DNA of 64,000 nt from NCBI GenBank assembly GCA_965215185.1, contig OZ244034.1, positions 1,728,001 to 1,792,000 of the forward strand, read 5' to 3'. The notes under the pieces were generated by a model. It worked only from the letters and a program-made list of their open reading frames with translations. It searched no databases and was not told the DNA's origin. Positions 1 to 64,000 of the stretch are shown here, one piece after another; the stretch's first letter is position 1; every line of letters begins with the position of its first letter. This stretch comes from Acidimicrobiia bacterium (GTDB lineage: Bacteria > Actinomycetota > Acidimicrobiia > Spongiisociales > ZC4RG35). Made by a program: the position numbers and the translations under genes.

Positions 1-311
1 CCCTCCAGCACTCCCTCGAAATCGAAATGACCGGTGGCGGCCAGGGCGGGCGCCAAAAGCAACGACTCGTCAACCAACGCGGCCGGAAGAAGATGACGTC
101 CGGCCACGGCACATAGCTCAACTGCCTCGCCGATGCCCAGACCGAGGCCCCCCACCTCCTCGGAGGCCACCATCCCATTCCAATCCATCCCGATGATCTC
201 CGCCCGCACCTCGGCGGGAAGGGGACCATCCTCGCGGGCCCGGGCCAGCGCCTCGGAGAAAGGAAGCAACTCCTCCAGGGCCTGGTTGAACGCGGCAGCC
301 AGTTCGCTCAT
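1..311 (-). CDS. Acyl-CoA dehydrogenase family protein, N-terminal part (runs off the window); probable partner subunit of a heteromeric ACAD pair
   Basis: Manual translation MSELAAAFNQALEELLP...GMDWNGMVASEEVGGLGLGIGEAVELCAVAGRHLLPA resembles an ACAD N-terminal domain; ATGA overlap with the stop of the upstream ACAD. Confidence 0.7.
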   Translation of the reverse strand, partial: MSELAAAFNQALEELLPFSEALARAREDGPLPAEVRAEIIGMDWNGMVASEEVGGLGLGIGEAVELCAVAGRHLLPAALVDESLLLAPALAATGHFDFEGVLE

Positions 312-1420
312 CGCAGTCCCAGCAGCCGACCGGAGATCACATTCTTTTGGATCTCAGAGGTCCCCGAATAGATGCTCACCGCCCGGGACTCCAAGAGGTC
401 GTGTGTCCAGCCGTCGTCGGTGAGGGTTACCTCCGGTCCCAGTAACTCCACGGCGGTGGAGAACAGGTCCTGGTAGACCTCGGCCAGATAGAGCTTGTCC
501 ACCGAGGTGGCGCCGGGGACCAGTGTCCCGGCCTGCTGTTGGGCAAGAGTCCGATAAGCCTGGGCGGTGAGCATCTCCAAAGAGGCATGGACTCGGCCGA
601 TCCCCGCCAAGGCGGCCCGGTCCAGACCGCCCTGGTCCCGCACCCGCCCGGCCAGTTCCGCAAGTCTTCTCCGCAGCCGGATGGATCGCTCCAGTACAAA
701 TATTCCCCGTTCATATCCCATGGCCTTCATCGAAACCCGCCACCCCTGGTTGAGCCCGCCCAGCACATTGGCGACCGGAACCCGCACCTCATCGAAGAAC
801 ACTTCGCTGAAGTGCGGCTCTCCCAGCATTTGGGGAAGGGGGCGAATCGTGATCCCGGCGCTTTGCATGGGGGTGATCACCAGCGTCAGTCCCTGGTGCT
901 GGCCGGGTTCTCCATCGGTTCTCACCAAGAGGGCATTCCAGGTTGACAGCTCCGCTCGGGAGGTCCACACCTTCTGGCCGGTGATCACCAACTCTTCTCC
1001 GTCCACCACCGCCCTAGTGCGAACCCCGGCCAGATCCGAGCCGGCGTCGGGCTCGGAAAAGCCCTGGCACCAAAGCTGCGAGGCGTCCAGCATTCCCGGC
1101 AGCAACCGGCGAAGCTGTTCGGGCTCGCCCATGTCCATCAGGGTGGGTCCCCAGGTGTACAAGGCCAGTCGGTTGATGATTTCAGCGGCGCCGCTGCGGG
1201 CCAGTTCTTCGGCCAGCACCGCCTCGGCGGCCAGTGACATCCCTCTCCCCCCGTATTCGACCGGCCAGGAAAGTCCCATAAACCCTGCTTCACACAGGGC
1301 GGCCTGCCAACGCGTCAAGGCTGCGATGCGAGCCCCGTACTCCGATGGCGGTGGCCCCGGGTCGTGATCTGTGATCCACCTACGCAGTTCTGTGCGCAGT
1401 TGGCCCTCCGCCGAACCCAT
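308..1420 (-). CDS. Acyl-CoA dehydrogenase (actinobacterial FadE type)
   Basis: WCQGFSEPDAGSDLA, GQKVWTS, SIYSGTSEIQKNVI motifs; start trimmed to MGSAEG to avoid overlapping the upstream ATPase. Confidence 0.92.
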   Translation of the reverse strand: MGSAEGQLRTELRRWITDHDPGPPPSEYGARIAALTRWQAALCEAGFMGLSWPVEYGGRGMSLAAEAVLAEELARSGAAEIINRLALYTWGPTLMDMGEPEQLRRLLPGMLDASQLWCQGFSEPDAGSDLAGVRTRAVVDGEELVITGQKVWTSRAELSTWNALLVRTDGEPGQHQGLTLVITPMQSAGITIRPLPQMLGEPHFSEVFFDEVRVPVANVLGGLNQGWRVSMKAMGYERGIFVLERSIRLRRRLAELAGRVRDQGGLDRAALAGIGRVHASLEMLTAQAYRTLAQQQAGTLVPGATSVDKLYLAEVYQDLFSTAVELLGPEVTLTDDGWTHDLLESRAVSIYSGTSEIQKNVISGRLLGLR

Positions 1421-1455
1421 GGCGAGCGTCTCGGGAAAGGTCTGCAGAGCGATCC

Positions 1456-2451
1456 TCAGTCGTGAATAGCCCGGGAAGGCAACCCGTTGGCGGAGGAGTG
1501 CAACCAGCACATTACCCGGTGCCGGTCGGCCTTGGTGCTCTCGCCCGGGAACTCCTGGTGGCAGATCTCCATCACCTGCGGGCAGCGGGGGGCAAAAGAA
1601 CACCCCGGAGGCAAGTCGATGGGCAAAGGAGGCTGACCGCTCACAGTTAGCAGTCGCTTCTTGCGCGATTCCAGGCTGGGAAGGGTGGCCAAAAGCGCCT
1701 TGGCGTAGGGATGAGCCGGCTCGTTGAATATCTGGCGAGTGGTTCCCGTCTCCACGATCCGACCGGCGTACATAACCCCCACCCGATCACACAGGCGGGC
1801 CACAATGCCCAGGTCGTGGGTGACAAATATCAACCCGAACTGGAACTTGTGCTGCAACTCGGAGAGAAGCCGCAAGTATTGGGCCTGGACGGTGGCGTCC
1901 AGGGAAGTGGTGGGCTCATCGGCGATCAGCAGGGCGGGGCGACAGGACAGGGCGATAGCGCCGGCCACCCGCTGGCGCATCCCGCCCGACATCTGGTGGG
2001 GATACTGCTTCAGACGTCGATCCGCTTGGGGAATCCCCACCTGGGTGAGGATCTCGATGACGCTATCCCGAAGTTTGTTTCCCCGCAGACCCTGGTGGAT
2101 CCGGATAGCCTCTGCCACCTGGTTTCCCACCGTGTATCCCGGGTTCAGGGAACTGAGCGGGTCTTGAAGAATCAGCGAGATCTGGCCCCCTCTAACCTGC
2201 CTTATCTCCCTTTCGGAGAGATCCAGCAATTCTTGTCCATCCAGCTTCACGCTTCCCCCCACAATTCGCCCGGCCGGGGCCTCCACCAGCCGCATCAACG
2301 CCAAACAGCTCACGCTCTTTCCTGAACCCGACTCCCCTACCAGTCCCAAGGTCTCTCCCCGATCCAGGGAAAAGCTCACCCCGTCGACGGCTTTCACCAC
2401 CCCTCGGCGGGTGTGGAACTGAACGCGCAGGTCTTTTACTTCCAGCAGCAT
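1456..2451 (-). CDS. Oligopeptide/dipeptide ABC transporter ATP-binding protein (DppD/OppD)
   Basis: GESGSGKS, YPHQMSGGMRQR, IADEPTT, C-terminal GCSFAPRC. Confidence 0.95.
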   Translation of the reverse strand: MLLEVKDLRVQFHTRRGVVKAVDGVSFSLDRGETLGLVGESGSGKSVSCLALMRLVEAPAGRIVGGSVKLDGQELLDLSEREIRQVRGGQISLILQDPLSSLNPGYTVGNQVAEAIRIHQGLRGNKLRDSVIEILTQVGIPQADRRLKQYPHQMSGGMRQRVAGAIALSCRPALLIADEPTTSLDATVQAQYLRLLSELQHKFQFGLIFVTHDLGIVARLCDRVGVMYAGRIVETGTTRQIFNEPAHPYAKALLATLPSLESRKKRLLTVSGQPPLPIDLPPGCSFAPRCPQVMEICHQEFPGESTKADRHRVMCWLHSSANGLPSRAIHD

Positions 2452-2452
2452 G

Positions 2453-3352
2453 CTATATCTGCCGGAGTTTGGGATCGAAGCGATCCCTGGCCCAGTCCCC
2501 GAACAGGTTGGCGGCCAACACCACCGCGAAGATGGCTATGCCGGGGATAATCGAAACCCACCAAGCCCGGCCCAGCAGGTCTCGCCCGTCGGCCACCATC
2601 AGACCCCAGGCGGGCGTGGGGGGAGGAATGCCCACTCCCAAAAAGCTCAAAGAGGCCTCCAGCAGAATGATCAGCGCCACTTGCAGGGTCGCCAGCACCC
2701 CGATGCTGGGCATCACGTTGGGTAGGACATGTCTCCAAAGAATTCGCCGATTGGACACGCCCGCCACCCGCGCCAGGTCGATGTAATCCTGCTCGCTAAC
2801 CGCCAGGGCCTCGCCCCTGATTTGCCGGGCGTAATAGGGCCACAGCAGTATTACGATCACCATGAGCACATTGATGAGATTTGCGCCCAGCAAAGATACC
2901 AACACGATGGCCATCAGCATCAGAGGAAGCGCCAGCGTGACATCGGTGATCCTCATCAGGATCGTCTCGGTCCAACCCCGATAGAAACCGGCGATCAAAC
3001 CTACGGTGGCGCCCACCACCCCGGCCAATCCGGTGGCTACCAGCGCCACCATCAGCGAGACCCGGGCCCCGTAGAGAATGCGGGTGAAGATGTCGCGTCC
3101 CAGGGTGTCGGTGCCCAACAGAAATTCGCTCGAGCCCCCTTCCTGCCACACGGGAGGTATCAGCTTGTTGGATAGCTGGCCCACCTCCGGGTTGTGGGGA
3201 GCGATGAGCGGTGCAAAGATCGCCACCAACACCACCAAAGACAGCACCACCGTGGAAATGTAAGGGAACCGGATGGCGCCGGAAACGCCCCGCTTCTTCA
3301 CCTTGGGCTCTTTCTCCCCGGATGATCCGGAAACCGCTTCAGACCTGGTCAT
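2453..3352 (-). CDS. Peptide/nickel ABC transporter permease (DppC/OppC)
   Basis: LLGTDTLGRD, EAA-like loop YIDLARVAG, EASLSFLGVG. Confidence 0.95.
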   Translation of the reverse strand: MTRSEAVSGSSGEKEPKVKKRGVSGAIRFPYISTVVLSLVVLVAIFAPLIAPHNPEVGQLSNKLIPPVWQEGGSSEFLLGTDTLGRDIFTRILYGARVSLMVALVATGLAGVVGATVGLIAGFYRGWTETILMRITDVTLALPLMLMAIVLVSLLGANLINVLMVIVILLWPYYARQIRGEALAVSEQDYIDLARVAGVSNRRILWRHVLPNVMPSIGVLATLQVALIILLEASLSFLGVGIPPPTPAWGLMVADGRDLLGRAWWVSIIPGIAIFAVVLAANLFGDWARDRFDPKLRQI

Positions 3353-4272
3353 TGGTCGTACCTGATCTTGGGATTGACCCAGGCATAGGCCAGGTCAGCC
3401 AGGAAATTCGAGAACACGAAAGCCACCCCGAGGAGAATCACCGCTCCTTGGATAACGGGAAAGTCGCGTTGAATAACCGCGCGGATCAGAAGGCTTCCGA
3501 GACCCGGCCAGGCAAACACGTACTCCGTCACGATCGCTCCGCCGATCACCGCCGCAAAGATCACAGTGGAATAGGTGATCACCGGCAAAGCCGCGTTCTT
3601 GAAGGCATGCTTCCACACCACCACCGTCTCCCTGACCCCCTTTATGCGAGCCAGCTTCACGTATTCACCACTCAGGGCTTCCAGCATGGAGGAGCGGGTG
3701 AGTCGCATAATGCCCGCTGACACGAACCATCCCAGCGTAACCGTGGGCAAGACAATGGAAAGTGCCTCCTCCCGGCCGCCGGTGGGAAATATCTGCCATT
3801 GCACCGCGAACAGTCGCAACATCACCAGCCCAACCAGGAACGAGGGCGCCGCCCCTCCCAAGATAGAGAAAATCCGAGCCACATAGTCCCCGGCCCTTCC
3901 TCGAAATTTGGCCGCGTATACCCCCAAGGGCAGGGCGATCGTCAACGCCACCAACATGGAGAAGACCGACAATTCAAGGCTGGCCGGGATGCGAAGTCTC
4001 AGCAGTTCCCCGACGGTCCGTCCTCGGAAATACAGCGAAGTGCCGAAGTCTCCTTTCGCCACTCCCCCTATGAAAAGCCCGTATTGGACCACGAGCGGCT
4101 TATCCAACCCATAAGCCCGGCGCAGGTCGTTGGCGACTTTCTCGGTTACCTGGGGCGGAATCATGCGCTCCACCGGATCGCCGGTCAGGCGAACCAGGAA
4201 AAAGACCACCGTGACCAGGACGAAAATGGAGATGACGGCCTGTGCCAGTCTTCCCAATATGAAGCGTCTCAT
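3349..4272 (-). CDS. Peptide/nickel ABC transporter permease (DppB/OppB)
   Basis: YGLDKPLVVQY, RSSMLE..YVKLARIKG, FAWPGLG, RDFPVIQG; start MRRFILG chosen. Confidence 0.95.
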   Translation of the reverse strand: MRRFILGRLAQAVISIFVLVTVVFFLVRLTGDPVERMIPPQVTEKVANDLRRAYGLDKPLVVQYGLFIGGVAKGDFGTSLYFRGRTVGELLRLRIPASLELSVFSMLVALTIALPLGVYAAKFRGRAGDYVARIFSILGGAAPSFLVGLVMLRLFAVQWQIFPTGGREEALSIVLPTVTLGWFVSAGIMRLTRSSMLEALSGEYVKLARIKGVRETVVVWKHAFKNAALPVITYSTVIFAAVIGGAIVTEYVFAWPGLGSLLIRAVIQRDFPVIQGAVILLGVAFVFSNFLADLAYAWVNPKIRYDQ

Positions 4273-4369
4273 CCCTGCATCAATTCCCGGTGTTCGGTGT
4301 TTACCCAAAGGTCTATCGCCTCAAGACTAGAACAACGATCAGGGCGAGTCGGCGAAGCCACTAAACGCT

Positions 4370-5275
4370 TCAAAAGATGCACAGGGGATTAACCGCCGAT
4401 CCCGTTGCTCCCTGAAGGCGCAGCGGCGCCATCATCAGCACGAATTCGGCTCGTCCTTCCTCGGAGCAGGCCGATCGAAGTGTTTCGGTATCAGGCCAGT
4501 CCAAAAGGGCCAGACCCATCCCGGCCAGACCCAGAGAGTGCAGGGGAAGCGGAAGGCCCGGGTAGGGAGAAGGCAGCTTCTCTATGCAATCGCCTCCGTA
4601 CACGGCGACCTGCCTTCTATGGAGCCACCGGACGGCCTCCATATCCAAACCGGCCCGGTGCCCGGGATCGGGAGGATTGTCCTGCGCCTCATGGACCATC
4701 CTGCCTGAACGGACCACCACCGCGTCGCCTTTTCCCGCCGTCACCCCCCCGTATTGCTCGGCGGCCTCCAACTCTCCGGGGCCGATCATCGCCGTTGGAT
4801 CGAGGTAATCCACTCCCATCGCCGACGCCACATCCAACAGGACCCCTCGGGTTACCACCCCCTCCGCCATCGCCTCTATCGCCCCGAACCTCATCCCGAA
4901 ACGATCCACCTGCTCAGCCGCCCGGCGTCCGTTGTACATCTCTCCTTCGAAATAGACATGACCCACTGCATCCAGGTGGGTGACAGAGAATCCGTGCGGG
5001 GCGATCCCCATAAAATCCATGGCCGACTCGGCATGATGTCCGGCATATAGAAGTTGGTGAACCACCGGCCGGGGATTGGAAGGTCCCGCCACGGTGTCCA
5101 AATCCCGGCCTATCGAGACCACTCGACCGGAGCGCACCAGCCCCAGAGCCTCTTTCACCTTGGCCGGGTTTATGTAGTTGAGAGTCCCCCGCTGGTCGTC
5201 GTCTCCCCAGCGGCCTTGATTGGAGAGCTGGCGAAAGATCTCCCGATAGTTCAACTTCGGGATCTCCTCTCCCAC
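4370..5275 (-). CDS. Cyclase family metallohydrolase (kynurenine formamidase-like)
   Basis: NQGRWGDDDQRGTLN, HGFSVTHLDAVGH, C-terminal GATGSAVNP. Confidence 0.9.
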   Translation of the reverse strand: MGEEIPKLNYREIFRQLSNQGRWGDDDQRGTLNYINPAKVKEALGLVRSGRVVSIGRDLDTVAGPSNPRPVVHQLLYAGHHAESAMDFMGIAPHGFSVTHLDAVGHVYFEGEMYNGRRAAEQVDRFGMRFGAIEAMAEGVVTRGVLLDVASAMGVDYLDPTAMIGPGELEAAEQYGGVTAGKGDAVVVRSGRMVHEAQDNPPDPGHRAGLDMEAVRWLHRRQVAVYGGDCIEKLPSPYPGLPLPLHSLGLAGMGLALLDWPDTETLRSACSEEGRAEFVLMMAPLRLQGATGSAVNPLCIF

Positions 5276-6231
5276 GAAAGCCGGGGGCGTACCTCCCGCA
5301 CGAACAGGTCCAACTGCTCCAAGATGTGCTCGGTTTCCGGCCCGGGCGGAGTGGCCAATTGCAGGTGGGTCACCCCGGCCTCGGCGTATCTCTCTATCGA
5401 GTCAACGATCCGCTCCACCGAACCCCGGCACGGATGGTCGGGATCGTTGCGTTCGGTCACTTCCAGGTTGACGCGGTTTGAATAGACGAAACCTTCCGGG
5501 TCCCTGCCCCGCTTTTGGAGTCTCTCGATGATGTCCTCCCGGATTCTGGGCATCCCCTCAAGTGATACGAACGCTCCATGCCAGCCGGATCCCACCCGGG
5601 CGGCCCTCCGTCGGGCCGGAGCGCTGTTACCCCCCACCCAGATAGGAATGGTTCTTTGCACAGGTTTGGGATAGAAGCAAATGTCGGGAGGGAGGCTGTA
5701 GAAGCGTCCCTCGAAACCGGGATGGTCTTCCTTCCACAGGGCGGCCATCACATCCAGGTACTCGTCGGTTACCGCGCCCCGGTCTTCCCAGGAAGCGTTC
5801 ACCGCCGCGTATTCCTCGGGAATCCATCCCACCCCCACCCCCAGGATGAGCCGTCCCTCACACAGCACATCCAGGGTGGAAAGCATCTTGGCCGCCACCA
5901 CCGGGTGCCGCAGCGGGACAACCAGGGTGCCCAACGCCAATCGGATCCGTTTGGTCAAGGCGGCCAGATATCCCAGCAGGGTGAGCGGTTCGTAGACCGG
6001 GTCGGTGGCCTCCATATCCCCGATTCCCACCTCGCTCCAGGGTCGGGGGCCGGTGAAGGTCTTGCCTTTGGCGCGGTACGGGTGCGGAGAGGTGATGTTT
6101 CGGGCCAGCACGATGTGGTCCCCGATCCAAACATCGTCCAACTCCGCCTCTTCGGCAGCTATTGCTACCCGGCGGAATGTGTCGGTGTGGGCTGCTCCCC
6201 GGAAGTTGGGGATGCTGATTCCAAACTCCAT
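5251..6231 (-). CDS. LLM-class, probably F420-dependent oxidoreductase
   Basis: VWIGDHIV, EPLTLLGYLAA, LGVGVGW..EEY, PKPVQ..IPIWVGG. Confidence 0.9.
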   Translation of the reverse strand: MEFGISIPNFRGAAHTDTFRRVAIAAEEAELDDVWIGDHIVLARNITSPHPYRAKGKTFTGPRPWSEVGIGDMEATDPVYEPLTLLGYLAALTKRIRLALGTLVVPLRHPVVAAKMLSTLDVLCEGRLILGVGVGWIPEEYAAVNASWEDRGAVTDEYLDVMAALWKEDHPGFEGRFYSLPPDICFYPKPVQRTIPIWVGGNSAPARRRAARVGSGWHGAFVSLEGMPRIREDIIERLQKRGRDPEGFVYSNRVNLEVTERNDPDHPCRGSVERIVDSIERYAEAGVTHLQLATPPGPETEHILEQLDLFVREVRPRLSWERRSRS

Positions 6232-6238
6232 AGCTCCG

Positions 6239-7264
6239 TTAGCTCCCGACGGAAACCTGTTGCCATGACCGGGTGCCCGCACCGGGATAGAGATGACAGG
6301 AGACCCCACGGCCCGGCGTCAACTCGCCGTGTTCGGGGAACACATCGGCGCATTTTTGCATGACATAGGGACAGCGCGGGTGGAAGGTGCACCCACTCGG
6401 CGGGTCGATCGGGCTGGGGACCTCTCCCTCCAGAATGATCTCCTGGCTCTGTATGTCGGGATGAGCGGGAGGAACGGCCGACAGCAGCGCCTCGGTATAG
6501 GGATGGGCGGGGGTGGTGAACAACGACTCTGCACCGGCCAACTCGATCACCCGGCCCAGGTACATCACCATCACCCGGTCGGAGAGGTGAGCCACCCCGC
6601 TCAGGTCGTGGGAGATGAGCAGATAGGCCAGGCCCAATTGTTCCTGCAGGTCGGCCAGAAGGTTCATCACCTGAGCGCGAATCGAGACGTCCAGGGCGGA
6701 CACCGGCTCGTCAAGGATCACCACTTTGGGGCTGGGGGCCAAGGCGCGGGCGATGGCGATCCGCTGTCGTTGGCCGCCACTGAATTCATGGGGGTAGAGA
6801 CTGGAGTGGGCGCGATAATCGAGCCCCACCTGGTTCATCACCTCCCCTACCCGGTCAGTGGTCTCCTCCTGGCTTAGCCGACCGACCGACCGGACGGGCT
6901 CGGCGATGATATCTCGGATCCTCATCCGAGGAGAAAGGGACGAAAACGGGTCCTGAAAGACCACCTGCACATTGCGGCGGTACTCCACCAGTCCATCTTT
7001 CTGATGGATTCTCACCGGGTCGCCCATGAACAAGATCTGTCCCTCGGTGGGCATCTCCAGCAGCAGCAACAAGCGGGCCAGGGTGGTCTTCCCACAACCC
7101 GACTCTCCGACCACTCCCAATGTCTCCCCGGGCCACAGTTGCAGGTCTATCCCGTTCACCGCCTTCACCACCCCCTCGCTTCCAAACCCCAGAGCGCCGG
7201 TCATCGCGAAGTGCTTGTGCAGGCCCTTAGCCTCTAGCAGCGGCTGGGAATTGTCGGTCATCAT
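6239..7264 (-). CDS. Oligopeptide/dipeptide ABC transporter ATP-binding protein (DppF/OppF)
   Basis: GESGCGKT, YPHEFSGGQRQR, DEPVSALDVSI, GCTFHPRC. Confidence 0.95.
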   Translation of the reverse strand: MMTDNSQPLLEAKGLHKHFAMTGALGFGSEGVVKAVNGIDLQLWPGETLGVVGESGCGKTTLARLLLLLEMPTEGQILFMGDPVRIHQKDGLVEYRRNVQVVFQDPFSSLSPRMRIRDIIAEPVRSVGRLSQEETTDRVGEVMNQVGLDYRAHSSLYPHEFSGGQRQRIAIARALAPSPKVVILDEPVSALDVSIRAQVMNLLADLQEQLGLAYLLISHDLSGVAHLSDRVMVMYLGRVIELAGAESLFTTPAHPYTEALLSAVPPAHPDIQSQEIILEGEVPSPIDPPSGCTFHPRCPYVMQKCADVFPEHGELTPGRGVSCHLYPGAGTRSWQQVSVGS

Positions 7265-8889
7265 CTCCCTGCAAACGGGGGGGCAAATCGGTGATCTCCC
7301 AGCATCTCTCGCAGATGGCGCTTGAGCACCTTCCCTTGAGCATCCACTGGCAAGTCAGGGACGAACTCTACTCGCTTGGGGGTCTTGAAGCCGGCCAACC
7401 GCTGACGGCAATAGTCGATCAGATCCGCCTCTGTGACGCCGGCGCTTTCCTCAAGCACCACCGCCGCGGTCACCGCCTCGGTCCACTCCGGATGGGCAAT
7501 GCCCACTACCGACACCTCCGCCACGGCAGGGTGACCCCGGATCGTCTCCTCCACCTCGGCGGAGGAGACATTCATACCTCCCGTTTTGATCATGTCCTTC
7601 AGACGGTCGTAAAAAAAGAGATTCCCGGAAGCATCACGGCGGACCAGATCGCCGGTGTGCAGCCACCCGTCGCGGAGCACCGCGGCGGTGGACTCCGGGT
7701 TCCGGTAATAGCCCACCATCACTCCCGGCGAGCGGCACAGCATCTCACCCACTTCGCAATCCACGCCATCGGGTCCCACCACCCGCACTTCCACGTGGGG
7801 CGCCGGTTTTCCGATCCAGCGTGGGTCCTGTTCGGGGACTTCGCCGAGACCCCGAAAGAACCCGATCACTCCCAGTTGGCTCAGCTCCGACTGCCCCCAG
7901 TAGGTGGCCCAGATCACCTGGGGGGCGCGGCTTTGCAAATCGGACACCACCTGAAAGGGAATAGGGCCTCCATAGACATGGGCTTGGCGCAATGAAGAGA
8001 GATCCCGGACGGAGAAGTCGCGGTGTCTGACCATGCGCCAATAGAAGGTGGGAGTCTGAGAGGTATTGGTCACTGCCTCGACTTCGATGGCCTCCAAGAC
8101 CGCCCCCGGCCGGGTGTGAGGAATCATGACCAGGGTCGCTCCTATCGAGATCAGGTTGGTGACGGTCCCCGTACCGGCCATGGTGTAGACGGGAGCCAAC
8201 AGCAAGAACACATCCGAGGCTTTCACGTATCCCTCATACGACCAGGAAGGGGTGGTGGAGATCATCATCGCCCGGTGGGTGACCATGACCCCCTTGGGGG
8301 CGCTCTCGGTGCCGCTGGTGTACATCACCATCGCCACATCGGACTCCTCCACCAATGTTTGGGGCATCAGCCCGGGCGTGTTTTTCAGCATTTCCATCAT
8401 GCTGATCTCGTTCGGCGCGGTTTTTTCTTCCATGACCACCAATCGGGGGGCAAACTCGGCAAGACGTACTCCTTCCCGAGCGCGATCGGCCATTCCGGGT
8501 CCTACTATCAGGACCCGGGGTGTGGCGTGGTCGACTTGGCGGGCCACCTCCGACGGGGTGTAGGAAGGACTGAGAGGAGTGAACACCGCGCTCTGTTTGA
8601 GGATTCCGTAGTAGATGCCCACATATTCGGGGGTGTTGCGACTCATCACCGCCACTCGGTCCCCTCTTTTCACTCCCAGGCGGGCCAGACCGTGGGCCAC
8701 CCGGTTGGAAAGCACCTCCAGTTCCCCATAGGTGACAACTCTTCGGCTACCGTCGCCCGAACGGGCGATCACCGCCGGTTTGTCGGCCTGGCGGGCGGCC
8801 TGGCGACGGAGCACATCCCCCAGCGCAGCCCGTCGCAGCAGATTCTCCGTTAGAGCACGTGTGTTTGCCACCGGGTTGGTTGAGGTCAT
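7261..8889 (-). CDS. AMP-dependent acyl-CoA synthetase
   Basis: MYTSGTESAPKG, YWGQSE, WLHTGD, KTGGMNV; start trimmed to MTSTNP. Confidence 0.92.
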   Translation of the reverse strand: MTSTNPVANTRALTENLLRRAALGDVLRRQAARQADKPAVIARSGDGSRRVVTYGELEVLSNRVAHGLARLGVKRGDRVAVMSRNTPEYVGIYYGILKQSAVFTPLSPSYTPSEVARQVDHATPRVLIVGPGMADRAREGVRLAEFAPRLVVMEEKTAPNEISMMEMLKNTPGLMPQTLVEESDVAMVMYTSGTESAPKGVMVTHRAMMISTTPSWSYEGYVKASDVFLLLAPVYTMAGTGTVTNLISIGATLVMIPHTRPGAVLEAIEVEAVTNTSQTPTFYWRMVRHRDFSVRDLSSLRQAHVYGGPIPFQVVSDLQSRAPQVIWATYWGQSELSQLGVIGFFRGLGEVPEQDPRWIGKPAPHVEVRVVGPDGVDCEVGEMLCRSPGVMVGYYRNPESTAAVLRDGWLHTGDLVRRDASGNLFFYDRLKDMIKTGGMNVSSAEVEETIRGHPAVAEVSVVGIAHPEWTEAVTAAVVLEESAGVTEADLIDYCRQRLAGFKTPKRVEFVPDLPVDAQGKVLKRHLREMLGDHRFAPPFAGR

Positions 8890-8911
8890 GGCCGGACCTG
8901 GTCTACCTGGT

Positions 8912-10087
8912 CTATTTCGATTCCAAAATGGCGCCCAGCGCGCGAAGAAAACGCGCCCCCGTGGCCCCGTCCACCACCCGGTGATCGAAGGCTCCGGACA
9001 CATGGCAGGTGGGCTCGGCCACCACCCGGCCATCCACCACCCGAGGCCGGTCGGCCACCGTGCCGAAATAGATGGTGGCAGCCGTGTTCAGGCTGATGAT
9101 CGGGGTGCCGAAGTCAACCCCACTCGGACCCAGATTGGAAGTGGTGATGGTGGCCCCTCCGATGTCGGAGAAAGTGAGCTTTCGGCGCCGGGCGGCCTGG
9201 GCGAGACGCCGTATCTCCTCGGACAGTTCCTCCAGTCCCAACGCCTGTGCGCCTTGCACCACCGGAGCGGCCAGTCCATGTTCGGTGTCCACTCCCACCG
9301 CCACGTTTACCTCGTCGTAGATGACCACCGACTTTCCCTGCGCAGATGCATTTACTTCCGGAACCTCGCAGCAGGCTCCCACCACCGCCGCCACCATCAA
9401 ATCATTGAGTGAAACCTGTCCCCCCGCCGCCTGATGTGCTTTGCGTTGAGCAATGAGCGCAGCCGCCGACACCAACAGGGTCTGCGAAAAGTGGGGAATC
9501 TCCGTCCAGTTGCGAGCCATGGCCGCCGCCATCGCCCGCGGGTACCCACGCAAGGGCCGTTTCTCCCGCACTGCGGGACCGGACGGCGATTTCTCGGCCG
9601 CGGCGGCTTCCACATCGTCGGGGGTGATGATCCCCACCCGACCGGTCCCCTCCACCGACGCCAAGTCCACTCCCAGACTTTTGGCCAGGGCCCGGGCCTT
9701 GGGCATGGCCCGGATACGCTTGCTTTCGGGGTCCTGCCTCTTCTCCGGTATCGGCGCAACCGCCGCGGGGGGCGGCGGCGCTGCGGGCGGACCGGTCGGG
9801 CCCGACTCTCGGCCGATAATCTGGGTGACCTGCGACGGTGTGGGGTTTTCTCCCACCTCGGCCAGAACCGCCACCACCTCGCCCACCCTCACTTCGGCAG
9901 CCGCAGGCGCCACGATTCTCACCAGCACGCCGGGGGTCATCGACTCCACCACGATGACGCTTTTTTCGTTCTCCACCTCGTAGAGGGCATCCCCAACCGC
10001 CACCTCGTCTCCCTCGGCCTTGTGCCAGGCGACAATGGCACCCATCTCCATGGTTTCTCCCAAAGCGGGAAGTCTCAATACTTGCAT
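8912..10087 (-). CDS. 2-oxoacid/acetoin dehydrogenase E2, dihydrolipoamide acyltransferase
   Basis: Lipoyl domain (VENEKS), E3-binding domain (GTGRVGIIT), catalytic FDHRVVDG. Confidence 0.93.
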   Translation of the reverse strand: MQVLRLPALGETMEMGAIVAWHKAEGDEVAVGDALYEVENEKSVIVVESMTPGVLVRIVAPAAAEVRVGEVVAVLAEVGENPTPSQVTQIIGRESGPTGPPAAPPPPAAVAPIPEKRQDPESKRIRAMPKARALAKSLGVDLASVEGTGRVGIITPDDVEAAAAEKSPSGPAVREKRPLRGYPRAMAAAMARNWTEIPHFSQTLLVSAAALIAQRKAHQAAGGQVSLNDLMVAAVVGACCEVPEVNASAQGKSVVIYDEVNVAVGVDTEHGLAAPVVQGAQALGLEELSEEIRRLAQAARRRKLTFSDIGGATITTSNLGPSGVDFGTPIISLNTAATIYFGTVADRPRVVDGRVVAEPTCHVSGAFDHRVVDGATGARFLRALGAILESK

Positions 10088-10093
10088 TTGCGT

Positions 10094-11080
10094 CTAGTCA
10101 AGCCTCCTTACCGCCTCCATCACGGAAGCAGCGGTAGGTATCAGGAACTGTTGAAGGTAGCGGCTTTGGGGGATGGGAACATCGGCGGACGCCACCCGTA
10201 TGATCGGCGACTCTAGGTACTCAAGGGCTTCCTCGGCGATGATCGCCGCCACCTCGCCTCCCGCCCCCCCGGTCTTGGGCGCCTCGTGGGCGATCACCAC
10301 CCTCCCGGTCTTTGCCACCGATTCGAGGATGGTGTCAATGTCGAGCGGACGCAGGCCCCGAGGATCGACAACTTCCACATCTATCCCTTCGGCCGCCAAC
10401 TGCTCGGCGGCCCGCAGCGACTCCCCCACCATCCGCGACCAAGCGATCACCGTCACGTCGCTCCCCTCCCGTTTCACCGCCGCCTTCCCCAGCGGCACCA
10501 GGTGATCACCGGTGGGGACCTCTCCCCGGTGGGCGTACAGGCCGGCATGCTCGAAGAACAGCACCGGGTTGTCATCGCGGATCGAGGACTTCAGGAGCCC
10601 GAGGGCGTCGGCGGGGTCGGATGGGATCACCACATATGCGCCGGAAGCGCTCAGGAACAGGGCTTCGGGGCTGACATCATGCTCGGGACCCGCGCCCTTG
10701 GCGCCCTCCGGCAGCCTGATCACCAGCGGAACGGTGAACACTCCCCCATGCATGTACCGCCATCGGGCCACCTTGTGGTAAAGCTCATCCATGGCGATCC
10801 CGAAATAACCGCTCGACTGCAATTCCGCCACCGGCCGCAATCCGGTGATGGCGGCTCCCACCGCCGCGCCCACAATCATGGTCTCCGAGATGGGGGTGTC
10901 GATGACCCGCTCGGGCCCGAACCGCTCCAAGAGCCCGGCGGTCGCCCCGTAGATGCCGCCGTAGACGGCCACATCCTCTCCCCAGACGAACACTCGCTCG
11001 TCGCGCTCCATTTCTTCGTGGAGCGCCTCGCGAATGGCCTGGGAGAAGGTGAGTCGGCGAGTTGTGGCTGGTGCGCTCAT
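10094..11080 (-). CDS. 2-oxoacid/acetoin dehydrogenase E1 beta
   Basis: GEDVAVYGG, DTPISE, VAKTGRVVIAHE. Confidence 0.95.
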   Translation of the reverse strand: MSAPATTRRLTFSQAIREALHEEMERDERVFVWGEDVAVYGGIYGATAGLLERFGPERVIDTPISETMIVGAAVGAAITGLRPVAELQSSGYFGIAMDELYHKVARWRYMHGGVFTVPLVIRLPEGAKGAGPEHDVSPEALFLSASGAYVVIPSDPADALGLLKSSIRDDNPVLFFEHAGLYAHRGEVPTGDHLVPLGKAAVKREGSDVTVIAWSRMVGESLRAAEQLAAEGIDVEVVDPRGLRPLDIDTILESVAKTGRVVIAHEAPKTGGAGGEVAAIIAEEALEYLESPIIRVASADVPIPQSRYLQQFLIPTAASVMEAVRRLD

Positions 11081-12039
11081 ACGTAAAGGCCCTCGAAGAG
11101 GCGTTCGGGACCGGGCATGGGCGCCGAGGCTGCCTCTTCCACTGCCTCGTCCACTTTCTCCTGGACACGTTTGTCGAGGTCCTCCAGTTGTCCGATAGTA
11201 ACTACGCCCTCGGTAACCAGTCGAGCGCCCAGGGTGGTGATGGGGTCGAGTTCTCTCAGCCGGGCAGTCTCCTCCTCGGTGCGGTACACCTGCGGATCCC
11301 CCTCATAGTGCCCCCGGAAGCGATGGCACATCGCCTCGATGAGAGTGGGGCCCTCCCCCGCTCGGGCGCGGTCCACCGCTGCCGACGTCGCCTGGTAGAC
11401 CTCGGTGACATCCATGCCGTTGATTCGCACCCCCGGCATCCCGTAGCCCGCCGCCCGGTCCACTATTCGTCCGGCGGTGGATACGGTGGTCGGCACCGAC
11501 ACCGCGTAGCCGTTGTTCTCACAGATCCATATCACCGGGAGCTTCCAGGCCGCGGCGGCGTTCACCGATTCGTGGAAGGCGCCCCGGTTGGCGGTGCCGT
11601 CACCGAAAAAGCACACCACCACCTGATCGGTGCCCCGGTATTTGGCGCTGAATGCCGCCCCCGTGGCAATGGGAAAGCAACTTCCCAGGGTGCCCCCCTG
11701 CCCAAGGATCCCCAGATCGGGGTCGGCGAAGTGGGGGATCCCCGCTCCCAACCCGCCGGTGGCCCCGGCGGTGTTGGCCATCAGGTCCCCGAACATGGCC
11801 GTCATCGACATGCCCTTGGCGATGGTGTACCCGAATCCCCGGTGGGCGTACAAAAGGTAGTCATCACGCCGAAGCGGCGCCACCCCGCCCGTCGGGATCG
11901 CCTCCTGTCCCCGTCCCGAGTGGTATCCGGCCAAGACCCTCCCCTCCTGCAGCAGTCGAAGAGCGGTCTGATCCCATAGCTTGATGGTGACCATCATCTC
12001 ATACAGTTGCAGGAGTGTTCCGGTGTCCATCGCAGTCAT
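11077..12039 (-). CDS. 2-oxoacid/acetoin dehydrogenase E1 alpha (TPP-dependent)
   Basis: GQEA, TPP motif GDGTANRG...ENN, RFRGHYEGDPQVYR. Confidence 0.95.
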   Translation of the reverse strand: MTAMDTGTLLQLYEMMVTIKLWDQTALRLLQEGRVLAGYHSGRGQEAIPTGGVAPLRRDDYLLYAHRGFGYTIAKGMSMTAMFGDLMANTAGATGGLGAGIPHFADPDLGILGQGGTLGSCFPIATGAAFSAKYRGTDQVVVCFFGDGTANRGAFHESVNAAAAWKLPVIWICENNGYAVSVPTTVSTAGRIVDRAAGYGMPGVRINGMDVTEVYQATSAAVDRARAGEGPTLIEAMCHRFRGHYEGDPQVYRTEEETARLRELDPITTLGARLVTEGVVTIGQLEDLDKRVQEKVDEAVEEAASAPMPGPERLFEGLYV

Positions 12040-12110
12040 TGTCCGCTCACCTCTGTGTTGCCAGTCATCACCTTACCGGATGCCGGGGTACGGCTTTCCT
12101 GGTAGGCGGG

Positions 12111-12878
12111 TCAATACATCACGATCCCGCCGTTGACGTTCAAGTCCTCTCCCGTGATGAAAACCGACGCCGGGCTGAGCAGGAACAGCACCACGCTGGC
12201 GATCTCCTCGGGCAGGGCGGGTCTTCCCAGTTGGGCGGTGGCCGCCGCCGCTTCCAGGTCCACTCCCTCCACCAACTGAGAGGCTTCATCGCCGAAGCCG
12301 CTGCGCATGGGGGTGTCGACATGTCCCGGACAGATCGAGTTGACCGCGATGTCGGGCGCCAACGCCTTGGCCGCGGAGCGGGTGAGGCTGATCACAGCCG
12401 CTTTGGAGGAGTTGTAGGGAGCTGAGTACGGCCCGGGGACCTTCGCCGCGTTGGAGGCGATGTTGACGATCCTTCCCCCTCCCGCGGCGCGCATCAGCGG
12501 AGCGGCGTGCTTGGTCATCAGGTAGGTCCCGAACAGGTTGATCTTTAGTTCCGGCTCCCAGTCCGCCCAGGTCATCTCCTCGAAGGGGTGCGCTCGGCCG
12601 ATGGCCGCACAATGGGCCAGGCCCGACAGCACTCCTCCGCTTGCTTCCGCCATCTGACGGTAACCGTCGGCCACCGACTGTTCCTCGGAGACATCAACCA
12701 CCACCGCCATCGCGGTCCCCGGTCCGCTCATGTCATCAACCGCCCGACGAAGACGGTCCTCGGCGAAGTCGAAACACCAAACTCTGCCTCCCTCGGCCAC
12801 CAGTAACTCGGCCGTGGCTCGACCTATCCCTCGGCCGGCCCCGGTCACCACGAATTCCTTACCTGCGAAATAACTCAT
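12111..12878 (-). CDS. SDR family oxidoreductase
   Basis: TGAGRGIG, YNSSK, VNSICPG; start trimmed to MSYFAG. Confidence 0.92.
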   Translation of the reverse strand: MSYFAGKEFVVTGAGRGIGRATAELLVAEGGRVWCFDFAEDRLRRAVDDMSGPGTAMAVVVDVSEEQSVADGYRQMAEASGGVLSGLAHCAAIGRAHPFEEMTWADWEPELKINLFGTYLMTKHAAPLMRAAGGGRIVNIASNAAKVPGPYSAPYNSSKAAVISLTRSAAKALAPDIAVNSICPGHVDTPMRSGFGDEASQLVEGVDLEAAAATAQLGRPALPEEIASVVLFLLSPASVFITGEDLNVNGGIVMY

Positions 12879-12910
12879 CCTCGACAGATTACCTGTCGGC
12901 TCCAGGCTCG

Positions 12911-13405
12911 TCACTCGTCTGCTCGGGCGCCCTTCCTGCCGGGACGGCGGGGCAGCCAACGACCTACCTGTTCCAAGTACGCCTTGTATTCGTCTCCGAA
13001 CTCTTTAGATAGGTGGGGCTCTTCGTAGAGCCGCACGAACAAGGAGAAAAAGACGAATAGTGCGACCGCGTACACCACCAGGATGACCGCTGACAAGAAG
13101 ATGGCCCATCCGCCCACCACGGTCAGGATCGCCACGTACATGGGGTTTCGGGTGTAGCGGTAGAAACCTCGTATCACCAGTCTCTTCGGCGCGTCGATGG
13201 GCGCGGGGGTGCCCTTCCCGAATACCGCGAAGTCCCACACACAGCGCAGATAGACGAAACTACCGAGTGCCAGCAGGCAGAAGGCCAGCGGCCCCGGCAG
13301 CCCCATGGGTTCTGTGCTGTCAGCCGCAAGCCAGGGTGGAACCAGCCCAGCAAACGTGCCGGGCATCACCACCGTGAACAGCGCGTTCTTCAAAAAGAGC
13401 TTCAC
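12911..13405 (-). CDS. Isoprenylcysteine carboxylmethyltransferase/PEMT family membrane protein
   Basis: GKGTPAPIDAPKRLVIRGFYRYTRNPMY, YEEPHL..FG.EY..Y..V.RW. Confidence 0.88.
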   Translation of the reverse strand: MKLFLKNALFTVVMPGTFAGLVPPWLAADSTEPMGLPGPLAFCLLALGSFVYLRCVWDFAVFGKGTPAPIDAPKRLVIRGFYRYTRNPMYVAILTVVGGWAIFLSAVILVVYAVALFVFFSLFVRLYEEPHLSKEFGDEYKAYLEQVGRWLPRRPGRKGARADE

Positions 13406-13455
13406 ACTATGTCATCCTAAGCTAGCCGTTAAGGTGCCTCGGCCTCCGCCGAATC

Positions 13456-14679
13456 TCAACCACCGTCGGGATCTAACAAACCGACAGTGTCTCGGGCGAT
13501 CAACGATTCTTCATCGGTGGGGATCACCCATATTGCTGTCGGGCTGTCGTCGGTGCAGATACGTCTTTCCCCCTCTCCGTTGTTTCGAGAAGCATCCAGT
13601 ACCAGGCCCGTGGTCTCCAAGCCGGTCAGCACCATCCGGCGTAGCTCCGCACTGTTTGCCCCGATCCCGCCGGAGAACACAACTCCGTCGCATGGTCCAA
13701 CCTGCACTAAAAATGCACCCAGGTAGCGGCGGACCCGGTGAGCGAAAACCTCCAGGGCCAAAGCGGCCGAGGGATCACCCGACTGGGCCGCCCGACCCAA
13801 CTGCCGGTAATCAGAGGAAATGCCGCTCAGGCCCAGCAAGCCCCCTTCTCTCTCCAAGCCACGGCGAATCTCGGACGGAGACAATCCCGCTTCCATGAGA
13901 TGAAACACCGCGGCCGGGTCTATATCTCCGCTTCGGGTGCCCATTACCAGTCCCTCCAAGGGAGTCATCCCCATTGAGGTGTCCACCGCCCGGCCGTCGC
14001 GGACCGCACACGCCGAGGCGCCGTTTCCCAAATGAAAGGTGACCAGGTTGGGCCGAGGTTTGTCCCAAAGACGCGCGGCCCGTTCCACCAGATAGCGCTG
14101 GCTGATGCCGTGGAATCCGTAGCGGCGCACCCCGTGCTCTCGCCACCAATGGGAGGGAACCGCGTATCGGTAGGCATGCGGTCCCAGAGTGGCAAAGAAA
14201 GCAGTGTCGAACACCGCTACCCCGGTCGCCGCGGGCAGCAGTTCTTGGGTGGCGCGGATACCCGCCCGGTTGGCCGGATTGTGAAGCGGCGCCAGTGAGT
14301 CCAGCGCTTTGATGGCTTCCATTACCGACGAATCGATCACCACCGAGTCGGAGAATCGCTCACCACCATGCACCACCCGGTGCCCCACTCCGACGATCTG
14401 TCCCGGATCGGACAGTGCCGCAGGTGTACCCCATCCAGTGAGCGCCTCAACCACTTGGGCCACGCCCGACCGATAGTCGGTGGCCGCCGCCACCATCGTT
14501 GTTTCCCACTCCCCGACCCGATGCTGGTGCTGGACCCGCTCCGTACCGATTCCTTCGATGATCCCTGCCGCTAGGGCGGCGCCTATCTGGATGTCGTACA
14601 GCTTGTACTTGATGGAGGAACTTCCACAGTTGATCACCAGGATCCGCCTCGGCGTCGACCGCACGGCGTCTCGGCTCAA
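13456..14679 (-). CDS. ackA: Acetate kinase
   Basis: INCGSSSIK, GHRVVHGG, APLHNP, YGFHG, HLGNGAS, IPTDEE. Confidence 0.96.
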   Translation of the reverse strand: MSRDAVRSTPRRILVINCGSSSIKYKLYDIQIGAALAAGIIEGIGTERVQHQHRVGEWETTMVAAATDYRSGVAQVVEALTGWGTPAALSDPGQIVGVGHRVVHGGERFSDSVVIDSSVMEAIKALDSLAPLHNPANRAGIRATQELLPAATGVAVFDTAFFATLGPHAYRYAVPSHWWREHGVRRYGFHGISQRYLVERAARLWDKPRPNLVTFHLGNGASACAVRDGRAVDTSMGMTPLEGLVMGTRSGDIDPAAVFHLMEAGLSPSEIRRGLEREGGLLGLSGISSDYRQLGRAAQSGDPSAALALEVFAHRVRRYLGAFLVQVGPCDGVVFSGGIGANSAELRRMVLTGLETTGLVLDASRNNGEGERRICTDDSPTAIWVIPTDEESLIARDTVGLLDPDGG

Positions 14680-14683
14680 CTTT

Positions 14684-15805
14684 CTATCTGACTCGCGGCT
14701 CGCGGGGCAGTCCCAGCATTCGCTCGGCTATCACGTTGAGAAGCACCTGGGAGGTTCCCCCTCCGATGGTGAGCGCCGGAGAGAACAAAAAACCCCAGTT
14801 CCACTCGTCGGTCTCCTCACCGTATGGGCCCCGATCGGTACGCATCCCGTCGGCCCCGGCCAGATCCTTGGCCAGATTCATGATCCTCTGTCCCGCCCGG
14901 TCGGCCATCAGCTTCTTGACCTCGGCTATCGCACCCGGCTCCCGCCCAGCGACCAACTCCGTGAGGATCCGCAGGCCTATCAGGTGAATGATTTTGTCTT
15001 CTGTGTAAAGCCGAGCCATCTCCTGGCGGTGGGAATTTTTGCTGACCCCTCCGGCGCGGACCCGCTGCAAGAGATCGTGGATGCTTGGTCCCATCCCCCA
15101 GATCGCTCCTCCCCCCGACAACGCCACCCTCTCGTTGGCCAGGGTGTACTTGGCCGCCCGCCAGCCCCCGTGGAGTTCTCCCACCACGTTCTCGGCGGGG
15201 ATCCGCACATCGGTGAAGAACACCTCGTTGAAATGGCGATTACCGGTCATCTCGATGATCGGCCGGATATCGATCCCCGGCCGTTCCATCGGACAGATGA
15301 ACCAGGATATCCCCCGGTGCTGGGGCGCATTCGGGTCGGTGCGGGCCAAAAGCATCCCGTAGTGGGAAGTCTCCGCTCCGCTGGTCCAGATCTTCTGGCC
15401 GTTGATCACCCATTCGTTTCCGTCGCGTTGCGCACGCGTCTGCAAGGAAGCCAGATCCGAACCCGAGTTGGGCTCGGAAAACAGCTGACACCATTGCTCG
15501 GCGCCAGTGAGAATCGGCCATAGATGCCGCTCTTTTTGTTGGGGTGTGCCGAAGCTCAATAGGGTGGGTGCCGCCCATCCCAGAGCAATCGCATTGTCCG
15601 GGAGATTCACTGCCGCGGCGGCCAGTTCTTCATCAATGATCATCTCTTCGAGGACATCTGCCTCCTGGCCATAGGGTTCCGGGAAGCGAGGCTTCACGTA
15701 ACCGGCCCGGGCCAACTCCTCGGAACTGGGATCGGGATGGTTGGAAAGCCAATCGCGGACCCGTAGGCGGCGGGGATCGTCGGCGGCAGCCAGCGCGAAA
15801 TCCAC
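14684..15805 (-). CDS. Acyl-CoA dehydrogenase
   Basis: WCQLFSEPNSGSDLA, GQKIWTS, TIGGGTS. Confidence 0.92.
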   Translation of the reverse strand: MDFALAAADDPRRLRVRDWLSNHPDPSSEELARAGYVKPRFPEPYGQEADVLEEMIIDEELAAAAVNLPDNAIALGWAAPTLLSFGTPQQKERHLWPILTGAEQWCQLFSEPNSGSDLASLQTRAQRDGNEWVINGQKIWTSGAETSHYGMLLARTDPNAPQHRGISWFICPMERPGIDIRPIIEMTGNRHFNEVFFTDVRIPAENVVGELHGGWRAAKYTLANERVALSGGGAIWGMGPSIHDLLQRVRAGGVSKNSHRQEMARLYTEDKIIHLIGLRILTELVAGREPGAIAEVKKLMADRAGQRIMNLAKDLAGADGMRTDRGPYGEETDEWNWGFLFSPALTIGGGTSQVLLNVIAERMLGLPREPRVR

Positions 15806-15832
15806 CGTTTGCCCTCCTTCCTACCGAGGTCG

Positions 15833-15895
15833 TCTACAAATCGGTGATAACCGGTTGACCTTTAAATCAACTGGGAAGTAGTTGGTGATTGTAGA
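15833..15895. promoter_or_regulatory. Nested inverted repeat (candidate operator or RNA hairpin) in a divergent promoter region
   Basis: Outer arms TCTACAAATC (15833-15842)/GATTGTAGA (15887-15895); inner CCGGTTGA-CCTTTAAA-TCAACTGG (15851-15874). Confidence 0.4.
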
Positions 15896-16014
15896 TGCGG
15901 ATCGAGGAGAAGCAAGATACCTGGCGATTCTGATCCTTGTTCCGTTATCGGTCGGGCAGAATGGGAGTCCATGCCGGTCCTCTTTCCATCGCATTTCAAA
16001 CTGCAAAGGGGTCT

Positions 16015-16434
16015 GTGATCGATCAAGAAACAATCGCCAGTCTGCTGCACAGCACCCGCTCGGCCACCCTGGGGACCGTCGACGAGCGGGGCCGGCCTCA
16101 CCTGGTTCCGATCGTCTTCGCATACCACGATGGCCGTCTTTACACGGCGGTGGACCAAAAGCCCAAATCCACCTACCGGCTGAAACGGCTACGCAACATC
16201 GAAGCCAACTCCCGCGTTTCGGTGCTGGTGGACCATTACGACGACGACTGGACCCGTCTGTGGTGGATAAGGATCGACGGCACGGCCCAGGTGATTGGAG
16301 CAGGCCCACGTTTTGAGAAGGGGATTGCCCTTCTCACTGCCAAATACGAACCCTACGCCGCCCAACCGCCTCCCGGACCGGTCATCGAAGTGCGAATCAA
16401 GACAATACGCTCTTGGTCGGCTAGGTCGGCTTGA
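16015..16434 (+). CDS. PPOX-class F420-dependent oxidoreductase (Rv0121-like)
   Basis: PHLVPIVFA, YTAVDQKPKS..L.RL.NI..N..VS.LVDHYDDDW..LWWIR.DG; GTG start. Confidence 0.88.
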   Translation: MIDQETIASLLHSTRSATLGTVDERGRPHLVPIVFAYHDGRLYTAVDQKPKSTYRLKRLRNIEANSRVSVLVDHYDDDWTRLWWIRIDGTAQVIGAGPRFEKGIALLTAKYEPYAAQPPPGPVIEVRIKTIRSWSARSA

Positions 16435-17306
16435 CGATCACCTCCCGGCCGGGAGTCTCCGGCTTGTCATCGGTCATCTCTGCGGGAAAGCCGGGGGCGA
16501 GGACCGACGCCCCCGGTGGCCTCCTCCAGGCGTCTGATCACGTTTGGGGACCACTCTCTGTCCCCGTAGCGAACTGCGGCATCGTCGAAATATGTCGACC
16601 AGCACCGGCGCCGGTTCCAGGGGCACGCCGCATCGGTCGGCTACCGACGCGAACAGGGACAAGTCTTTTTGACTAAGTGCATGGTGAAGTTGATGTTGCG
16701 GCTGCCGTTGAGGATCACCTGGCTCTCGGTTTCGTGAACGAACGAGTTGCCCGACGAGATGCGGATGGCCTCGTAGGCAGTGTTCAGGTCGATGCCGGAC
16801 CGCTGTGATCAAAGCTTCGCACAGGGACACCAGGTTGGCGGTAGCCAGGTAGTTGGTGACCACCTTGAGGATCGAGGCTGAGCCCACCGACCGGTGTGCA
16901 GAATGTGGCGGCCCATCGTGACCAGGACCGGCAGGATCCGCTCGAAAGTAAACCGGTCGCACCCAGCGAAGATGGAGATGTTGCCGGTGGCGGCCCGATG
17001 ACACCCGCCCGACACTGGGCAGTCCACCGCCGACCTGCCTGCTGTGGTCACCAACCCGGCTAGGCGTCTCACCTCGGCCTCGTCGGCCTCCATCACCGCC
17101 GCACTGATCGCCGGGCTGGGAAGGCAGGTGATGATTACATCAACCTCGGCCGCCATCTCGGCGGGGCTGTCGGCCCAGCCCGCTCCGTCGGCCTCCAATT
17201 GCGCAGCCGCCGATCTGTCAAGGTCCCGAACGACCAGGTCGAACCCGTTTCGCAGCAAGCTCTCGACCAGCTTGGATCCCACATTGCCCAACCCGATGAA
17301 GCCCAC
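16421..17306 (-). pseudogene. 3-hydroxyisobutyrate dehydrogenase-family NAD(P)-dependent oxidoreductase, disrupted
   Basis: GFIGLGNVG...DCPVSGG in one frame; LKVVTNYL, SGNSFVHETESQ, KDLSLF and REWSPNVIRRLEEA in shifted frames; apparent internal deletion after VMEAD. Confidence 0.85.
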
Positions 17307-17427
17307 TCTCCCGGTTCATCCTCCACATTCTTTTTCTGACCACCAGATTCGAACACAAGATCGGCGAACTGCCGGCTTGCTGTCGGCGTGCGGCGAGGCT
17401 CTTGTTGGTTGTCCTCGCCGGGCTGTG

Positions 17428-17733
17428 TCACTCCGGAAGGCCCTTGGACATAAGCGGTCGGCAAAAAGAGACCTCCAGATCACTGGCCAGAAGTCCCGCC
17501 ATCTCGGCCACGGCCCCGGCCGCCCATTCGGCATGGGCCGCCAACGCCTCCCGATCGGCGTACACCTCATAGGCCCAGAAGGTATCGGGGTTGCGAAAGT
17601 CGACCTGCCAGGAGAAAACCAGCGTCCCCTCTTCCTCCTTCACCCTTGCGAAGTGCTCAGCCAATCGCGCCCGCAGTTCTTCTCGCTTGCCCTCCGCGGC
17701 CACCAGCTTCGCAACAACGGCAATACGGCTCAT
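17428..17733 (-). CDS. Antibiotic biosynthesis monooxygenase (ABM) family protein
   Basis: 101 aa, VVAKLVAAEGKR...EEGTL...FWAYEVYADREALAAH. Confidence 0.85.
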   Translation of the reverse strand: MSRIAVVAKLVAAEGKREELRARLAEHFARVKEEEGTLVFSWQVDFRNPDTFWAYEVYADREALAAHAEWAAGAVAEMAGLLASDLEVSFCRPLMSKGLPE

Positions 17734-18238
17734 ACCAACTGAAATCCTAGCTGCCTGCCCCCTTCAGCCGCAGCCTGGGCACCTGCGGATCTGAACTGTG
17801 GTTAAGCCCAGTCGGTTAGAGAGAGTCTGGAAGCTGCCTTGACTCGTACGTCTTATGAAGGGGTTCTGGGGGGCTGCCATGGCGAGGCTGATTTGGGCAT
17901 TGCCGTCCCGCTGGGCGTGTCACAAGAGAGACTCGGCAGCACGGTCGGGTCACAAAGAGAGTTCATACTGTTACAGCCAAACACCGACACGGTCCGGGGC
18001 GGGGTCGCTCGGACCACATTAAGGGATCACACCGTCAAATACAGCAGGCCCAATCCCAGGCTGGGCGGAGAGCTTTGGGCCCATGGCAAGGTGGCGGCGG
18101 GGGAAGGCCCTGAAGGGTCCCACATTTTCGCGACTTTTGTCCGGCGAACCTCAGCGGTTGCCGTTGGTAATAGTGTCACGTTCTGAACGTTGGGCTGTTA
18201 TTCACCAGCCTCGCGAATGTCTCAGAGGCGGGACAGGG

Positions 18239-19435
18239 TTAGGTGGTGAGGATGCAGGCCGAGTTGTTGGCTTGGGCGCCGTAGACCTCGGTGATGGCTT
18301 TGCGGGCGCCTTCCACCTGGCGGGCGCCGGCGGTGCCTCGAAGTTGCCAGGTGACTTCCACAATCTGCAGGACTCCTTGGGCCATGGTTGCCTCTCCAAA
18401 GGAGGAGAATCCCCCGCTGGGGCACACCGGCAACTCGCCACCCAGGGCCGTGACGCCTTTGTCCAACAGCGTTTCTGCCTCGCCCTCCCCGCAAAAGCCC
18501 ATGGTCTCCAGATACTGCAGCTCATGCCAGGAGGAGTTGTCGGGCAATTCCACAAAATCCATGTCTTCGGGTCCCAGGCCAGCCTGCTCGTAGGCCATGT
18601 GTGCCGCCAAACGGCTTTCCGACAGCAACGGTGCGGTGGCGGCGCCATCAGAAGTGGCCGACAACAGCGGGATCCGGATAGTGGGATCGCCGAACTCTCC
18701 ACTGGCAAGCGAGCAAGCCGCCACCTTCACGAGAGGGCGAATACCCAGCCGGCGGGCTTTGTCGCCGCTCACCAACATCACAGCTGCAGCTCCGTCGGAG
18801 GTGGCGCAGATCTCCAGCAGGCGAAGAGGGTCACATACCATGGGCGAGGCAAGCACCTGCTCCAAAGTGAAGGCTTTCTGATAGCGGGCGTAGGGATTGA
18901 GCGACCCGTGCTTGGAGTTTTTGACCTTCACTTTGGCAAGATGTTCGTCGGTGGAACCGTACGCCTCCATGCGCTTTCGCATTTCCAGCGCCCAGTAGGC
19001 GGGGTTGGGGACTCCCACCTGCCAGCGAACCATGTCGACGGGGGGACGGGGCTCGTCGGCCAGCACCGGCACACTAGGAAAATATCCCTTGGGGGACTTG
19101 TCGGTTCCGATCACCAGCACCGAATCGTGCATCCCCGAGGTGATCATGGCATAGGCCGCTCTCATCAAAGAACCCCCCGAGGCGCAGGCGTTGTTGATGT
19201 TGGCGATGGGTATGCCGGTCTCGCCCACCGCGGCGGCAATGGTGTTGCCCGATCTCATCCCGGTGGACCCTCCCCACTGCATGGCGCCCGAGACCATCGA
19301 CTCCACCTCCGTCCACTCCATTCCGGCGTCAGCCACTGCCTCCATGGCCACCTCGGCGCCCATCTCCACCCAGCTCTTTTGGGGGAACTTCCCCCAGGGA
19401 TGAAGTCCCACCCCGGCCACTATCACATCAGTCAT
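18239..19435 (-). CDS. Thiolase family protein (SCP-x/lipid-transfer type)
   Basis: NNACASGG, KNSKHGSLNPYA, SDGAAA, CPSGG. Confidence 0.9.
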   Translation of the reverse strand: MTDVIVAGVGLHPWGKFPQKSWVEMGAEVAMEAVADAGMEWTEVESMVSGAMQWGGSTGMRSGNTIAAAVGETGIPIANINNACASGGSLMRAAYAMITSGMHDSVLVIGTDKSPKGYFPSVPVLADEPRPPVDMVRWQVGVPNPAYWALEMRKRMEAYGSTDEHLAKVKVKNSKHGSLNPYARYQKAFTLEQVLASPMVCDPLRLLEICATSDGAAAVMLVSGDKARRLGIRPLVKVAACSLASGEFGDPTIRIPLLSATSDGAATAPLLSESRLAAHMAYEQAGLGPEDMDFVELPDNSSWHELQYLETMGFCGEGEAETLLDKGVTALGGELPVCPSGGFSSFGEATMAQGVLQIVEVTWQLRGTAGARQVEGARKAITEVYGAQANNSACILTT

Positions 19436-19862
19436 CGTTGCTTTCCTCCCGACAAGGACGGAACTTCCAACCGATCACCTCACCCGAGTAGTCGGTGTAG
19501 TAGGGGGCGATCACCGTCTCCATCGCCATCCCCATCCGAAGTTGGTCGACCCTGGCCTCCGCCAAGGGACCCACCACCTGGATGCCCTCGGCGGCGAACT
19601 CCACTTCCACCACCGTGATCGGCTCGAAGGGAACGGGTGCCACAAACGGCGGCGGGGGCGGGAAGTGAACGGTGGTCCAGCTGGCCAGTCGCCCGGTACG
19701 AGAAATGGGGGTGGGCGACACATCTTTGTCTGAGCAACGGGGATTCGGACAGGTAAAACTGGCCGGGAACGCCACCGTCTCACAGGAACGGCATCGGCTT
19801 CCCACCAGGGCAGGCTCAGGGTCGGAGACGAAAGAGCCTTCAAGAACTGGGGTTTGTTTCAC
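19428..19862 (-). CDS. DUF35/ChsH2-like Zn-ribbon + OB-fold protein
   Basis: CRSC...CPNPRC then OB-fold GRLASWT...RMGMAME; overlaps the thiolase start. Confidence 0.9.
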   Translation of the reverse strand: MKQTPVLEGSFVSDPEPALVGSRCRSCETVAFPASFTCPNPRCSDKDVSPTPISRTGRLASWTTVHFPPPPPFVAPVPFEPITVVEVEFAAEGIQVVGPLAEARVDQLRMGMAMETVIAPYYTDYSGEVIGWKFRPCREESNDD

Positions 19863-19902
19863 TGATTCACCAATCTACCCCGCTCCCCTGCCAGGTGGCC
19901 AA

Positions 19903-20820
19903 TCACCCACCGTTTCGGTAGGCCTCCATGAAGTCTTCCATGGCAGCCAGATGCTGATCCACGGTGAAGTCATATCCGATCGTTCCCAGGAAAGCATGGG
20001 TCACCCCGGCCTTGTCCCACTCCCGGGAGCGGTGGGCGTACTCGGCGGGGTCCCAAGGGACCAGACCCGTGAATCCCACCTCCCCTACCAGCATCCCCAC
20101 TCCGATCTCAGAAGGATCCCTGCCTTTCTGGCGGGCGGCTTCCTCCACCACCTTCAACCGGTTGCGAAGACCCACAGGGTTTCCGGTGCGGTCGGGAAGA
20201 TGAGCGGTTACCGGAGAACCAGCCGAAGCAAGCCAGCCGTCTGCCAACCAGCCGATCCGTCTCAGCACCGGATCGGCCCACCCTCCGATCCAGAGGGGGA
20301 TACGCCGGTTGGGACGGTGGTTGATCCCCGCCGCCACCACCTGATCGAACTCGCCCTCAAAGGTGACCAACTCTTCTTCCCACAATCTGCGCAGCAGCAT
20401 GACCTGCTCTTCGAACCGCCGGCCCCGGGTGCCGAAATCCTGGCCCAGAGCCTGGTATTCGACCTGGTTCCAACCCACACCAACTCCCAGGGTGAACCTC
20501 TCCCCGGACAACAGGTCCAAGGTGGCGGCTTGTTTGGCCACCAGGGCGGTCTGCCGCTGCGGCAGAACCAGCACTCCCAACCACAACTCGATGCGGGTGG
20601 TGATCCCCGCCATGTAACCGAACAGAACAAAAGGCTCGTGAAAAGTCGTCTCATATGTGTAGGGACCGGTGAGCACATGGCGGGAAGGGTCGGCCCCCAG
20701 CACATGCTCGTAGGTGAGGATCGAGTCGAAGCCCAACCCTTCGGCGGTCTCCGTCCAGGCCCGTACCGCCGCCGGATCCGAGCCGATCTCGGTCTGGGGG
20801 AAAACCACTCCGATGTCCAT
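19903..20820 (-). CDS. LLM-class F420-dependent oxidoreductase
   Basis: GVVFPQTEIG, YEHVLG, FHEPFVLFGY, LPQRQTALVAKQAA, GWNQVEY. Confidence 0.9.
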   Translation of the reverse strand: MDIGVVFPQTEIGSDPAAVRAWTETAEGLGFDSILTYEHVLGADPSRHVLTGPYTYETTFHEPFVLFGYMAGITTRIELWLGVLVLPQRQTALVAKQAATLDLLSGERFTLGVGVGWNQVEYQALGQDFGTRGRRFEEQVMLLRRLWEEELVTFEGEFDQVVAAGINHRPNRRIPLWIGGWADPVLRRIGWLADGWLASAGSPVTAHLPDRTGNPVGLRNRLKVVEEAARQKGRDPSEIGVGMLVGEVGFTGLVPWDPAEYAHRSREWDKAGVTHAFLGTIGYDFTVDQHLAAMEDFMEAYRNGG

Positions 20821-20830
20821 GGAGGTTCTC

Positions 20831-22381
20831 CTACGCCTGCTCGGCGGCGTACATGTCCCTGAGTTCACCCTTGAGAATCTTCCCGGACGGGTTGCGAGGA
20901 ATCACGTCAATAGTCCCCACCGAGGTCGGGCACTTGTAATGGGCGATGCGGCTGCGGCAGAACTCGATGATCTCGGCCTCGGTGGGCGCCTCGTCGCCGG
21001 CCGCCACAATCACCGCCCGGGGAGTCTCACCCCACTTGGCGCTGGGTACGCCGATCACCGCCACATCAGACACTCCCGGGTGCTCCATCAGCACATTCTC
21101 CACCTCGGCTGGGTAGATGTTCTCCCCACCAGAGATGATCATGTCCTTGATTCGGTCTCGGATGTACAGGAATCCGTCAGCGTCCAGCGATCCGGCGTCG
21201 CCGGTGCGCATCCACCCCTCGGCGTTGATGGTCTCGGCGGTGGCTCGCGGGTTCTTCCAATAGCCGCTCATCAGCTGAGGGGAGCGCAGCCAGATCTCGC
21301 CCACCTCGTCCGCGGCCAGATCCTCGGTGCTGACCGGGTCCACGATCCGAAGGTCCACGTTGGCGTGCGGTCGGCCCACCGACAAAAGCCGGTAGGCGTA
21401 AGGGCCGCCGGGATCGTGCTCGTCGGGATGAAGCGTCGTAACCCCGTTGCAGGACTCGGTGAGCCCGTACACCCCCGCGAAATCACAGCCCAGCACGTCC
21501 ATGGACTTGCGGAGGACCTCTTCGGAGATGGGCGACCCTCCGTAGACGATGGTTCGAAGCGCCGAGAAGTCCGCTTCGGCCACTCCCGGCACCTCCAGCA
21601 TGAATTGGAGAAGCACCGGCACCAGAAAAGCGTTGGAGATCCGGTGTCGAATCACCAGGTCCATCAGCAGCGAGGGGATGTTGTCACGGGCGATGATGGA
21701 GGTGTTGCCGTTGTACAACCCCAGCGTCGACCATCCCACGCCACCGATGTGGAACATGGGAAGGTTGACCAGGTTCACCGAGTCGCCGTCGAAGCCCCAC
21801 ATGGGAGAGCAGGTCCGCTTCAACTCCATGAAGGCGTCGTTGGGAATCATCGCCCCCTTCGGGAACCCGGTGGTGCCCGAAGAGAAAAGCAGAAACACAG
21901 TGTCATCTGCTCCCGCGCCTCCGTCCGGGTCGTCGGCGGGATAGCTGTCCCGCCACTCCTCGAACGACTGGTGGCTCTCGTGGCCTCCCACCACCAGAAT
22001 CTTTTGCACGGTGGCGAGGTCGCCAGCGATCTCGTCCAGCACCGGGACATACTCCTGCCCCACTACCAGCAGCTTGATCTCGGCGTCATTGACAACCCCG
22101 GTGATCTCCCGCGGGGAGAGCCGCCAATTGATACCGGCATGCACCGCTCCCAACTTGGCGGCCCCGAACAAGAAATCGAAGAATTCCATGCAGTTTTTGT
22201 CCAGGAACCCCACATGGTCCCCGTGTCCCACCCCGGCGGCGGCCATGGCGTTGGCGGTGCGGTTGGAACGCTCATCCAATTCGACGAAGGTGACTGCCTC
22301 AGTTTCGTAGACCAGTGCGGTCTTATCGGGTTGAAGGGCGGCGTGGTGCCGGACGACCCCGGCGATGTTGTTGATGCTCAT
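20831..22381 (-). CDS. Long-chain fatty acid--CoA ligase
   Basis: SSGTTGFPKG, YGLTE, WMRTGD, SGGENIYPAEVE, RNPSGKILK. Confidence 0.93.
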   Translation of the reverse strand: MSINNIAGVVRHHAALQPDKTALVYETEAVTFVELDERSNRTANAMAAAGVGHGDHVGFLDKNCMEFFDFLFGAAKLGAVHAGINWRLSPREITGVVNDAEIKLLVVGQEYVPVLDEIAGDLATVQKILVVGGHESHQSFEEWRDSYPADDPDGGAGADDTVFLLFSSGTTGFPKGAMIPNDAFMELKRTCSPMWGFDGDSVNLVNLPMFHIGGVGWSTLGLYNGNTSIIARDNIPSLLMDLVIRHRISNAFLVPVLLQFMLEVPGVAEADFSALRTIVYGGSPISEEVLRKSMDVLGCDFAGVYGLTESCNGVTTLHPDEHDPGGPYAYRLLSVGRPHANVDLRIVDPVSTEDLAADEVGEIWLRSPQLMSGYWKNPRATAETINAEGWMRTGDAGSLDADGFLYIRDRIKDMIISGGENIYPAEVENVLMEHPGVSDVAVIGVPSAKWGETPRAVIVAAGDEAPTEAEIIEFCRSRIAHYKCPTSVGTIDVIPRNPSGKILKGELRDMYAAEQA

Positions 22382-22437
22382 GTGGACGGCTCCCAGTGGC
22401 TAAGACGTGTCTTACAAATTGATCTTCGATCCCGGGG

Positions 22438-23778
22438 TCACCATTCCATGGTGCCGGCCTGCTCCAATGCACGGTCGACCATTCCCACCATGGTGTCGAT
22501 GTCCGAACGTGTTGAAATCAAAGGCGGGCACAACATAATCTTGGGTTCTCCCCGGTCGTCGGCCCGAGTGTAGAGACCTGCTTCCATCATCAGAGGAGGG
22601 AGGGTCTGTTTCAGCAACACGTCGGTCTGCTCGGCAGTGAGGCGCCGTCCGGTTTCCCGATCAGCGGTCAACTCCACGGCGTAGAAGAACCCCATTCCCC
22701 GCACATCGCTCACCATGCGATGCCCAGCGGCCATCCGCTCCAACTGATTGCGAAAATGACCGGCCAGACCGCGCACGTTGCCCACCACATCCTCATCACG
22801 AAGCGCAGTCAGGTTGGCGACCGCGGTGGCGGCCACCACCGGATGGCCACCCCAGGTCGCTCCGTGATTGAAGGTGCCGATGTGCGAATCCATCAGTTCC
22901 TCGAAAACCGGCTGGCGAATCAACAGGCCGCCGATGGGAGCATATGAGGAGGTGGCTCCCTTGGCGAAGGTGAGCAGATCCGGGACCACTCCCATCACCT
23001 GCGACCCGAACCACTCCCCCAGGCGCCCGAACCCGTTGATGACCTCATCCGCGCAGAGCAGCACCCCGTATTTGTCACAGATGCGACGCAGTTCCTGCCA
23101 GTAGCCGACGGGAGGAACTATCGCGCCTCCGCCGTTCTGCACCGGCTCGGCCAGCACCATCGCCACCGTCTCGGGTCCCTCCTCCAATATGGCCTGCTCC
23201 ACGCAGGCCGCCGCCTCCACTCCGTCGGTGAACCCCAACGTGTTGGGGACTTTGCGGAATCCATAAAGCAGCGGTCCGTAGGCTTCCCGAATGCCGGGCA
23301 GGCCGGTGGCCGACAGGGCGCCCAGGGTGGTGCCGTGATAGGACAGGTTGCGGCTTATCACCTTCACCCGACGAGGCTCGTTGCGCGCCGAGTGATACTG
23401 GCGTGAGAATTTGATGGCCGACTCCACAGCCTCTGACCCGGAACTGACCAGGAACACCACGTCCAGGTCGCCAGGCGCCAGGGAGGCGATCAGATTGGAG
23501 GCTTCGATGGTGGCGGGGGTGGTCGCCGACCAGGAGGGCGTGTAGGCGAGGGTCTTCATTTGTTCCCCGGCCGCCGCGGCGATGTCCCCGCGGCCATGAC
23601 CGATCTGGACCGAGAACAACCCGGCCAGGCCGTCGATGTAGGAATTCCCGTCCTGGTCCCAGATGCGGATGCCCTCTCCTCTGACCCAAATTGGTGCTCC
23701 TCCACTTCGCCACAGCTTCCCAGCGGTGAAATGCAAAGCGGTGTGGGCCAGGGAGTTGGTGGTGAGCGTGGTGGTCAT
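22438..23778 (-). CDS. tpa: Class III PLP aminotransferase, probable taurine--pyruvate aminotransferase
   Basis: SGSEAVE, SYHGTT, DEVINGFGR, TFAKG; directly downstream of xsc (specificity inferred from context). Confidence 0.75.
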   Translation of the reverse strand: MTTTLTTNSLAHTALHFTAGKLWRSGGAPIWVRGEGIRIWDQDGNSYIDGLAGLFSVQIGHGRGDIAAAAGEQMKTLAYTPSWSATTPATIEASNLIASLAPGDLDVVFLVSSGSEAVESAIKFSRQYHSARNEPRRVKVISRNLSYHGTTLGALSATGLPGIREAYGPLLYGFRKVPNTLGFTDGVEAAACVEQAILEEGPETVAMVLAEPVQNGGGAIVPPVGYWQELRRICDKYGVLLCADEVINGFGRLGEWFGSQVMGVVPDLLTFAKGATSSYAPIGGLLIRQPVFEELMDSHIGTFNHGATWGGHPVVAATAVANLTALRDEDVVGNVRGLAGHFRNQLERMAAGHRMVSDVRGMGFFYAVELTADRETGRRLTAEQTDVLLKQTLPPLMMEAGLYTRADDRGEPKIMLCPPLISTRSDIDTMVGMVDRALEQAGTMEW

Positions 23779-23796
23779 ATAGACATTCTCCTCTTG

Positions 23797-25530
23797 CTAT
23801 TGATTAGCGGCCAGATGCCGATAGCGGTCTAGGTGCCTCACCGGCTGTTGCAGGGCGTCGCGGCGGAAAGGCTCGGCCAATTCTTCGGGGTCAACCATCA
23901 CCTCCACCACGGTGGCCACTTCCGGATCAAGCGATTCCCCGAAAGCGTCCTTCAGGTCGGCGGGATCGGTAACCCTGATCCCCCGTCCTCCCATGGCGGT
24001 GGCGATTTCCGCAAAATTGAACCCTCCCAACTGGTGTCCGATGTTGGTACCCACGAAACGGTCGTCGTAGAAGTCGATCTGGTTGCGCTTCTCCGCTCCC
24101 CACTGCTGGTTATTGAAAACCACCGCCGTCACCGGCAGGTCCTCCTCCACGGCGGTCATCACCTCACTGAGGCTCATCCCCCACGCTCCGTCGCCGACGA
24201 TGGCGAACACCGGAGACTTGGGCGAAGCCAGCTTGGCGCCCAGCGCCCCCGGATAGGCGAAACCGCAGTTGCCAAAACCCATGGCGGCCATAAACCGCCG
24301 GGGCTTGGTGAACCGCAGATAACCATTGGAGACCGAACAGATATTTCCTATGTCGGTGGTGACAAAGGTGTCATCGGTGAGCGTCGCCGCCAACTCGCTC
24401 AGAGCCCGTCGCGGGCTAATAAGAGTGGCGTCGGAAGCCGAGCGGGAGGACAGCTCCTTGTCCCAACTGGCTTTGGTTGCCGCAATGTGGTCCATCCGCG
24501 CCTGATCCACCGGCCGGTCACCCACACTGGCCGCCAGCCGGGCCGAAATAGCCTCGGCCGCTTGGCGGGCGTCGGCGATGATCCCCAACTCGATGGGCTT
24601 GGAACGGCCCAGTTGCTCGGGGTCTATGTCGATCTGCACCACCTTGGCCGATCGTGGATAGAAATCCAGGCCGTACTGGGGAACCGTTCCGAACACGTTG
24701 ATCCGGCAGCCCAACATCAAAACCACATCGGCTTCCGACAAAAGCTCCATAGCCGCCCTCGAACCCATGTAGCCCAACGGTCCCACCGAGAGGGGATGGG
24801 TATAGGGGAAGGCGTCGTTGTGCAGGTAGGAGGCGGCCACGGGGGCGCCGAGTTGCTCGGCCAGCCGGGCGGTCTGCTGGTAGGCGTCAGACAGCACCAC
24901 CCCATATCCGGCCACGATCACCGGGCGGCGAGCCTCGGCCAGCAGGGCCGCGGCCTTGTCCAGCAGGGCGGGGTCGCCGGCTCCGCGCTCGCCGGAACGG
25001 TACTGGTTGGGTTCCAGAATCTCCTCATGGGATTCCCCGTAGAAGAAATCGCGGGGAATGTCAACCTGCACCGGCCCCAGATGGGCCATGGCCATCCGGA
25101 AGGCGGTCCTCATCGATTCGGCCATCCGATCAGGACGGGGAACCTGCAATTGAAATTTGGTGATAGAACGGAAAATGGAGAGTTGTTCCACCTCTTGGAA
25201 CCCGTCCAGTCCAACCGATCCCGAAGTCGCCGAGGGAGTGATGATCACCATCGGAGAGTGGGCGTGATAGGCAGCGGCGATCCCGGTGACCATATTGGTG
25301 ATCCCCGGACCGTTTTGGGCGGTGCAGACCGAGGGGCGGCCGGTGGCCCGAGCGTAGGTGTCGGCCATATGAGCGGCGTTCTGCTCATGGCGGACCGGTA
25401 AAAACCGGATGCCCGCCGCCGGGAAGAGATCAAGGGCGTCCATAAAGGCCGATCCCACGATTCCGGGAACAGTGGTTACTCCCTCCACTCTGAGGGTCTC
25501 AACCAAGGCCTCGCTGGGGGTCATCACCAT
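23797..25530 (-). CDS. xsc: Sulfoacetaldehyde acetyltransferase
   Basis: Xsc signatures MTPSEA..GIVGSAFMD..DLFP.AGIRF, GDGAWGMS, WGAEKRNQ.DFY..RFVG, EPFRRDA. Confidence 0.93.
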   Translation of the reverse strand: MVMTPSEALVETLRVEGVTTVPGIVGSAFMDALDLFPAAGIRFLPVRHEQNAAHMADTYARATGRPSVCTAQNGPGITNMVTGIAAAYHAHSPMVIITPSATSGSVGLDGFQEVEQLSIFRSITKFQLQVPRPDRMAESMRTAFRMAMAHLGPVQVDIPRDFFYGESHEEILEPNQYRSGERGAGDPALLDKAAALLAEARRPVIVAGYGVVLSDAYQQTARLAEQLGAPVAASYLHNDAFPYTHPLSVGPLGYMGSRAAMELLSEADVVLMLGCRINVFGTVPQYGLDFYPRSAKVVQIDIDPEQLGRSKPIELGIIADARQAAEAISARLAASVGDRPVDQARMDHIAATKASWDKELSSRSASDATLISPRRALSELAATLTDDTFVTTDIGNICSVSNGYLRFTKPRRFMAAMGFGNCGFAYPGALGAKLASPKSPVFAIVGDGAWGMSLSEVMTAVEEDLPVTAVVFNNQQWGAEKRNQIDFYDDRFVGTNIGHQLGGFNFAEIATAMGGRGIRVTDPADLKDAFGESLDPEVATVVEVMVDPEELAEPFRRDALQQPVRHLDRYRHLAANQ

Positions 25531-25771
25531 TGGTTTCTCCTAATGCAATAGACGTGGTGCTTAAAACTACTAGAGCCGCTGTGTGATTAGGCCCCCAGGC
25601 TGAGATCCTATGTCAAATCTTGGGGCTTTTGGCTGTGGAGGTGGGTCCAGATGCGGTTTCGGGGTTTGGCGTTTTGGGGCTCCGGTGGCTTCTCTTTTGG
25701 TTTCGGCGGTGGCGAGTTTGTTTCACCCAAAGGCGACGGATAGCTAGATCATCGAGCCGGTCGGTCGGCTC

Positions 25772-26785
25772 TTATGTCTGCAGTATGCGCCGGGAGAGGT
25801 CCCGGGCCCCGTCCATGTCGGAGACAAACCGGTCGGCGGGGACTCTCGACAGCACATCGAGTACTTGAAGACTCTCGGCCACCGGACCCTCAAGGCCCAA
25901 CACGATGCACTCGGTGTCCTCGGCTATTGCAACATCGATCAACTGCCCAACGACCAGGGCCGCGCTGTCATCCATGGTAATCGGCGCCGGAAAAGTCGAG
26001 GATCACCACCTCATGATCCCGAATATCCACGCTGAGCGTGCCAACCATCTTGTTGGAAGAAGCCACCGTGAAGGTCCCCTGGAAGGCCACCAATCCCACC
26101 CGCGCCGAGAAAGGATCCATATCCTGGCTGATTGTCCTGTCCATCAGGAAACTGTGGTCCAGCAGTGGCACGGAAATTATATTGTCCAACTCCAGATGCT
26201 CCAGTTGCAACGCACTCACCATTCCGGCCACCACCAGACCCACCACCGCCGTCACCAGATCGAGGAAGACCGTAAGCCCCAGAGTGGTCGCCATCACCAC
26301 CAGGTTCTCCCGTTTGATGTAGCGGATGCGGGTAAGAAAACGCCAGTCGATGATGTCCCAGCCGACCTTCATCAGAATGCCGGCAAGAGCCGCCAGAGGG
26401 ACCTGCTCGACAAACCCCCCGAGACCCAAGACCAGACCAAAGAGGATTGCTGCGCTTGTCATCCCCGACAATCTGCTCAATCCGCCGGCCCGGGCATTTA
26501 CCACTGTCCCGAGCGTGTTGCCGGCGCCGGGAACTCCTCCCACCAAACCGGCGAGCATGTTGCCCACGCCCTGGCCCATCAATTCCTGGTTGGGTTATGT
26601 TGGTTACGGGTGATCGAATCGGCTATCAGAGCGGTAAGCAAGGTATCGATGGCGCCCAGTAGGGCGAGGGTCAGAGCCGGCTGCACCGCGCCAGCCAGAA
26701 GGTCGCGGTGGGTTGGGATGATTGGGTGTTGATGGTGGTGGGGGGGAGGCTAGACCGGCCGGGCAGGTCACCTGCGGGGTGGGTT
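25772..26785 (-). pseudogene. SulP anion transporter paralog, C-terminal part with STAS domain, frameshifted and missing its N-terminal part
   Basis: QPALTLALLGAIDTLL..IADSIT / ELMGQGVGN...VVILDFS / MDDSAALVV in three frames, each matching the intact SulP; left boundary firm, right boundary approximate. Confidence 0.88.
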
Positions 26786-26899
26786 AGGTGGGGTGGATGG
26801 CCCGGAGAAAGGATTGGGAACCAGACATCAGGTATTTAGCGACGGCAATTACCCCCAACCGCAAAGCGTTACCAGGCATCGTTATTGTCCACGGCGGTG

Positions 26900-26987
26900 T
26901 GACCTTTTCTGCTCGATGTGGGATCATGCAACAGGATGCACTGACCTTTTCTGCTCGACCCGCGCCGTGGGATCATGCAACAGGATG
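26900..26987 (+). repeat. Imperfect tandem duplication (2 copies of about 39-46 bp)
   Basis: TGACCTTTTCTGCTCGA at 26900 and 26942; GTGGGATCATGCAACAGGATG at 26918 and 26967. Confidence 0.9.
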
Positions 26988-27054
26988 GTCTGCCGAGACA
27001 CCCGAAGCCCGGCATTAACCCAAGGTGTGGCTACAACTTGGGAGAAAGTACACC

Positions 27055-27463
27055 CTAGGCGGAAGAATCCCGGCCAGTGAGGGCGCGGGCCGCCTCGACG
27101 ATCGACGCCAGCGAGCTTCCGGGCGGGAACACCCCGACGTTGCGTTCCGTCAGCCGAGATATGGCCTGAGGCGGCACGGTCCCACCCACGAACACAGGAA
27201 TGTCCCCCACTCCGGCCGTTTCCATCTCGTCGAGGGTCCTCTCCACCACCTCCACCCGGCCACCGACGTTGATTCCCACCAGGTCGACGTCTTCGGCGGC
27301 CGCCACGCTGGCGATCTCGCTGGGTCGTAGCATCCCACCCAGGATCACTTCGAATCCAGCTTCCCGAAGCGCCCGTGCCACCACCGCCACTCCCCGCCAG
27401 TGACCGTCCAAGCTGCATCTTGGCCATCAGCACCCGAGCGGGCGGTGGGAGATGATCAGACAT
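27055..27463 (-). CDS. Cobalamin-binding small subunit of an acyl-CoA mutase, with an apparent 1-nt frameshift near codon 16
   Basis: MSDHLPPPARVLMAK in one frame, (S)LDGHWRG...EDVDLVG...VFVGG in the next; DxHxxG motif. Confidence 0.85.
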
Positions 27464-29093
27464 TGATCGGCGCCTGCCAGTGCCAGTCCCCGAAAGTCCC
27501 CCTCAGCACATCCCCGATCTCACCGATGGAGGCATCGGAGCTCACCGCCTCCATGAAAGCGGGAATGGAGTTCACCGAATCGTTGCGGCACACCGCTTCC
27601 AAGTTGCGAAGCGCCTTCATGGCCCCCTCCCGATGACGGGTGCGACGAAGGTCGGAGAGACGCTCCATGGCCATCTCCCAGGTCTGGGCGCCCGAGCGCC
27701 CCTCGAAGGCCTTCACCTCCATGATGGGATCATCGATGGTGTGGGTGTTCACCCCCACTATCGCTCGATCCCCCGTCTCAATTCCCGCCACGATGCGCTG
27801 ATTGTTCTCCTCGGCGCACTCCAAGAGAAATCCGTCGTCGAGCACCGCCAAGAATCCTCCCCGGGATTGGATCTGCTCGAAGAACTTCCAGCCTCGCTCC
27901 TCCAGTTCACCGGTGAGAGACTCGATGTAGTAGCTCCCGCCCAGCGGGTCGGCCACCTCCCGAAGGCTGATCTCGTTTTGGAGGATCTGCTGGATGCGAA
28001 TAGACATCAGGTGGGCGTGGTCGGAGGGGATGGACATCGCCTCGTCGTAGCCGGACACTCCCAGGGACTGGGTGCCTCCCAACACCGACGCCAGCGCCAT
28101 CAGCGTTCCCCGCACGATGTTGTTGAAAGGCTCCTGGTAGGTCATGGCGCTGCCGGCGGTCACCACGTGGATTCTCATCTGCCGAGCTTTCTCATCGGTG
28201 ATCCCATAGCGCTCCGCCAGCATGTCCGACCACATCTTGCGGGCCGCTCGCAATTTGGCGGCATCTTCGAATATCTCCATGGACACCCGGAAATTGACCC
28301 CTCCGATGCGATGCGCCAAGCGTTCCACATCCACCCTGCCGCGCGCCGCGATCATGTCAAGGTACTGGGCGGCGTTGGCCATCACCGCCCCCAATTCCTG
28401 GAACGCCGAGAGGCCGCTGTCCGCCGCGTTGTAACCGGCGATGGAGACGGGCACCCACCGAGGCATCCGCTCCGAGCACCACTCGATCAGATCCAGGTTG
28501 AAGCGGATCGCCGCCTCGGGGGGGATCTGCTCCTTGGTGGGACACCCCAGGTAGGTAAGAAAGAAGTCGCTCTGTCCCGTCCCGGCCAGCTTCTCGAGCG
28601 GAATTCCCCGCCGAACGGCCACCGACCAGTAGCAGGGCAGCGTGTAGACCGCTGATTGGGCTACTCCACCTCCCGGCTTGGCGTAGATCGATTCAAGGGG
28701 GAGATCCGCGAGAATGGTCTCATAGTCCCGCAAGCCCACCGTGACCGTCCCGGTCAGGCCCACATCCTCCCGCCTCTCCACGATCTCGGGGTGATCGACA
28801 TCGTATAGGTGGTCGTCGGTCATCCGGTCGTGCTTGATAATGATCCCGGTTTCGCCCGCCTCGAACAGGAGAAACTTGAGCCGCTTGTTCATGTCCTCGG
28901 GATTGCCGTACCCCGAGAGTTGGAAGATCCGCCAGGGCCTGTCCCGGTACATACGGGGATAGGCGCCGCGCAGATAGGGCGCCTTACCGGGTGGCGCGGC
29001 CAGGGCCTCTCTGATTCCGGCCGGGACATCCTCCGGCCCATACACCAGCTTGAGTGGTATTCCAGAGGTGGTCTCGGGTTGGTTTTCGATCAT
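27456..29093 (-). CDS. B12-dependent acyl-CoA mutase large subunit (methylmalonyl-CoA mutase family, atypical specificity)
   Basis: PYLRGAYPRMYRDRPW, AAKLRAAR, QEPFNNIVR, GGTQSL...DEA, DPLGGSYYIESLT. Confidence 0.9.
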   Translation of the reverse strand: MIENQPETTSGIPLKLVYGPEDVPAGIREALAAPPGKAPYLRGAYPRMYRDRPWRIFQLSGYGNPEDMNKRLKFLLFEAGETGIIIKHDRMTDDHLYDVDHPEIVERREDVGLTGTVTVGLRDYETILADLPLESIYAKPGGGVAQSAVYTLPCYWSVAVRRGIPLEKLAGTGQSDFFLTYLGCPTKEQIPPEAAIRFNLDLIEWCSERMPRWVPVSIAGYNAADSGLSAFQELGAVMANAAQYLDMIAARGRVDVERLAHRIGGVNFRVSMEIFEDAAKLRAARKMWSDMLAERYGITDEKARQMRIHVVTAGSAMTYQEPFNNIVRGTLMALASVLGGTQSLGVSGYDEAMSIPSDHAHLMSIRIQQILQNEISLREVADPLGGSYYIESLTGELEERGWKFFEQIQSRGGFLAVLDDGFLLECAEENNQRIVAGIETGDRAIVGVNTHTIDDPIMEVKAFEGRSGAQTWEMAMERLSDLRRTRHREGAMKALRNLEAVCRNDSVNSIPAFMEAVSSDASIGEIGDVLRGTFGDWHWQAPINV

Positions 29094-29159
29094 TGAGTTG
29101 GGGGTGTTGTGATAGTCCTAGTCTGTCGACAACTTTACCGGTCCTTTGCCTCTCCCCTC

Positions 29160-29300
29160 ACGAAACAACACTTCCACGGCCGGGGTATCGAGTTCCCAGG
29201 CGACCCTGTTCGACCAACCGGAGGACCATCGCTGCGGTGACCGGCTTGTTGATCGAGGCGATCCAGCACACCGCATCGAGCGTCATCGACTCCTCTTCCT
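29160..29300 (-). pseudogene. Remnant of a serine hydrolase (beta-lactamase class C/EstB-like)
   Basis: Manual translation MTLDAVCWIASINKPVTAAMVLRLVEQGRL[shift]ELDTPAVEVL with SxxK motif; rest of gene absent. Confidence 0.7.
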
Positions 29301-29358
29301 CCACAGAGCACAACACGTCTGGGCTGCGGCACACATAGACAATGTCCGGGTCCGGAGC

Positions 29359-29829
29359 CTACCCTTCACTCTCCTCTGCGTCGTCGTCAGCAAAGACCTT
29401 TCCAGTGAAATAATCCTGCATCACCTCTAGGTTGATCTCGGTGTTCCCGGGTGCTCCTGGAGGAAGACCATCGCGAGCCTCGATCCAGGGGCGCTCTCGA
29501 CAGGTGACCATCGTTAATTGCGAGAGGGTCCAATCACCAAACATTGTCAGGACGGCCTCCACCGATTCCTTCTCCTCAGGAATAAGCCGACCAGGGTCCC
29601 CATCCTCAGGCCAAGGGCTCTCCAAAAGGAACTGACCCAGATGTTGGTTCATTATCGGTCTCACCACCGGACCGCTCGCCCAAGCTTCGATCGGCTCTTC
29701 GAATAGCGGCACGCCATCCCACGCCAGGTGAAATCCCTGGCAGAAATAGAGAAGCCTATGCAGCTTCAGGGTAAACGTGTTGCCCAGCTTCTCCACCAAG
29801 AGGGCGGCTACATCGCGGGCGCTGACCAT
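29359..29829 (-). CDS. Panacea (DUF4065/SocA-like) antitoxin domain protein
   Basis: SARDVA..L, KLHRLLYFCQG.HL, PLFEEPIEAWASGPVV, ERPWIEAR; RBS GGAG upstream of MVSAR. Confidence 0.85.
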   Translation of the reverse strand: MVSARDVAALLVEKLGNTFTLKLHRLLYFCQGFHLAWDGVPLFEEPIEAWASGPVVRPIMNQHLGQFLLESPWPEDGDPGRLIPEEKESVEAVLTMFGDWTLSQLTMVTCRERPWIEARDGLPPGAPGNTEINLEVMQDYFTGKVFADDDAEESEG

Positions 29830-29959
29830 TTGTCTCCTTTCTTCAGTACTTGAGAACATAATGGGAGGGTGTGACAAAACCGGCAGTAGGCCAGGCAGCG
29901 GAGAGAGGCCGGACAACTAGAGTGGTGAGCGCCCATAGTCGTACAAGAAAGCTCCGCCA

Positions 29960-30361
29960 ATGGTCGTTATCCGCACTGCCCGAGGGGGCGGGCGTTTCGA
30001 AGAGGTGGGTTCTTATGTGCGGGCGCGCCGGGTGGGACCCTTCGTGTTCGTGGCCGGCACCACCGCCGTGGAACCAAGCGGCAAGCTGCATGCCCCCGGC
30101 GACGCCTACGCCCAGACCCATTACATCCTGGACCGCATCGAAAAGGCTCTCATGCAGGTGGGCGCATCCCTCTCTGATGTGGTCAGAACACGAGCTTTTT
30201 TCTCCGAAAGCGCCGCCGCCGGAGGTTTCATCAGGGCCCACGGTGAACGCTTCCGGGGAATCGAGCCGGTGTTGACTGGCGTGGAGGCCGGTTTGACAGT
30301 AGAGGGCATGATGGTCGAGATCGAGGTAGATGCCTTGCTGATCGACGAATTGGCCCACTGA
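29960..30361 (+). CDS. RidA/YjgF family protein
   Basis: YVRARRVG..VFVAGTT, GASLSDVVRTR, VEIEVDA. Confidence 0.88.
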   Translation: MVVIRTARGGGRFEEVGSYVRARRVGPFVFVAGTTAVEPSGKLHAPGDAYAQTHYILDRIEKALMQVGASLSDVVRTRAFFSESAAAGGFIRAHGERFRGIEPVLTGVEAGLTVEGMMVEIEVDALLIDELAH

Positions 30362-30487
30362 GAAACAGTCGGCGGGTTTTCCCAAGGGGAAGCGGGATGA
30401 CGTTGTATAGTGTTTCACGACAACTCATTTAAGGCGGGCCCGGGTGGTTCGCCCCTGACGTAATAACTACGGTAAGGAGGACCTCAA

Positions 30488-31963
30488 TTGACCTCTAGTA
30501 CTGATCAGGGCCTTATCAAGGCGCTTTCTACCCGGGATGTCTTTATGGCCGGGGTCGGGCTGGTGGTCGCCAGTTCCACCCTGGTATCGGACTTCGAAGG
30601 GTGGATCGGCATAGGCACCGCCTTTGCCATGGCCTTGTTGATGGGCTTTGTCATCAACTTGCTCCTAGGACTTTCCGCCGCCGAACTGGCGGTGACCTAC
30701 CCGAGAGCAGGCGCGCTCTACGACTATGGCGCGGCCGCTTTCGGGGGTAAGGGCGCCAAAGCGTCCGTAACGGGAATCTTCCTGGGATTTTCCTTCTACG
30801 CCATGTTCGCGCTGGTCGGAGCGTTGGAAACCAACGCCGGCGCCTTCGGACTGCGGGCCCTATTCAACACCAACGACGCCGAAATCTTGGATACCAGCAC
30901 TGCTGACGTGCTTCTGCCTTGGATTATCGGCATGACCATCCTGGCGGTTATCCCCAACCTGCTGGGAATTCAGATCCTGGCCCGGGTCGAGTTCCTGGTG
31001 GTAATAGTGATGCTGTCCATCCGCTGGATCTTCGGATTGTTCGGATACTTCGGCGCCGGCAACACCGGTGGCTGGAGCGCCGGCAACTGGGACGCCGGTC
31101 TCAGCATGTGGGACTGGTTCGGCTCTGAAGGGGTAATCGCCGCCGGGCTGATCATCGCCATCTGGTCGTTCATTGGCATCGAGTTCGTCGGTCCACTAGC
31201 CGAGGAGACCAAGGATCCGGCTCGCATGATCCCCAAGGGGATCGTATGGGGCTTGGTCGCCATCTTGGCCACCTCGCTGTTCATGGGCTTCGGCGTGCTG
31301 GGCACCGCCTCGACCTCCACCTGGCAAGCTGGTTTGGACGCTTCCGGCTGCGGCGGAAACTGCACCCAGTTGTTCGTGGGACGCGAGTTCTGGGGTGAGG
31401 GTGGCCGTTATCTGATGGCCGCGGCCAGTGTTCTGGCAACCTTTGCCTCGATGACCATCGTCTATGCCGGGATGCCCCGGATTCTTTACGGGATATCCCG
31501 CAACGGTCATCTCTTCGGACCCCTCTCCCGCATCTTCTCCAGGCTTCATCCCCGCTACCGCACCCCTTGGTGGGCAATAATCATCACCGCCATCCTCTAC
31601 GTGATTGTCGGCGCCACCGCCGGAACGGTGGTGGAGTTGATCTTCACCGGCGCATACCTGTGGCTGCTGCTCTATGTGGCCTTCCACATCGTGGTGATAG
31701 TCGGCCGGGTGATGGATCCGGATGTGGACCGTCCTTACAAACTGCCGCTGATCATCCCGATCATCGGCGCCCTGATCACCCTATACGGGATCTCCGTAGC
31801 CTTCGGTGGGGCCCACTGGGGTGAAGGAGGTTTCTTGATCGACACCGCTTCCAACCTGAAACTTGGGCCGGTTCTCTGGGTCTTCGTAGGCTCGTTGATC
31901 GCCGCCCCCATTTCCTACGCAATGCGTAAGTCCTCAGGGATGGAAAGCCGGTACAGCTCCTAG
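30488..31963 (+). CDS. APC family amino acid/amine permease
   Basis: About 12 TM segments, AELAVTYPRAG, FIGIEFVGPLAEE.KDP, LHPRYRTP, RPYKLP; RBS AAGGAGG. Confidence 0.9.
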   Translation: MTSSTDQGLIKALSTRDVFMAGVGLVVASSTLVSDFEGWIGIGTAFAMALLMGFVINLLLGLSAAELAVTYPRAGALYDYGAAAFGGKGAKASVTGIFLGFSFYAMFALVGALETNAGAFGLRALFNTNDAEILDTSTADVLLPWIIGMTILAVIPNLLGIQILARVEFLVVIVMLSIRWIFGLFGYFGAGNTGGWSAGNWDAGLSMWDWFGSEGVIAAGLIIAIWSFIGIEFVGPLAEETKDPARMIPKGIVWGLVAILATSLFMGFGVLGTASTSTWQAGLDASGCGGNCTQLFVGREFWGEGGRYLMAAASVLATFASMTIVYAGMPRILYGISRNGHLFGPLSRIFSRLHPRYRTPWWAIIITAILYVIVGATAGTVVELIFTGAYLWLLLYVAFHIVVIVGRVMDPDVDRPYKLPLIIPIIGALITLYGISVAFGGAHWGEGGFLIDTASNLKLGPVLWVFVGSLIAAPISYAMRKSSGMESRYSS

Positions 31964-31982
31964 CCAAAACTCGAAAATAACC

Positions 31983-32023
31983 AGTAAAGAAGCCCGCGGG
32001 CCATGCCCGTGGGCTTCTTTACT
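31983..32023 (+). terminator. Intrinsic terminator or processing hairpin
   Basis: AGTAAAGAAGCCCGCGGGC-CAT-GCCCGTGGGCTTCTTTACT, 19-bp stem with one G-U pair. Confidence 0.8.
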
Positions 32024-32050
32024 ATCGGTGCAGGTAGCCTTGGATAACTA

Positions 32051-32644
32051 ATGGATCTTGAGCACACTTCAGGTTCGCCGTGGGCCAACCTCAATATCCG
32101 CACCCGCGTTTCAGGACTCTATGAAACCCGACGCCGGCGCATTCTCGAAGAGCCCCGGGCCGCCTTGGAGAAGTTAAACATCATCTACCAGGTCACCCCG
32201 GGTCACCGCCAGGTGAAAGCCTTATTGGACGATGATGTGCAGCTGGCAGTGGGCTTCACCGGCAGGGTCCGCATCTTCGGAGCTCTCCTGGACACCATCT
32301 GGGTCACCCTGAAAGGAGAACCGGGCGACAAACCCGAGCGCATCTCCTATAACTTCAAACACAACCGCTTCACCACCCGCTCTTCGAAGCCCTACGTCCA
32401 AGCAGTGGCGGAGCGGGCCACCGGGGACTCCCGGGTCCGAAAGCTAATCCCCAACGGAGAACTCAAACAGGTTCAACTCTTGGTGGGACCGGGAGGGCAA
32501 AGGGCGGAGATCATTCCGATGCCGGGGACCATCACCGCTATTTTCCTTCCTCCCATGCCCCCCTACTCGGTGCCCATGCGTCAAGAAGAGGCAGACGCCC
32601 AGTTGCACCTCCTGCTTCGCCTCACCGAGATTTACGATGGGTAA
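32051..32644 (+). CDS. Hypothetical protein (possibly DUF3156-like APC-associated protein)
   Basis: Coding-like 197-aa ORF between APC and glxB; family call rests on size, position and recalled context only. Confidence 0.6.
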   Translation: MDLEHTSGSPWANLNIRTRVSGLYETRRRRILEEPRAALEKLNIIYQVTPGHRQVKALLDDDVQLAVGFTGRVRIFGALLDTIWVTLKGEPGDKPERISYNFKHNRFTTRSSKPYVQAVAERATGDSRVRKLIPNGELKQVQLLVGPGGQRAEIIPMPGTITAIFLPPMPPYSVPMRQEEADAQLHLLLRLTEIYDG

Positions 32645-32710
32645 ACTCCAGTCGAACAGTTCCCTTCACCGGACATATCCCAACCTCCTACTACCAAAGG
32701 AGCCCGAACG

Positions 32711-33658
32711 ATGTGCGGGATAGCAGGAAGAATTCTCCGCGAACCTGGCCCGGTAGGCGCTGATCTGGTGGCCATGATGCAAGCCATGGCCCACCGGGGA
32801 AGCGATTCCACCGGTTTCGCCCTTTATGGCGACCCAATGCCGGCTGGGTTTGTGGTTCGGGTGGTGAGCGTGAACCGGCGCCGATTGAATCAGGACCTGG
32901 ATACGTTCCTCTCGATCTTGAGGGACCACGGATCGGATTTCCTCTCTAGCCCAACGTGGGACGGGTTGAAGCAGCCGCATGTCTCGGTGCGGATGACCAT
33001 CGCCGAACCCGTCTCGGAGTTGACCGAGTGGCTGGATGAGGCAGACGCCATTCCCGGCTTCGAAATCCAGTCGGTGGGACGGAGCCTGGAGATCATCAAA
33101 GATGTCGGCAACGCCGAAGAAGTGATGGAAAAGCACGACTTGGGGAGTTACATCGGCACCCACGGCATTGCCAATGCCCGCATGGCCACCGAATCCAAGG
33201 TGTACCCCACCGCCTCCCACCCTTTCTGGGCCAGGCCCTTTCCGGACATCGCCATCGTCCACAACGGCCAGCTCACCAACTATTGGCTAACCCGGGGGCG
33301 GCTCATCCGGGCCGGTTACCGATTCTTCACCGACAACGACTCCGAGATGATCGCGGTGTGGATCTCCGACCAGATGAACCGGGGCCTCACCCTGGAGGAG
33401 GCCCTCCAGCTGTCACTCACCGAAATGGACGGCGTTTTCACCTATCTGGCCGCCACCCCCTATCAGATGGGCATGGCCAAGGACAAATGGGCGATCAAGC
33501 CCCTGGCCGTGATCCGGGAAAACGGCAACATGGCCACCGCCACCGAAGAGCAGGCGGTGCGCAAGGTATATCGTCAACACCACCCCGTCATCAACTATGA
33601 CGGACCCGCCGAATACACCACCTGGGTATGCCGGCCGGTACCAGCCGTCGCTGCATGA
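32711..33658 (+). CDS. glxB: Class II glutamine amidotransferase, N-methylglutamate synthase subunit A-like
   Basis: MCGIAG N-terminal nucleophile, RMATES, HPF, VHNGQLTN, NDSE. Confidence 0.85.
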   Translation: MCGIAGRILREPGPVGADLVAMMQAMAHRGSDSTGFALYGDPMPAGFVVRVVSVNRRRLNQDLDTFLSILRDHGSDFLSSPTWDGLKQPHVSVRMTIAEPVSELTEWLDEADAIPGFEIQSVGRSLEIIKDVGNAEEVMEKHDLGSYIGTHGIANARMATESKVYPTASHPFWARPFPDIAIVHNGQLTNYWLTRGRLIRAGYRFFTDNDSEMIAVWISDQMNRGLTLEEALQLSLTEMDGVFTYLAATPYQMGMAKDKWAIKPLAVIRENGNMATATEEQAVRKVYRQHHPVINYDGPAEYTTWVCRPVPAVAA

Positions 33659-34347
33659 GTGTCGTCACCGTCGAAGTGGGAGACCGTCCCCTTCGGGATG
33701 TCAACCGCGATATTCGCTCCCTGGCGTCCACGGCCTCGGAGATCGTGGTCACCGATCCTCTCTCCCGACACAACCTGGCGGTGGCGTTGACCGAAGACAC
33801 CCCGGTTCGCATCCTCGGCAACGTCGGCTACTACTGCGGTGGGCTCAACAGCGGTGGCGTGATCCACGTGGAAGGAGACTGTGGGTGGGGCGTGGGAGAG
33901 GCCATGGCCCGGGGGAAGATCACCATCGACGGCTATGCCGGGATGAGCGTGGGCGCTTCCATGCGGGGAGGGCTGATCCACATCAAAGGAAATACCGGTC
34001 CGCGGTGCGGGGTGGCCCAGAAGGGCGGAGATATCGTGGTGGAGGGAAGCATCGGTTATCTGAGCGGGTTCATGGCGCACACCGGTCGGATCATCACCCT
34101 GGGTAACGCCGGAGACGCCACCGGAGACTCCCTGTGGGAGGGCGCTGTCTGGGTAGCAGGCGACATCAAGTCGCTGGGGGTGGACAGCCACGCGGTGGAG
34201 CCGCCGCCCGAAGAGGTGGCGGACGTAGAAGAGCTCCTGGCCGGACTGGGTTTGGGAGACTCCACACGCGATTGGAAGAAAGTGGTGTCGGGACAACGAC
34301 TCTGGTATTTCGAAAGTAGGGACGCCACCGCATGGCTGATGATTTGA
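33655..34347 (+). CDS. glxC: GXGXG-domain protein, N-methylglutamate synthase subunit B-like
   Basis: HNLAVAL, GNVGYYCGG, GPRCGVAQKGGDIVVEGSIGYLSGFMA; ATGA coupling with glxB. Confidence 0.88.
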   Translation: MSVVTVEVGDRPLRDVNRDIRSLASTASEIVVTDPLSRHNLAVALTEDTPVRILGNVGYYCGGLNSGGVIHVEGDCGWGVGEAMARGKITIDGYAGMSVGASMRGGLIHIKGNTGPRCGVAQKGGDIVVEGSIGYLSGFMAHTGRIITLGNAGDATGDSLWEGAVWVAGDIKSLGVDSHAVEPPPEEVADVEELLAGLGLGDSTRDWKKVVSGQRLWYFESRDATAWLMI

Positions 34348-35747
34348 GCATTACCAACTCTCCCAACGGGCTCTCCCACGAGGACCTGGTCGCTCTCCGG
34401 GACGGCGCCATCGACGGGCGCCCGGCGGGCATCCCCTCCTCCTACGACCACGGCGACAGCATCCGCTGGACCCCCAAGGACATCGCCGACATCCACGCCA
34501 TGTCGAGGCTGGGCCGCTACCAAATTCGGGGCTTTACGACCGCCAACCCGAGAATGGCCAACTGGAACGACCTGGTGTTCGTCCCCGCCACCGCCACCCG
34601 GCTTCCCTTGGAGGGATATCGGGAAAGTTGTGAGACCAAGACGGTGCTGGGCGATCGTCCCGGCCTGGTCTCCAAGCCCATAGAACTGGACATTCCCATC
34701 TACGTCGCTTCCATGTCCTTTGGTGCGCTGTCGGCGTCCGCCAAGACCGCCTTGGGAAGGGGGGCCTCCAAGGTGGGCACCATGACCTGCAGCGGAGAGG
34801 GAGGAATGCTCCCGGAGGAGAGGGAAGCCTCCAAGACCATGGTCTACCAGATGACCCCGTCCCGCTACGGGCTGGACCTCGAGCACCTCCGTCAGGCCGA
34901 CGGCATCGAGATCGTAATCGGCCAGGGCGCCAAGCCCGGGACCGGGGGTTTGCTGCTGGGTATGAAGATCTCCGACCGGGTGGCGCGGATGCGTTCACTC
35001 CCGGTTGGGGTCGATCAGCGCTCTACCGTGCGCCATCCTGACTTCCTGGGCGCCGACGACCTGCAGATCAAGATCGAGGAACTTCGGGAAGCCACTGGAT
35101 ACCGGATTCCCATTTTCGTGAAGCTGGGCGCAACCCGCCCCCGTTTCGACGTGGCCATGGCCGCCAAGGTGGCTGACGTGATCGTCCTGGACGGAGCGGA
35201 GGGTGGCACCGGCGCCTCTCCCGAACTGCTGCTGGACCACACCGGCATCCCCACCATGGCAGCCATTCCAGCCGCCCGCGAAGCTTTGGAAGAAAGCGGC
35301 ATGTCCGAAGAGGTGAAACTGGTGGCGGCGGGAGGCATCCGCAACGGCACCGATGCGGCCAAGGCGCTGGCGCTGGGCGCCGATGCGGTGATGATCGGAA
35401 CCGCCGCCCTGATGGCGCTGGGATGCAACTCGCCCCGGTATCTGGAGGACTACCAGAAGATCGGAACCTCTCCCGGAAAGTGTCACCACTGCCACACCGG
35501 CCGTTGCCCGGTGGGGATCACCACCCAGGACCCGGAGTTGGAGACCCGCCTGCACGTGGACGCCGCCGCCGACCGGGTGGCCCGCTATCTGACCGCCATG
35601 ACCATGGAAATCACCATGTTGGCCAAGGCGTGCGGCAAGTCAAGCGTTCACAACCTGGAGATGGAGGACCTTCGGGCCCTGTCCCTTAACTCGTCGGCTC
35701 TTACCGGCGTAAAACTGGCCGGAGTGGACCGGCCCTTCACCTGGTAG
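34332..35747 (+). CDS. glxD: FMN-binding glutamate synthase family, N-methylglutamate synthase subunit C-like
   Basis: MSFGALS, GQGAKPG.GG.LLG.K, RHPD, CHHCHTGRCPVGITTQD. Confidence 0.88.
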   Translation: MADDLSITNSPNGLSHEDLVALRDGAIDGRPAGIPSSYDHGDSIRWTPKDIADIHAMSRLGRYQIRGFTTANPRMANWNDLVFVPATATRLPLEGYRESCETKTVLGDRPGLVSKPIELDIPIYVASMSFGALSASAKTALGRGASKVGTMTCSGEGGMLPEEREASKTMVYQMTPSRYGLDLEHLRQADGIEIVIGQGAKPGTGGLLLGMKISDRVARMRSLPVGVDQRSTVRHPDFLGADDLQIKIEELREATGYRIPIFVKLGATRPRFDVAMAAKVADVIVLDGAEGGTGASPELLLDHTGIPTMAAIPAAREALEESGMSEEVKLVAAGGIRNGTDAAKALALGADAVMIGTAALMALGCNSPRYLEDYQKIGTSPGKCHHCHTGRCPVGITTQDPELETRLHVDAAADRVARYLTAMTMEITMLAKACGKSSVHNLEMEDLRALSLNSSALTGVKLAGVDRPFTW

Positions 35748-35782
35748 CAGTTCTCCCAAGCAATACCAGGAGGGAGGCATGC

Positions 35783-36598
35783 ATGGATAAGGTTGCAGAC
35801 GGTTGCGACTCCTGGCGGGGCTCGGAGTATCGGGAGAACACCGCTCACCACCGCGCCTTCGACCCGCCGGCCCTGTGGAACCTCGACCTGGACGTAGGCG
35901 ACTCTCTGTTGGATGTGGGATGCGGCGCCGGGGATTTGACCGTGGCCTTGGCCGAGCATTATCCCCGGGCTCAGATGATTGGCATAGACGCCTCTCCCAG
36001 CCAGATCGAACAAGCCCGCCGGCACGGCCATCCGGGCATCCGCTTCGAAAAGCGGCGGGTCCAGGATCTTCAATGGCAAGAGCGCTTCTCGGCGGTGGTT
36101 TCCATCGCCTGCCTGCACTGGATTCCGATCAAGGAACACCCTCTGGTGCTGGAAAGGCTCCACCGTGCCCTGGCACCGGGAGGAAAACTGATCGCCAGTT
36201 TTGCCTCTGAGACCAATATCGCGCAGATCCGAAGAATCATCTTTTCGGTGGCCGTACAGTCTCCCTTCCACGAATACGTCCTAGGTCGTCTGCCACATCA
36301 TCCCTGGCCGTCGCTGGACCGCTACACCGAGATAGTTGCCGCCTCCCCCTTTGGCGGCGCCGAAGAACTGCGTATCGAGACCCAACCTCGTCCCTTCTCT
36401 CACAAACGTCTCATCGGCTGGCTCCGGACTCAGACCCTCACCGGCTACCGACCCCTCCTGCCACCCCACGTCTTCGAAGCGCTGGTGTCCACAGTGGGAG
36501 AGCAGATAGCGGACCTGACCAGGACGGGACCCGACAGCCATGTCGTACCCTTCGTGCGACTGCAACTGCAAGCCCGCCGACCGAGAACCTCTGCATGA
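35783..36598 (+). CDS. Class I SAM-dependent methyltransferase (Tam-like)
   Basis: LLDVGCGAG, GIDAS, ACLHWI, LAPGG. Confidence 0.85.
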   Translation: MDKVADGCDSWRGSEYRENTAHHRAFDPPALWNLDLDVGDSLLDVGCGAGDLTVALAEHYPRAQMIGIDASPSQIEQARRHGHPGIRFEKRRVQDLQWQERFSAVVSIACLHWIPIKEHPLVLERLHRALAPGGKLIASFASETNIAQIRRIIFSVAVQSPFHEYVLGRLPHHPWPSLDRYTEIVAASPFGGAEELRIETQPRPFSHKRLIGWLRTQTLTGYRPLLPPHVFEALVSTVGEQIADLTRTGPDSHVVPFVRLQLQARRPRTSA

Positions 36599-37443
36599 AC
36601 ACCGCGAATCTGTCCGACTGGGTAGGGAACACCGAGAGCCGCCGCCAGCGGATCGATCCTTGGCCGGTTGCCGCTCTTTCCGCCCTGTTCGATCTACCGG
36701 CGCCAGCTGCGAAAGAGGGAGACCCCCTGCCACCCATGTGGCACTGGCTTTACTTCCTGCCCGCCGCCCGGCGTTCGGAGACCGGAACTGACGGACACCC
36801 TCTCCGGGGAGGTTTCCTTCCCCCCGTACCGCAGAAGAGAAGGATGTTCGCTGGCTGCTCCACCGTCTTCCACCGTCCCCTGCTGGTGGGGGAGACAGCG
36901 CAGCAAAAGGCCATCGTGAAAAGCGTGGTGCGAAAGGAGGGCCGAAGCGGCCTGCTCGTGTTCGTAACCGTCGAATACCAAATCCGGGGAGAAGATGGAC
37001 CGGCACTCACCGAAACCCAGAACCTGATCTACACCGACGCCTCCCCGTCAGATCCGCAGGAACCGCCAGGAGAACCCGGCCCGCCGTCGCGGCCATGGGC
37101 ACATGACATACCCACCGACCCGGTACTCCTGTTCCGCTTCTCGGCCCTCACCAACAACGCCCACCGCATCCACTACGACCAACCCTATGCGACCAGCGTG
37201 GAGGGGTATTCCGGACTGGTGGTCCACGGCCCGCTCATCGCCATGCTCCTGGCCAATCTCCCCCTGCGCAACGGCGTGGACCATCCCGGGCGTTTCGCCT
37301 TCCGGGCACGCTCTCCCTTCTTTTGCGGCGACACCTTACACCTGCGTGGTGGACGCGATGCCCAGACTCCGGATATTCGCTGGACATTGGGCGCCTATTC
37401 GAGTGGGGGCCGGCTCGGGGTTGAAGCGGAGTACTCGGCCTGA
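36595..37443 (+). CDS. MaoC/FAS1-like double hot-dog hydratase (itaconyl-CoA/mesaconyl-C4-CoA hydratase-like)
   Basis: LPPMWHWLYF, DGHPLRGGFLPP, RRMFAG, LLFRFSALT.N.HRIHYD, LVVHGPL. Confidence 0.88.
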   Translation: MNTANLSDWVGNTESRRQRIDPWPVAALSALFDLPAPAAKEGDPLPPMWHWLYFLPAARRSETGTDGHPLRGGFLPPVPQKRRMFAGCSTVFHRPLLVGETAQQKAIVKSVVRKEGRSGLLVFVTVEYQIRGEDGPALTETQNLIYTDASPSDPQEPPGEPGPPSRPWAHDIPTDPVLLFRFSALTNNAHRIHYDQPYATSVEGYSGLVVHGPLIAMLLANLPLRNGVDHPGRFAFRARSPFFCGDTLHLRGGRDAQTPDIRWTLGAYSSGGRLGVEAEYSA

Positions 37444-37496
37444 TCCATGTCCTCTCACCCAGAGCAGGCACACGTCAGCGATACCCTTTAGGCCCT

Positions 37497-39464
37497 ATGA
37501 GCAGCCAACCCCTCTGGATACCTTCTAAAGAGAGAATCGAAGCTTCGTCCATAACTTGCCTCCGCCGGGAGGTCAACCGGCGATACGGACTGGCGCTTGC
37601 CGACTCTGTCGAACTGCACCGTTGGAGCGTGGAGAATATCGACCGATTCTGGGACACGTCCTGGGACCATGTGGGAGTCTTGGGAGAAAAGGGAGATAGG
37701 ATCTACCTGCCCGGCGACTCGATGACTTCGGCGCGGTTTTTTCCCGACGCCCGTCTCAGCGTCGCCCGGAACCTGTTGGATGGCCGGGGGGTTGACGGTG
37801 ATTCGGTGGCCATCCTGTACCGGCGGGAGGACGGATACACCCAGGATCTGACCTGGAACCAACTGCGATCCCAGGTGGCGGCGGCAGCCGGCGCCCTTTC
37901 CGTCCACGGCGTGGAGGCTGGAGACCGGGTGGCGGCCTGGATGCCCAACCGACCCGAGACGGTGGTGTTGATGATCGCCGCCGCCAGCATCGGCGCCCTG
38001 TTCAGTTCCACCTCGGCCGACTTCGGTGTGGCCGGGGTGGTGGACCGCTTCGGCCAGATAGACCCGGTGCTCTTGCTGGCCACCGACGGGTATCCCTACG
38101 GGGGCAAACCCTTCGACCGGCTGGCGCCCCTCAGGGAGATCCGGGAGGCACTCCCTTCCGTGCGGCGGGTGGTTATCGTCCCCAATCTGGACACCGACCC
38201 GGACTGCACATCCATTCCGGACGCCATTTCCTGGGAGGAGTTCCTGGCCGCCGGTGAGGGCGCGGAGCTACCCACCGACACCTTCCCCTTCGACCATCCC
38301 CTGTTCATTCTTTTCTCCTCGGGAACCACGGGACCTCCCAAGTGCATGGTGCACCGGGCGGCGGGGGTGATGCTCAAGCTCATGCAGGAGCATCAAACTC
38401 AGGTGGACATCCGCACCGGCGACAGGGTGTTCTATTTCACAACCTGCGGGTGGATGATGTGGAACTGGCTGGTCACCGCCCTTGCCTCCGCCGCCAGTAT
38501 CGTCTTATACGACGGCAATCCGTTCCACCCCTCCCCCAGCCATTTGTTTGACCTGATCGACCAGGACGAGATAACCTTGCTGGGGGTCTCGGCCAAGTTC
38601 ATCGACGCGGCCCGCCAAACCGGCATTCGACCCCGGCGGTCGCATAGCCTCGCTTCACTGCGCACCATCTGCTCCACCGGCTCTCCCCTTTCTCCTGAGG
38701 GGTTCGAGTGGGTATACCAAGATGTGAAAGAAGACCTGCACTTGGCCTCCATCTCGGGCGGCACCGATCTGTGCGGGTGTTTCGTGGGAGGTGACCCCAC
38801 CCTCCCGGTGTGGACCGGGGAGATCCAAGGCCCGACCCTGGGCATGGCGGTGGAGGTGTACGACGACCAGGGCCGACCGCTCGCCGGGCCGACCGGTGAA
38901 CTGGTCTGCCGAGAGCCCTTCCCATCCATTCCACTGCGGTTCTGGAACGACCCCGACGGAACCCGCTTCCAGTCAGCCTATTTCGAAAAGTACCCCGGAG
39001 TGTGGACCCACGGCGATTACGCCAATTGGACACCAAACGGCGGGATGGTCATCCACGGTCGTTCCGACGCCACCCTCAACGTGGCGGGAGTACGAATCGG
39101 AACCGCCGAGATCTACCGGCAGGCCGAAGAAGTCCCCGGGGTGGTGGAGGCGATCTGCGTTGCCCAGAAGTGGGAACGGGACACCCGGATGGTGCTGTTC
39201 GTGCGGCTCGAGGAAGGTCAGGAACTAAATGATGGCCTGGTAGCCGAGATCAAGAAACGCCTGCGCCATCACTGCTCTCCCCGGCACGTACCGGCCCTCG
39301 TGTTGGAGGCGCCAGACATCCCACGCACGCGTTCGGGAAAGATCACCGAACTGGCGGTGACCGCGGTGATAAACGGTGACGAGGTGAAGAACACCGAAGC
39401 GTTGGCCAACCCGCAAGCGCTGGCCTATTTCGCAAATCGCCCCGAATTGGCGGGCTGGACCTGA
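37497..39464 (+). CDS. Acetoacetate--CoA ligase
   Basis: FSSGTTGPPKC, FTTCGWMMWNW, SISGGTD, GRSDATLN, NTEALANP. Confidence 0.93.
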   Translation: MSSQPLWIPSKERIEASSITCLRREVNRRYGLALADSVELHRWSVENIDRFWDTSWDHVGVLGEKGDRIYLPGDSMTSARFFPDARLSVARNLLDGRGVDGDSVAILYRREDGYTQDLTWNQLRSQVAAAAGALSVHGVEAGDRVAAWMPNRPETVVLMIAAASIGALFSSTSADFGVAGVVDRFGQIDPVLLLATDGYPYGGKPFDRLAPLREIREALPSVRRVVIVPNLDTDPDCTSIPDAISWEEFLAAGEGAELPTDTFPFDHPLFILFSSGTTGPPKCMVHRAAGVMLKLMQEHQTQVDIRTGDRVFYFTTCGWMMWNWLVTALASAASIVLYDGNPFHPSPSHLFDLIDQDEITLLGVSAKFIDAARQTGIRPRRSHSLASLRTICSTGSPLSPEGFEWVYQDVKEDLHLASISGGTDLCGCFVGGDPTLPVWTGEIQGPTLGMAVEVYDDQGRPLAGPTGELVCREPFPSIPLRFWNDPDGTRFQSAYFEKYPGVWTHGDYANWTPNGGMVIHGRSDATLNVAGVRIGTAEIYRQAEEVPGVVEAICVAQKWERDTRMVLFVRLEEGQELNDGLVAEIKKRLRHHCSPRHVPALVLEAPDIPRTRSGKITELAVTAVINGDEVKNTEALANPQALAYFANRPELAGWT

Positions 39465-39475
39465 TTCGAGGCACT

Positions 39476-40606
39476 ATGGTCTTACCGATCCCGGTGGGAG
39501 TCATAGGGCTGGGAACCATTGCCCAGACCCAGCACCTTCCCAACCTCCTCCAACTGGACAGCCTGTTCCGGGTGTCGGCGGTCGCCGACATCTCCCCGCG
39601 GCTTACCGCCGCCATCGCTGACCGGCTTCCCGGACCTGTCTTCACCTCCACAGACTGGCGAGAGGTTTGCAACCATCCGGCGGTGGAGGCGGTGCTGCTT
39701 CTCACCCCGGGCGCCCACCAGATGATGAGTGAGGAGTCCCTTTTGGCCGGAAAGCACGTTTTTGCAGAAAAGCCGCTGTCGCTGACCGTGGCTGGGACCG
39801 AGCACCTGGCCACATTGGCCAAAGAGAAAGACCGGGTGCTGCAGATCGGTTACATGAAGCTTCATGAACAGGTTCTCCCCCATTTGGTGGCTGGACTGGA
39901 AGCCATTGGCGACCTGCGCCTGATCCGCCACTCGGTCCATCACCCCAGCCATCACTCCCAGCACGCCCATGCGGACATCCTTTCCTTCGACGATTCCGAC
40001 CAGGCGGTCCTGGACACCGCGGAGACCTACGAGCTGGCCCACACCGCCGAGGCGATCGGGGATCTCCCCAACCACTGGGGACGTCTCTACCGCAAGTTCC
40101 TGGCGGGATCGTTGATCCACACCGTGTCACTGCTGCGCACCGCTTTCGGCGAACTTCCCCGCATCACGTTCGCCGAGATATGGCCAGCCGCGGCCCTGCG
40201 ACCCGAAGGGGAGCCGCCCAGTCTCTTCGCCCGTGGGGAACTGGCCAATCAGACCCGAGTGGAGATGAGTTGGCTGTGGCTCCCCTCTTACCCGGCCTAC
40301 CAGGAGCGGCTGGAGGTGCACGGAACCGAGGGCTCCCTGCAGCTGTCCCTACCCCAGCCCTATCTGCGCCACCGGACAGCCGATCTCACCATCCATCACC
40401 GTCAAGCGGCGGCCCGCCACCGGGGCAGCACCGACTCGGCCTTCTTGAGAGAGTTGAGGGCCTTCCACCACGCCATCACCACCGGTGACCATGGCGAGGA
40501 CGCATCTGATACCGCCGCCGACCTCGCCTGCCTGCAGAGGATTCTGGCCACCCTGGTGCAAAGCGCCGATCTGTCCCCAGGCGGCGAGGCCGCGGCAGGC
40601 TGCTGA
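39476..40606 (+). CDS. Gfo/Idh/MocA family oxidoreductase
   Basis: GVIGLGTIAQ, KHVFAEKP, QIGYMK. Confidence 0.88.
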   Translation: MVLPIPVGVIGLGTIAQTQHLPNLLQLDSLFRVSAVADISPRLTAAIADRLPGPVFTSTDWREVCNHPAVEAVLLLTPGAHQMMSEESLLAGKHVFAEKPLSLTVAGTEHLATLAKEKDRVLQIGYMKLHEQVLPHLVAGLEAIGDLRLIRHSVHHPSHHSQHAHADILSFDDSDQAVLDTAETYELAHTAEAIGDLPNHWGRLYRKFLAGSLIHTVSLLRTAFGELPRITFAEIWPAAALRPEGEPPSLFARGELANQTRVEMSWLWLPSYPAYQERLEVHGTEGSLQLSLPQPYLRHRTADLTIHHRQAAARHRGSTDSAFLRELRAFHHAITTGDHGEDASDTAADLACLQRILATLVQSADLSPGGEAAAGC

Positions 40607-40631
40607 CTTCCCTCCCCGCCAAGGTTTACGA

Positions 40632-40669
40632 GGAGGCGAGCTTGACCGACCCCGGTCAAGCTCGCCTCC
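40632..40669. terminator. Perfect 17-bp hairpin (terminator-like, no U tract)
   Basis: GGAGGCGAGCTTGACCG-ACCC-CGGTCAAGCTCGCCTCC, 25 nt after the Gfo stop. Confidence 0.7.
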
Positions 40670-40779
40670 ACCGAACGGAATGTGACCTCCAAACCGGCGG
40701 GCACATGGGAACTCGTGCTACTTGGCTAGCCTCAATTCCTTCAGCCGGATTCCAAGCAATATGAGAGGACAACGGCATC

Positions 40780-41718
40780 TTGAACAGTCGGGAAGGCAAA
40801 GATTGGACCACCGACCGCATTCGGGACCTCACGGGCAAGGTGGTGGTGGTGACGGGGGCCAACAGCGGGATCGGGCTGGAGGCTGCCAGAGTGTTGGCCC
40901 GCACAGGCGCCGACACGATCCTGGCCTGCCGATCGGTCGAGCGCGGGCAAAGGGCCATTGACGAAGTCCGAGCCGAGATCCCAGGGTCTACGGTGGAATT
41001 GATGATGCTCGATCTGGGAAGTCTGGCGTCCATAGAACGATTCGCCCGGGCCTTCATCCGATCCCGCCCGCGGCTTGATGTGCTGATCAACAACGCCGGG
41101 ATCATGGCGGTTCCGTATTCGCAGACCGAAGACGGCTTCGAAAGCCAGATGGGCACCAATCATCTGGGACATTTCGCCTTGACCGGTAGGCTGCTTGAAC
41201 TCCTGCTGGCTACAACCGGCGCCCGGGTCGTGACCGTTAGCAGCGTAGCCCATCGCGCCGGGAAGATGGACTTCAGCAATCTGCTCTTCGAGAACCGCGG
41301 CTACTCGCCGTTCCGCGCTTACTGGCGTTCCAAGCTGGCCAACCTGCTCTTCACCTATGAACTTCAGCGACGCTTTGAATCCGCCGGCGCCGACGCGCTG
41401 TCCCTTGCCGCCCATCCGGGATTCTCGTCAACCGACATTGGCCGTCACCTCGGCCGCCATTGGTATTCCCGGCTGGAGCGACCCTTGCTCCACACCTTCT
41501 CGCAGAGACCATCCATGGGCGCCCTGCCAGCCCTGCGGGCCGCGGTTGATTCCAAGGTCAAGGGAGGGCAGTACTACGGTCCGGGCGGTTTTCTGGGTTT
41601 GCGAGGAAGTCCCGTTCTGGTGAAATCAAATGCAGCCTCGCGCAACCAGCAACATGCCCGCCAGCTTTGGCAGGCCTCGGAAAAACTCACCGGCACTCAC
41701 TACTCACAAGTGCAATAA
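40780..41718 (+). CDS. SDR oxidoreductase (retinol dehydrogenase/WWOX-like)
   Basis: TGANSGIG, NNAGIM, TNHLGHF, YWRSKLAN, HPG. Confidence 0.92.
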   Translation: MNSREGKDWTTDRIRDLTGKVVVVTGANSGIGLEAARVLARTGADTILACRSVERGQRAIDEVRAEIPGSTVELMMLDLGSLASIERFARAFIRSRPRLDVLINNAGIMAVPYSQTEDGFESQMGTNHLGHFALTGRLLELLLATTGARVVTVSSVAHRAGKMDFSNLLFENRGYSPFRAYWRSKLANLLFTYELQRRFESAGADALSLAAHPGFSSTDIGRHLGRHWYSRLERPLLHTFSQRPSMGALPALRAAVDSKVKGGQYYGPGGFLGLRGSPVLVKSNAASRNQQHARQLWQASEKLTGTHYSQVQ

Positions 41719-41883
41719 CACACATCAAATCGTGCCGCCGCAACCCGGCCCCGCACATCGTCTTGAAGAATCTCTTAACAAGACACTGAGATTTGGTTCC
41801 GGCTGCGCTCCGGATGGGTCGGCCGAGCTAAACCTGCAATATGCGACGGGCGGTGTTCCTCGCCTCCCCATCGTCCCCCAAAG

Positions 41884-42018
41884 TCCCCCCCGAAAACAGC
41901 GGCGAAGAAGCCCACCGCGATCGCTCCATACAAACCGGCAAGAGCGCCTAGACCTGACGCCACCCCCAAATGATCCCTCTAAAACATCCCCGCGAAAAGT
42001 ATGAGAGTCATATCGCAT
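41884..42018 (-). pseudogene. SulP paralog N-terminal remnant
   Basis: MRYDSHTFRGDVL..[shift/deletion]..GVASGLGALAGLYGAIAVGFFAAVFGG matches LKYDLQVARGDVL...GVVSGLGVIAGLYGAIAVGFFASLFWG of the adjacent SulP. Confidence 0.85.
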
Positions 42019-42106
42019 GGCGTTTTGATGCCCCGCGGTTGAGACAGACCCTCCAATAAGGGCAAGGAAGCATCGGCGCCGCCGGCCTGGCATGCGCAAC
42101 TGCGTA

Positions 42107-43798
42107 CTAATCGAGTATCCCCAATGCGATCTCTCGCGCCTCGTCCATGGTGGACACATAGCGATCTTTGGGGATCTTGCGCAGAATGTCCAGCTTTTGG
42201 AAACTCTCGCCAACCGGACCGTCGAGGCCCATCACAATGCATTCGGTGTTTTCTGCGATGGCGACGTCCACCAATCGCTCCACTACGAAGGCGGCGCTGT
42301 CGTCCATGTAGTTGGTGTCGCTGAAATCGAGTATTACGACCTCATGATCCTGGATGTCCACGCCGATGGTGCTGAACATCCGATTGGAGGATGCCACCGT
42401 AAAGGTGCCCCTGAAAGCCACCAAACCCACCCGCGCGGAAAAGGGATCCACGTCATCTGAGAAAAAGTCCAGGTCATCGGAGAGCAGATCAAAAGCATCT
42501 AACAGACCCTCTTCATCTTCGCCTTCTTCTTTCTGGTCGGCCAGGAAACTGATGTCAAGCAGTGGAACCGAGATCACGCTGTCCAATTCCAAGTACTCGA
42601 ACTGGCGGGCACTCACCAAAGCCGCCACGATCAACCCCAGCATGATGGCGCTGAGCAGATCGGCGAACACCGTCAGTCCCAAGGTGATAAGCATCACCAC
42701 CAAGTGTTCCCGCTGCACCTTATGGATACGTTTGATGAATCGCCAATCGATGATATCCCAACCCACCTTCATCAGGATGCCGGCCAGCACCGCATGGGGA
42801 ATCTGTCCGACATAACTTCCGAGACCCAACACCAGGGTCAACAGAACCAACGAACAGAGCACTCCCGACACCGGCGTTCGCCCACCGATGCGGGCGTTCA
42901 CCACCGTGGCCGGAATGTTCCCGGCGCCCGGCATGCCCCCGAACAGTCCGGAAACGATATTCCCCACACCCTGGCCCATCAACTCCCGGTTGGGCTTGTG
43001 GGTAGTCCGAGTTATTGAATCTGCTATCAACGACATGAGCAGGGTGTTGATGGATGCGAGCAGGGCAAGCACCAGCGCCGGTTGAAAGGAACTCACCAGA
43101 TGCTGCAGGACCGTGTGGGTGTCGATAATGTCCGGCAGCCCGGTCGGGACTTCGCCTATCAGCGGCGACCCGGTTAGCCAGACAAGGCCCAGGAGCGTCC
43201 CCACTATCAACGCCGCCAGGCTGGGAGGCAAGAACCGTCTGAGTTTCTTGGGCCAATACACCCCCACCATCAGCGTGATCACGCCAATGGCCAACGAATG
43301 GAAGTTGATGCCACCCATCGCTGCCGGCATGGCCAGGAGCGCTCCCACGGTCCCGCCCCCCGGTGAACCGGCACCCAAGATAGGCAGGACCTGCAGCAGC
43401 ACGATGATCACACCCACACCCGACGTGAAGCCCGATATCACCGAATAGGGCGTGTAGGCCACGTACCGGCCCATCTTTATTGCGCCCAGAACAATCTGGA
43501 TCACGCCGGCCATGATCACTATCGAGAATGCTTCGGTGAGATTCTCCGCATAATTTCCCACCACCACCGCCATCGCCACCGCCATCGGGCCGGTGGGTCC
43601 CGAAATCAAAGAACGCGTCCCCCAGAACAAGGAAGCGAAGAAACCCACTGCGATCGCCCCATACAGGCCGGCGATCACACCCAGGCCCGACACCACCCCG
43701 TAGGCCAGAGCCATGGGCAACAGAACCACGGCCGAAGTGATCCCACCGAGGACATCCCCCCGCGCAACTTGGAGGTCGTATTTCAAAGTTGTCTCCAT
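42107..43798 (-). CDS. SulP family inorganic anion transporter with STAS domain
   Basis: GDVLGGIT, GLYGAI, ISGPTGPM, ELMGQG, VILDFS...MDDSA. Confidence 0.93.
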   Translation of the reverse strand: METTLKYDLQVARGDVLGGITSAVVLLPMALAYGVVSGLGVIAGLYGAIAVGFFASLFWGTRSLISGPTGPMAVAMAVVVGNYAENLTEAFSIVIMAGVIQIVLGAIKMGRYVAYTPYSVISGFTSGVGVIIVLLQVLPILGAGSPGGGTVGALLAMPAAMGGINFHSLAIGVITLMVGVYWPKKLRRFLPPSLAALIVGTLLGLVWLTGSPLIGEVPTGLPDIIDTHTVLQHLVSSFQPALVLALLASINTLLMSLIADSITRTTHKPNRELMGQGVGNIVSGLFGGMPGAGNIPATVVNARIGGRTPVSGVLCSLVLLTLVLGLGSYVGQIPHAVLAGILMKVGWDIIDWRFIKRIHKVQREHLVVMLITLGLTVFADLLSAIMLGLIVAALVSARQFEYLELDSVISVPLLDISFLADQKEEGEDEEGLLDAFDLLSDDLDFFSDDVDPFSARVGLVAFRGTFTVASSNRMFSTIGVDIQDHEVVILDFSDTNYMDDSAAFVVERLVDVAIAENTECIVMGLDGPVGESFQKLDILRKIPKDRYVSTMDEAREIALGILD

Positions 43799-43863
43799 CC
43801 CACCGGGCGGCCAAGAAAAATGGTAACCACCCTCGCGGAACAATCGCTTTGTCTAGCCGAGTC

Positions 43864-44151
43864 TTAGCCGATCGCGTCGACCTTTTCTACAAAACGACGG
43901 TCCCTGGGAGAAAGCCCACCCACATCGTGGCTGGTAATGGCCAACTCCACCCGGTTGTAGACATTCGACCACTCGGGATGATGAAACAGGCGCTCGGCGA
44001 TGAGGGCCACATGGGTCATGAAGGCGAAAGCGGCCTGGAAATCGGAAAATTCATAGGAGCGCCGCAACACAACACCATCCCGCCGCCAGTGCGGATGGGC
44101 AGCCAACAGCTGCGCAATCTCCTCTTCGGTGAGAAGGGTCTTGCCGCCCAC
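43864..44151 (-). CDS. phhB: Pterin-4-alpha-carbinolamine dehydratase
   Basis: [26 protein letters not shown]...SHD.GGLS..D; GTG start overlapping the VOC stop. Confidence 0.9.
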
Positions 44152-44600
44152 TATCGAGGCGGCTGCATCAGCTCGATACGGAAACCGTCGGGATCGAGCA
44201 TCATCACCGTCCGGCCCCCCTTGTTCGGGCCTATGGTGGGAGTGACCGGCCGAGAGACCGACCCGACTCCCATAGAGGTCAGTCTTTCGTAAAGCGAATC
44301 GCAGTCGTCGACCCGGAAGGCGAGGTGGGCCGTGCCGGGGTTGGCGGTTGCAGGGTCGATCGCCTGCCGCTCCACATTGCGATACTCCAGGATCTCCAGA
44401 ATGCTGTCGGAGTTGGGCAACCGCAAGATGGCGCCGTGCATGTCCACACCGGGATATCCGGAAAACTCTTCGATGTAGGGAGCTTGGCGGTTCCAACGCA
44501 GGACCAACTCCAGCCCCAGCAGGTCGCTGTAGAACTCCAAGGACGCATCCAGGTCGGTTACCTGTATCCCCGTATGGTGATGGCCGACTATTTCTCCCAC
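44151..44600 (-). CDS. VOC (glyoxalase-like) family protein
   Basis: [34 protein letters not shown]. Confidence 0.9.
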
Positions 44601-44727
44601 TCGAAAACCTCCTTGGGACTCTTACCAAGAACATCATATACCCCGACGGATCGGGCGGGCGGAAGGTCGGCCCGTCCGGTCACAGCCATAGAGCGGAGCG
44701 TCTGTGGTGACGACAGGGTGGTCGGCG

Positions 44728-45471
44728 TCAGAAGGTGGGGGCGTCTGCGCCGAACCACTTCTCTATGAGGGCGTTCAGCGAGCCGTCCTCTGTCATGGAG
44801 TCAATAGCCCCATTCAATTTATCTCTCAGTTCGTCGTCGCCTTCCCGGACACCGACGCCGACTCCGACGCTCAGAATCACCTCAGGACCGAGGATGATGA
44901 GCCTCCCGTCGTTTGCCGCCAAGCTGTCGTTGGCGAACTCCGAGTCGACCAGCGCTGCGTCCACGTCGCCGTTTAGGACCGCCGAAACGAGCTCTTCGGC
45001 CAACCCGTACTCCCGAAGCGACTCCCCGGCTTGGGTCAGATAATCGGCCTGGAGAGTGGCCACTTGGGCGGCGATAGTGCCGTTGACCACCTCTTCGGAC
45101 ACGCCGGACCGGACGATATACACCGACGGGCTGGGCGGTATGTACGGCTGGGTGAAGTCGATCACCTCGTCCCGCTCGTCGTTGATACCCATGCCGGCCA
45201 TGATGGTGTCATAGTTGCCAGCCACCAGATTAGGGATGATGGTTTCCCAGTCGTTCAGCATCCAGGTGCATTCGAGGTCCGAGCGACGGCACAACTCGTC
45301 ACCCAATTCCCGCTCGAACCCGGCGACTTCACCATCCTCGTCGATAAAGTTGTAGGGAGGGTAGAATCCCTCGGTTCCCATCCGGACCGCCGCCGATTGC
45401 CCGGTGCACGACACCGACAAAGCCAGGATCCCTGCCGCGACGAGGACGGTTCTGATCAAGTTCACCTTCAC
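44728..45471 (-). CDS. Polar amino acid ABC substrate-binding lipoprotein
   Basis: Lipobox-like LSVSC, GTEGFYPPYN, IDFTQPY, LIEKWF. Confidence 0.9.
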   Translation of the reverse strand: MKVNLIRTVLVAAGILALSVSCTGQSAAVRMGTEGFYPPYNFIDEDGEVAGFERELGDELCRRSDLECTWMLNDWETIIPNLVAGNYDTIMAGMGINDERDEVIDFTQPYIPPSPSVYIVRSGVSEEVVNGTIAAQVATLQADYLTQAGESLREYGLAEELVSAVLNGDVDAALVDSEFANDSLAANDGRLIILGPEVILSVGVGVGVREGDDELRDKLNGAIDSMTEDGSLNALIEKWFGADAPTF

Positions 45472-45569
45472 GTTCGCGCCGAATCGTACTTCACGTCCTG
45501 GGATCCCGTATTACGAGCCGGCGCTGTTTGAACTCGATGACCGTTGGCGCCCTTGCTTCGGAGCCTCCT

Positions 45570-46718
45570 CTACGCTTGGAAGCCGTCCATGCGGGACAGA
45601 ACATCCAACATGGTCTCATCGGACCCGCCGCCGATCGAGCCCAAGCGGCTGTCCCGGAAGAATCGGGCGGTCCAGGTCTCCTCCATGTACCCGATCCCCC
45701 CATGGAACTGGATCGCCCAGTCGGCCGTCTCCCTCGCCAGCCGGCCCGACTTGAGTTTGGCGATGGTGGCGAACCGCGTGGGGTCCTCTCCCCGCATGTA
45801 GGCCTCGGCGGCGGCGTAGTTGTAGTGACGCAGCAGGTCCAGGTCGGCGGCGAGCTCAGCCAGTCGATAACGGATGTACTGGTGGCTCAGTAACGGCTTG
45901 CCGAACACCTTCCGTTCCCGCAAGTACTGGGCGGTTCGCTTCAGGGCCCGCTCACAGGATCCCACCGTCGAATAGGCGGCCCACATCCTTTCCACCACGA
46001 ACTGGGTCATTTGCTGCTGGAAACCCTTTCCCGCCACCCCGATGGTGTTCGACACCGGCACCGCCAAGTCGGTGAAGGTCAGAAGGCCGGTGTCGGACGC
46101 CCGCATTCCCAGCTTGTCGAGCTTGCGGGAGACTTCGAAGCCCGGCAGGTCGGTTGGGACCACAATCTGGCTCATCCCGCCATGTCCCCCCTCGTCGGAG
46201 GTTCGGGCCAGTAAGCACAGCCAATCGGCCTGCAAACCGTTGGTGATGTACATCTTCGATCCGTTGATGATCCACTGATCGCCGTCTCTCGTCGCCCGGG
46301 TCTTGATGGCCGCCACATCCGACCCGGCGTCGGGTTCAGTAACTGCGATTGAGGTCACCATCTCCCCCCGCAGGGCGGGCCTCAGATAGCGGTGTTTTAG
46401 CTCATCGGATCCATGCTGGTGAAGTGACGGTGTGGCCATATCGACCTGCACTCCCAGCGCCATGCCGATCGACCCGTGATCGGCCCGGCCAAATTCTTCG
46501 GCGAGCACCACCGTGAAGAGATGATCGGCCCCCTGCCCGCCATAGGCGGGATCGTATTCCAGACCCAGGAATCCCAATTTCGCCATCTGACCGAAGATCT
46601 CGTGTAGAGGCATTTGTCCGTCCTGCTCCCATTGCTCTACCCGAGGATTGATCTCCTCCTCCACGAACCGGCGCACCACCTGACGAAACATGTGGTGCTC
46701 TTCGGAGAACGCCATCAT
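45570..46718 (-). CDS. Acyl-CoA dehydrogenase (citronellyl-CoA dehydrogenase AtuD-like)
   Basis: GVQVDMATP.L, IAVTEPDAGSDVA, GFQQQM.QF..ER, SIGGGSDE. Confidence 0.88.
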   Translation of the reverse strand: MMAFSEEHHMFRQVVRRFVEEEINPRVEQWEQDGQMPLHEIFGQMAKLGFLGLEYDPAYGGQGADHLFTVVLAEEFGRADHGSIGMALGVQVDMATPSLHQHGSDELKHRYLRPALRGEMVTSIAVTEPDAGSDVAAIKTRATRDGDQWIINGSKMYITNGLQADWLCLLARTSDEGGHGGMSQIVVPTDLPGFEVSRKLDKLGMRASDTGLLTFTDLAVPVSNTIGVAGKGFQQQMTQFVVERMWAAYSTVGSCERALKRTAQYLRERKVFGKPLLSHQYIRYRLAELAADLDLLRHYNYAAAEAYMRGEDPTRFATIAKLKSGRLARETADWAIQFHGGIGYMEETWTARFFRDSRLGSIGGGSDETMLDVLSRMDGFQA

Positions 46719-46832
46719 CTACTCCTTCGGTTGGATCCGGGTCAAGAGGCCGTCACGCCGCGGCGACAGCCACTCGCACACTCCCTTGCCCATTGAAGTT
46801 ACACCAAAGGGCCTGACCTGCCACTCCCGAAC

Positions 46833-48029
46833 TCAGAGCTCGGCCGAGCGGAAAGCCTCCCGAATACCCACCTTGCTGCCGAAACGCAGCAATCCGCCCA
46901 GATACACTCGCCCCGCCAGCCGAACCATCGCCACGACGGTGAAAGCCATCACCGCCACCGACACCGCCAACTCCCACCACGGGATCGCTTGGAAGGCGAA
47001 TCGGACCGGGACCACGAAGGGGGCGATCGGCGGGATGAAAGTGGAAACCACGGCCAAGGTGCTGGTGGGGTTCCCCACGGCCTGCATGGCGATGACAAAA
47101 CCGGCCACCGCGATCATGGAGATGGGAGCTACCACGCTCTGGGCGTCCTCCGCCCGGGAAACCAGCGCGCCCGCCGCGCCGAAGGCCACCGCGAACAGCG
47201 AATACCCCAGAATGAACCACAGCACCAAAATAAGGATGCTGTCGATCGGAAAGTCCGGCAGATCGAAGACGCCGGTAACCCGTACCCCCACCAGGGCGAT
47301 CACCACCGTCCCCACGAACTGGGCCAGCCCGAGGAGCCCGATCCCCATGATCTTGCCGGCAAGCAACTGCCACGGTTGGAATGCGGCCAGCAACACTTCC
47401 ACCACCCGATTGGTCTTTTCTTCGGTTACGCCGGTCAAAATCATTGATCCGTACAACAGCACCGCCATGTACATCAGAAACAGCCCACCGAAGGCAATAA
47501 TCGTCCGTTCGGCGTTCTCTTCCGGATCGGCGCCCGACAGCGACCGTACCCCCAGGGGATCGGAGGTGAGAATCTCCACCACATCGGCCGCTCCCGAGGC
47601 GACCAGACTTTCGATCTGCACCGAGCGAGCGCCCCGCTGGAGATGTCGCTGGACATCTCCACCTGATTCTCCGTCCGCCCCCCGTACCACTAACTCCCTT
47701 CCCTCCACCAGCACCAAGTCCACCTCGCTCTCGTCGGCCGCTTTCTCGGCGGCGGCCAACGAATCGAATCTGACCATCTCAATGGTGGTCTTCACCTGGC
47801 TGCCCTCATAGTTGGCCAACGCCAGCGCCGCCTCGATCACCGCCTGGTTGCCGTCGCCAACCACACCCACCTCATAGTGGACATCGTCGTCAGCGAAGAC
47901 GATGGGAAGCACCAGACCCGCCGCCACAAACAGCAGAACAATCACGACGGATACGATGAAAGCCCCCGACCGCGACCTCTCCCTTATTTCTCTGCCCATC
48001 ACCAGCCGGATCGCCTGCAGGGAATTCAT
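46833..48029 (-). CDS. ABC-2 type permease (NatB/YhaP-like)
   Basis: EEKTNRVVEVLLA...LLAGK. Confidence 0.9.
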   Translation of the reverse strand: MNSLQAIRLVMGREIRERSRSGAFIVSVVIVLLFVAAGLVLPIVFADDDVHYEVGVVGDGNQAVIEAALALANYEGSQVKTTIEMVRFDSLAAAEKAADESEVDLVLVEGRELVVRGADGESGGDVQRHLQRGARSVQIESLVASGAADVVEILTSDPLGVRSLSGADPEENAERTIIAFGGLFLMYMAVLLYGSMILTGVTEEKTNRVVEVLLAAFQPWQLLAGKIMGIGLLGLAQFVGTVVIALVGVRVTGVFDLPDFPIDSILILVLWFILGYSLFAVAFGAAGALVSRAEDAQSVVAPISMIAVAGFVIAMQAVGNPTSTLAVVSTFIPPIAPFVVPVRFAFQAIPWWELAVSVAVMAFTVVAMVRLAGRVYLGGLLRFGSKVGIREAFRSAEL

Positions 48030-48916
48030 CGGGTCACCGCTTCACGGAAGAGTTCCGACAGAGAAGGCGCGGAAAAGGTGAAGTGCCTGACATCGCCTCC
48101 CAAGTCGAGCCGAGATACGAGATCACTCAGATCGCCGCCTTTTCTAACCACTATCCGGTGCCGATAACCGTCGAAATCCACCGAGACCACCGCTTCCAGA
48201 CCGCTGATACCCTCAATGCCCCTCGTGCCCATCTCCAATTCGATCACCCAATGAGGAGAGTCTTCTTTTAGCCGGCGCACCTCCCCCGACATGACAATCC
48301 TGCCCCGATTGATGATCGCCACGTCCTGGCAGAGATCCTCCACCGTGTCGAGCTGATGGCTCGAAAACACCACCGCCGCTCCGGCGGCTGCCCGGGCCCG
48401 CAGCACATTGGCCATGGTCTCCACGCCGAAGGGGTCAAGGCCACTGAACGGTTCGTCCAGCACCAACAGCTCAGGATCATGCATCAGGGCCGCGGCCAAC
48501 TGAATGCGCTGTTGGTTTCCATGCGACAGCTTCTCGAGAGGGTCCTTGGCTCTATCGGACAAACCGAGTTCTTCCAGCCATCGCTCGACGGCCGCCTCGG
48601 CTTCGGCAGTGGTCATGCCGTGAATGCGTCCCAGATAGGTAAGCTGTCGACCCACTTTCATCTTCGGGTAGAGGCCCCGCTGCTCCGGCATGTACCCAAA
48701 CCGCAAACGCTGCGACTGTCCCACCGGTTTGCCCCTCCAACTGACGGACCCCTCATCGAGTCGCACCAGATTAAAAACGGATCGCATGGCGGTGGTCTTG
48801 CCCGCTCCGTTGGGGCCCAGGAACCCCAGCATCCGTCCTCGTTCCACTCTGAAACTGCACTCATCCAGGGCCTGCACTTCGCCGTATCGCTTGGAAAGCC
48901 GGCTCAATTTCAGCAT
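48026..48916 (-). CDS. ABC transporter ATP-binding protein
   Basis: GPNGAGKT, LSHGNQQ, LDEPFSGLDP. Confidence 0.93.
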   Translation of the reverse strand: MLKLSRLSKRYGEVQALDECSFRVERGRMLGFLGPNGAGKTTAMRSVFNLVRLDEGSVSWRGKPVGQSQRLRFGYMPEQRGLYPKMKVGRQLTYLGRIHGMTTAEAEAAVERWLEELGLSDRAKDPLEKLSHGNQQRIQLAAALMHDPELLVLDEPFSGLDPFGVETMANVLRARAAAGAAVVFSSHQLDTVEDLCQDVAIINRGRIVMSGEVRRLKEDSPHWVIELEMGTRGIEGISGLEAVVSVDFDGYRHRIVVRKGGDLSDLVSRLDLGGDVRHFTFSAPSLSELFREAVTR

Positions 48917-49061
48917 CAGGTCCCTTTCGCCGTAACAGTTCGCATCATATGTGGGGACCGCACCTATGCAAAAGCGTTTTTCGATGGATTAATACCGGCA
49001 GACCCGGGGGGAGACGCCACAGGGTTGCGCACTTGTCTCCATTTGATTCAATAGCTTTTGT

Positions 49062-49077
49062 ATCAGTAATACTTGAT
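49062..49077 (+). promoter_or_regulatory. Putative ArsR operator
   Basis: ATCAGTAATACTTGAT, an ATCA-N8-TGAT dyad in an AT-rich patch 4 nt before the arsR-arsC ATG. Confidence 0.55.
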
Positions 49078-49081
49078 CTAT

Positions 49082-49780
49082 ATGTTGTCTCTGAGAGAGC
49101 GAGCCGGACTGCATGCCGCGCTGGGCGATGCCATTCGCCTGGCGGTGGTGGATCCTATAGCGCTGGGCGACCTGGGAGTGGAAGAACTAAAAGAGATCAC
49201 CGGCGTGGAAGGAAATCTCCTGGCCCATCACCTGAAGGTTCTGGAAAAGGCTCGCCTGGTAAGCCGCCGGACATCAGAAGGGGACGGGCGGCGAAGATAT
49301 GTCTCGTTACGCCACGGCCGCCTGTTCGAACTAATGGCCAGCCCTGCCCTGGACGCTTGTCGGGTGCTGTTCATGTGCGTCCACAACTCGGCCCGCTCCC
49401 AATTTGCGGCAGCCCTGTGGAAAGAAACAACCGGCTATCCGGATATCAGCGCCGGAACCCGTCCCGCTGCGGCGGTCCATCCCCGGGCCGTGGAAGTGGC
49501 GGCGGAACTGAGCATCGACCTGAGCGGCGCGGTCCCCAAGGGCTACCGACAGATCGACCCGGCCCCTGACTTGGTGGTCTCAGTGTGTGATCGCGTCCGT
49601 GAATCAGGCGCCCGGTTCAATGCCCCCCAACTCCACTGGTCGGTCCCCGACCCCGTGGCTCAAGGTGACGCTGCGGCTTTTCGACAGTCTTTCGAAGATA
49701 TCACCCATCGCATGGAGCGGCTGATTCACGCAACCAGGACATCCGCCAACCCCGCACCCAAAACCAATCCAATCCAGTGA
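49082..49780 (+). CDS. ArsR-family HTH fused to an LMW-PTP/arsenate reductase domain
   Basis: HAALGD..RL...LLAHHLKVL; CVHNSARSQ (Cx5R); HWSVPDP. Confidence 0.88.
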   Translation: MLSLRERAGLHAALGDAIRLAVVDPIALGDLGVEELKEITGVEGNLLAHHLKVLEKARLVSRRTSEGDGRRRYVSLRHGRLFELMASPALDACRVLFMCVHNSARSQFAAALWKETTGYPDISAGTRPAAAVHPRAVEVAAELSIDLSGAVPKGYRQIDPAPDLVVSVCDRVRESGARFNAPQLHWSVPDPVAQGDAAAFRQSFEDITHRMERLIHATRTSANPAPKTNPIQ

Positions 49781-49793
49781 AGGAGCGCCAACC

Positions 49794-50438
49794 GTGCCAT
49801 TAGAACTTTCCACCGAAGAGACGTTCCTGGTTCGCCAGGCGGCGGTAAGGCTGCAGAACCAGTTCCATGGCAAACTCAACACCGAAACCGTCGAGCGTTT
49901 CATGACCGATTCGCTGGACCACTTGTTGCAAAAGGCCACCACCACCACCACCTGGATAGTGCTGCTGGCCGAACGGTTCGCCGCGCAGCGACTGCGGGCC
50001 GTGGTGCGTCTGCAGACCAGTCCCACCATCCTGAACCCGAGCGTCCTTTTCCTGTGCGTGCACAACGCCGGACGATCCCAGATGGCGGCCGGGTTCATGC
50101 GCGTTTTGTCCGCAGGAATGGTGGACGTCTTCACCGGCGGGTCGGAGCCTGCCGATGACATCAACCACACCGCCGCCCAAGCCATGCTGGAGAAGGGCAT
50201 CAACATCAAGGGTGAGATCCCCCAGCCCTGGGCCGATGAGATCGTTCGAGCCGCCGATGTGGTGATCACCATGGGATGCGGTGACGCCTGTCCCATCTAT
50301 CCCGGCAAACGCTACATCGACTGGGAAGTGGACGACCCCGCCGGAAAGACTCTGGAGAAGGTCCGTCCGATCCGTGACGACCTCGAACAACGGGTCCGTA
50401 CCCTGTTGGCCGACTTGGACGTCGAGCCGGTCTGGTAG
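49794..50438 (+). CDS. arsC: Arsenate reductase with N-terminal three-helix bundle (ArsC1'-like)
   Basis: ETVERF...LAERFA extension; CVHNAGRSQ; MGCGDACP; W.VDDP. Confidence 0.9.
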   Translation: MPLELSTEETFLVRQAAVRLQNQFHGKLNTETVERFMTDSLDHLLQKATTTTTWIVLLAERFAAQRLRAVVRLQTSPTILNPSVLFLCVHNAGRSQMAAGFMRVLSAGMVDVFTGGSEPADDINHTAAQAMLEKGINIKGEIPQPWADEIVRAADVVITMGCGDACPIYPGKRYIDWEVDDPAGKTLEKVRPIRDDLEQRVRTLLADLDVEPVW

Positions 50439-50447
50439 GCCGCTCGT

Positions 50448-51956
50448 TCAGCTAGTCGAACCGGCCTTGGGGCGGGCTTTTTTGCCGTTGAGCACGGCGC
50501 CGATCGGCGTGTAGCGCACAAACGCCTGATAGCACAGCAGCGAGAAGGCCGTCACTCCCGCGGAGATGATCAAAAATTTGACGCCGGCCCCCAGGTTCCA
50601 GTCACGCACCATCAACTGGGCTGCTATTACCAGCGGCAGATGCACCAGATATATCCAGTACGAGGAGTCGGACAAATAACGCACCCCCCGACGCTCCCGG
50701 GGAAGCAACACCCGGAACAACCCCATCAGGCCAAAGCACATCCCCCAGGCGTACAGCACCTGCAGAGCCGCGGCCACCGTCCACTGGAAATCCACAAAGG
50801 TGAAATACAGCCCGCCAGGCAGGACTATCAGAAACGAGACTGACAGAATCAGCCACCACGGCCGCCCGATGGCGTCGACCATCAACTCTCCCTTTCGGCC
50901 CCGACGACCGTACATCAAAGCGCCGAAGGTGAAAAAAGCAGCGTAATAGATCAGCACATGGGGAATAGGCAGCAGACCGGTGGAGGTGTCCGGCCCAAAG
51001 ATGGGATAGGCGCCGCCGTCGGCCATGCGAAGCTGCGGAACCAGGGTCAGGGGGACCATCAACCACATCAACCACCGCGACCAAACCCTTTCACCGGGTC
51101 CTCGCCGGCCAGTCATCGCAGCCACTATCGCAAAACCTGCCACCAACCACAGGAGAAACCACAGGAACCAGAGGTGATGGAATCGGTCGATCCAGGTCGC
51201 AAGACCGTCGTTTCCGCCGGTTTCCTCCGCGCCCTTTCCCCAACCGGGGATTTGCGACCACCGCACCCCCTCAGGTAGAGGCTCGCCTCCCCCGTAGTCG
51301 ACCAGCAAATCGGCCGCCTCCTCATGGCCGAAGTGAAAGGCCAGCCCCAACGGGGTCTCGCCCTCCGAGGCGAAGGCGACCGAGGTCGGCTCGGCGCCCC
51401 GGGACAGCAGCAGTTCCAACATCTCGACGTCGCCCGTGAAAGCTGCGGCGTGGAGAAGGGTCCAACCGCCCGGCTCGGTACGCATGTCAACATCAAAGCC
51501 TCGGTCCAGCAAACCCTCAACACCGGAATCGTCGCCCACAAACACCACGGCGAATATGTCATCTTCTGCCACTGATGCCTTCACTCCCGAGGCGAAGGCC
51601 TGCTCGCTTACCCAGTCTGTCGCCGGAATGATGGTCACCAAGCCGATGATCAGCGGTATCGCCACCCGGCGGAGACGATGACCCAAAAGCGAACTCAGGC
51701 CGCGACGACGCCACAGCATGGAGGTGAAGAACCCGCTCATCAGGAAGAACACCGGCATTCGGAATCCGTGCACCGCCCAGAAAAACTCGTCGTAGGGACC
51801 GTCAAGACTGGAGGTACGGTCTTGCACCACCCAGAACGCCGGGAAAAACGCCAACGAGGTGTGCAACCCGATCCCCAGCAACATGGCGAACCCCCGCAAA
51901 GCGTCAAGGTCATACCGGCGACCCGGCACCGCCGCCGGGATTTCAACAGAACTCAA
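50448..51956 (-). CDS. Acyltransferase-3 (OpgC/MdoC-like) membrane protein with an inserted ankyrin-repeat domain; start uncertain
   Basis: RRYDLDALRGFAMLLG..LH, FRMPVFFLMSGFF, HLWFL, SYWIYLVHLP; ankyrin motifs GWTLLHAAA..G..EMLELLL.RGA and GETPL..A...GH. Confidence 0.85.
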   Translation of the reverse strand: MSSVEIPAAVPGRRYDLDALRGFAMLLGIGLHTSLAFFPAFWVVQDRTSSLDGPYDEFFWAVHGFRMPVFFLMSGFFTSMLWRRRGLSSLLGHRLRRVAIPLIIGLVTIIPATDWVSEQAFASGVKASVAEDDIFAVVFVGDDSGVEGLLDRGFDVDMRTEPGGWTLLHAAAFTGDVEMLELLLSRGAEPTSVAFASEGETPLGLAFHFGHEEAADLLVDYGGGEPLPEGVRWSQIPGWGKGAEETGGNDGLATWIDRFHHLWFLWFLLWLVAGFAIVAAMTGRRGPGERVWSRWLMWLMVPLTLVPQLRMADGGAYPIFGPDTSTGLLPIPHVLIYYAAFFTFGALMYGRRGRKGELMVDAIGRPWWLILSVSFLIVLPGGLYFTFVDFQWTVAAALQVLYAWGMCFGLMGLFRVLLPRERRGVRYLSDSSYWIYLVHLPLVIAAQLMVRDWNLGAGVKFLIISAGVTAFSLLCYQAFVRYTPIGAVLNGKKARPKAGSTS

Positions 51957-52300
51957 GAGTTGGACCCGATCATTATTTTGTAGCTGCCCTCCTACGATCT
52001 GCCGACGACACCGTGCGCGATTCCCATTGACAACCGAGTTGTTCCTGGAAATCATGCATTTTGGCACCAGAGATCGAATGTCGTCGGTGTGGACCACAGT
52101 ACCGGACCTCACTCGCAAACTCGGAGGCCACCGAACGACCCGCAGCGGCGTGCTCCAGCCGATTCCAATGGGGTCGGCGAATCGGGTAAGCTTTAGAACA
52201 CCTGATTCCAGGATCCCCTGCTCGTGCCGGGGATCTTCGACTCCGCTCATCGAGCTTGCAAATCCGACCCATGGTCGGCGTCTTATTCATGAGAAACACT

Positions 52301-54172
52301 ATGGATGAATCCCCATATCTGGTCACGCGTTCCGACCTGCGCAATGTGGCGATCATCGCTCATGTGGACCACGGCAAGACCACCCTCGTGGATGCCATGT
52401 TGTGGCAGTCCGGAGCCTTTCGGTCCAATGAAACGGTCGCCGAGCGCGTCATGGACTCAATGGACCTGGAGAGGGAAAAGGGCATTACGATCCTCGCCAA
52501 GAACACCGCCGTCCGCTACTTTCGCGACAGCGGCGAAGAGATCAAGATCAACATTGTCGATACGCCGGGCCACTCCGATTTTGGTGGTGAGGTCGAGCGG
52601 GCCCTGACCATGGTGGACGGTGTCCTCCTGCTGGTTGACTCAAGCGAGGGACCGCTTCCCCAGACGCGTTTTGTTCTCCGCAAGGCGCTGGCGCTGAAGC
52701 TGCCCGTCGTATTGGTGATCAACAAGATCGATCGGCCTGATGCCCGCATCTCGGAAGTAGTCGACGAAGTGTACGAATTGTTCCTCGACCTGGACGCCAC
52801 CCCAGAACAGATCGAATTCCCAATCGTTTACACCAACGCTCGCCGGGGCACGGCAACACTCGATCTCCTACAGGAGGGCACCGACCTGCGCCCCCTGTTC
52901 GAAACGCTGCTCGACACCGTGCAGGCGCCCCGGCACAATCCGGAGCATCCACTTCAAGCCTGGATAACCAACCTTGACTCCAGCCCCTACCTTGGTCGCA
53001 TCGCGATGTGTCGCGTCATGCACGGAACCATTAAGAAGGGGCAGAGCGTCGCCTGGTGCCGCACCGACGGAACCACCACCACCGCCAAAATCACCGAGCT
53101 TTACGTCACCGAGAGTCTCAACCGGGTAGACGCCGAGGAAGCTGGCGCCGGGGAGATCATCGCCATTTCCGGCATCGCCGACATCACTATCGGTGAAACA
53201 ATCGCCGATCTCGCCAACCCCACTCCCCTTCCGGTTATCAAGGTGGACGAGCCCAGCCTGTCGATAACAATGGGAGTCAACTCGTCTCCCATGGCTGGAC
53301 TCGACGGCGATAAGCTCACCGCCCGCCTCATCAAGAATCGCCTCGACGCCGAACTGGTCGGCAACGTGTCGATTCGAGTATTTGACACCGACCGTCCCGA
53401 TACCTGGCAGATTCAGGGACGAGGCGAACTTCAGCTAGCAGTGCTCGTGGAAATCATGCGCCGCGAGGGCTTTGAGATGACCGTCGGCAAGCCCAAGGTC
53501 GTCACCCGCATCATCGACGGGAAACTCCACGAGCCAACGGAGCGCCTCACCATTGATATCCCAGAGAATTTCGTTGGCTCGGTAATCCAACTCCTCGGCC
53601 AGCGCAAAGCTGACTTGGTGAACATGTCGAACCACGGCGCGGGCTGGGTTCGCTTGGACTACATCGTGGCCGCCCGTGGTCTCATCGGCTTCCGCACCGA
53701 ATTCCTCACCGAGACCCAGGGCACCGGCCTCATGGCCAACGTGTTCGAGGGCTACCGCCCCTGGTTGGGCGAGCTTCACACCCGTCGTTCGGGTTCCATT
53801 GTCGCCGACCGCCAGAGCGAGGTTACCAGTTACGCCATAGTCGCCCTACAGGAACGGGCTTCGCTGTTTGTCGCTCCCGGCGACGATGTCTACGGGGGCA
53901 TGGTCGTTGGTGAGAACCCGCGCCCCGAAGACATGGACGTCAACATCTGCCGGGAGAAGAAACAGACCAACGTCCGCGCCTCTGGTTCCGACAACACCGT
54001 CCGCCTGACCCCACCCCGCGTCTTGTCGCTTGAGCAGGCTCTCGAATTCATCGCCGATGACGAATGCGTTGAGGTTACCCCTAACGCTATTCGCCTCCGC
54101 AAGTTGATTCTCGACGCCGGCACCAGAGCCCGCCACAGGAAACGCCGCCAGCACACCCGGCTCGGCGTGTAA
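52301..54172 (+). CDS. typA: Translational GTPase TypA/BipA
   Basis: AHVDHGKTT, EREKGITI, DTPGHSDFGGEVER, GRGELQL, EVTP..IRLRK. Confidence 0.97.
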   Translation: MDESPYLVTRSDLRNVAIIAHVDHGKTTLVDAMLWQSGAFRSNETVAERVMDSMDLEREKGITILAKNTAVRYFRDSGEEIKINIVDTPGHSDFGGEVERALTMVDGVLLLVDSSEGPLPQTRFVLRKALALKLPVVLVINKIDRPDARISEVVDEVYELFLDLDATPEQIEFPIVYTNARRGTATLDLLQEGTDLRPLFETLLDTVQAPRHNPEHPLQAWITNLDSSPYLGRIAMCRVMHGTIKKGQSVAWCRTDGTTTTAKITELYVTESLNRVDAEEAGAGEIIAISGIADITIGETIADLANPTPLPVIKVDEPSLSITMGVNSSPMAGLDGDKLTARLIKNRLDAELVGNVSIRVFDTDRPDTWQIQGRGELQLAVLVEIMRREGFEMTVGKPKVVTRIIDGKLHEPTERLTIDIPENFVGSVIQLLGQRKADLVNMSNHGAGWVRLDYIVAARGLIGFRTEFLTETQGTGLMANVFEGYRPWLGELHTRRSGSIVADRQSEVTSYAIVALQERASLFVAPGDDVYGGMVVGENPRPEDMDVNICREKKQTNVRASGSDNTVRLTPPRVLSLEQALEFIADDECVEVTPNAIRLRKLILDAGTRARHRKRRQHTRLGV

Positions 54173-54310
54173 CGCACCGGCTAAGAGCGGTTTAAGAACC
54201 GTCGGCGCCGCGGTGCTGACAACCAAACCATCACGGTGGACTGGTCCAGAGGGATTGTTCTTAACGTAGGACGCTTACGAGGCGTCAACCGTGCCCCCAC
54301 CCAAAGGCGA

Positions 54311-54344
54311 AGCCCAAGCCTGAGCAACGGCTCTGACCTGGGCT
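54311..54344 (-). terminator. Hairpin downstream of tRNA-fMet
   Basis: Minus strand AGCCCAGGTCAGAGC-CGTT-GCTCAGGCTTGGGCT, interrupted stem. Confidence 0.45.
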
Positions 54345-54348
54345 AACT

Positions 54349-54425
<77 letters not shown>

Positions 54426-54492
54426 GTGTGAATGCTCAATCATAGTGGCCGGCCTCAAACCCCCACAACCAGGTTTGGCGGCCGTTCTTCTC

Positions 54493-57402
54493 TCAGCCGG
54501 AGGTGCTCAGCGCCCTCTGCACCAGCCTGGCGGCCTCATCTATCAAACGCTGATACTCCGCCAAGTCTCCCTTCACAAGAGCCTCGTTGGCCCCCTCGAA
54601 AGCGTCCGATGCCTGGGACAGCAACTCTATCACCGCACTCGACAGGGGGACCTGCTCATCGGTTTCGTCTACACCCTCCTCCCGGTCTTCCGGTGCAGGT
54701 GCAGGCCGATCATCCGATCCGAATATCTTGGCCAATGCTCCTTCCAGGGTGTTGTCCCATTCGATGTCATCTCCATGCACCACCACTACCCGGCGGAACT
54801 CGGGGAGACCTCCAGATTCGGCTTCCAGGTAGACGGGCTGAACATAGAGAACCGACTCGTCCACGGGGACTACCAGCATATCTCCCAGCACTACCGCCGA
54901 GCCCTGGCCCCTCCACAAGGTGAACTGCTGGGAAATCTCATCGTCCTGGTCGATCCGGTTACCCACCTGGCCGGTTCCCTCCACCAGCGACCCCTGCGGC
55001 ATGCGATAGTCGAGCAGCCTTCCGTATCGTTCCGGGGTGGAGTCGGCTAGGAGGAACGCCGACATGTTGGGTTTTTCCAACGGGTTGTAGGGCTGCAACA
55101 GCACATAGGAAGTGTCATCTTCACCAGGAATTGTCATTAACAGGTAGTAGGGCAACATCTCCGTGTCGTAAACGACGGAAAACCCCTCCGGGCTGATCCG
55201 GTCGCCCCGCAGCAGTTCAATACGCCGAATGGTGGAAGGGTCGGTGGGAATCGACCAGGCATCATTGCGTTGGAAGAACTGAGTCACATCCACCATGTGA
55301 TAGTCGAGATACAACTCGCTTTGGATCTTGAACAGGTCTTGGGGATAGCGAAAGTGTTCATGCAGACCCGGCGGTATCTTGCTGGCGTCCGTGAACAAGT
55401 CCGGGTACACCCTCCGCCAAGCAGCCACCAAGGGATCCGTTTCGTCCACCACATAAAGCCGGATAGTCCCATCGAAAGCGTCGACGGTGGCTTTCACCGA
55501 GTTTCTTATGTAATTGAAGCCCGACAGGGGAAGCTGCGACACACTCGACAGGCGAGCGGTGTCAAAGCCGCGCAACCCTACTCCGATCGGCTGAGAATAC
55601 GGATAATCCCCACTGATAGCGTACATGTCTACCACCCAGATGATTCTGCCGTCCAGTACCACCGAATAGACGTCGGCGTCAGCTACCAGGAAGGGCGCCA
55701 CCTGCTCTACTCGACTCTGAACATTCCTCTGCATGAGCACCCGACTGTCGGGGTTGATCTGGCTGGAAATCAGAATATTGAGATCACCGTAGCGGAGAGC
55801 AAAGGCCAATCGACGCAGAATCCCCGAGATCTCGACTCCCGCTTCCCCGTCGTAACTGTTGGTGCGGTTGTCGGCTGCTCCTCCCCCACCCTCTTCGGTG
55901 GCAGGATAATCGATCTCCTGTTGTACGGTCCCCGAGCCCACGATAACCGGACGACCCCGCTCATAAGTCTCACCAAAGTAGATCCGCGGCTGGGTCAGTT
56001 GCAGGAGGGGCTCGGTGGTCTCAGGTGGAATGTCGCTAAGCAGGAATTCGGGCTGGCCGTCGACCGCCACGACATTTGCTGGACTCAGCACCGCTCCGAA
56101 CCCGTGGGTATACACCAGCCGCTGATTTTGCCAATCCTGGGCGGGGATGTTGGGCTCATCCAGCTCACGCAGCGCCAACATCACTTGGGTGTCGGTTCCA
56201 CCGATCGGGTATCGGTCGGTATCCACATGATCCACCCGGTAGTAGGTGCGAATCTCCTGGAGCTGCTGATAGGTGCGGTTGAGGACGTCGGGGTCCCACA
56301 GACGAATGTTCCTGATCGTCGCATCGTTACGAGAGATATCGGTGGCATCCAGATCGAAGGAACCGTCGAACGAGCGCACTTCCACCTCGGACAGGCCGTA
56401 CGCGGCGCGGGTGGCGGCAATGTTGCGTTCTATGTAGGGGCCCTCTCTCACCAACTCGTTGGGCTGAACCTGGAATCGCTCAACGATGGCCGGGTAGGCG
56501 AATCCGGCCGCCACCGAGACAAACAGCCAGGCGGCCACCGACACCGCGACCAGGACCCACCCCCGGCGCCAGATGTTGATTATGAAGAGGATGGCGGAGA
56601 ACACCGATACCGCGATCAAGAGGTTGAGAGCTGGGAGCCGAGCGTTGATATCGGTGTAACCGGCACCGAAAACGCTGTTATTGGAATAGAGCAGTTCATA
56701 TGTGTCTATCCGATAAGAAAGAGCTCGCAGCAGGGCGATCGCCGCGGCCAGCGCCGACAGATGCGCCTTGGCTTGGGTGTCAAACCGCGGTAGGCGGCGT
56801 ACAGGAAACTTGATGCCCCCCAGAGCAAAGTAGCTCAATGCCACTGTTACCAAGACAGCGATCGCCACCCCGGTCAGCCAACCGACCATGGTCGACCAAA
56901 GCGGGAGCCGGAACATGAAGAACGACAAGTCCAAACCGAACTGCGGGTCGGTCGTCCCGAAGGGCTGGGAGTTTAGGAAAAGAAGCACCTGGTCGCGCCA
57001 GGCAGACACCCCGATGCCCAACACCAAGGCGGCACCCCCGGCGGCCACCCACTCCACCAACCCTCCTCTCATGCTGACCGCTTGCCGGATCTGAGCCACC
57101 GACTGATCCTCGGGGACCGTGCTGAATGAGGCGAACCGTACCGACAGATAGCGGGCCAGTCTCATGTTCCCCCACACCACCAGGAAGACGACCAGCGCCC
57201 CCAAGAGGCCCAGGGAGGCAGCCCACACCCATCGAATCCACCAGACTCCCGTCTGACCCACGGTGCTGAACCACAGATAGTCGGTCCACACTCTTGACAG
57301 TGCGGTAAAGACTCCGTAAATGATGGCAATGCCCATCATCACCCAAACAAAGCGGCGACGACGTGGGGGCTGAGTCCGGCTGGTGCCGGCAGGGAAGAAC
57401 AT
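54493..57402 (-). CDS. UPF0182 family membrane protein
   Basis: WTDYLWF, DPQFGLDLSFF.F.LP, GAGYTD, YTHGFG, NYIRNSVK, RYP.DLF; typical position next to tRNA-Met. Confidence 0.94.
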   Translation of the reverse strand: MFFPAGTSRTQPPRRRRFVWVMMGIAIIYGVFTALSRVWTDYLWFSTVGQTGVWWIRWVWAASLGLLGALVVFLVVWGNMRLARYLSVRFASFSTVPEDQSVAQIRQAVSMRGGLVEWVAAGGAALVLGIGVSAWRDQVLLFLNSQPFGTTDPQFGLDLSFFMFRLPLWSTMVGWLTGVAIAVLVTVALSYFALGGIKFPVRRLPRFDTQAKAHLSALAAAIALLRALSYRIDTYELLYSNNSVFGAGYTDINARLPALNLLIAVSVFSAILFIINIWRRGWVLVAVSVAAWLFVSVAAGFAYPAIVERFQVQPNELVREGPYIERNIAATRAAYGLSEVEVRSFDGSFDLDATDISRNDATIRNIRLWDPDVLNRTYQQLQEIRTYYRVDHVDTDRYPIGGTDTQVMLALRELDEPNIPAQDWQNQRLVYTHGFGAVLSPANVVAVDGQPEFLLSDIPPETTEPLLQLTQPRIYFGETYERGRPVIVGSGTVQQEIDYPATEEGGGGAADNRTNSYDGEAGVEISGILRRLAFALRYGDLNILISSQINPDSRVLMQRNVQSRVEQVAPFLVADADVYSVVLDGRIIWVVDMYAISGDYPYSQPIGVGLRGFDTARLSSVSQLPLSGFNYIRNSVKATVDAFDGTIRLYVVDETDPLVAAWRRVYPDLFTDASKIPPGLHEHFRYPQDLFKIQSELYLDYHMVDVTQFFQRNDAWSIPTDPSTIRRIELLRGDRISPEGFSVVYDTEMLPYYLLMTIPGEDDTSYVLLQPYNPLEKPNMSAFLLADSTPERYGRLLDYRMPQGSLVEGTGQVGNRIDQDDEISQQFTLWRGQGSAVVLGDMLVVPVDESVLYVQPVYLEAESGGLPEFRRVVVVHGDDIEWDNTLEGALAKIFGSDDRPAPAPEDREEGVDETDEQVPLSSAVIELLSQASDAFEGANEALVKGDLAEYQRLIDEAARLVQRALSTSG

Positions 57403-57745
57403 CAGCCTCCCATTCTACACCTGCTGAACCATGCATATCTCCGAGCCTCTGACCAAAAGTCCGAACAAGCGCATGGAGACAATCGGAGGCTATCCGGGAC
57501 GGACTATCTCTTGTTGATCCAAACTTCCGTTTCCAACCAGTCGAAACGTGATGTCGCACCCCCGTCACCAAATGCGACTGCCCATCGAGGATTTGGCTGT
57601 AAATCACCAGTGCGGTGGCTGCACCTTAAAGCCGGTTTAGGCAGGACCTGCGTGGATTCACGAACACTTTCAGGAACTCTCTCTTCCGATTGCTTGGCCG
57701 GAACGAAAGAAGAGCAGGGGCCCTCCGGTGTCCGGCGCTCCCGGC

Positions 57746-59187
57746 TTATTCGTGATCGGAGTGGTCGTGCAGACAAGTGGGGTGAAGATTCCCTATCGGG
57801 CTGGAGCCGTATGCCCACCACCACCATACGATGCCGTTGTTTGTATGCCTATGGCCCCAGTGCCCTCTTTCAAGACCCCAGGTCCCGTTGTCTTTCTTGA
57901 GGGGTCCTACATAGAGGTAATAACCTATGTCACGATCGACGTGGTCGTGCGGTGCGTCCATTACATCACAGCGATTACTGGTCATGGCCACCGTCCTCCA
58001 ATAGGACTGCACACCACTCCAGTAACCCGGGTCATTCACGCAGGTGTTCCACACAGGGTCATCATCAGCAGGGCCGAATTCGCATTCCTTAATACTGTTA
58101 CTGCTACCCCCATCGTTCTCGCTGTTACGGCTGTTACCGCCGCTGTTGCCGCCGCTGTTACCGCCGCTGTTGCCGCCGCTGTTGCCGCCGCTGTTGCCGC
58201 CGCTGTTGCCGCCGCTGTTGCCGCCGCTGTTGCCGTTATTGCCGTTATTCCCGAGTTGCACATTCTCTTCGGCATCCTCGTTGGTCGTTACATCCTGCCC
58301 GTCCTCACCATCATCACCCTCACCGTTATCACTCTCCCCGTCTCTTACCTGCACGTCCTCACCATCATCCTGCACGTCCTCACCATCATCCTGCACGTCC
58401 TCACCATCATCACCCTCGTCCTGCACGTCCTCACCATCATCACCCTCGTCCTGCACGTCCTCACCATCATCACCCTCACCCTTACTTACCTCCACAACTT
58501 CTCCAGCCTTACCATCATCGCCTTCATCTTCCCCATCACCGCTCTCACCACCTCCTTTAACACCCCCTTGCTCATCCTTCACGTCTTTCTCCTGATCCCC
58601 GCCGTTGCCTTCATCGTCACTCTTCAGATCGATCGGTATGACGCCGGGCCCACCATTTTCATCGTACCCGTACCCACCTTGACCATCCTGCCCATCATCG
58701 CCACCCTCACCATCATCGGCACCCTCGCCATCATCTTCATCCACTCCCATCATCGGCACCCTCACCATCATCGGCACCCTCGCCATCATCATCCACCCCA
58801 TCATCCACCCTCACCATCATCTCCTTCTTGCTCTTGCTCATCTTCGGGACCATCACCATCAGGTTGGCCCGCATCAGAAGGCGTCGTCGTGTCGGTAGTT
58901 GTGGAAGCACTGGCAGCAGTCGTAGTGGTGGAGGTAGCCGATGGCGCCGTAGTCCCAGAACTAATTACATCGGTGTCATTGCTAGTGTCATCGGCAGCAC
59001 TAGTTGAAGCGCCACCCTCCAAAGCAACAAAGGTCTCTCCATCGGTATCCAGAGATTCGAAAAGAGAGTATGCGATCAAACACAATGCAGCAGCCACGAA
59101 CACAGCAATCAAAACCCTCCTTCTCCTTTGAGAAGGTGAGGCAGGGTCGCGGCGCTTGGTCTTGAAGATTTTCATCAGTTTCACCAA
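57746..59187 (-). CDS. Membrane-anchored low-complexity protein (TM, Thr/Ser linker, Asp/Glu/Gly repeats, GGNS repeats, Cys/His/Trp-rich C-domain), interrupted by two frameshifts near 58805 and 58746
   Basis: ORF 58801..59187 has RRRR plus a hydrophobic helix and ends in EGDDGEGG; the DDGEGA repeat continues in shifted frames into ORF 57746..58804. Confidence 0.7.
58130..58234 (-). repeat. 12-bp tandem repeat (GCTGTTRCCGCC) x8 plus a partial copy, encoding GGNS
   Basis: Read directly from the sequence. Confidence 0.95.
58348..58470 (-). repeat. Five copies of 21-bp CCTGCACGTCCTCACCATCAT (DDGEDVQ), two junctions with a 9-bp spacer
   Basis: Copies at 58348, 58369, 58390, 58420, 58450. Confidence 0.93.
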
Positions 59188-59637
59188 AAAACTATGGAGA
59201 TACTGTAAATTGTGCAGGCTGCGAGTGTCTCCGCACGTTCTAATACTAGAGCCAACAAGATGGTTCCAAGCCAGAAAACATTGCTATTGCAAGCCACAAC
59301 TGGCCGCAAAAGCCTCAACACCATTAGGAAACGGACCTTTTTCCCTCGCTTCCTCGGGCTCTTCCCGGCCCGCATGCCCGGTGGGCGAGGCTGATCGCGA
59401 AAAGACCCGAAAAGTTGCGAATAAATTTGGGCGTAGGTTCCGCCTCGGTGCCGAACGGGCTGCCGATCAACAAATCCCAGGTAGATCGGCCTTTGAGCTA
59501 ATACCCGCGAAGAGGCCCTCGATTCAGTCCCAGGGGTTACAGAATTCCAAGGGACGAGGGCGCCGTTTGCCACCAAATGGGTCTGACCTGCCGATTCGTT
59601 GGCCAGGTGGTGTCTTGGGCCCTCATCTCGAAAAGGC

Positions 59638-59673
59638 TTGACCCCGGGCGACGGGAGTGTTACATTAATGTAA
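59638..59673 (+). promoter_or_regulatory. Sigma70/SigA-type promoter of nrdJ with a palindrome over the -10 box
   Basis: TTGACC-17 bp-TACATT with extended -10 TGn; perfect dyad TTACATTAATGTAA at 59660-59673. Confidence 0.7.
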
Positions 59674-59761
59674 TTCCCTACTACTTACAGGGGCGATCCG
59701 GGGCGGCGCCTTGGGAAGACCGATGCTATCTATTAAAGGAATGGGCCAGGAGGAGGCAGAC

Positions 59762-62700
59762 GTGAGCGAAGGACTAAAAGTAAACCGGCGCTTCACGCGC
59801 CTGGGAGAGGACCCCTATCAAACTGTGGCTTGGGGGAGAAGAGACACTCGGATCACCAACCCCGATGGCTCGGTGGTGTTCGAAATGAAAGACGCTGAGA
59901 TACCGGCGGGCTGGTCGCAAGTGGCCGCCGACATTATGGTCTCCAAATATTTCCGCAAGGCCGGGGTACCGCTCGACGGCGAAAGCGGGACCCTCTTGGA
60001 CGAAGACGATCAGCCTCGGCTCGGCTCAGAGCACTCGGCCCGCCAGGTATTTGACCGGTTGGCAGGCACCTGGCGGTGGTGGGGGGAAAGGCATGGGTTT
60101 TTTGACTCTTCTGAGGATGCCCAGGCTTTCGAGGACGAAATCAAATACATGCTTTGCCATCAGATGGCCGCTCCCAACTCTCCACAGTGGTTCAATACCG
60201 GCCTCAACTGGGCCTATGGCCTGACCGGACCGGCGCAAGGCTTCTGGTACGTTGATCCGCAGACCGAGAAAATGACTGTCTCGCCCGACTCGTATTCCCG
60301 GCCCGCCCCGCACGCCTGTTTCATCCTCAAGGTCGAGGATGACCTGGTCAACCCAGGAGGAATAATGGACCTGTGGCTTCGGGAAGCCCGCATCTTCAAG
60401 TTCGGATCGGGCGCCGGATCCAACTTTTCGGCCATTCGGGCGGAGGGCGAGAAGCTGTCGGGCGGCGGCAGTTCCTCGGGAGTCATGTCTTTTCTCAAGA
60501 TCGGGGACCGGGCGGCCGGCGCCATCAAGTCGGGCGGAACAACCCGCCGGGCAGCCAAGATGGTGATTCTGGACATCGACCATCCCGACATTGAGGAGTT
60601 CGTTAACTGGAAGAAGTTCGAAGAGAACAAAGCCCGCATCCTGATTGAGCAGGGCGGCTTTCCCGCCGACTTCAACGGTGAGGCCTACGCCACCATTTCG
60701 GGACAGAACTCCAACAACTCGGTGCGGGTCACCGACGATTTCATCGAGGCGGTGGATACCGGCCGCGATTGGAGCTTGACCGGACGCACCACGGGCAAAG
60801 TCATGAAGACGGTCTCCGCCGAGCACCTGTGGAACACCATCGCCGAGGCTGCCTGGGCCTGCGCTGATCCCGGAGTGCAGTTCGACACCACCACCAACGA
60901 ATGGCACACCTGCCCGGCTGGCGGACGCATTCGCGCCTCCAATCCTTGCTCGGAGTACATGTTCTTGGACAACACCGCCTGCAACCTGGCTTCTTTGAAC
61001 CTGGCCGCCTTCCACGATGACCGCACTGGCGGGTTCGACATAGACGGTTATCTGCACGCCATACGGTTGTGGACGATCGTGTTGGAGATCTCGGTGACCA
61101 TGGCTCATTTCCCGTCTCAGGCGATCGCCCAGGGGTCCTATGACTATCGCACCCTGGGGTTGGGCTACGCCAACCTCGGTTCGCTTCTAATGCGACAAGG
61201 CATCCCCTACGACTCTCCCCGAGGCCGCGCTATCGCGGGCGCCCTGACTTCCATTCTCACCGGGCACGCCTACGCCACCTCCGCAGAGATGGCGTCAGCC
61301 ATTGGGACTTTTCCCCGTTTCGAGGAGAATCGGCAGGCGATGTTAAGGGTGATCCGCAACCATCGGCGCGCCGCCTACGACACTCCCCTTTCCGAATACG
61401 AAGGTATCTCCCAGGCAGTGGCCGGCATCAGCCGTAGGCACTGCCCCGCAGATTTGTCCCAAGCCGCCCGCGAGGTGTGGGACTCTGCCTTGGAGTTGGG
61501 ATCACGCAACGGTTACCGCAACGCCCAAACAACTTGCCTGGCGCCCACTGGGACAATCGGCCTCCTGATGGATTGTGACACCACCGGGGTGGAACCTGAT
61601 TTTGCTCTGGTCAAGTTCAAGAAGCTGGCGGGGGGCGGGTATTTCAAGATTGTCAACCAGTCGGTGGGACCGGCTCTCGACGCTCTTGGCTACTCCCCCG
61701 ATCAAAAGCGGGACATCATCACTTATGTGATGGGAACCCCGTCTCTGAGCGGTTCTCCTCACGTCAACCGCAGAAGCCTTCGTTCACATGGTTTCACCGA
61801 TGACGAGTTGGATCGGATTGAGGAGTCTCTCTCTGAGGTGTTCGAGTTGAGACATGCTTTCAACGCTTTGGTGGTTGGTGAGTCGACGCTTCGGCGCCTG
61901 GGGGTCGAGCCCTCCCAGTATCAGCGGTTCGATTTCGACCTGCTGGCCTTCTTGGGATTCACTCCCGAACAGATCGACGCGGCCAGCGATCACATCTGTG
62001 GATATCAGACCATCGAGGGAGCACCCCACCTGAGAGATGAACACCTCCCGGTGTTCGACACCGCCAACCGCAACGGTCGGCATGGAAAGCGGTTCATTTA
62101 CCACAACGGTCATATTCGGATGATGGCCGCCGCCCAGTCTTTCATCTCCGGCGCCATCTCCAAGACCATCAACATGCCCAACGAGGTAACTCCCACCGAT
62201 ATCAAAGAGGCCTACCACTTGTCCTGGAAACTGGGTCTCAAGTCGATTGCCCTCTATCGAGACGGTTCCAAGGCCTCCCAACCCCTTTCATCGTCCAGCG
62301 ATGACGCGGCCGGAGAAGACGACCCGGCCACCTTGGAGTTGGAAGAAGCGCTCGGCATCGAGCACCGGCTGGCCTACGGGCCTCTCCCGGAAGGGACCTC
62401 CCCCTCGCAGGCTTATCGCCCGGGTATGAATCCTCCACGGTTCCTGCTGTCCCCCCGCAGGCAAGGATGGACCCGCGAAGCGCGGGTGGGCGGCCACAAA
62501 CTCTTCGTCCGCACCGGCGAATACGACGACGGCACCCTCGGAGAACTGTTCATCGACTTGGCCAAGGAAGGCGCCACCTTACGCGGCATACTCTCCTGTT
62601 TCGCTATTGCGGTCTCCAAGGGCCTCCAATACGGGGTGCCGCTCGAAGAGTACGTGGACACCTTCATCTACCAGACTTTCGAGCCCCGGGGCCTGGTGCA

Positions 62701-63103
62701 GAACCACCCCAACATCAAGATGGCCTCCTCTATGGTGGACTACATCTTCCGAGCTTTGGCCATCGAATACCTCGGTAGGGACGATCTGGGACAGGTGCCA
62801 CCCGCGGCCCCGAGAGAACTGCCCGAAGAACCCCACCCGGTGGTGAAAGACCGGGGAAGGCAGTTGGCTCTCGACGCCGCCCGCGAGGAAGGCAACGTGG
62901 AAGCGGTCAAAGTCGCCGCCCAGTTCGTGGAGTCCGCGGCTGACACGCTATTGGAAATGTTTCCCCAGACGTCTTCGGCTCAGATTGCGCTCAGCCAGAT
63001 GATGGGAGACGCCCCCATGTGTGACGAGTGCGGACACATCACCGTCCGCAACGGCAGTTGCTATCGCTGCCTCAACTGCGGGGCTTCCCTCGGCTGCAGC
63101 TAA
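59762..63103 (+). CDS. nrdJ: Class II (adenosylcobalamin-dependent) ribonucleotide reductase
   Basis: NSPQWFN, HACFI, SGGTTRRAAKM, SNPCSEY, APTGTIG, C-terminal CxxC...CxxC; GTG start with RBS GGAGG. Confidence 0.96.
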   Translation: MSEGLKVNRRFTRLGEDPYQTVAWGRRDTRITNPDGSVVFEMKDAEIPAGWSQVAADIMVSKYFRKAGVPLDGESGTLLDEDDQPRLGSEHSARQVFDRLAGTWRWWGERHGFFDSSEDAQAFEDEIKYMLCHQMAAPNSPQWFNTGLNWAYGLTGPAQGFWYVDPQTEKMTVSPDSYSRPAPHACFILKVEDDLVNPGGIMDLWLREARIFKFGSGAGSNFSAIRAEGEKLSGGGSSSGVMSFLKIGDRAAGAIKSGGTTRRAAKMVILDIDHPDIEEFVNWKKFEENKARILIEQGGFPADFNGEAYATISGQNSNNSVRVTDDFIEAVDTGRDWSLTGRTTGKVMKTVSAEHLWNTIAEAAWACADPGVQFDTTTNEWHTCPAGGRIRASNPCSEYMFLDNTACNLASLNLAAFHDDRTGGFDIDGYLHAIRLWTIVLEISVTMAHFPSQAIAQGSYDYRTLGLGYANLGSLLMRQGIPYDSPRGRAIAGALTSILTGHAYATSAEMASAIGTFPRFEENRQAMLRVIRNHRRAAYDTPLSEYEGISQAVAGISRRHCPADLSQAAREVWDSALELGSRNGYRNAQTTCLAPTGTIGLLMDCDTTGVEPDFALVKFKKLAGGGYFKIVNQSVGPALDALGYSPDQKRDIITYVMGTPSLSGSPHVNRRSLRSHGFTDDELDRIEESLSEVFELRHAFNALVVGESTLRRLGVEPSQYQRFDFDLLAFLGFTPEQIDAASDHICGYQTIEGAPHLRDEHLPVFDTANRNGRHGKRFIYHNGHIRMMAAAQSFISGAISKTINMPNEVTPTDIKEAYHLSWKLGLKSIALYRDGSKASQPLSSSSDDAAGEDDPATLELEEALGIEHRLAYGPLPEGTSPSQAYRPGMNPPRFLLSPRRQGWTREARVGGHKLFVRTGEYDDGTLGELFIDLAKEGATLRGILSCFAIAVSKGLQYGVPLEEYVDTFIYQTFEPRGLVQNHPNIKMASSMVDYIFRALAIEYLGRDDLGQVPPAAPRELPEEPHPVVKDRGRQLALDAAREEGNVEAVKVAAQFVESAADTLLEMFPQTSSAQIALSQMMGDAPMCDECGHITVRNGSCYRCLNCGASLGCS

Positions 63104-63107
63104 GCGA

Positions 63108-63545
63108 ATGGCCTCTGTTACTCACATTCACCTGGCCTCCGCCCACCGGGGCGACCTGACCCCCATCTCCGAGGTCCGGGCGGTGGAAGGAAAGGGTTTG
63201 GAAGGTGATCGATACCTGGGAACCACCCGCAATGTGACGATGGTGGCCGAGGGAGAGTTGGCCGCCGCCGCCGATCAGTTGGGATATTCCATTCCACCGG
63301 GGGCCACCCGCCGCAACATCACGGTGGACACCGAACGCCTTCCCCGCACCACCGGAACGCTCATCCACATAGGTGAAGCGACCCTGTCGGTATGGCGGGA
63401 TTGCCCTCCGTGTGAGCGGATGTACCAGACGGTCGGCCCCCTGGCGCGAGAGGCTCTGATCGAAAGAGCAGGCATCGCCGCCCAGGTGGTAACAGGTGGA
63501 ATCATCCGCGTCGGCGACCCGGTCCGCATCGAGTCCTCTTCCTGA
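63108..63545 (+). CDS. MOSC domain protein
   Basis: GKGLEGDRY, TRRNI, CPPC, GGIIRVGD. Confidence 0.88.
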   Translation: MASVTHIHLASAHRGDLTPISEVRAVEGKGLEGDRYLGTTRNVTMVAEGELAAAADQLGYSIPPGATRRNITVDTERLPRTTGTLIHIGEATLSVWRDCPPCERMYQTVGPLAREALIERAGIAAQVVTGGIIRVGDPVRIESSS

Positions 63546-63608
63546 CCCCCCTAGAGGAGAAGGGTCCAGGAAGACCTGCGTTGCCCGCGCACGGGTAGCC
63601 TATTTCGA

Positions 63609-64000
63609 ATGTTCGAATCACTGGTGGTCGGAAGACAGCTAACCAAGAAGTTTGGAAAATTCACCGCGGTCGACAACATCGACTTTGGCATCAACGCCGG
63701 CGAAGCTTTCGGATTCCTGGGACCCAACGGAGCAGGCAAGAGTTCCACCATGCGGATGATCGGCGCCGTCTCTCCTCCCACTTCCGGACATCTGCGGGTG
63801 CTGGGGATGGACCCCATGACGGAGGGGATAAAGATTCGGGGCCGATTGGGGGTGGTCCCCCAAGATGACAATCTCGACCGGGAGCTATCGGTCTACGAGA
63901 ACCTCCTCACTTACGGACGCTATTTCAACATGGCCCGCGCCGAGATAGACCGCCGGGTCGCCGAGTTGTTGGAGTTCGTTCAACTCACCGAGCGACGCGA
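63609..64000 (+). CDS. ABC transporter ATP-binding protein (NodI-like), partial
   Basis: Manual translation MFESLVVGRQLTKKFG..AVDNIDF..GFLGPNGAGKSSTMRMI..GVVPQDDNLD. Confidence 0.9.
   Translation, partial: MFESLVVGRQLTKKFGKFTAVDNIDFGINAGEAFGFLGPNGAGKSSTMRMIGAVSPPTSGHLRVLGMDPMTEGIKIRGRLGVVPQDDNLDRELSVYENLLTYGRYFNMARAEIDRRVAELLEFVQLTERR

Follow-up and report, generated by a model that had tools for sequence, protein, structure and literature searches.

The gene studied here lies in a window of 64,000 nucleotides (the whole stretch of DNA analysed) from an Acidimicrobiia genome, and it probably encodes the large subunit of an active AdoCbl acyl-CoA mutase that belongs to a distinct, widespread and uncharacterised clade and would act on a new acyl-CoA substrate. 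The parts of this reading differ in strength. Judged by the residues and genes described below, the large subunit and its small partner very likely form an active AdoCbl mutase, and their substrate more probably differs from those of the known classes than coincides with one of them. That this new substrate is apolar and non-carboxylated is a tentative suggestion. The features on which the argument rests are collected in Table 1.

Table 1. Features of the window that bear on the mutase and its gene string.
Feature	Position	Strand	Basis
Acyl-CoA mutase large (substrate-barrel) subunit, K-type (GIIIKHD), 545 aa	27456..29093	-	PF01642, AF2 model, 120 homologues, dN/dS
B12-binding small subunit, in two frames in the window from one extra base	27055..27463	-	TIGR00640, DGHWRG
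One surplus base (AAGA[T]GCAGC, T on the - strand), shifting the frame of the small subunit	27417..27417		contigs and relatives
Tandem duplication of 6 bases (- strand: CTGGCA x2), giving an additional 'HW' close to the large-subunit C-terminus	27470..27481		contigs and relatives
Sulfoacetaldehyde acetyltransferase Xsc, between mutase and ligase	23797..25530	-	TIGR03457, 795 bits (cut-off 676 bits)
Class-III aminotransferase adjoining Xsc	22438..23778	-	PF00202, E 5.5e-82
AMP-forming acyl-CoA ligase, further downstream in the gene string and on the strand of the mutase	20831..22381	-	PF00501, E 4e-80
Luciferase-like flavin monooxygenase, end of the gene string	19903..20868	-	PF00296, E 1e-43

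The large subunit is a member of the PF01642 family (AdoCbl acyl-CoA mutase superfamily): its residues 7-535 match the profile over the full length (positions 1-512 of 512, E 1e-133), and its TIGR00641 score of 384 bits exceeds the cut-off of 304 bits. The AF2 model (pLDDT 80, pTM 0.86) superposes on the alpha chains of HCM and MCM with TM 0.81-0.86, the highest value being that for HCM (4r3u_A); it is weak (pLDDT <50) over the strand with G345, V346, S347 and E351 (residues 343-360). Matches in the ESM Atlas were generic 'methylmalonyl-CoA mutase' clusters only.

The residues were assigned manually on the HMMER alignment with PDB 5req_A and are given in P. shermanii MCM numbering, the chain index plus one being the literature number (the F of the Y89F mutant stands at index 88). 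Ten of the mapped residues are kept, namely Y75 (Y45 in the present protein), R82 (R52), T195 (T172), Q197 (Q174), Y243 (Y221), R283 (R262), R326 (R307), H328 (H309), Q361 (Q342) and E370 (E351). All of these except T195 are positions that we take to be adenosyl/CoA contacts, presumably with Y75, R82, R283 and R326 on the CoA side and Y243, H328, Q361 and E370 on the cofactor side. An earlier reading of the DNA letters (the sequence-only reading) had described an MCM-family barrel with its CoA and cofactor contacts intact, and the retention of all nine positions together with the PF01642 match bears this out.

The acyl pocket is rewritten. Replaced are T85 by R55, R87 by F57, Y89 by L59, S114 by I85, A116 by K87, F117 by H88, S164 by K139, T166 by G141 (the latter in a loop with a 2-aa insertion), R207 by C184, H244 by N222, S285 by G264, Q330 by V311, H364 by G345, T365 by V346 and N366 by S347. 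Every substitution listed in the sequence-only reading was recovered, and its motifs PWRIFQLSGY, GIIIKHD, YLGCPT, AGYN, IHVVT and LGVSG are present letter for letter. In MCM, Y89, R207 and H244 are presumably the readers of carboxylate and thioester, H244 is assumed to be the catalytic acid, and Q330, H364 and N366 are taken to lie near the cofactor. Since H244 is Asn here and Q330, H364 and N366 are replaced, the chemistry could differ from that of a classical mutase. The same reading called H244 widely conserved, which is overstated, because among 138 family rows (the nearest 50%-identity representatives and references) this position is H in only 57 and N in 31; E370 is found in 135 of these rows. 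By their positions in the alignment, R55 (two residues up the same strand as L59), K/E87 and H88 may enter the pocket.

The rewritten pocket is shared by a whole clade. In the query and its 120 best homologues (59-92% identity to the query), C184, N222 and G345 are invariant (each 121/121), F57 is found in 120/121 (one gap), R55 in 120/121 and H88 in 115/121, and position 59 is L in 115 and I in 5. Position 87 is K in 43 sequences and E in 78, which separates a K-type, including the present protein, from an E-type, the proteobacterial/Chloroflexi type of locus. The dN/dS of the large subunit against 13 close relatives is 0.057-0.067 (median 0.062 over 91 pairs); the subunit is under purifying selection. 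In a FastTree tree the clade has a local support of 100% and splits, together with its sisters, from 123 rows holding PCM, HCM, IcmF and MCM; nesting in a characterised clade with the same residues, which the earlier reading had named as an outcome against it, was not seen in this tree. By tree and pocket signature, the clade is apart from MCM, ICM/IcmF, HCM and PCM, and the earlier claim that the pocket fits none of these classes agrees with the signatures, the tree and the identity of 30% to Xaut_5043.

In genome collections, 221 relatives were confirmed by tblastn in species-representative genomes; among the 80 of them listed, all share at least 57% identity, and they belong to Actinomycetota, Chloroflexota, Alpha- and Gammaproteobacteria. 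Cultured carriers are Pseudohaliea rubra DSM 19751 and Haliea alexandrii, and the genome of the window itself carries another gene pair of the clade (C1:2369310-2370881), whose small subunit is intact. Among 1.84 billion representatives, a step from 854 bits (70% identity) down to 527 bits (45%) is seen, after which the matches show at most 40% identity. No in-clade member was present in 72,556 plasmids, where the 430 matching records all showed less than 60% identity (best 35%). Among the matches listed for the acyl-CoA mutase literature from 2016 on, the clade is not described, and neither activity, expression nor a ligand-bound structure was found for any in-clade member. The pockets of most near relatives in metagenomes differ from any studied mutase, and many other unnamed mutase clades likewise have rewritten pockets.

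The small-subunit start ATG overlaps the large-subunit stop. The frame 27055-27426 matches TIGR00640 (E 4e-24, 85 bits, above the cut-off of 57 bits), and the N-terminus MSDHLPPPARVLMAK falls in the other frame. The His-on motif DxHxxG (DGHWRG) and the GG are kept, both with at least 90% conservation across 67 sequences of the clade; W replaces D after the motif His, and the usual SxL motif is missing, with LNV and a 2-aa deletion at this place. The sequence-only reading spoke of a small subunit in need of repair, and the frameshift does stand in the window; the extra base, however, is missing from the covering contig in 4/4 runs from 4 studies and in 8/8 close relatives (aligned by eye), which points to a probable error of assembly or consensus. 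A real frameshift as a feature of the population is ruled out by the same contigs and relatives. The 6 bases at 27475 are also missing from the covering contigs of 4/4 sequencing runs, and the large subunits of 13/13 relatives end DWQ.P... without the 'HW' insert. As for B12 handling, a stand-alone MeaB is encoded elsewhere in the genome; PduO-type adenosyltransferase (PF01923) gave no match in this 95%-complete genome, in which B12 handling may still be present, and no cobalamin riboswitch was found at Rfam gathering scores across the whole window, the sole match being a tRNA.

The AMP-forming ligase likely supplies the substrate of the mutase; Haliea has its own copy of this ligase (L108:4301-5923). 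The aminotransferase next to Xsc is a candidate taurine:pyruvate-type enzyme, its score with NF005102 (553 bits) being slightly below the cut-off of 574 bits. In 16/16 close relatives, Xsc and the class-III aminotransferase lie between small subunit and ligase on one strand, and one relative (L008) shows the same gene order including the flavin monooxygenase. Xsc is adjacent in 0/12 other K-type loci and 0/43 E-type loci, as is the aminotransferase; the link of Xsc to the mutase is lineage-specific. Across the clade, the B12 small subunit follows the large subunit in 65/66 loci, 59/71 typed loci have a ligase no more than 5 kb from the mutase, an SDR adjoins it in 34/71 and MeaB is found in 30/66. 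The earlier statement that no MeaB is nearby is true at this locus, and neither MeaB, TetR nor Fe-ADH occurs near any of 28 K-type mutases, the present one included; it does not hold for the E-type relatives, where MeaB lies within 5 kb in 27/43 loci, as expected for a working AdoCbl enzyme, and the genome has its stand-alone copy elsewhere. E-type loci also contain SDR (26/43), ECH (24/43), Fe-ADH (25/43), TetR (25/43) and TonB receptor (22/43) genes. None of 21 neighbour proteins compared with NCBIfam reached an equivalog cut-off, so that the pathway stays generic.

Taken together, these genes suggest the following route. The large subunit would pair with the small B12-binding subunit encoded directly behind it, and the acyl-CoA made by the co-located ligase would bind in the barrel. 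The 5'-deoxyadenosyl radical would then abstract a hydrogen, the thioester carbon would migrate to the adjacent carbon in a 1,2 shift, and the resulting isomer would pass into beta-oxidation-type steps. The positions that presumably read the acyl group in MCM, ICM, HCM and PCM are all exchanged here (R87F, Y89L, R207C, H244N, Q330V, H364G and N366S, with T85R and F117H being new), and the substrate therefore most likely differs from all five that are known; our best guess is a neutral, branched, larger acyl-CoA. A non-carboxylated, probably bulky substrate was also proposed in the sequence-only reading, and Y89, R207, H244 and Q330 are indeed lost. This hydrophobic, non-carboxylated assignment is plausible, but the basic side chains that the pocket gains with R55, K87 and H88 weaken it, R55 being essentially invariant and position 87 being K or E; the pocket may instead hold a relocated polar or anionic binding site.

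The enzyme might alternatively catalyse a known neutral rearrangement (isobutyryl/n-butyryl, pivalyl/isovaleryl, 2-hydroxyisobutyryl/3-hydroxybutyryl, possibly longer homologues) by means of a different, convergent pocket, which we regard as unlikely. The nearest solved relative is indeed HCM (296 bits compared with 247 for MCM; TM 0.86), the split layout of large subunit, small subunit, ligase and MeaB resembles that seen around HCM in Methylibium PM1 and in strain ELW1 as well as the Xaut_5043 cluster, L89 is common to the clade and Xaut_5043, and the SDR next to the mutase in 34/71 loci would suit a 3-hydroxyacyl-CoA product. The clade, however, has neither the I/D/Q of HCM nor the F/Q of ICM and shares only L89 with Xaut_5043; its identity to these enzymes is 30-35%, compared with at least 57% within the clade across phyla, and the genome already has IcmF, which covers the isobutyryl and pivalyl reactions.

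Less probable again is a relocation of the charge, in which R55, K87 and H88 would bind an anion and the K-type enzymes of sponge Acidimicrobiia would have as substrate an acyl-CoA with a sulfonate or another anionic group, connected with the Xsc and aminotransferase genes. The conservation of R55 (120/121) and H88 (115/121) and the K (43) or E (78) at position 87 could be explained in this way, as could Xsc and the aminotransferase between small subunit and ligase in all 16 close relatives; a broken SulP-type permease fragment lies in the same stretch of the window. These adjacencies, however, are confined to one close lineage (0/12 other K-type and 0/43 E-type loci), the Xsc score exceeds the equivalog cut-off of the usual taurine pathway, for which a mutase is not required, and the E-type enzymes are acidic at position 87. 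In a more specific form, which we hold to be a long shot, the clade would found a sixth natural substrate class, and its K-type sponge-symbiont enzyme, with R55/K87/H88 and co-transcribed with Xsc and the aminotransferase, would isomerise an acyl-CoA bearing a sulfonate or else the acyl moiety of a compound linked to taurine (e.g. 3-sulfopropanoyl-CoA to 2-sulfopropanoyl-CoA).

That the gene is a paralogue in decay or one without catalytic function, comparable to the MutA beta chain of MCM, and in this genome part of a pseudogene pair, could be suspected from the frameshift at 27417, the 6-base duplication at 27475, the loss of H244 (presumably catalytic) and the adjoining broken permease fragment and repeats, but decay is ruled out to the point of being highly improbable by pocket residues that are invariant or nearly so over 121 sequences and a dN/dS of about 0.06 (substitutions unique to this genome and a dN/dS near 1 had been named as its signs, and the substitutions are kept in 120 homologues), with both the extra base and the duplication missing from the contigs of 4/4 runs (4 studies) and from relatives, an own B12-binding partner in 65/66 loci, MeaB in 30/66, and TM values to MutA chains of only 0.56-0.60, far below those to catalytic chains.

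An active mutase with a new substrate would be of interest, since the natural substrate classes characterised so far among B12 acyl-CoA mutases number, to our knowledge, only about five. With ECM, HCM and PCM, every addition brought a pathway to light and provided a means to make or degrade branched carbon skeletons. Conservation of the present clade extends from Acidimicrobiia associated with sponges to marine Halieaceae in culture, and the mutase is found in a recognisable cluster of ligase, MeaB and beta-oxidation genes; it is one of many unexplored mutase branches and no unique oddity. As cultured carriers exist, the substrate is directly testable. Should the sulfonated acyl-CoA prove to be the substrate, radical B12 chemistry would enter organosulfonate catabolism.

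With MCM (P. shermanii 1req/5req, human 2xij) the present enzyme shares the Pfam family, the barrel and the CoA/cofactor contacts; it differs by the pocket changes R87F, Y89L, R207C, H244N, Q330V, H364G and N366S as well as S114I and F117H. The identity in the structural alignment is 26-28%, the MCM profile NF006944 gives 339 bits compared with a cut-off of 876, and the Y89/R207/H244 signature reads L59, C184 and N222. The genome has a separate canonical MCM with Y/R/H/Q intact. ECM (Ecm/MeaA) presumably alters positions 328-330 and 364-366 for a larger substituent and is a single fused chain retaining the carboxylate-binding Arg. The clade changes the same region, whereas the present mutase is split and has C at 207.

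ICM/IcmF (PDB 4xc6 and the IcmF of the same genome) has the same barrel (TM 0.74-0.78) and acts on neutral acyl-CoA. IcmF retains the F/Q signature, H244, Q330 and HTN, where the clade has L/C, N, V and GVS; it is fused with a G domain, and the sequence match is limited to residues 166-530 (E 9e-30). The IcmF profile NF045497 gives 133 bits compared with a cut-off of 1500, and the IcmF of the genome itself shows the expected signature.

Xaut_5043/5044 of Xanthobacter autotrophicus Py2 is taken by us to be PCM, the pivalyl-CoA mutase that Kitanishi et al. (2015) described as native; none of the papers found for pivalyl-CoA mutase dealt with a native PCM sequence. As in the clade, Xaut_5043 has Leu at 89 and split subunits, and it is clustered with TetR, a MeaB-type GTPase and CoA ligases. 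It retains R87, H244, H328, Q330 and H364, has Q at 243 (TRLSLPNIHNQHHQHTDE), shares only L89 of the pocket, and groups with P0145 and P0160 in a separate clade (support 100) at a distance from the present one. Identity with PCM is thus ruled out by the 30% identity to Xaut_5043 (pXAUT01), the different pocket and the separate clades.

HCM (HcmAB, PDB 4r3u) is the best solved match in both sequence (E 4.7e-87) and fold. In Methylibium petroleiphilum PM1 (plasmid L125:5899-7587), split subunits, CoA ligase and MeaB are likewise clustered, and HCM and the clade both keep Q197, Y243, H328 and E370. The HCM signature is presumably I at 89/90, D at 116/117 and Q at 207/208; the clade reads L, K (or E) and C, and two HCM references read TRISDFQLEQ.... 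Over 18 signature positions HCM has TRISDFQLEQYHHQHTNE, compared with RFLI[KE]HQFTCYNHVGVSE in the clade. The identity of HCM to the large subunit is 31-35% (31-33% for 4r3u and the PM1 copy), and HCM branches within the 123-row group, away from the present clade.

The PF01642 barrel profile covers the window mutase end to end (E 1e-133), and its TIGR00641 score exceeds the cut-off of that model. For residue numbering, a HMMER alignment to 5req_A was mapped by hand; the chain index plus one gives the literature number, checked by the phenylalanine of Y89F at index 88. The sequence-only reading had described kept CoA and cofactor contacts around a rewritten acyl pocket, and all its statements on the residues of this protein hold. 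Y75, R82, Q197, Y243, R283, R326, H328, Q361 and E370 are present, and the substitutions (P. shermanii methylmalonyl-CoA mutase (MCM) number first, window protein second) are R87 to F57, Y89 to L59, R207 to C184, H244 to N222, Q330 to V311, S114 to I85 and H364/T365/N366 to G345/V346/S347. The motif GIIIKHD also holds A116 to K87 and F117 to H88, positions unnamed there. Additional changes are T85 to R55, which puts an arginine on the strand of the lost R87, two residues further up, S285 to G264, and a recast S164-T166 loop with a two-residue insertion.

The window mutase was aligned with 120 homologues, the best 120 of 1361 matches from 5.8 billion proteins searched (59-92% identical). C184, N222 and G345 occur in 121/121 sequences, R55 and F57 in 120/121 (one gap each) and H88 in 115/121; position 59 is L in 115 and I in 5, and position 311 is V in 96 and L in 25. 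A chance origin of the pocket changes is ruled out by this near-invariance. Decay, which had been associated with substitutions unique to this genome and dN/dS near 1, is ruled out by the same conservation together with low dN/dS: the substitutions are common to the 120 homologues, and the window gene gives 0.057-0.067 against 13 relatives of 89-92% protein identity (Nei-Gojobori; median 0.062, maximum 0.090 over all 91 pairs).

The sequence evidence supports an active AdoCbl-dependent mutase, the two subunits of which would act jointly on a CoA ester supplied by the adjacent ligase. The roles of the MCM residues, including Y89 and R207 as carboxylate readers, are those of the structural literature. 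Because Y89, R207, H244 and Q330/H364/N366 are lost and Phe, Leu, Val, Cys and Gly appear as replacements, the pocket points to a larger, less polar acyl group. The new invariant R55 and H88, as well as the split between K and E at position 87, make a relocated polar site possible. The proposal of a new mutase for a non-carboxylated, probably bulky ester is partly supported: it stands as regards a separate clade with a pocket outside the MCM, 2-hydroxyisobutyryl-CoA mutase (HCM), IcmF and Xaut_5043 signatures, and is weakened as regards polarity by this possible site.

Among 1.84 billion 50%-identity representatives, the in-clade sequences fall to a single one (70% identity, 854 bits), and the matches after it are at 45% (527 bits), 41% and 38%, with all later ones at 40% or below. 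A quick FastTree of 138 rows (SH-like supports, midpoint root) combined the nearest full-length representatives, omitting those below 480 or above 760 residues, with reference sequences taken from this genome and from Methylibium PM1, strain ELW1 and Xanthobacter. The clade received 100% local support and, with two sister representatives and two more rows, was split at support 99 from 123 rows with the PCM-type (pivalyl-CoA mutase), HCM, IcmF and MCM references, so that the tree proposed in the sequence-only reading sets it apart. In the family table, position 244, previously called widely conserved, is H in only 57/138 rows and N in 31/138; E370 is present in 135/138. Dozens of further unnamed clades in the 18-position table also show rewritten pockets, and the present clade is thus one of many unexplored family branches. 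Most of the nearest representatives (P0126-P0274) have signatures unlike MCM, ICM (isobutyryl-CoA mutase), HCM and PCM. Two other clades (P0130, P0139) pair C at 207 with N at 244, yet retain R87, Q330 and H364. Literature searches, with key subscription-era papers outside reach, returned no published characterisation of the clade, and we call it uncharacterised on the basis of these searches. No in-clade mutase was found among 72,556 plasmids.

The small subunit begins with an ATG at 27463 that overlaps the stop codon of the large subunit, and its reading frame shifts in the window after ...VLMAK. One extra T (- strand) stands at 27417, where 8/8 close relatives read VLVAKSSLDGHWRG. At the level of assembled contigs (Logan), 26600-29200 was compared for four runs from four studies, one of which may be the source sample; in 4/4 runs the covering contig omits one letter at 27417 and six at 27475. 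At 27475 the omitted letters are a duplicated CTGGCA, which adds 'HW' to the large-subunit C-terminus and is missing from 13/13 relatives. Since the contigs of 4/4 runs lack the extra base, an error in the consensus or a rare variant is the most likely source of the frameshift, and the population most likely carries an intact small subunit. The assembly also departs from the population where contigs skip 99 bases at 26706-26806 (4/4 runs) and 54 bases at 26943-26998 (2/4 runs). This region (26900-27000 and 26706-26806) also shows a direct repeat of about 45 bases, …CATCCTGTTGCATGATCCCAC…GAGCAGAAAAGGTC, present twice. In 67 in-clade small subunits the DxHxxG motif is DGHWRG, with D in place of this W in HcmB and Xaut_5044 (the Xanthobacter autotrophicus Py2 small subunit); the GG motif is retained, and the usual SxL stretch is LNV with a two-residue deletion. 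Thus, the cofactor module too has clade-specific changes.

The - strand order is mutase large subunit, small subunit, SulP-type permease fragment, Xsc (scoring above the equivalog cut-off), class-III aminotransferase, acyl-CoA ligase and luciferase-like monooxygenase. The permease fragment sits between the small subunit and xsc, an interval of only about 70 bases in close relatives; relative L008 shows the same order without it. In 16/16 close relatives, from sponge- and coral-type metagenome bins, Xsc and the aminotransferase separate the mutase from the ligase that usually accompanies it, but they do so in 0/55 other typed loci, and for this reason a functional link to sulfonate metabolism is kept as a low-probability lead. 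In the window, about 6.7 kb (29094-35782), including the SocA-like ORF, separate the mutase from a methyltransferase gene that abuts it in L008; this stretch may be an inserted module.

Features of the mutase locus, with the second in-clade copy of the same genome
Feature	Coordinates	Strand	Remarks
Xsc + class-III aminotransferase	22438-25530	-	taurine-type sulfonate degradation module
SulP-type sulfate permease, broken 3' fragment	25968-26749	-	PF00916, E 4e-20 for 25968-26582; frame changes near 26582
Mutase large subunit	27456-29093	-	ORF, 545 aa
SocA/Panacea-domain antitoxin-like ORF	29359-29916	-	PF13274, E 5.7e-12; directly upstream of mutase
Amino-acid permease	30488-31963		in 29094-35782
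Class-II glutamine amidotransferase	32711-33658		in 29094-35782
Glutamate-synthase-domain protein	34332-35747		in 29094-35782
Methyltransferase gene	35783-36598
tRNA gene	54352-54425	-	sole Rfam match at gathering score across whole window
Second in-clade mutase copy, L003 (also L044)	G000:C1:2369310-2370881		E-type

Clade-specific peptide patterns followed by tblastn confirmation identified 221 relatives in one-genome-per-species contigs. The best 80 of these 221, all at least 57% identical, belong to Acidimicrobiia (many labelled sponge or coral metagenome), Nitriliruptorales, Propionibacteriales, Chloroflexota, Alphaproteobacteria and Gammaproteobacteria; cultured gammaproteobacterial carriers include Pseudohaliea rubra DSM 19751 and Haliea alexandrii. 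The neighbourhood survey suggested earlier (phmmer, 66 loci, within 5 kb, representatives named by Pfam) found the B12 small subunit at 65/66 loci and an acyl-CoA ligase at 48/66, followed by SDR (35/66), enoyl-CoA hydratase (32/66), MeaB (30/66), Fe-alcohol dehydrogenase (28/66), acyl-CoA dehydrogenase (16/66), luciferase-like monooxygenase (7/66) and thiolase (6/66). By the residue at position 87, typed in 71/82 loci (the remainder being truncated or missed by the search pattern), the clade divides into K-type (28 loci, the window among them, each Acidimicrobiia-like) and E-type (43 loci and the in-genome paralogue).

Genes within 5 kb of K-type and E-type mutases
Gene	K-type	E-type
Ligase	27/28	32/43
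MeaB	0/28	27/43
TetR	0/28	25/43
Fe-ADH	0/28	25/43
TonB receptor	0/28	22/43
SDR	8/28	26/43
ECH	4/28	24/43

The 3.12-Mb genome holds four mutase-family genes: the window mutase, a split MCM of the canonical kind that keeps Y/R/H/Q (L001), an IcmF (L004) and the E-type copy. The small subunit of the E-type copy is intact; a CoA ligase is encoded downstream of it, an EamA transporter lies upstream, and the vicinity also contains hydantoinase A/B genes and a luciferase-like monooxygenase. A stand-alone MeaB is encoded 1 Mb from the window mutase.

Among solved structures, the HCM large subunit 4r3u_A is the top sequence match (E 4.7e-87); next come the MCMs of human, mycobacteria and P. shermanii. 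Superposition of an AlphaFold2 model made from 24 clade members (mean pLDDT 80, pTM 0.86; least reliable at residues 343-360, pLDDT < 50) gives TM 0.86 with HCM, 0.81-0.84 with MCM alpha chains and only 0.56-0.60 with the non-catalytic MutA chains.

Pocket signatures at 18 positions
Mutase	Signature
This clade	RFLI[KE]HQFTCYNHVGVSE
MCM	TRYSAFQLERYHHQHTNE
HCM	TRISDFQLEQYHHQHTNE
IcmF	PRFSAFQLEQYHHQHTNE
Xaut_5043	TRLSLPNIHNQHHQHTDE

Xaut_5043, the X. autotrophicus Py2 large subunit which we take as that of the native pivalyl-CoA mutase, shares 30% identity with the window mutase, and L89 is the sole pocket residue that it has in common with this clade.
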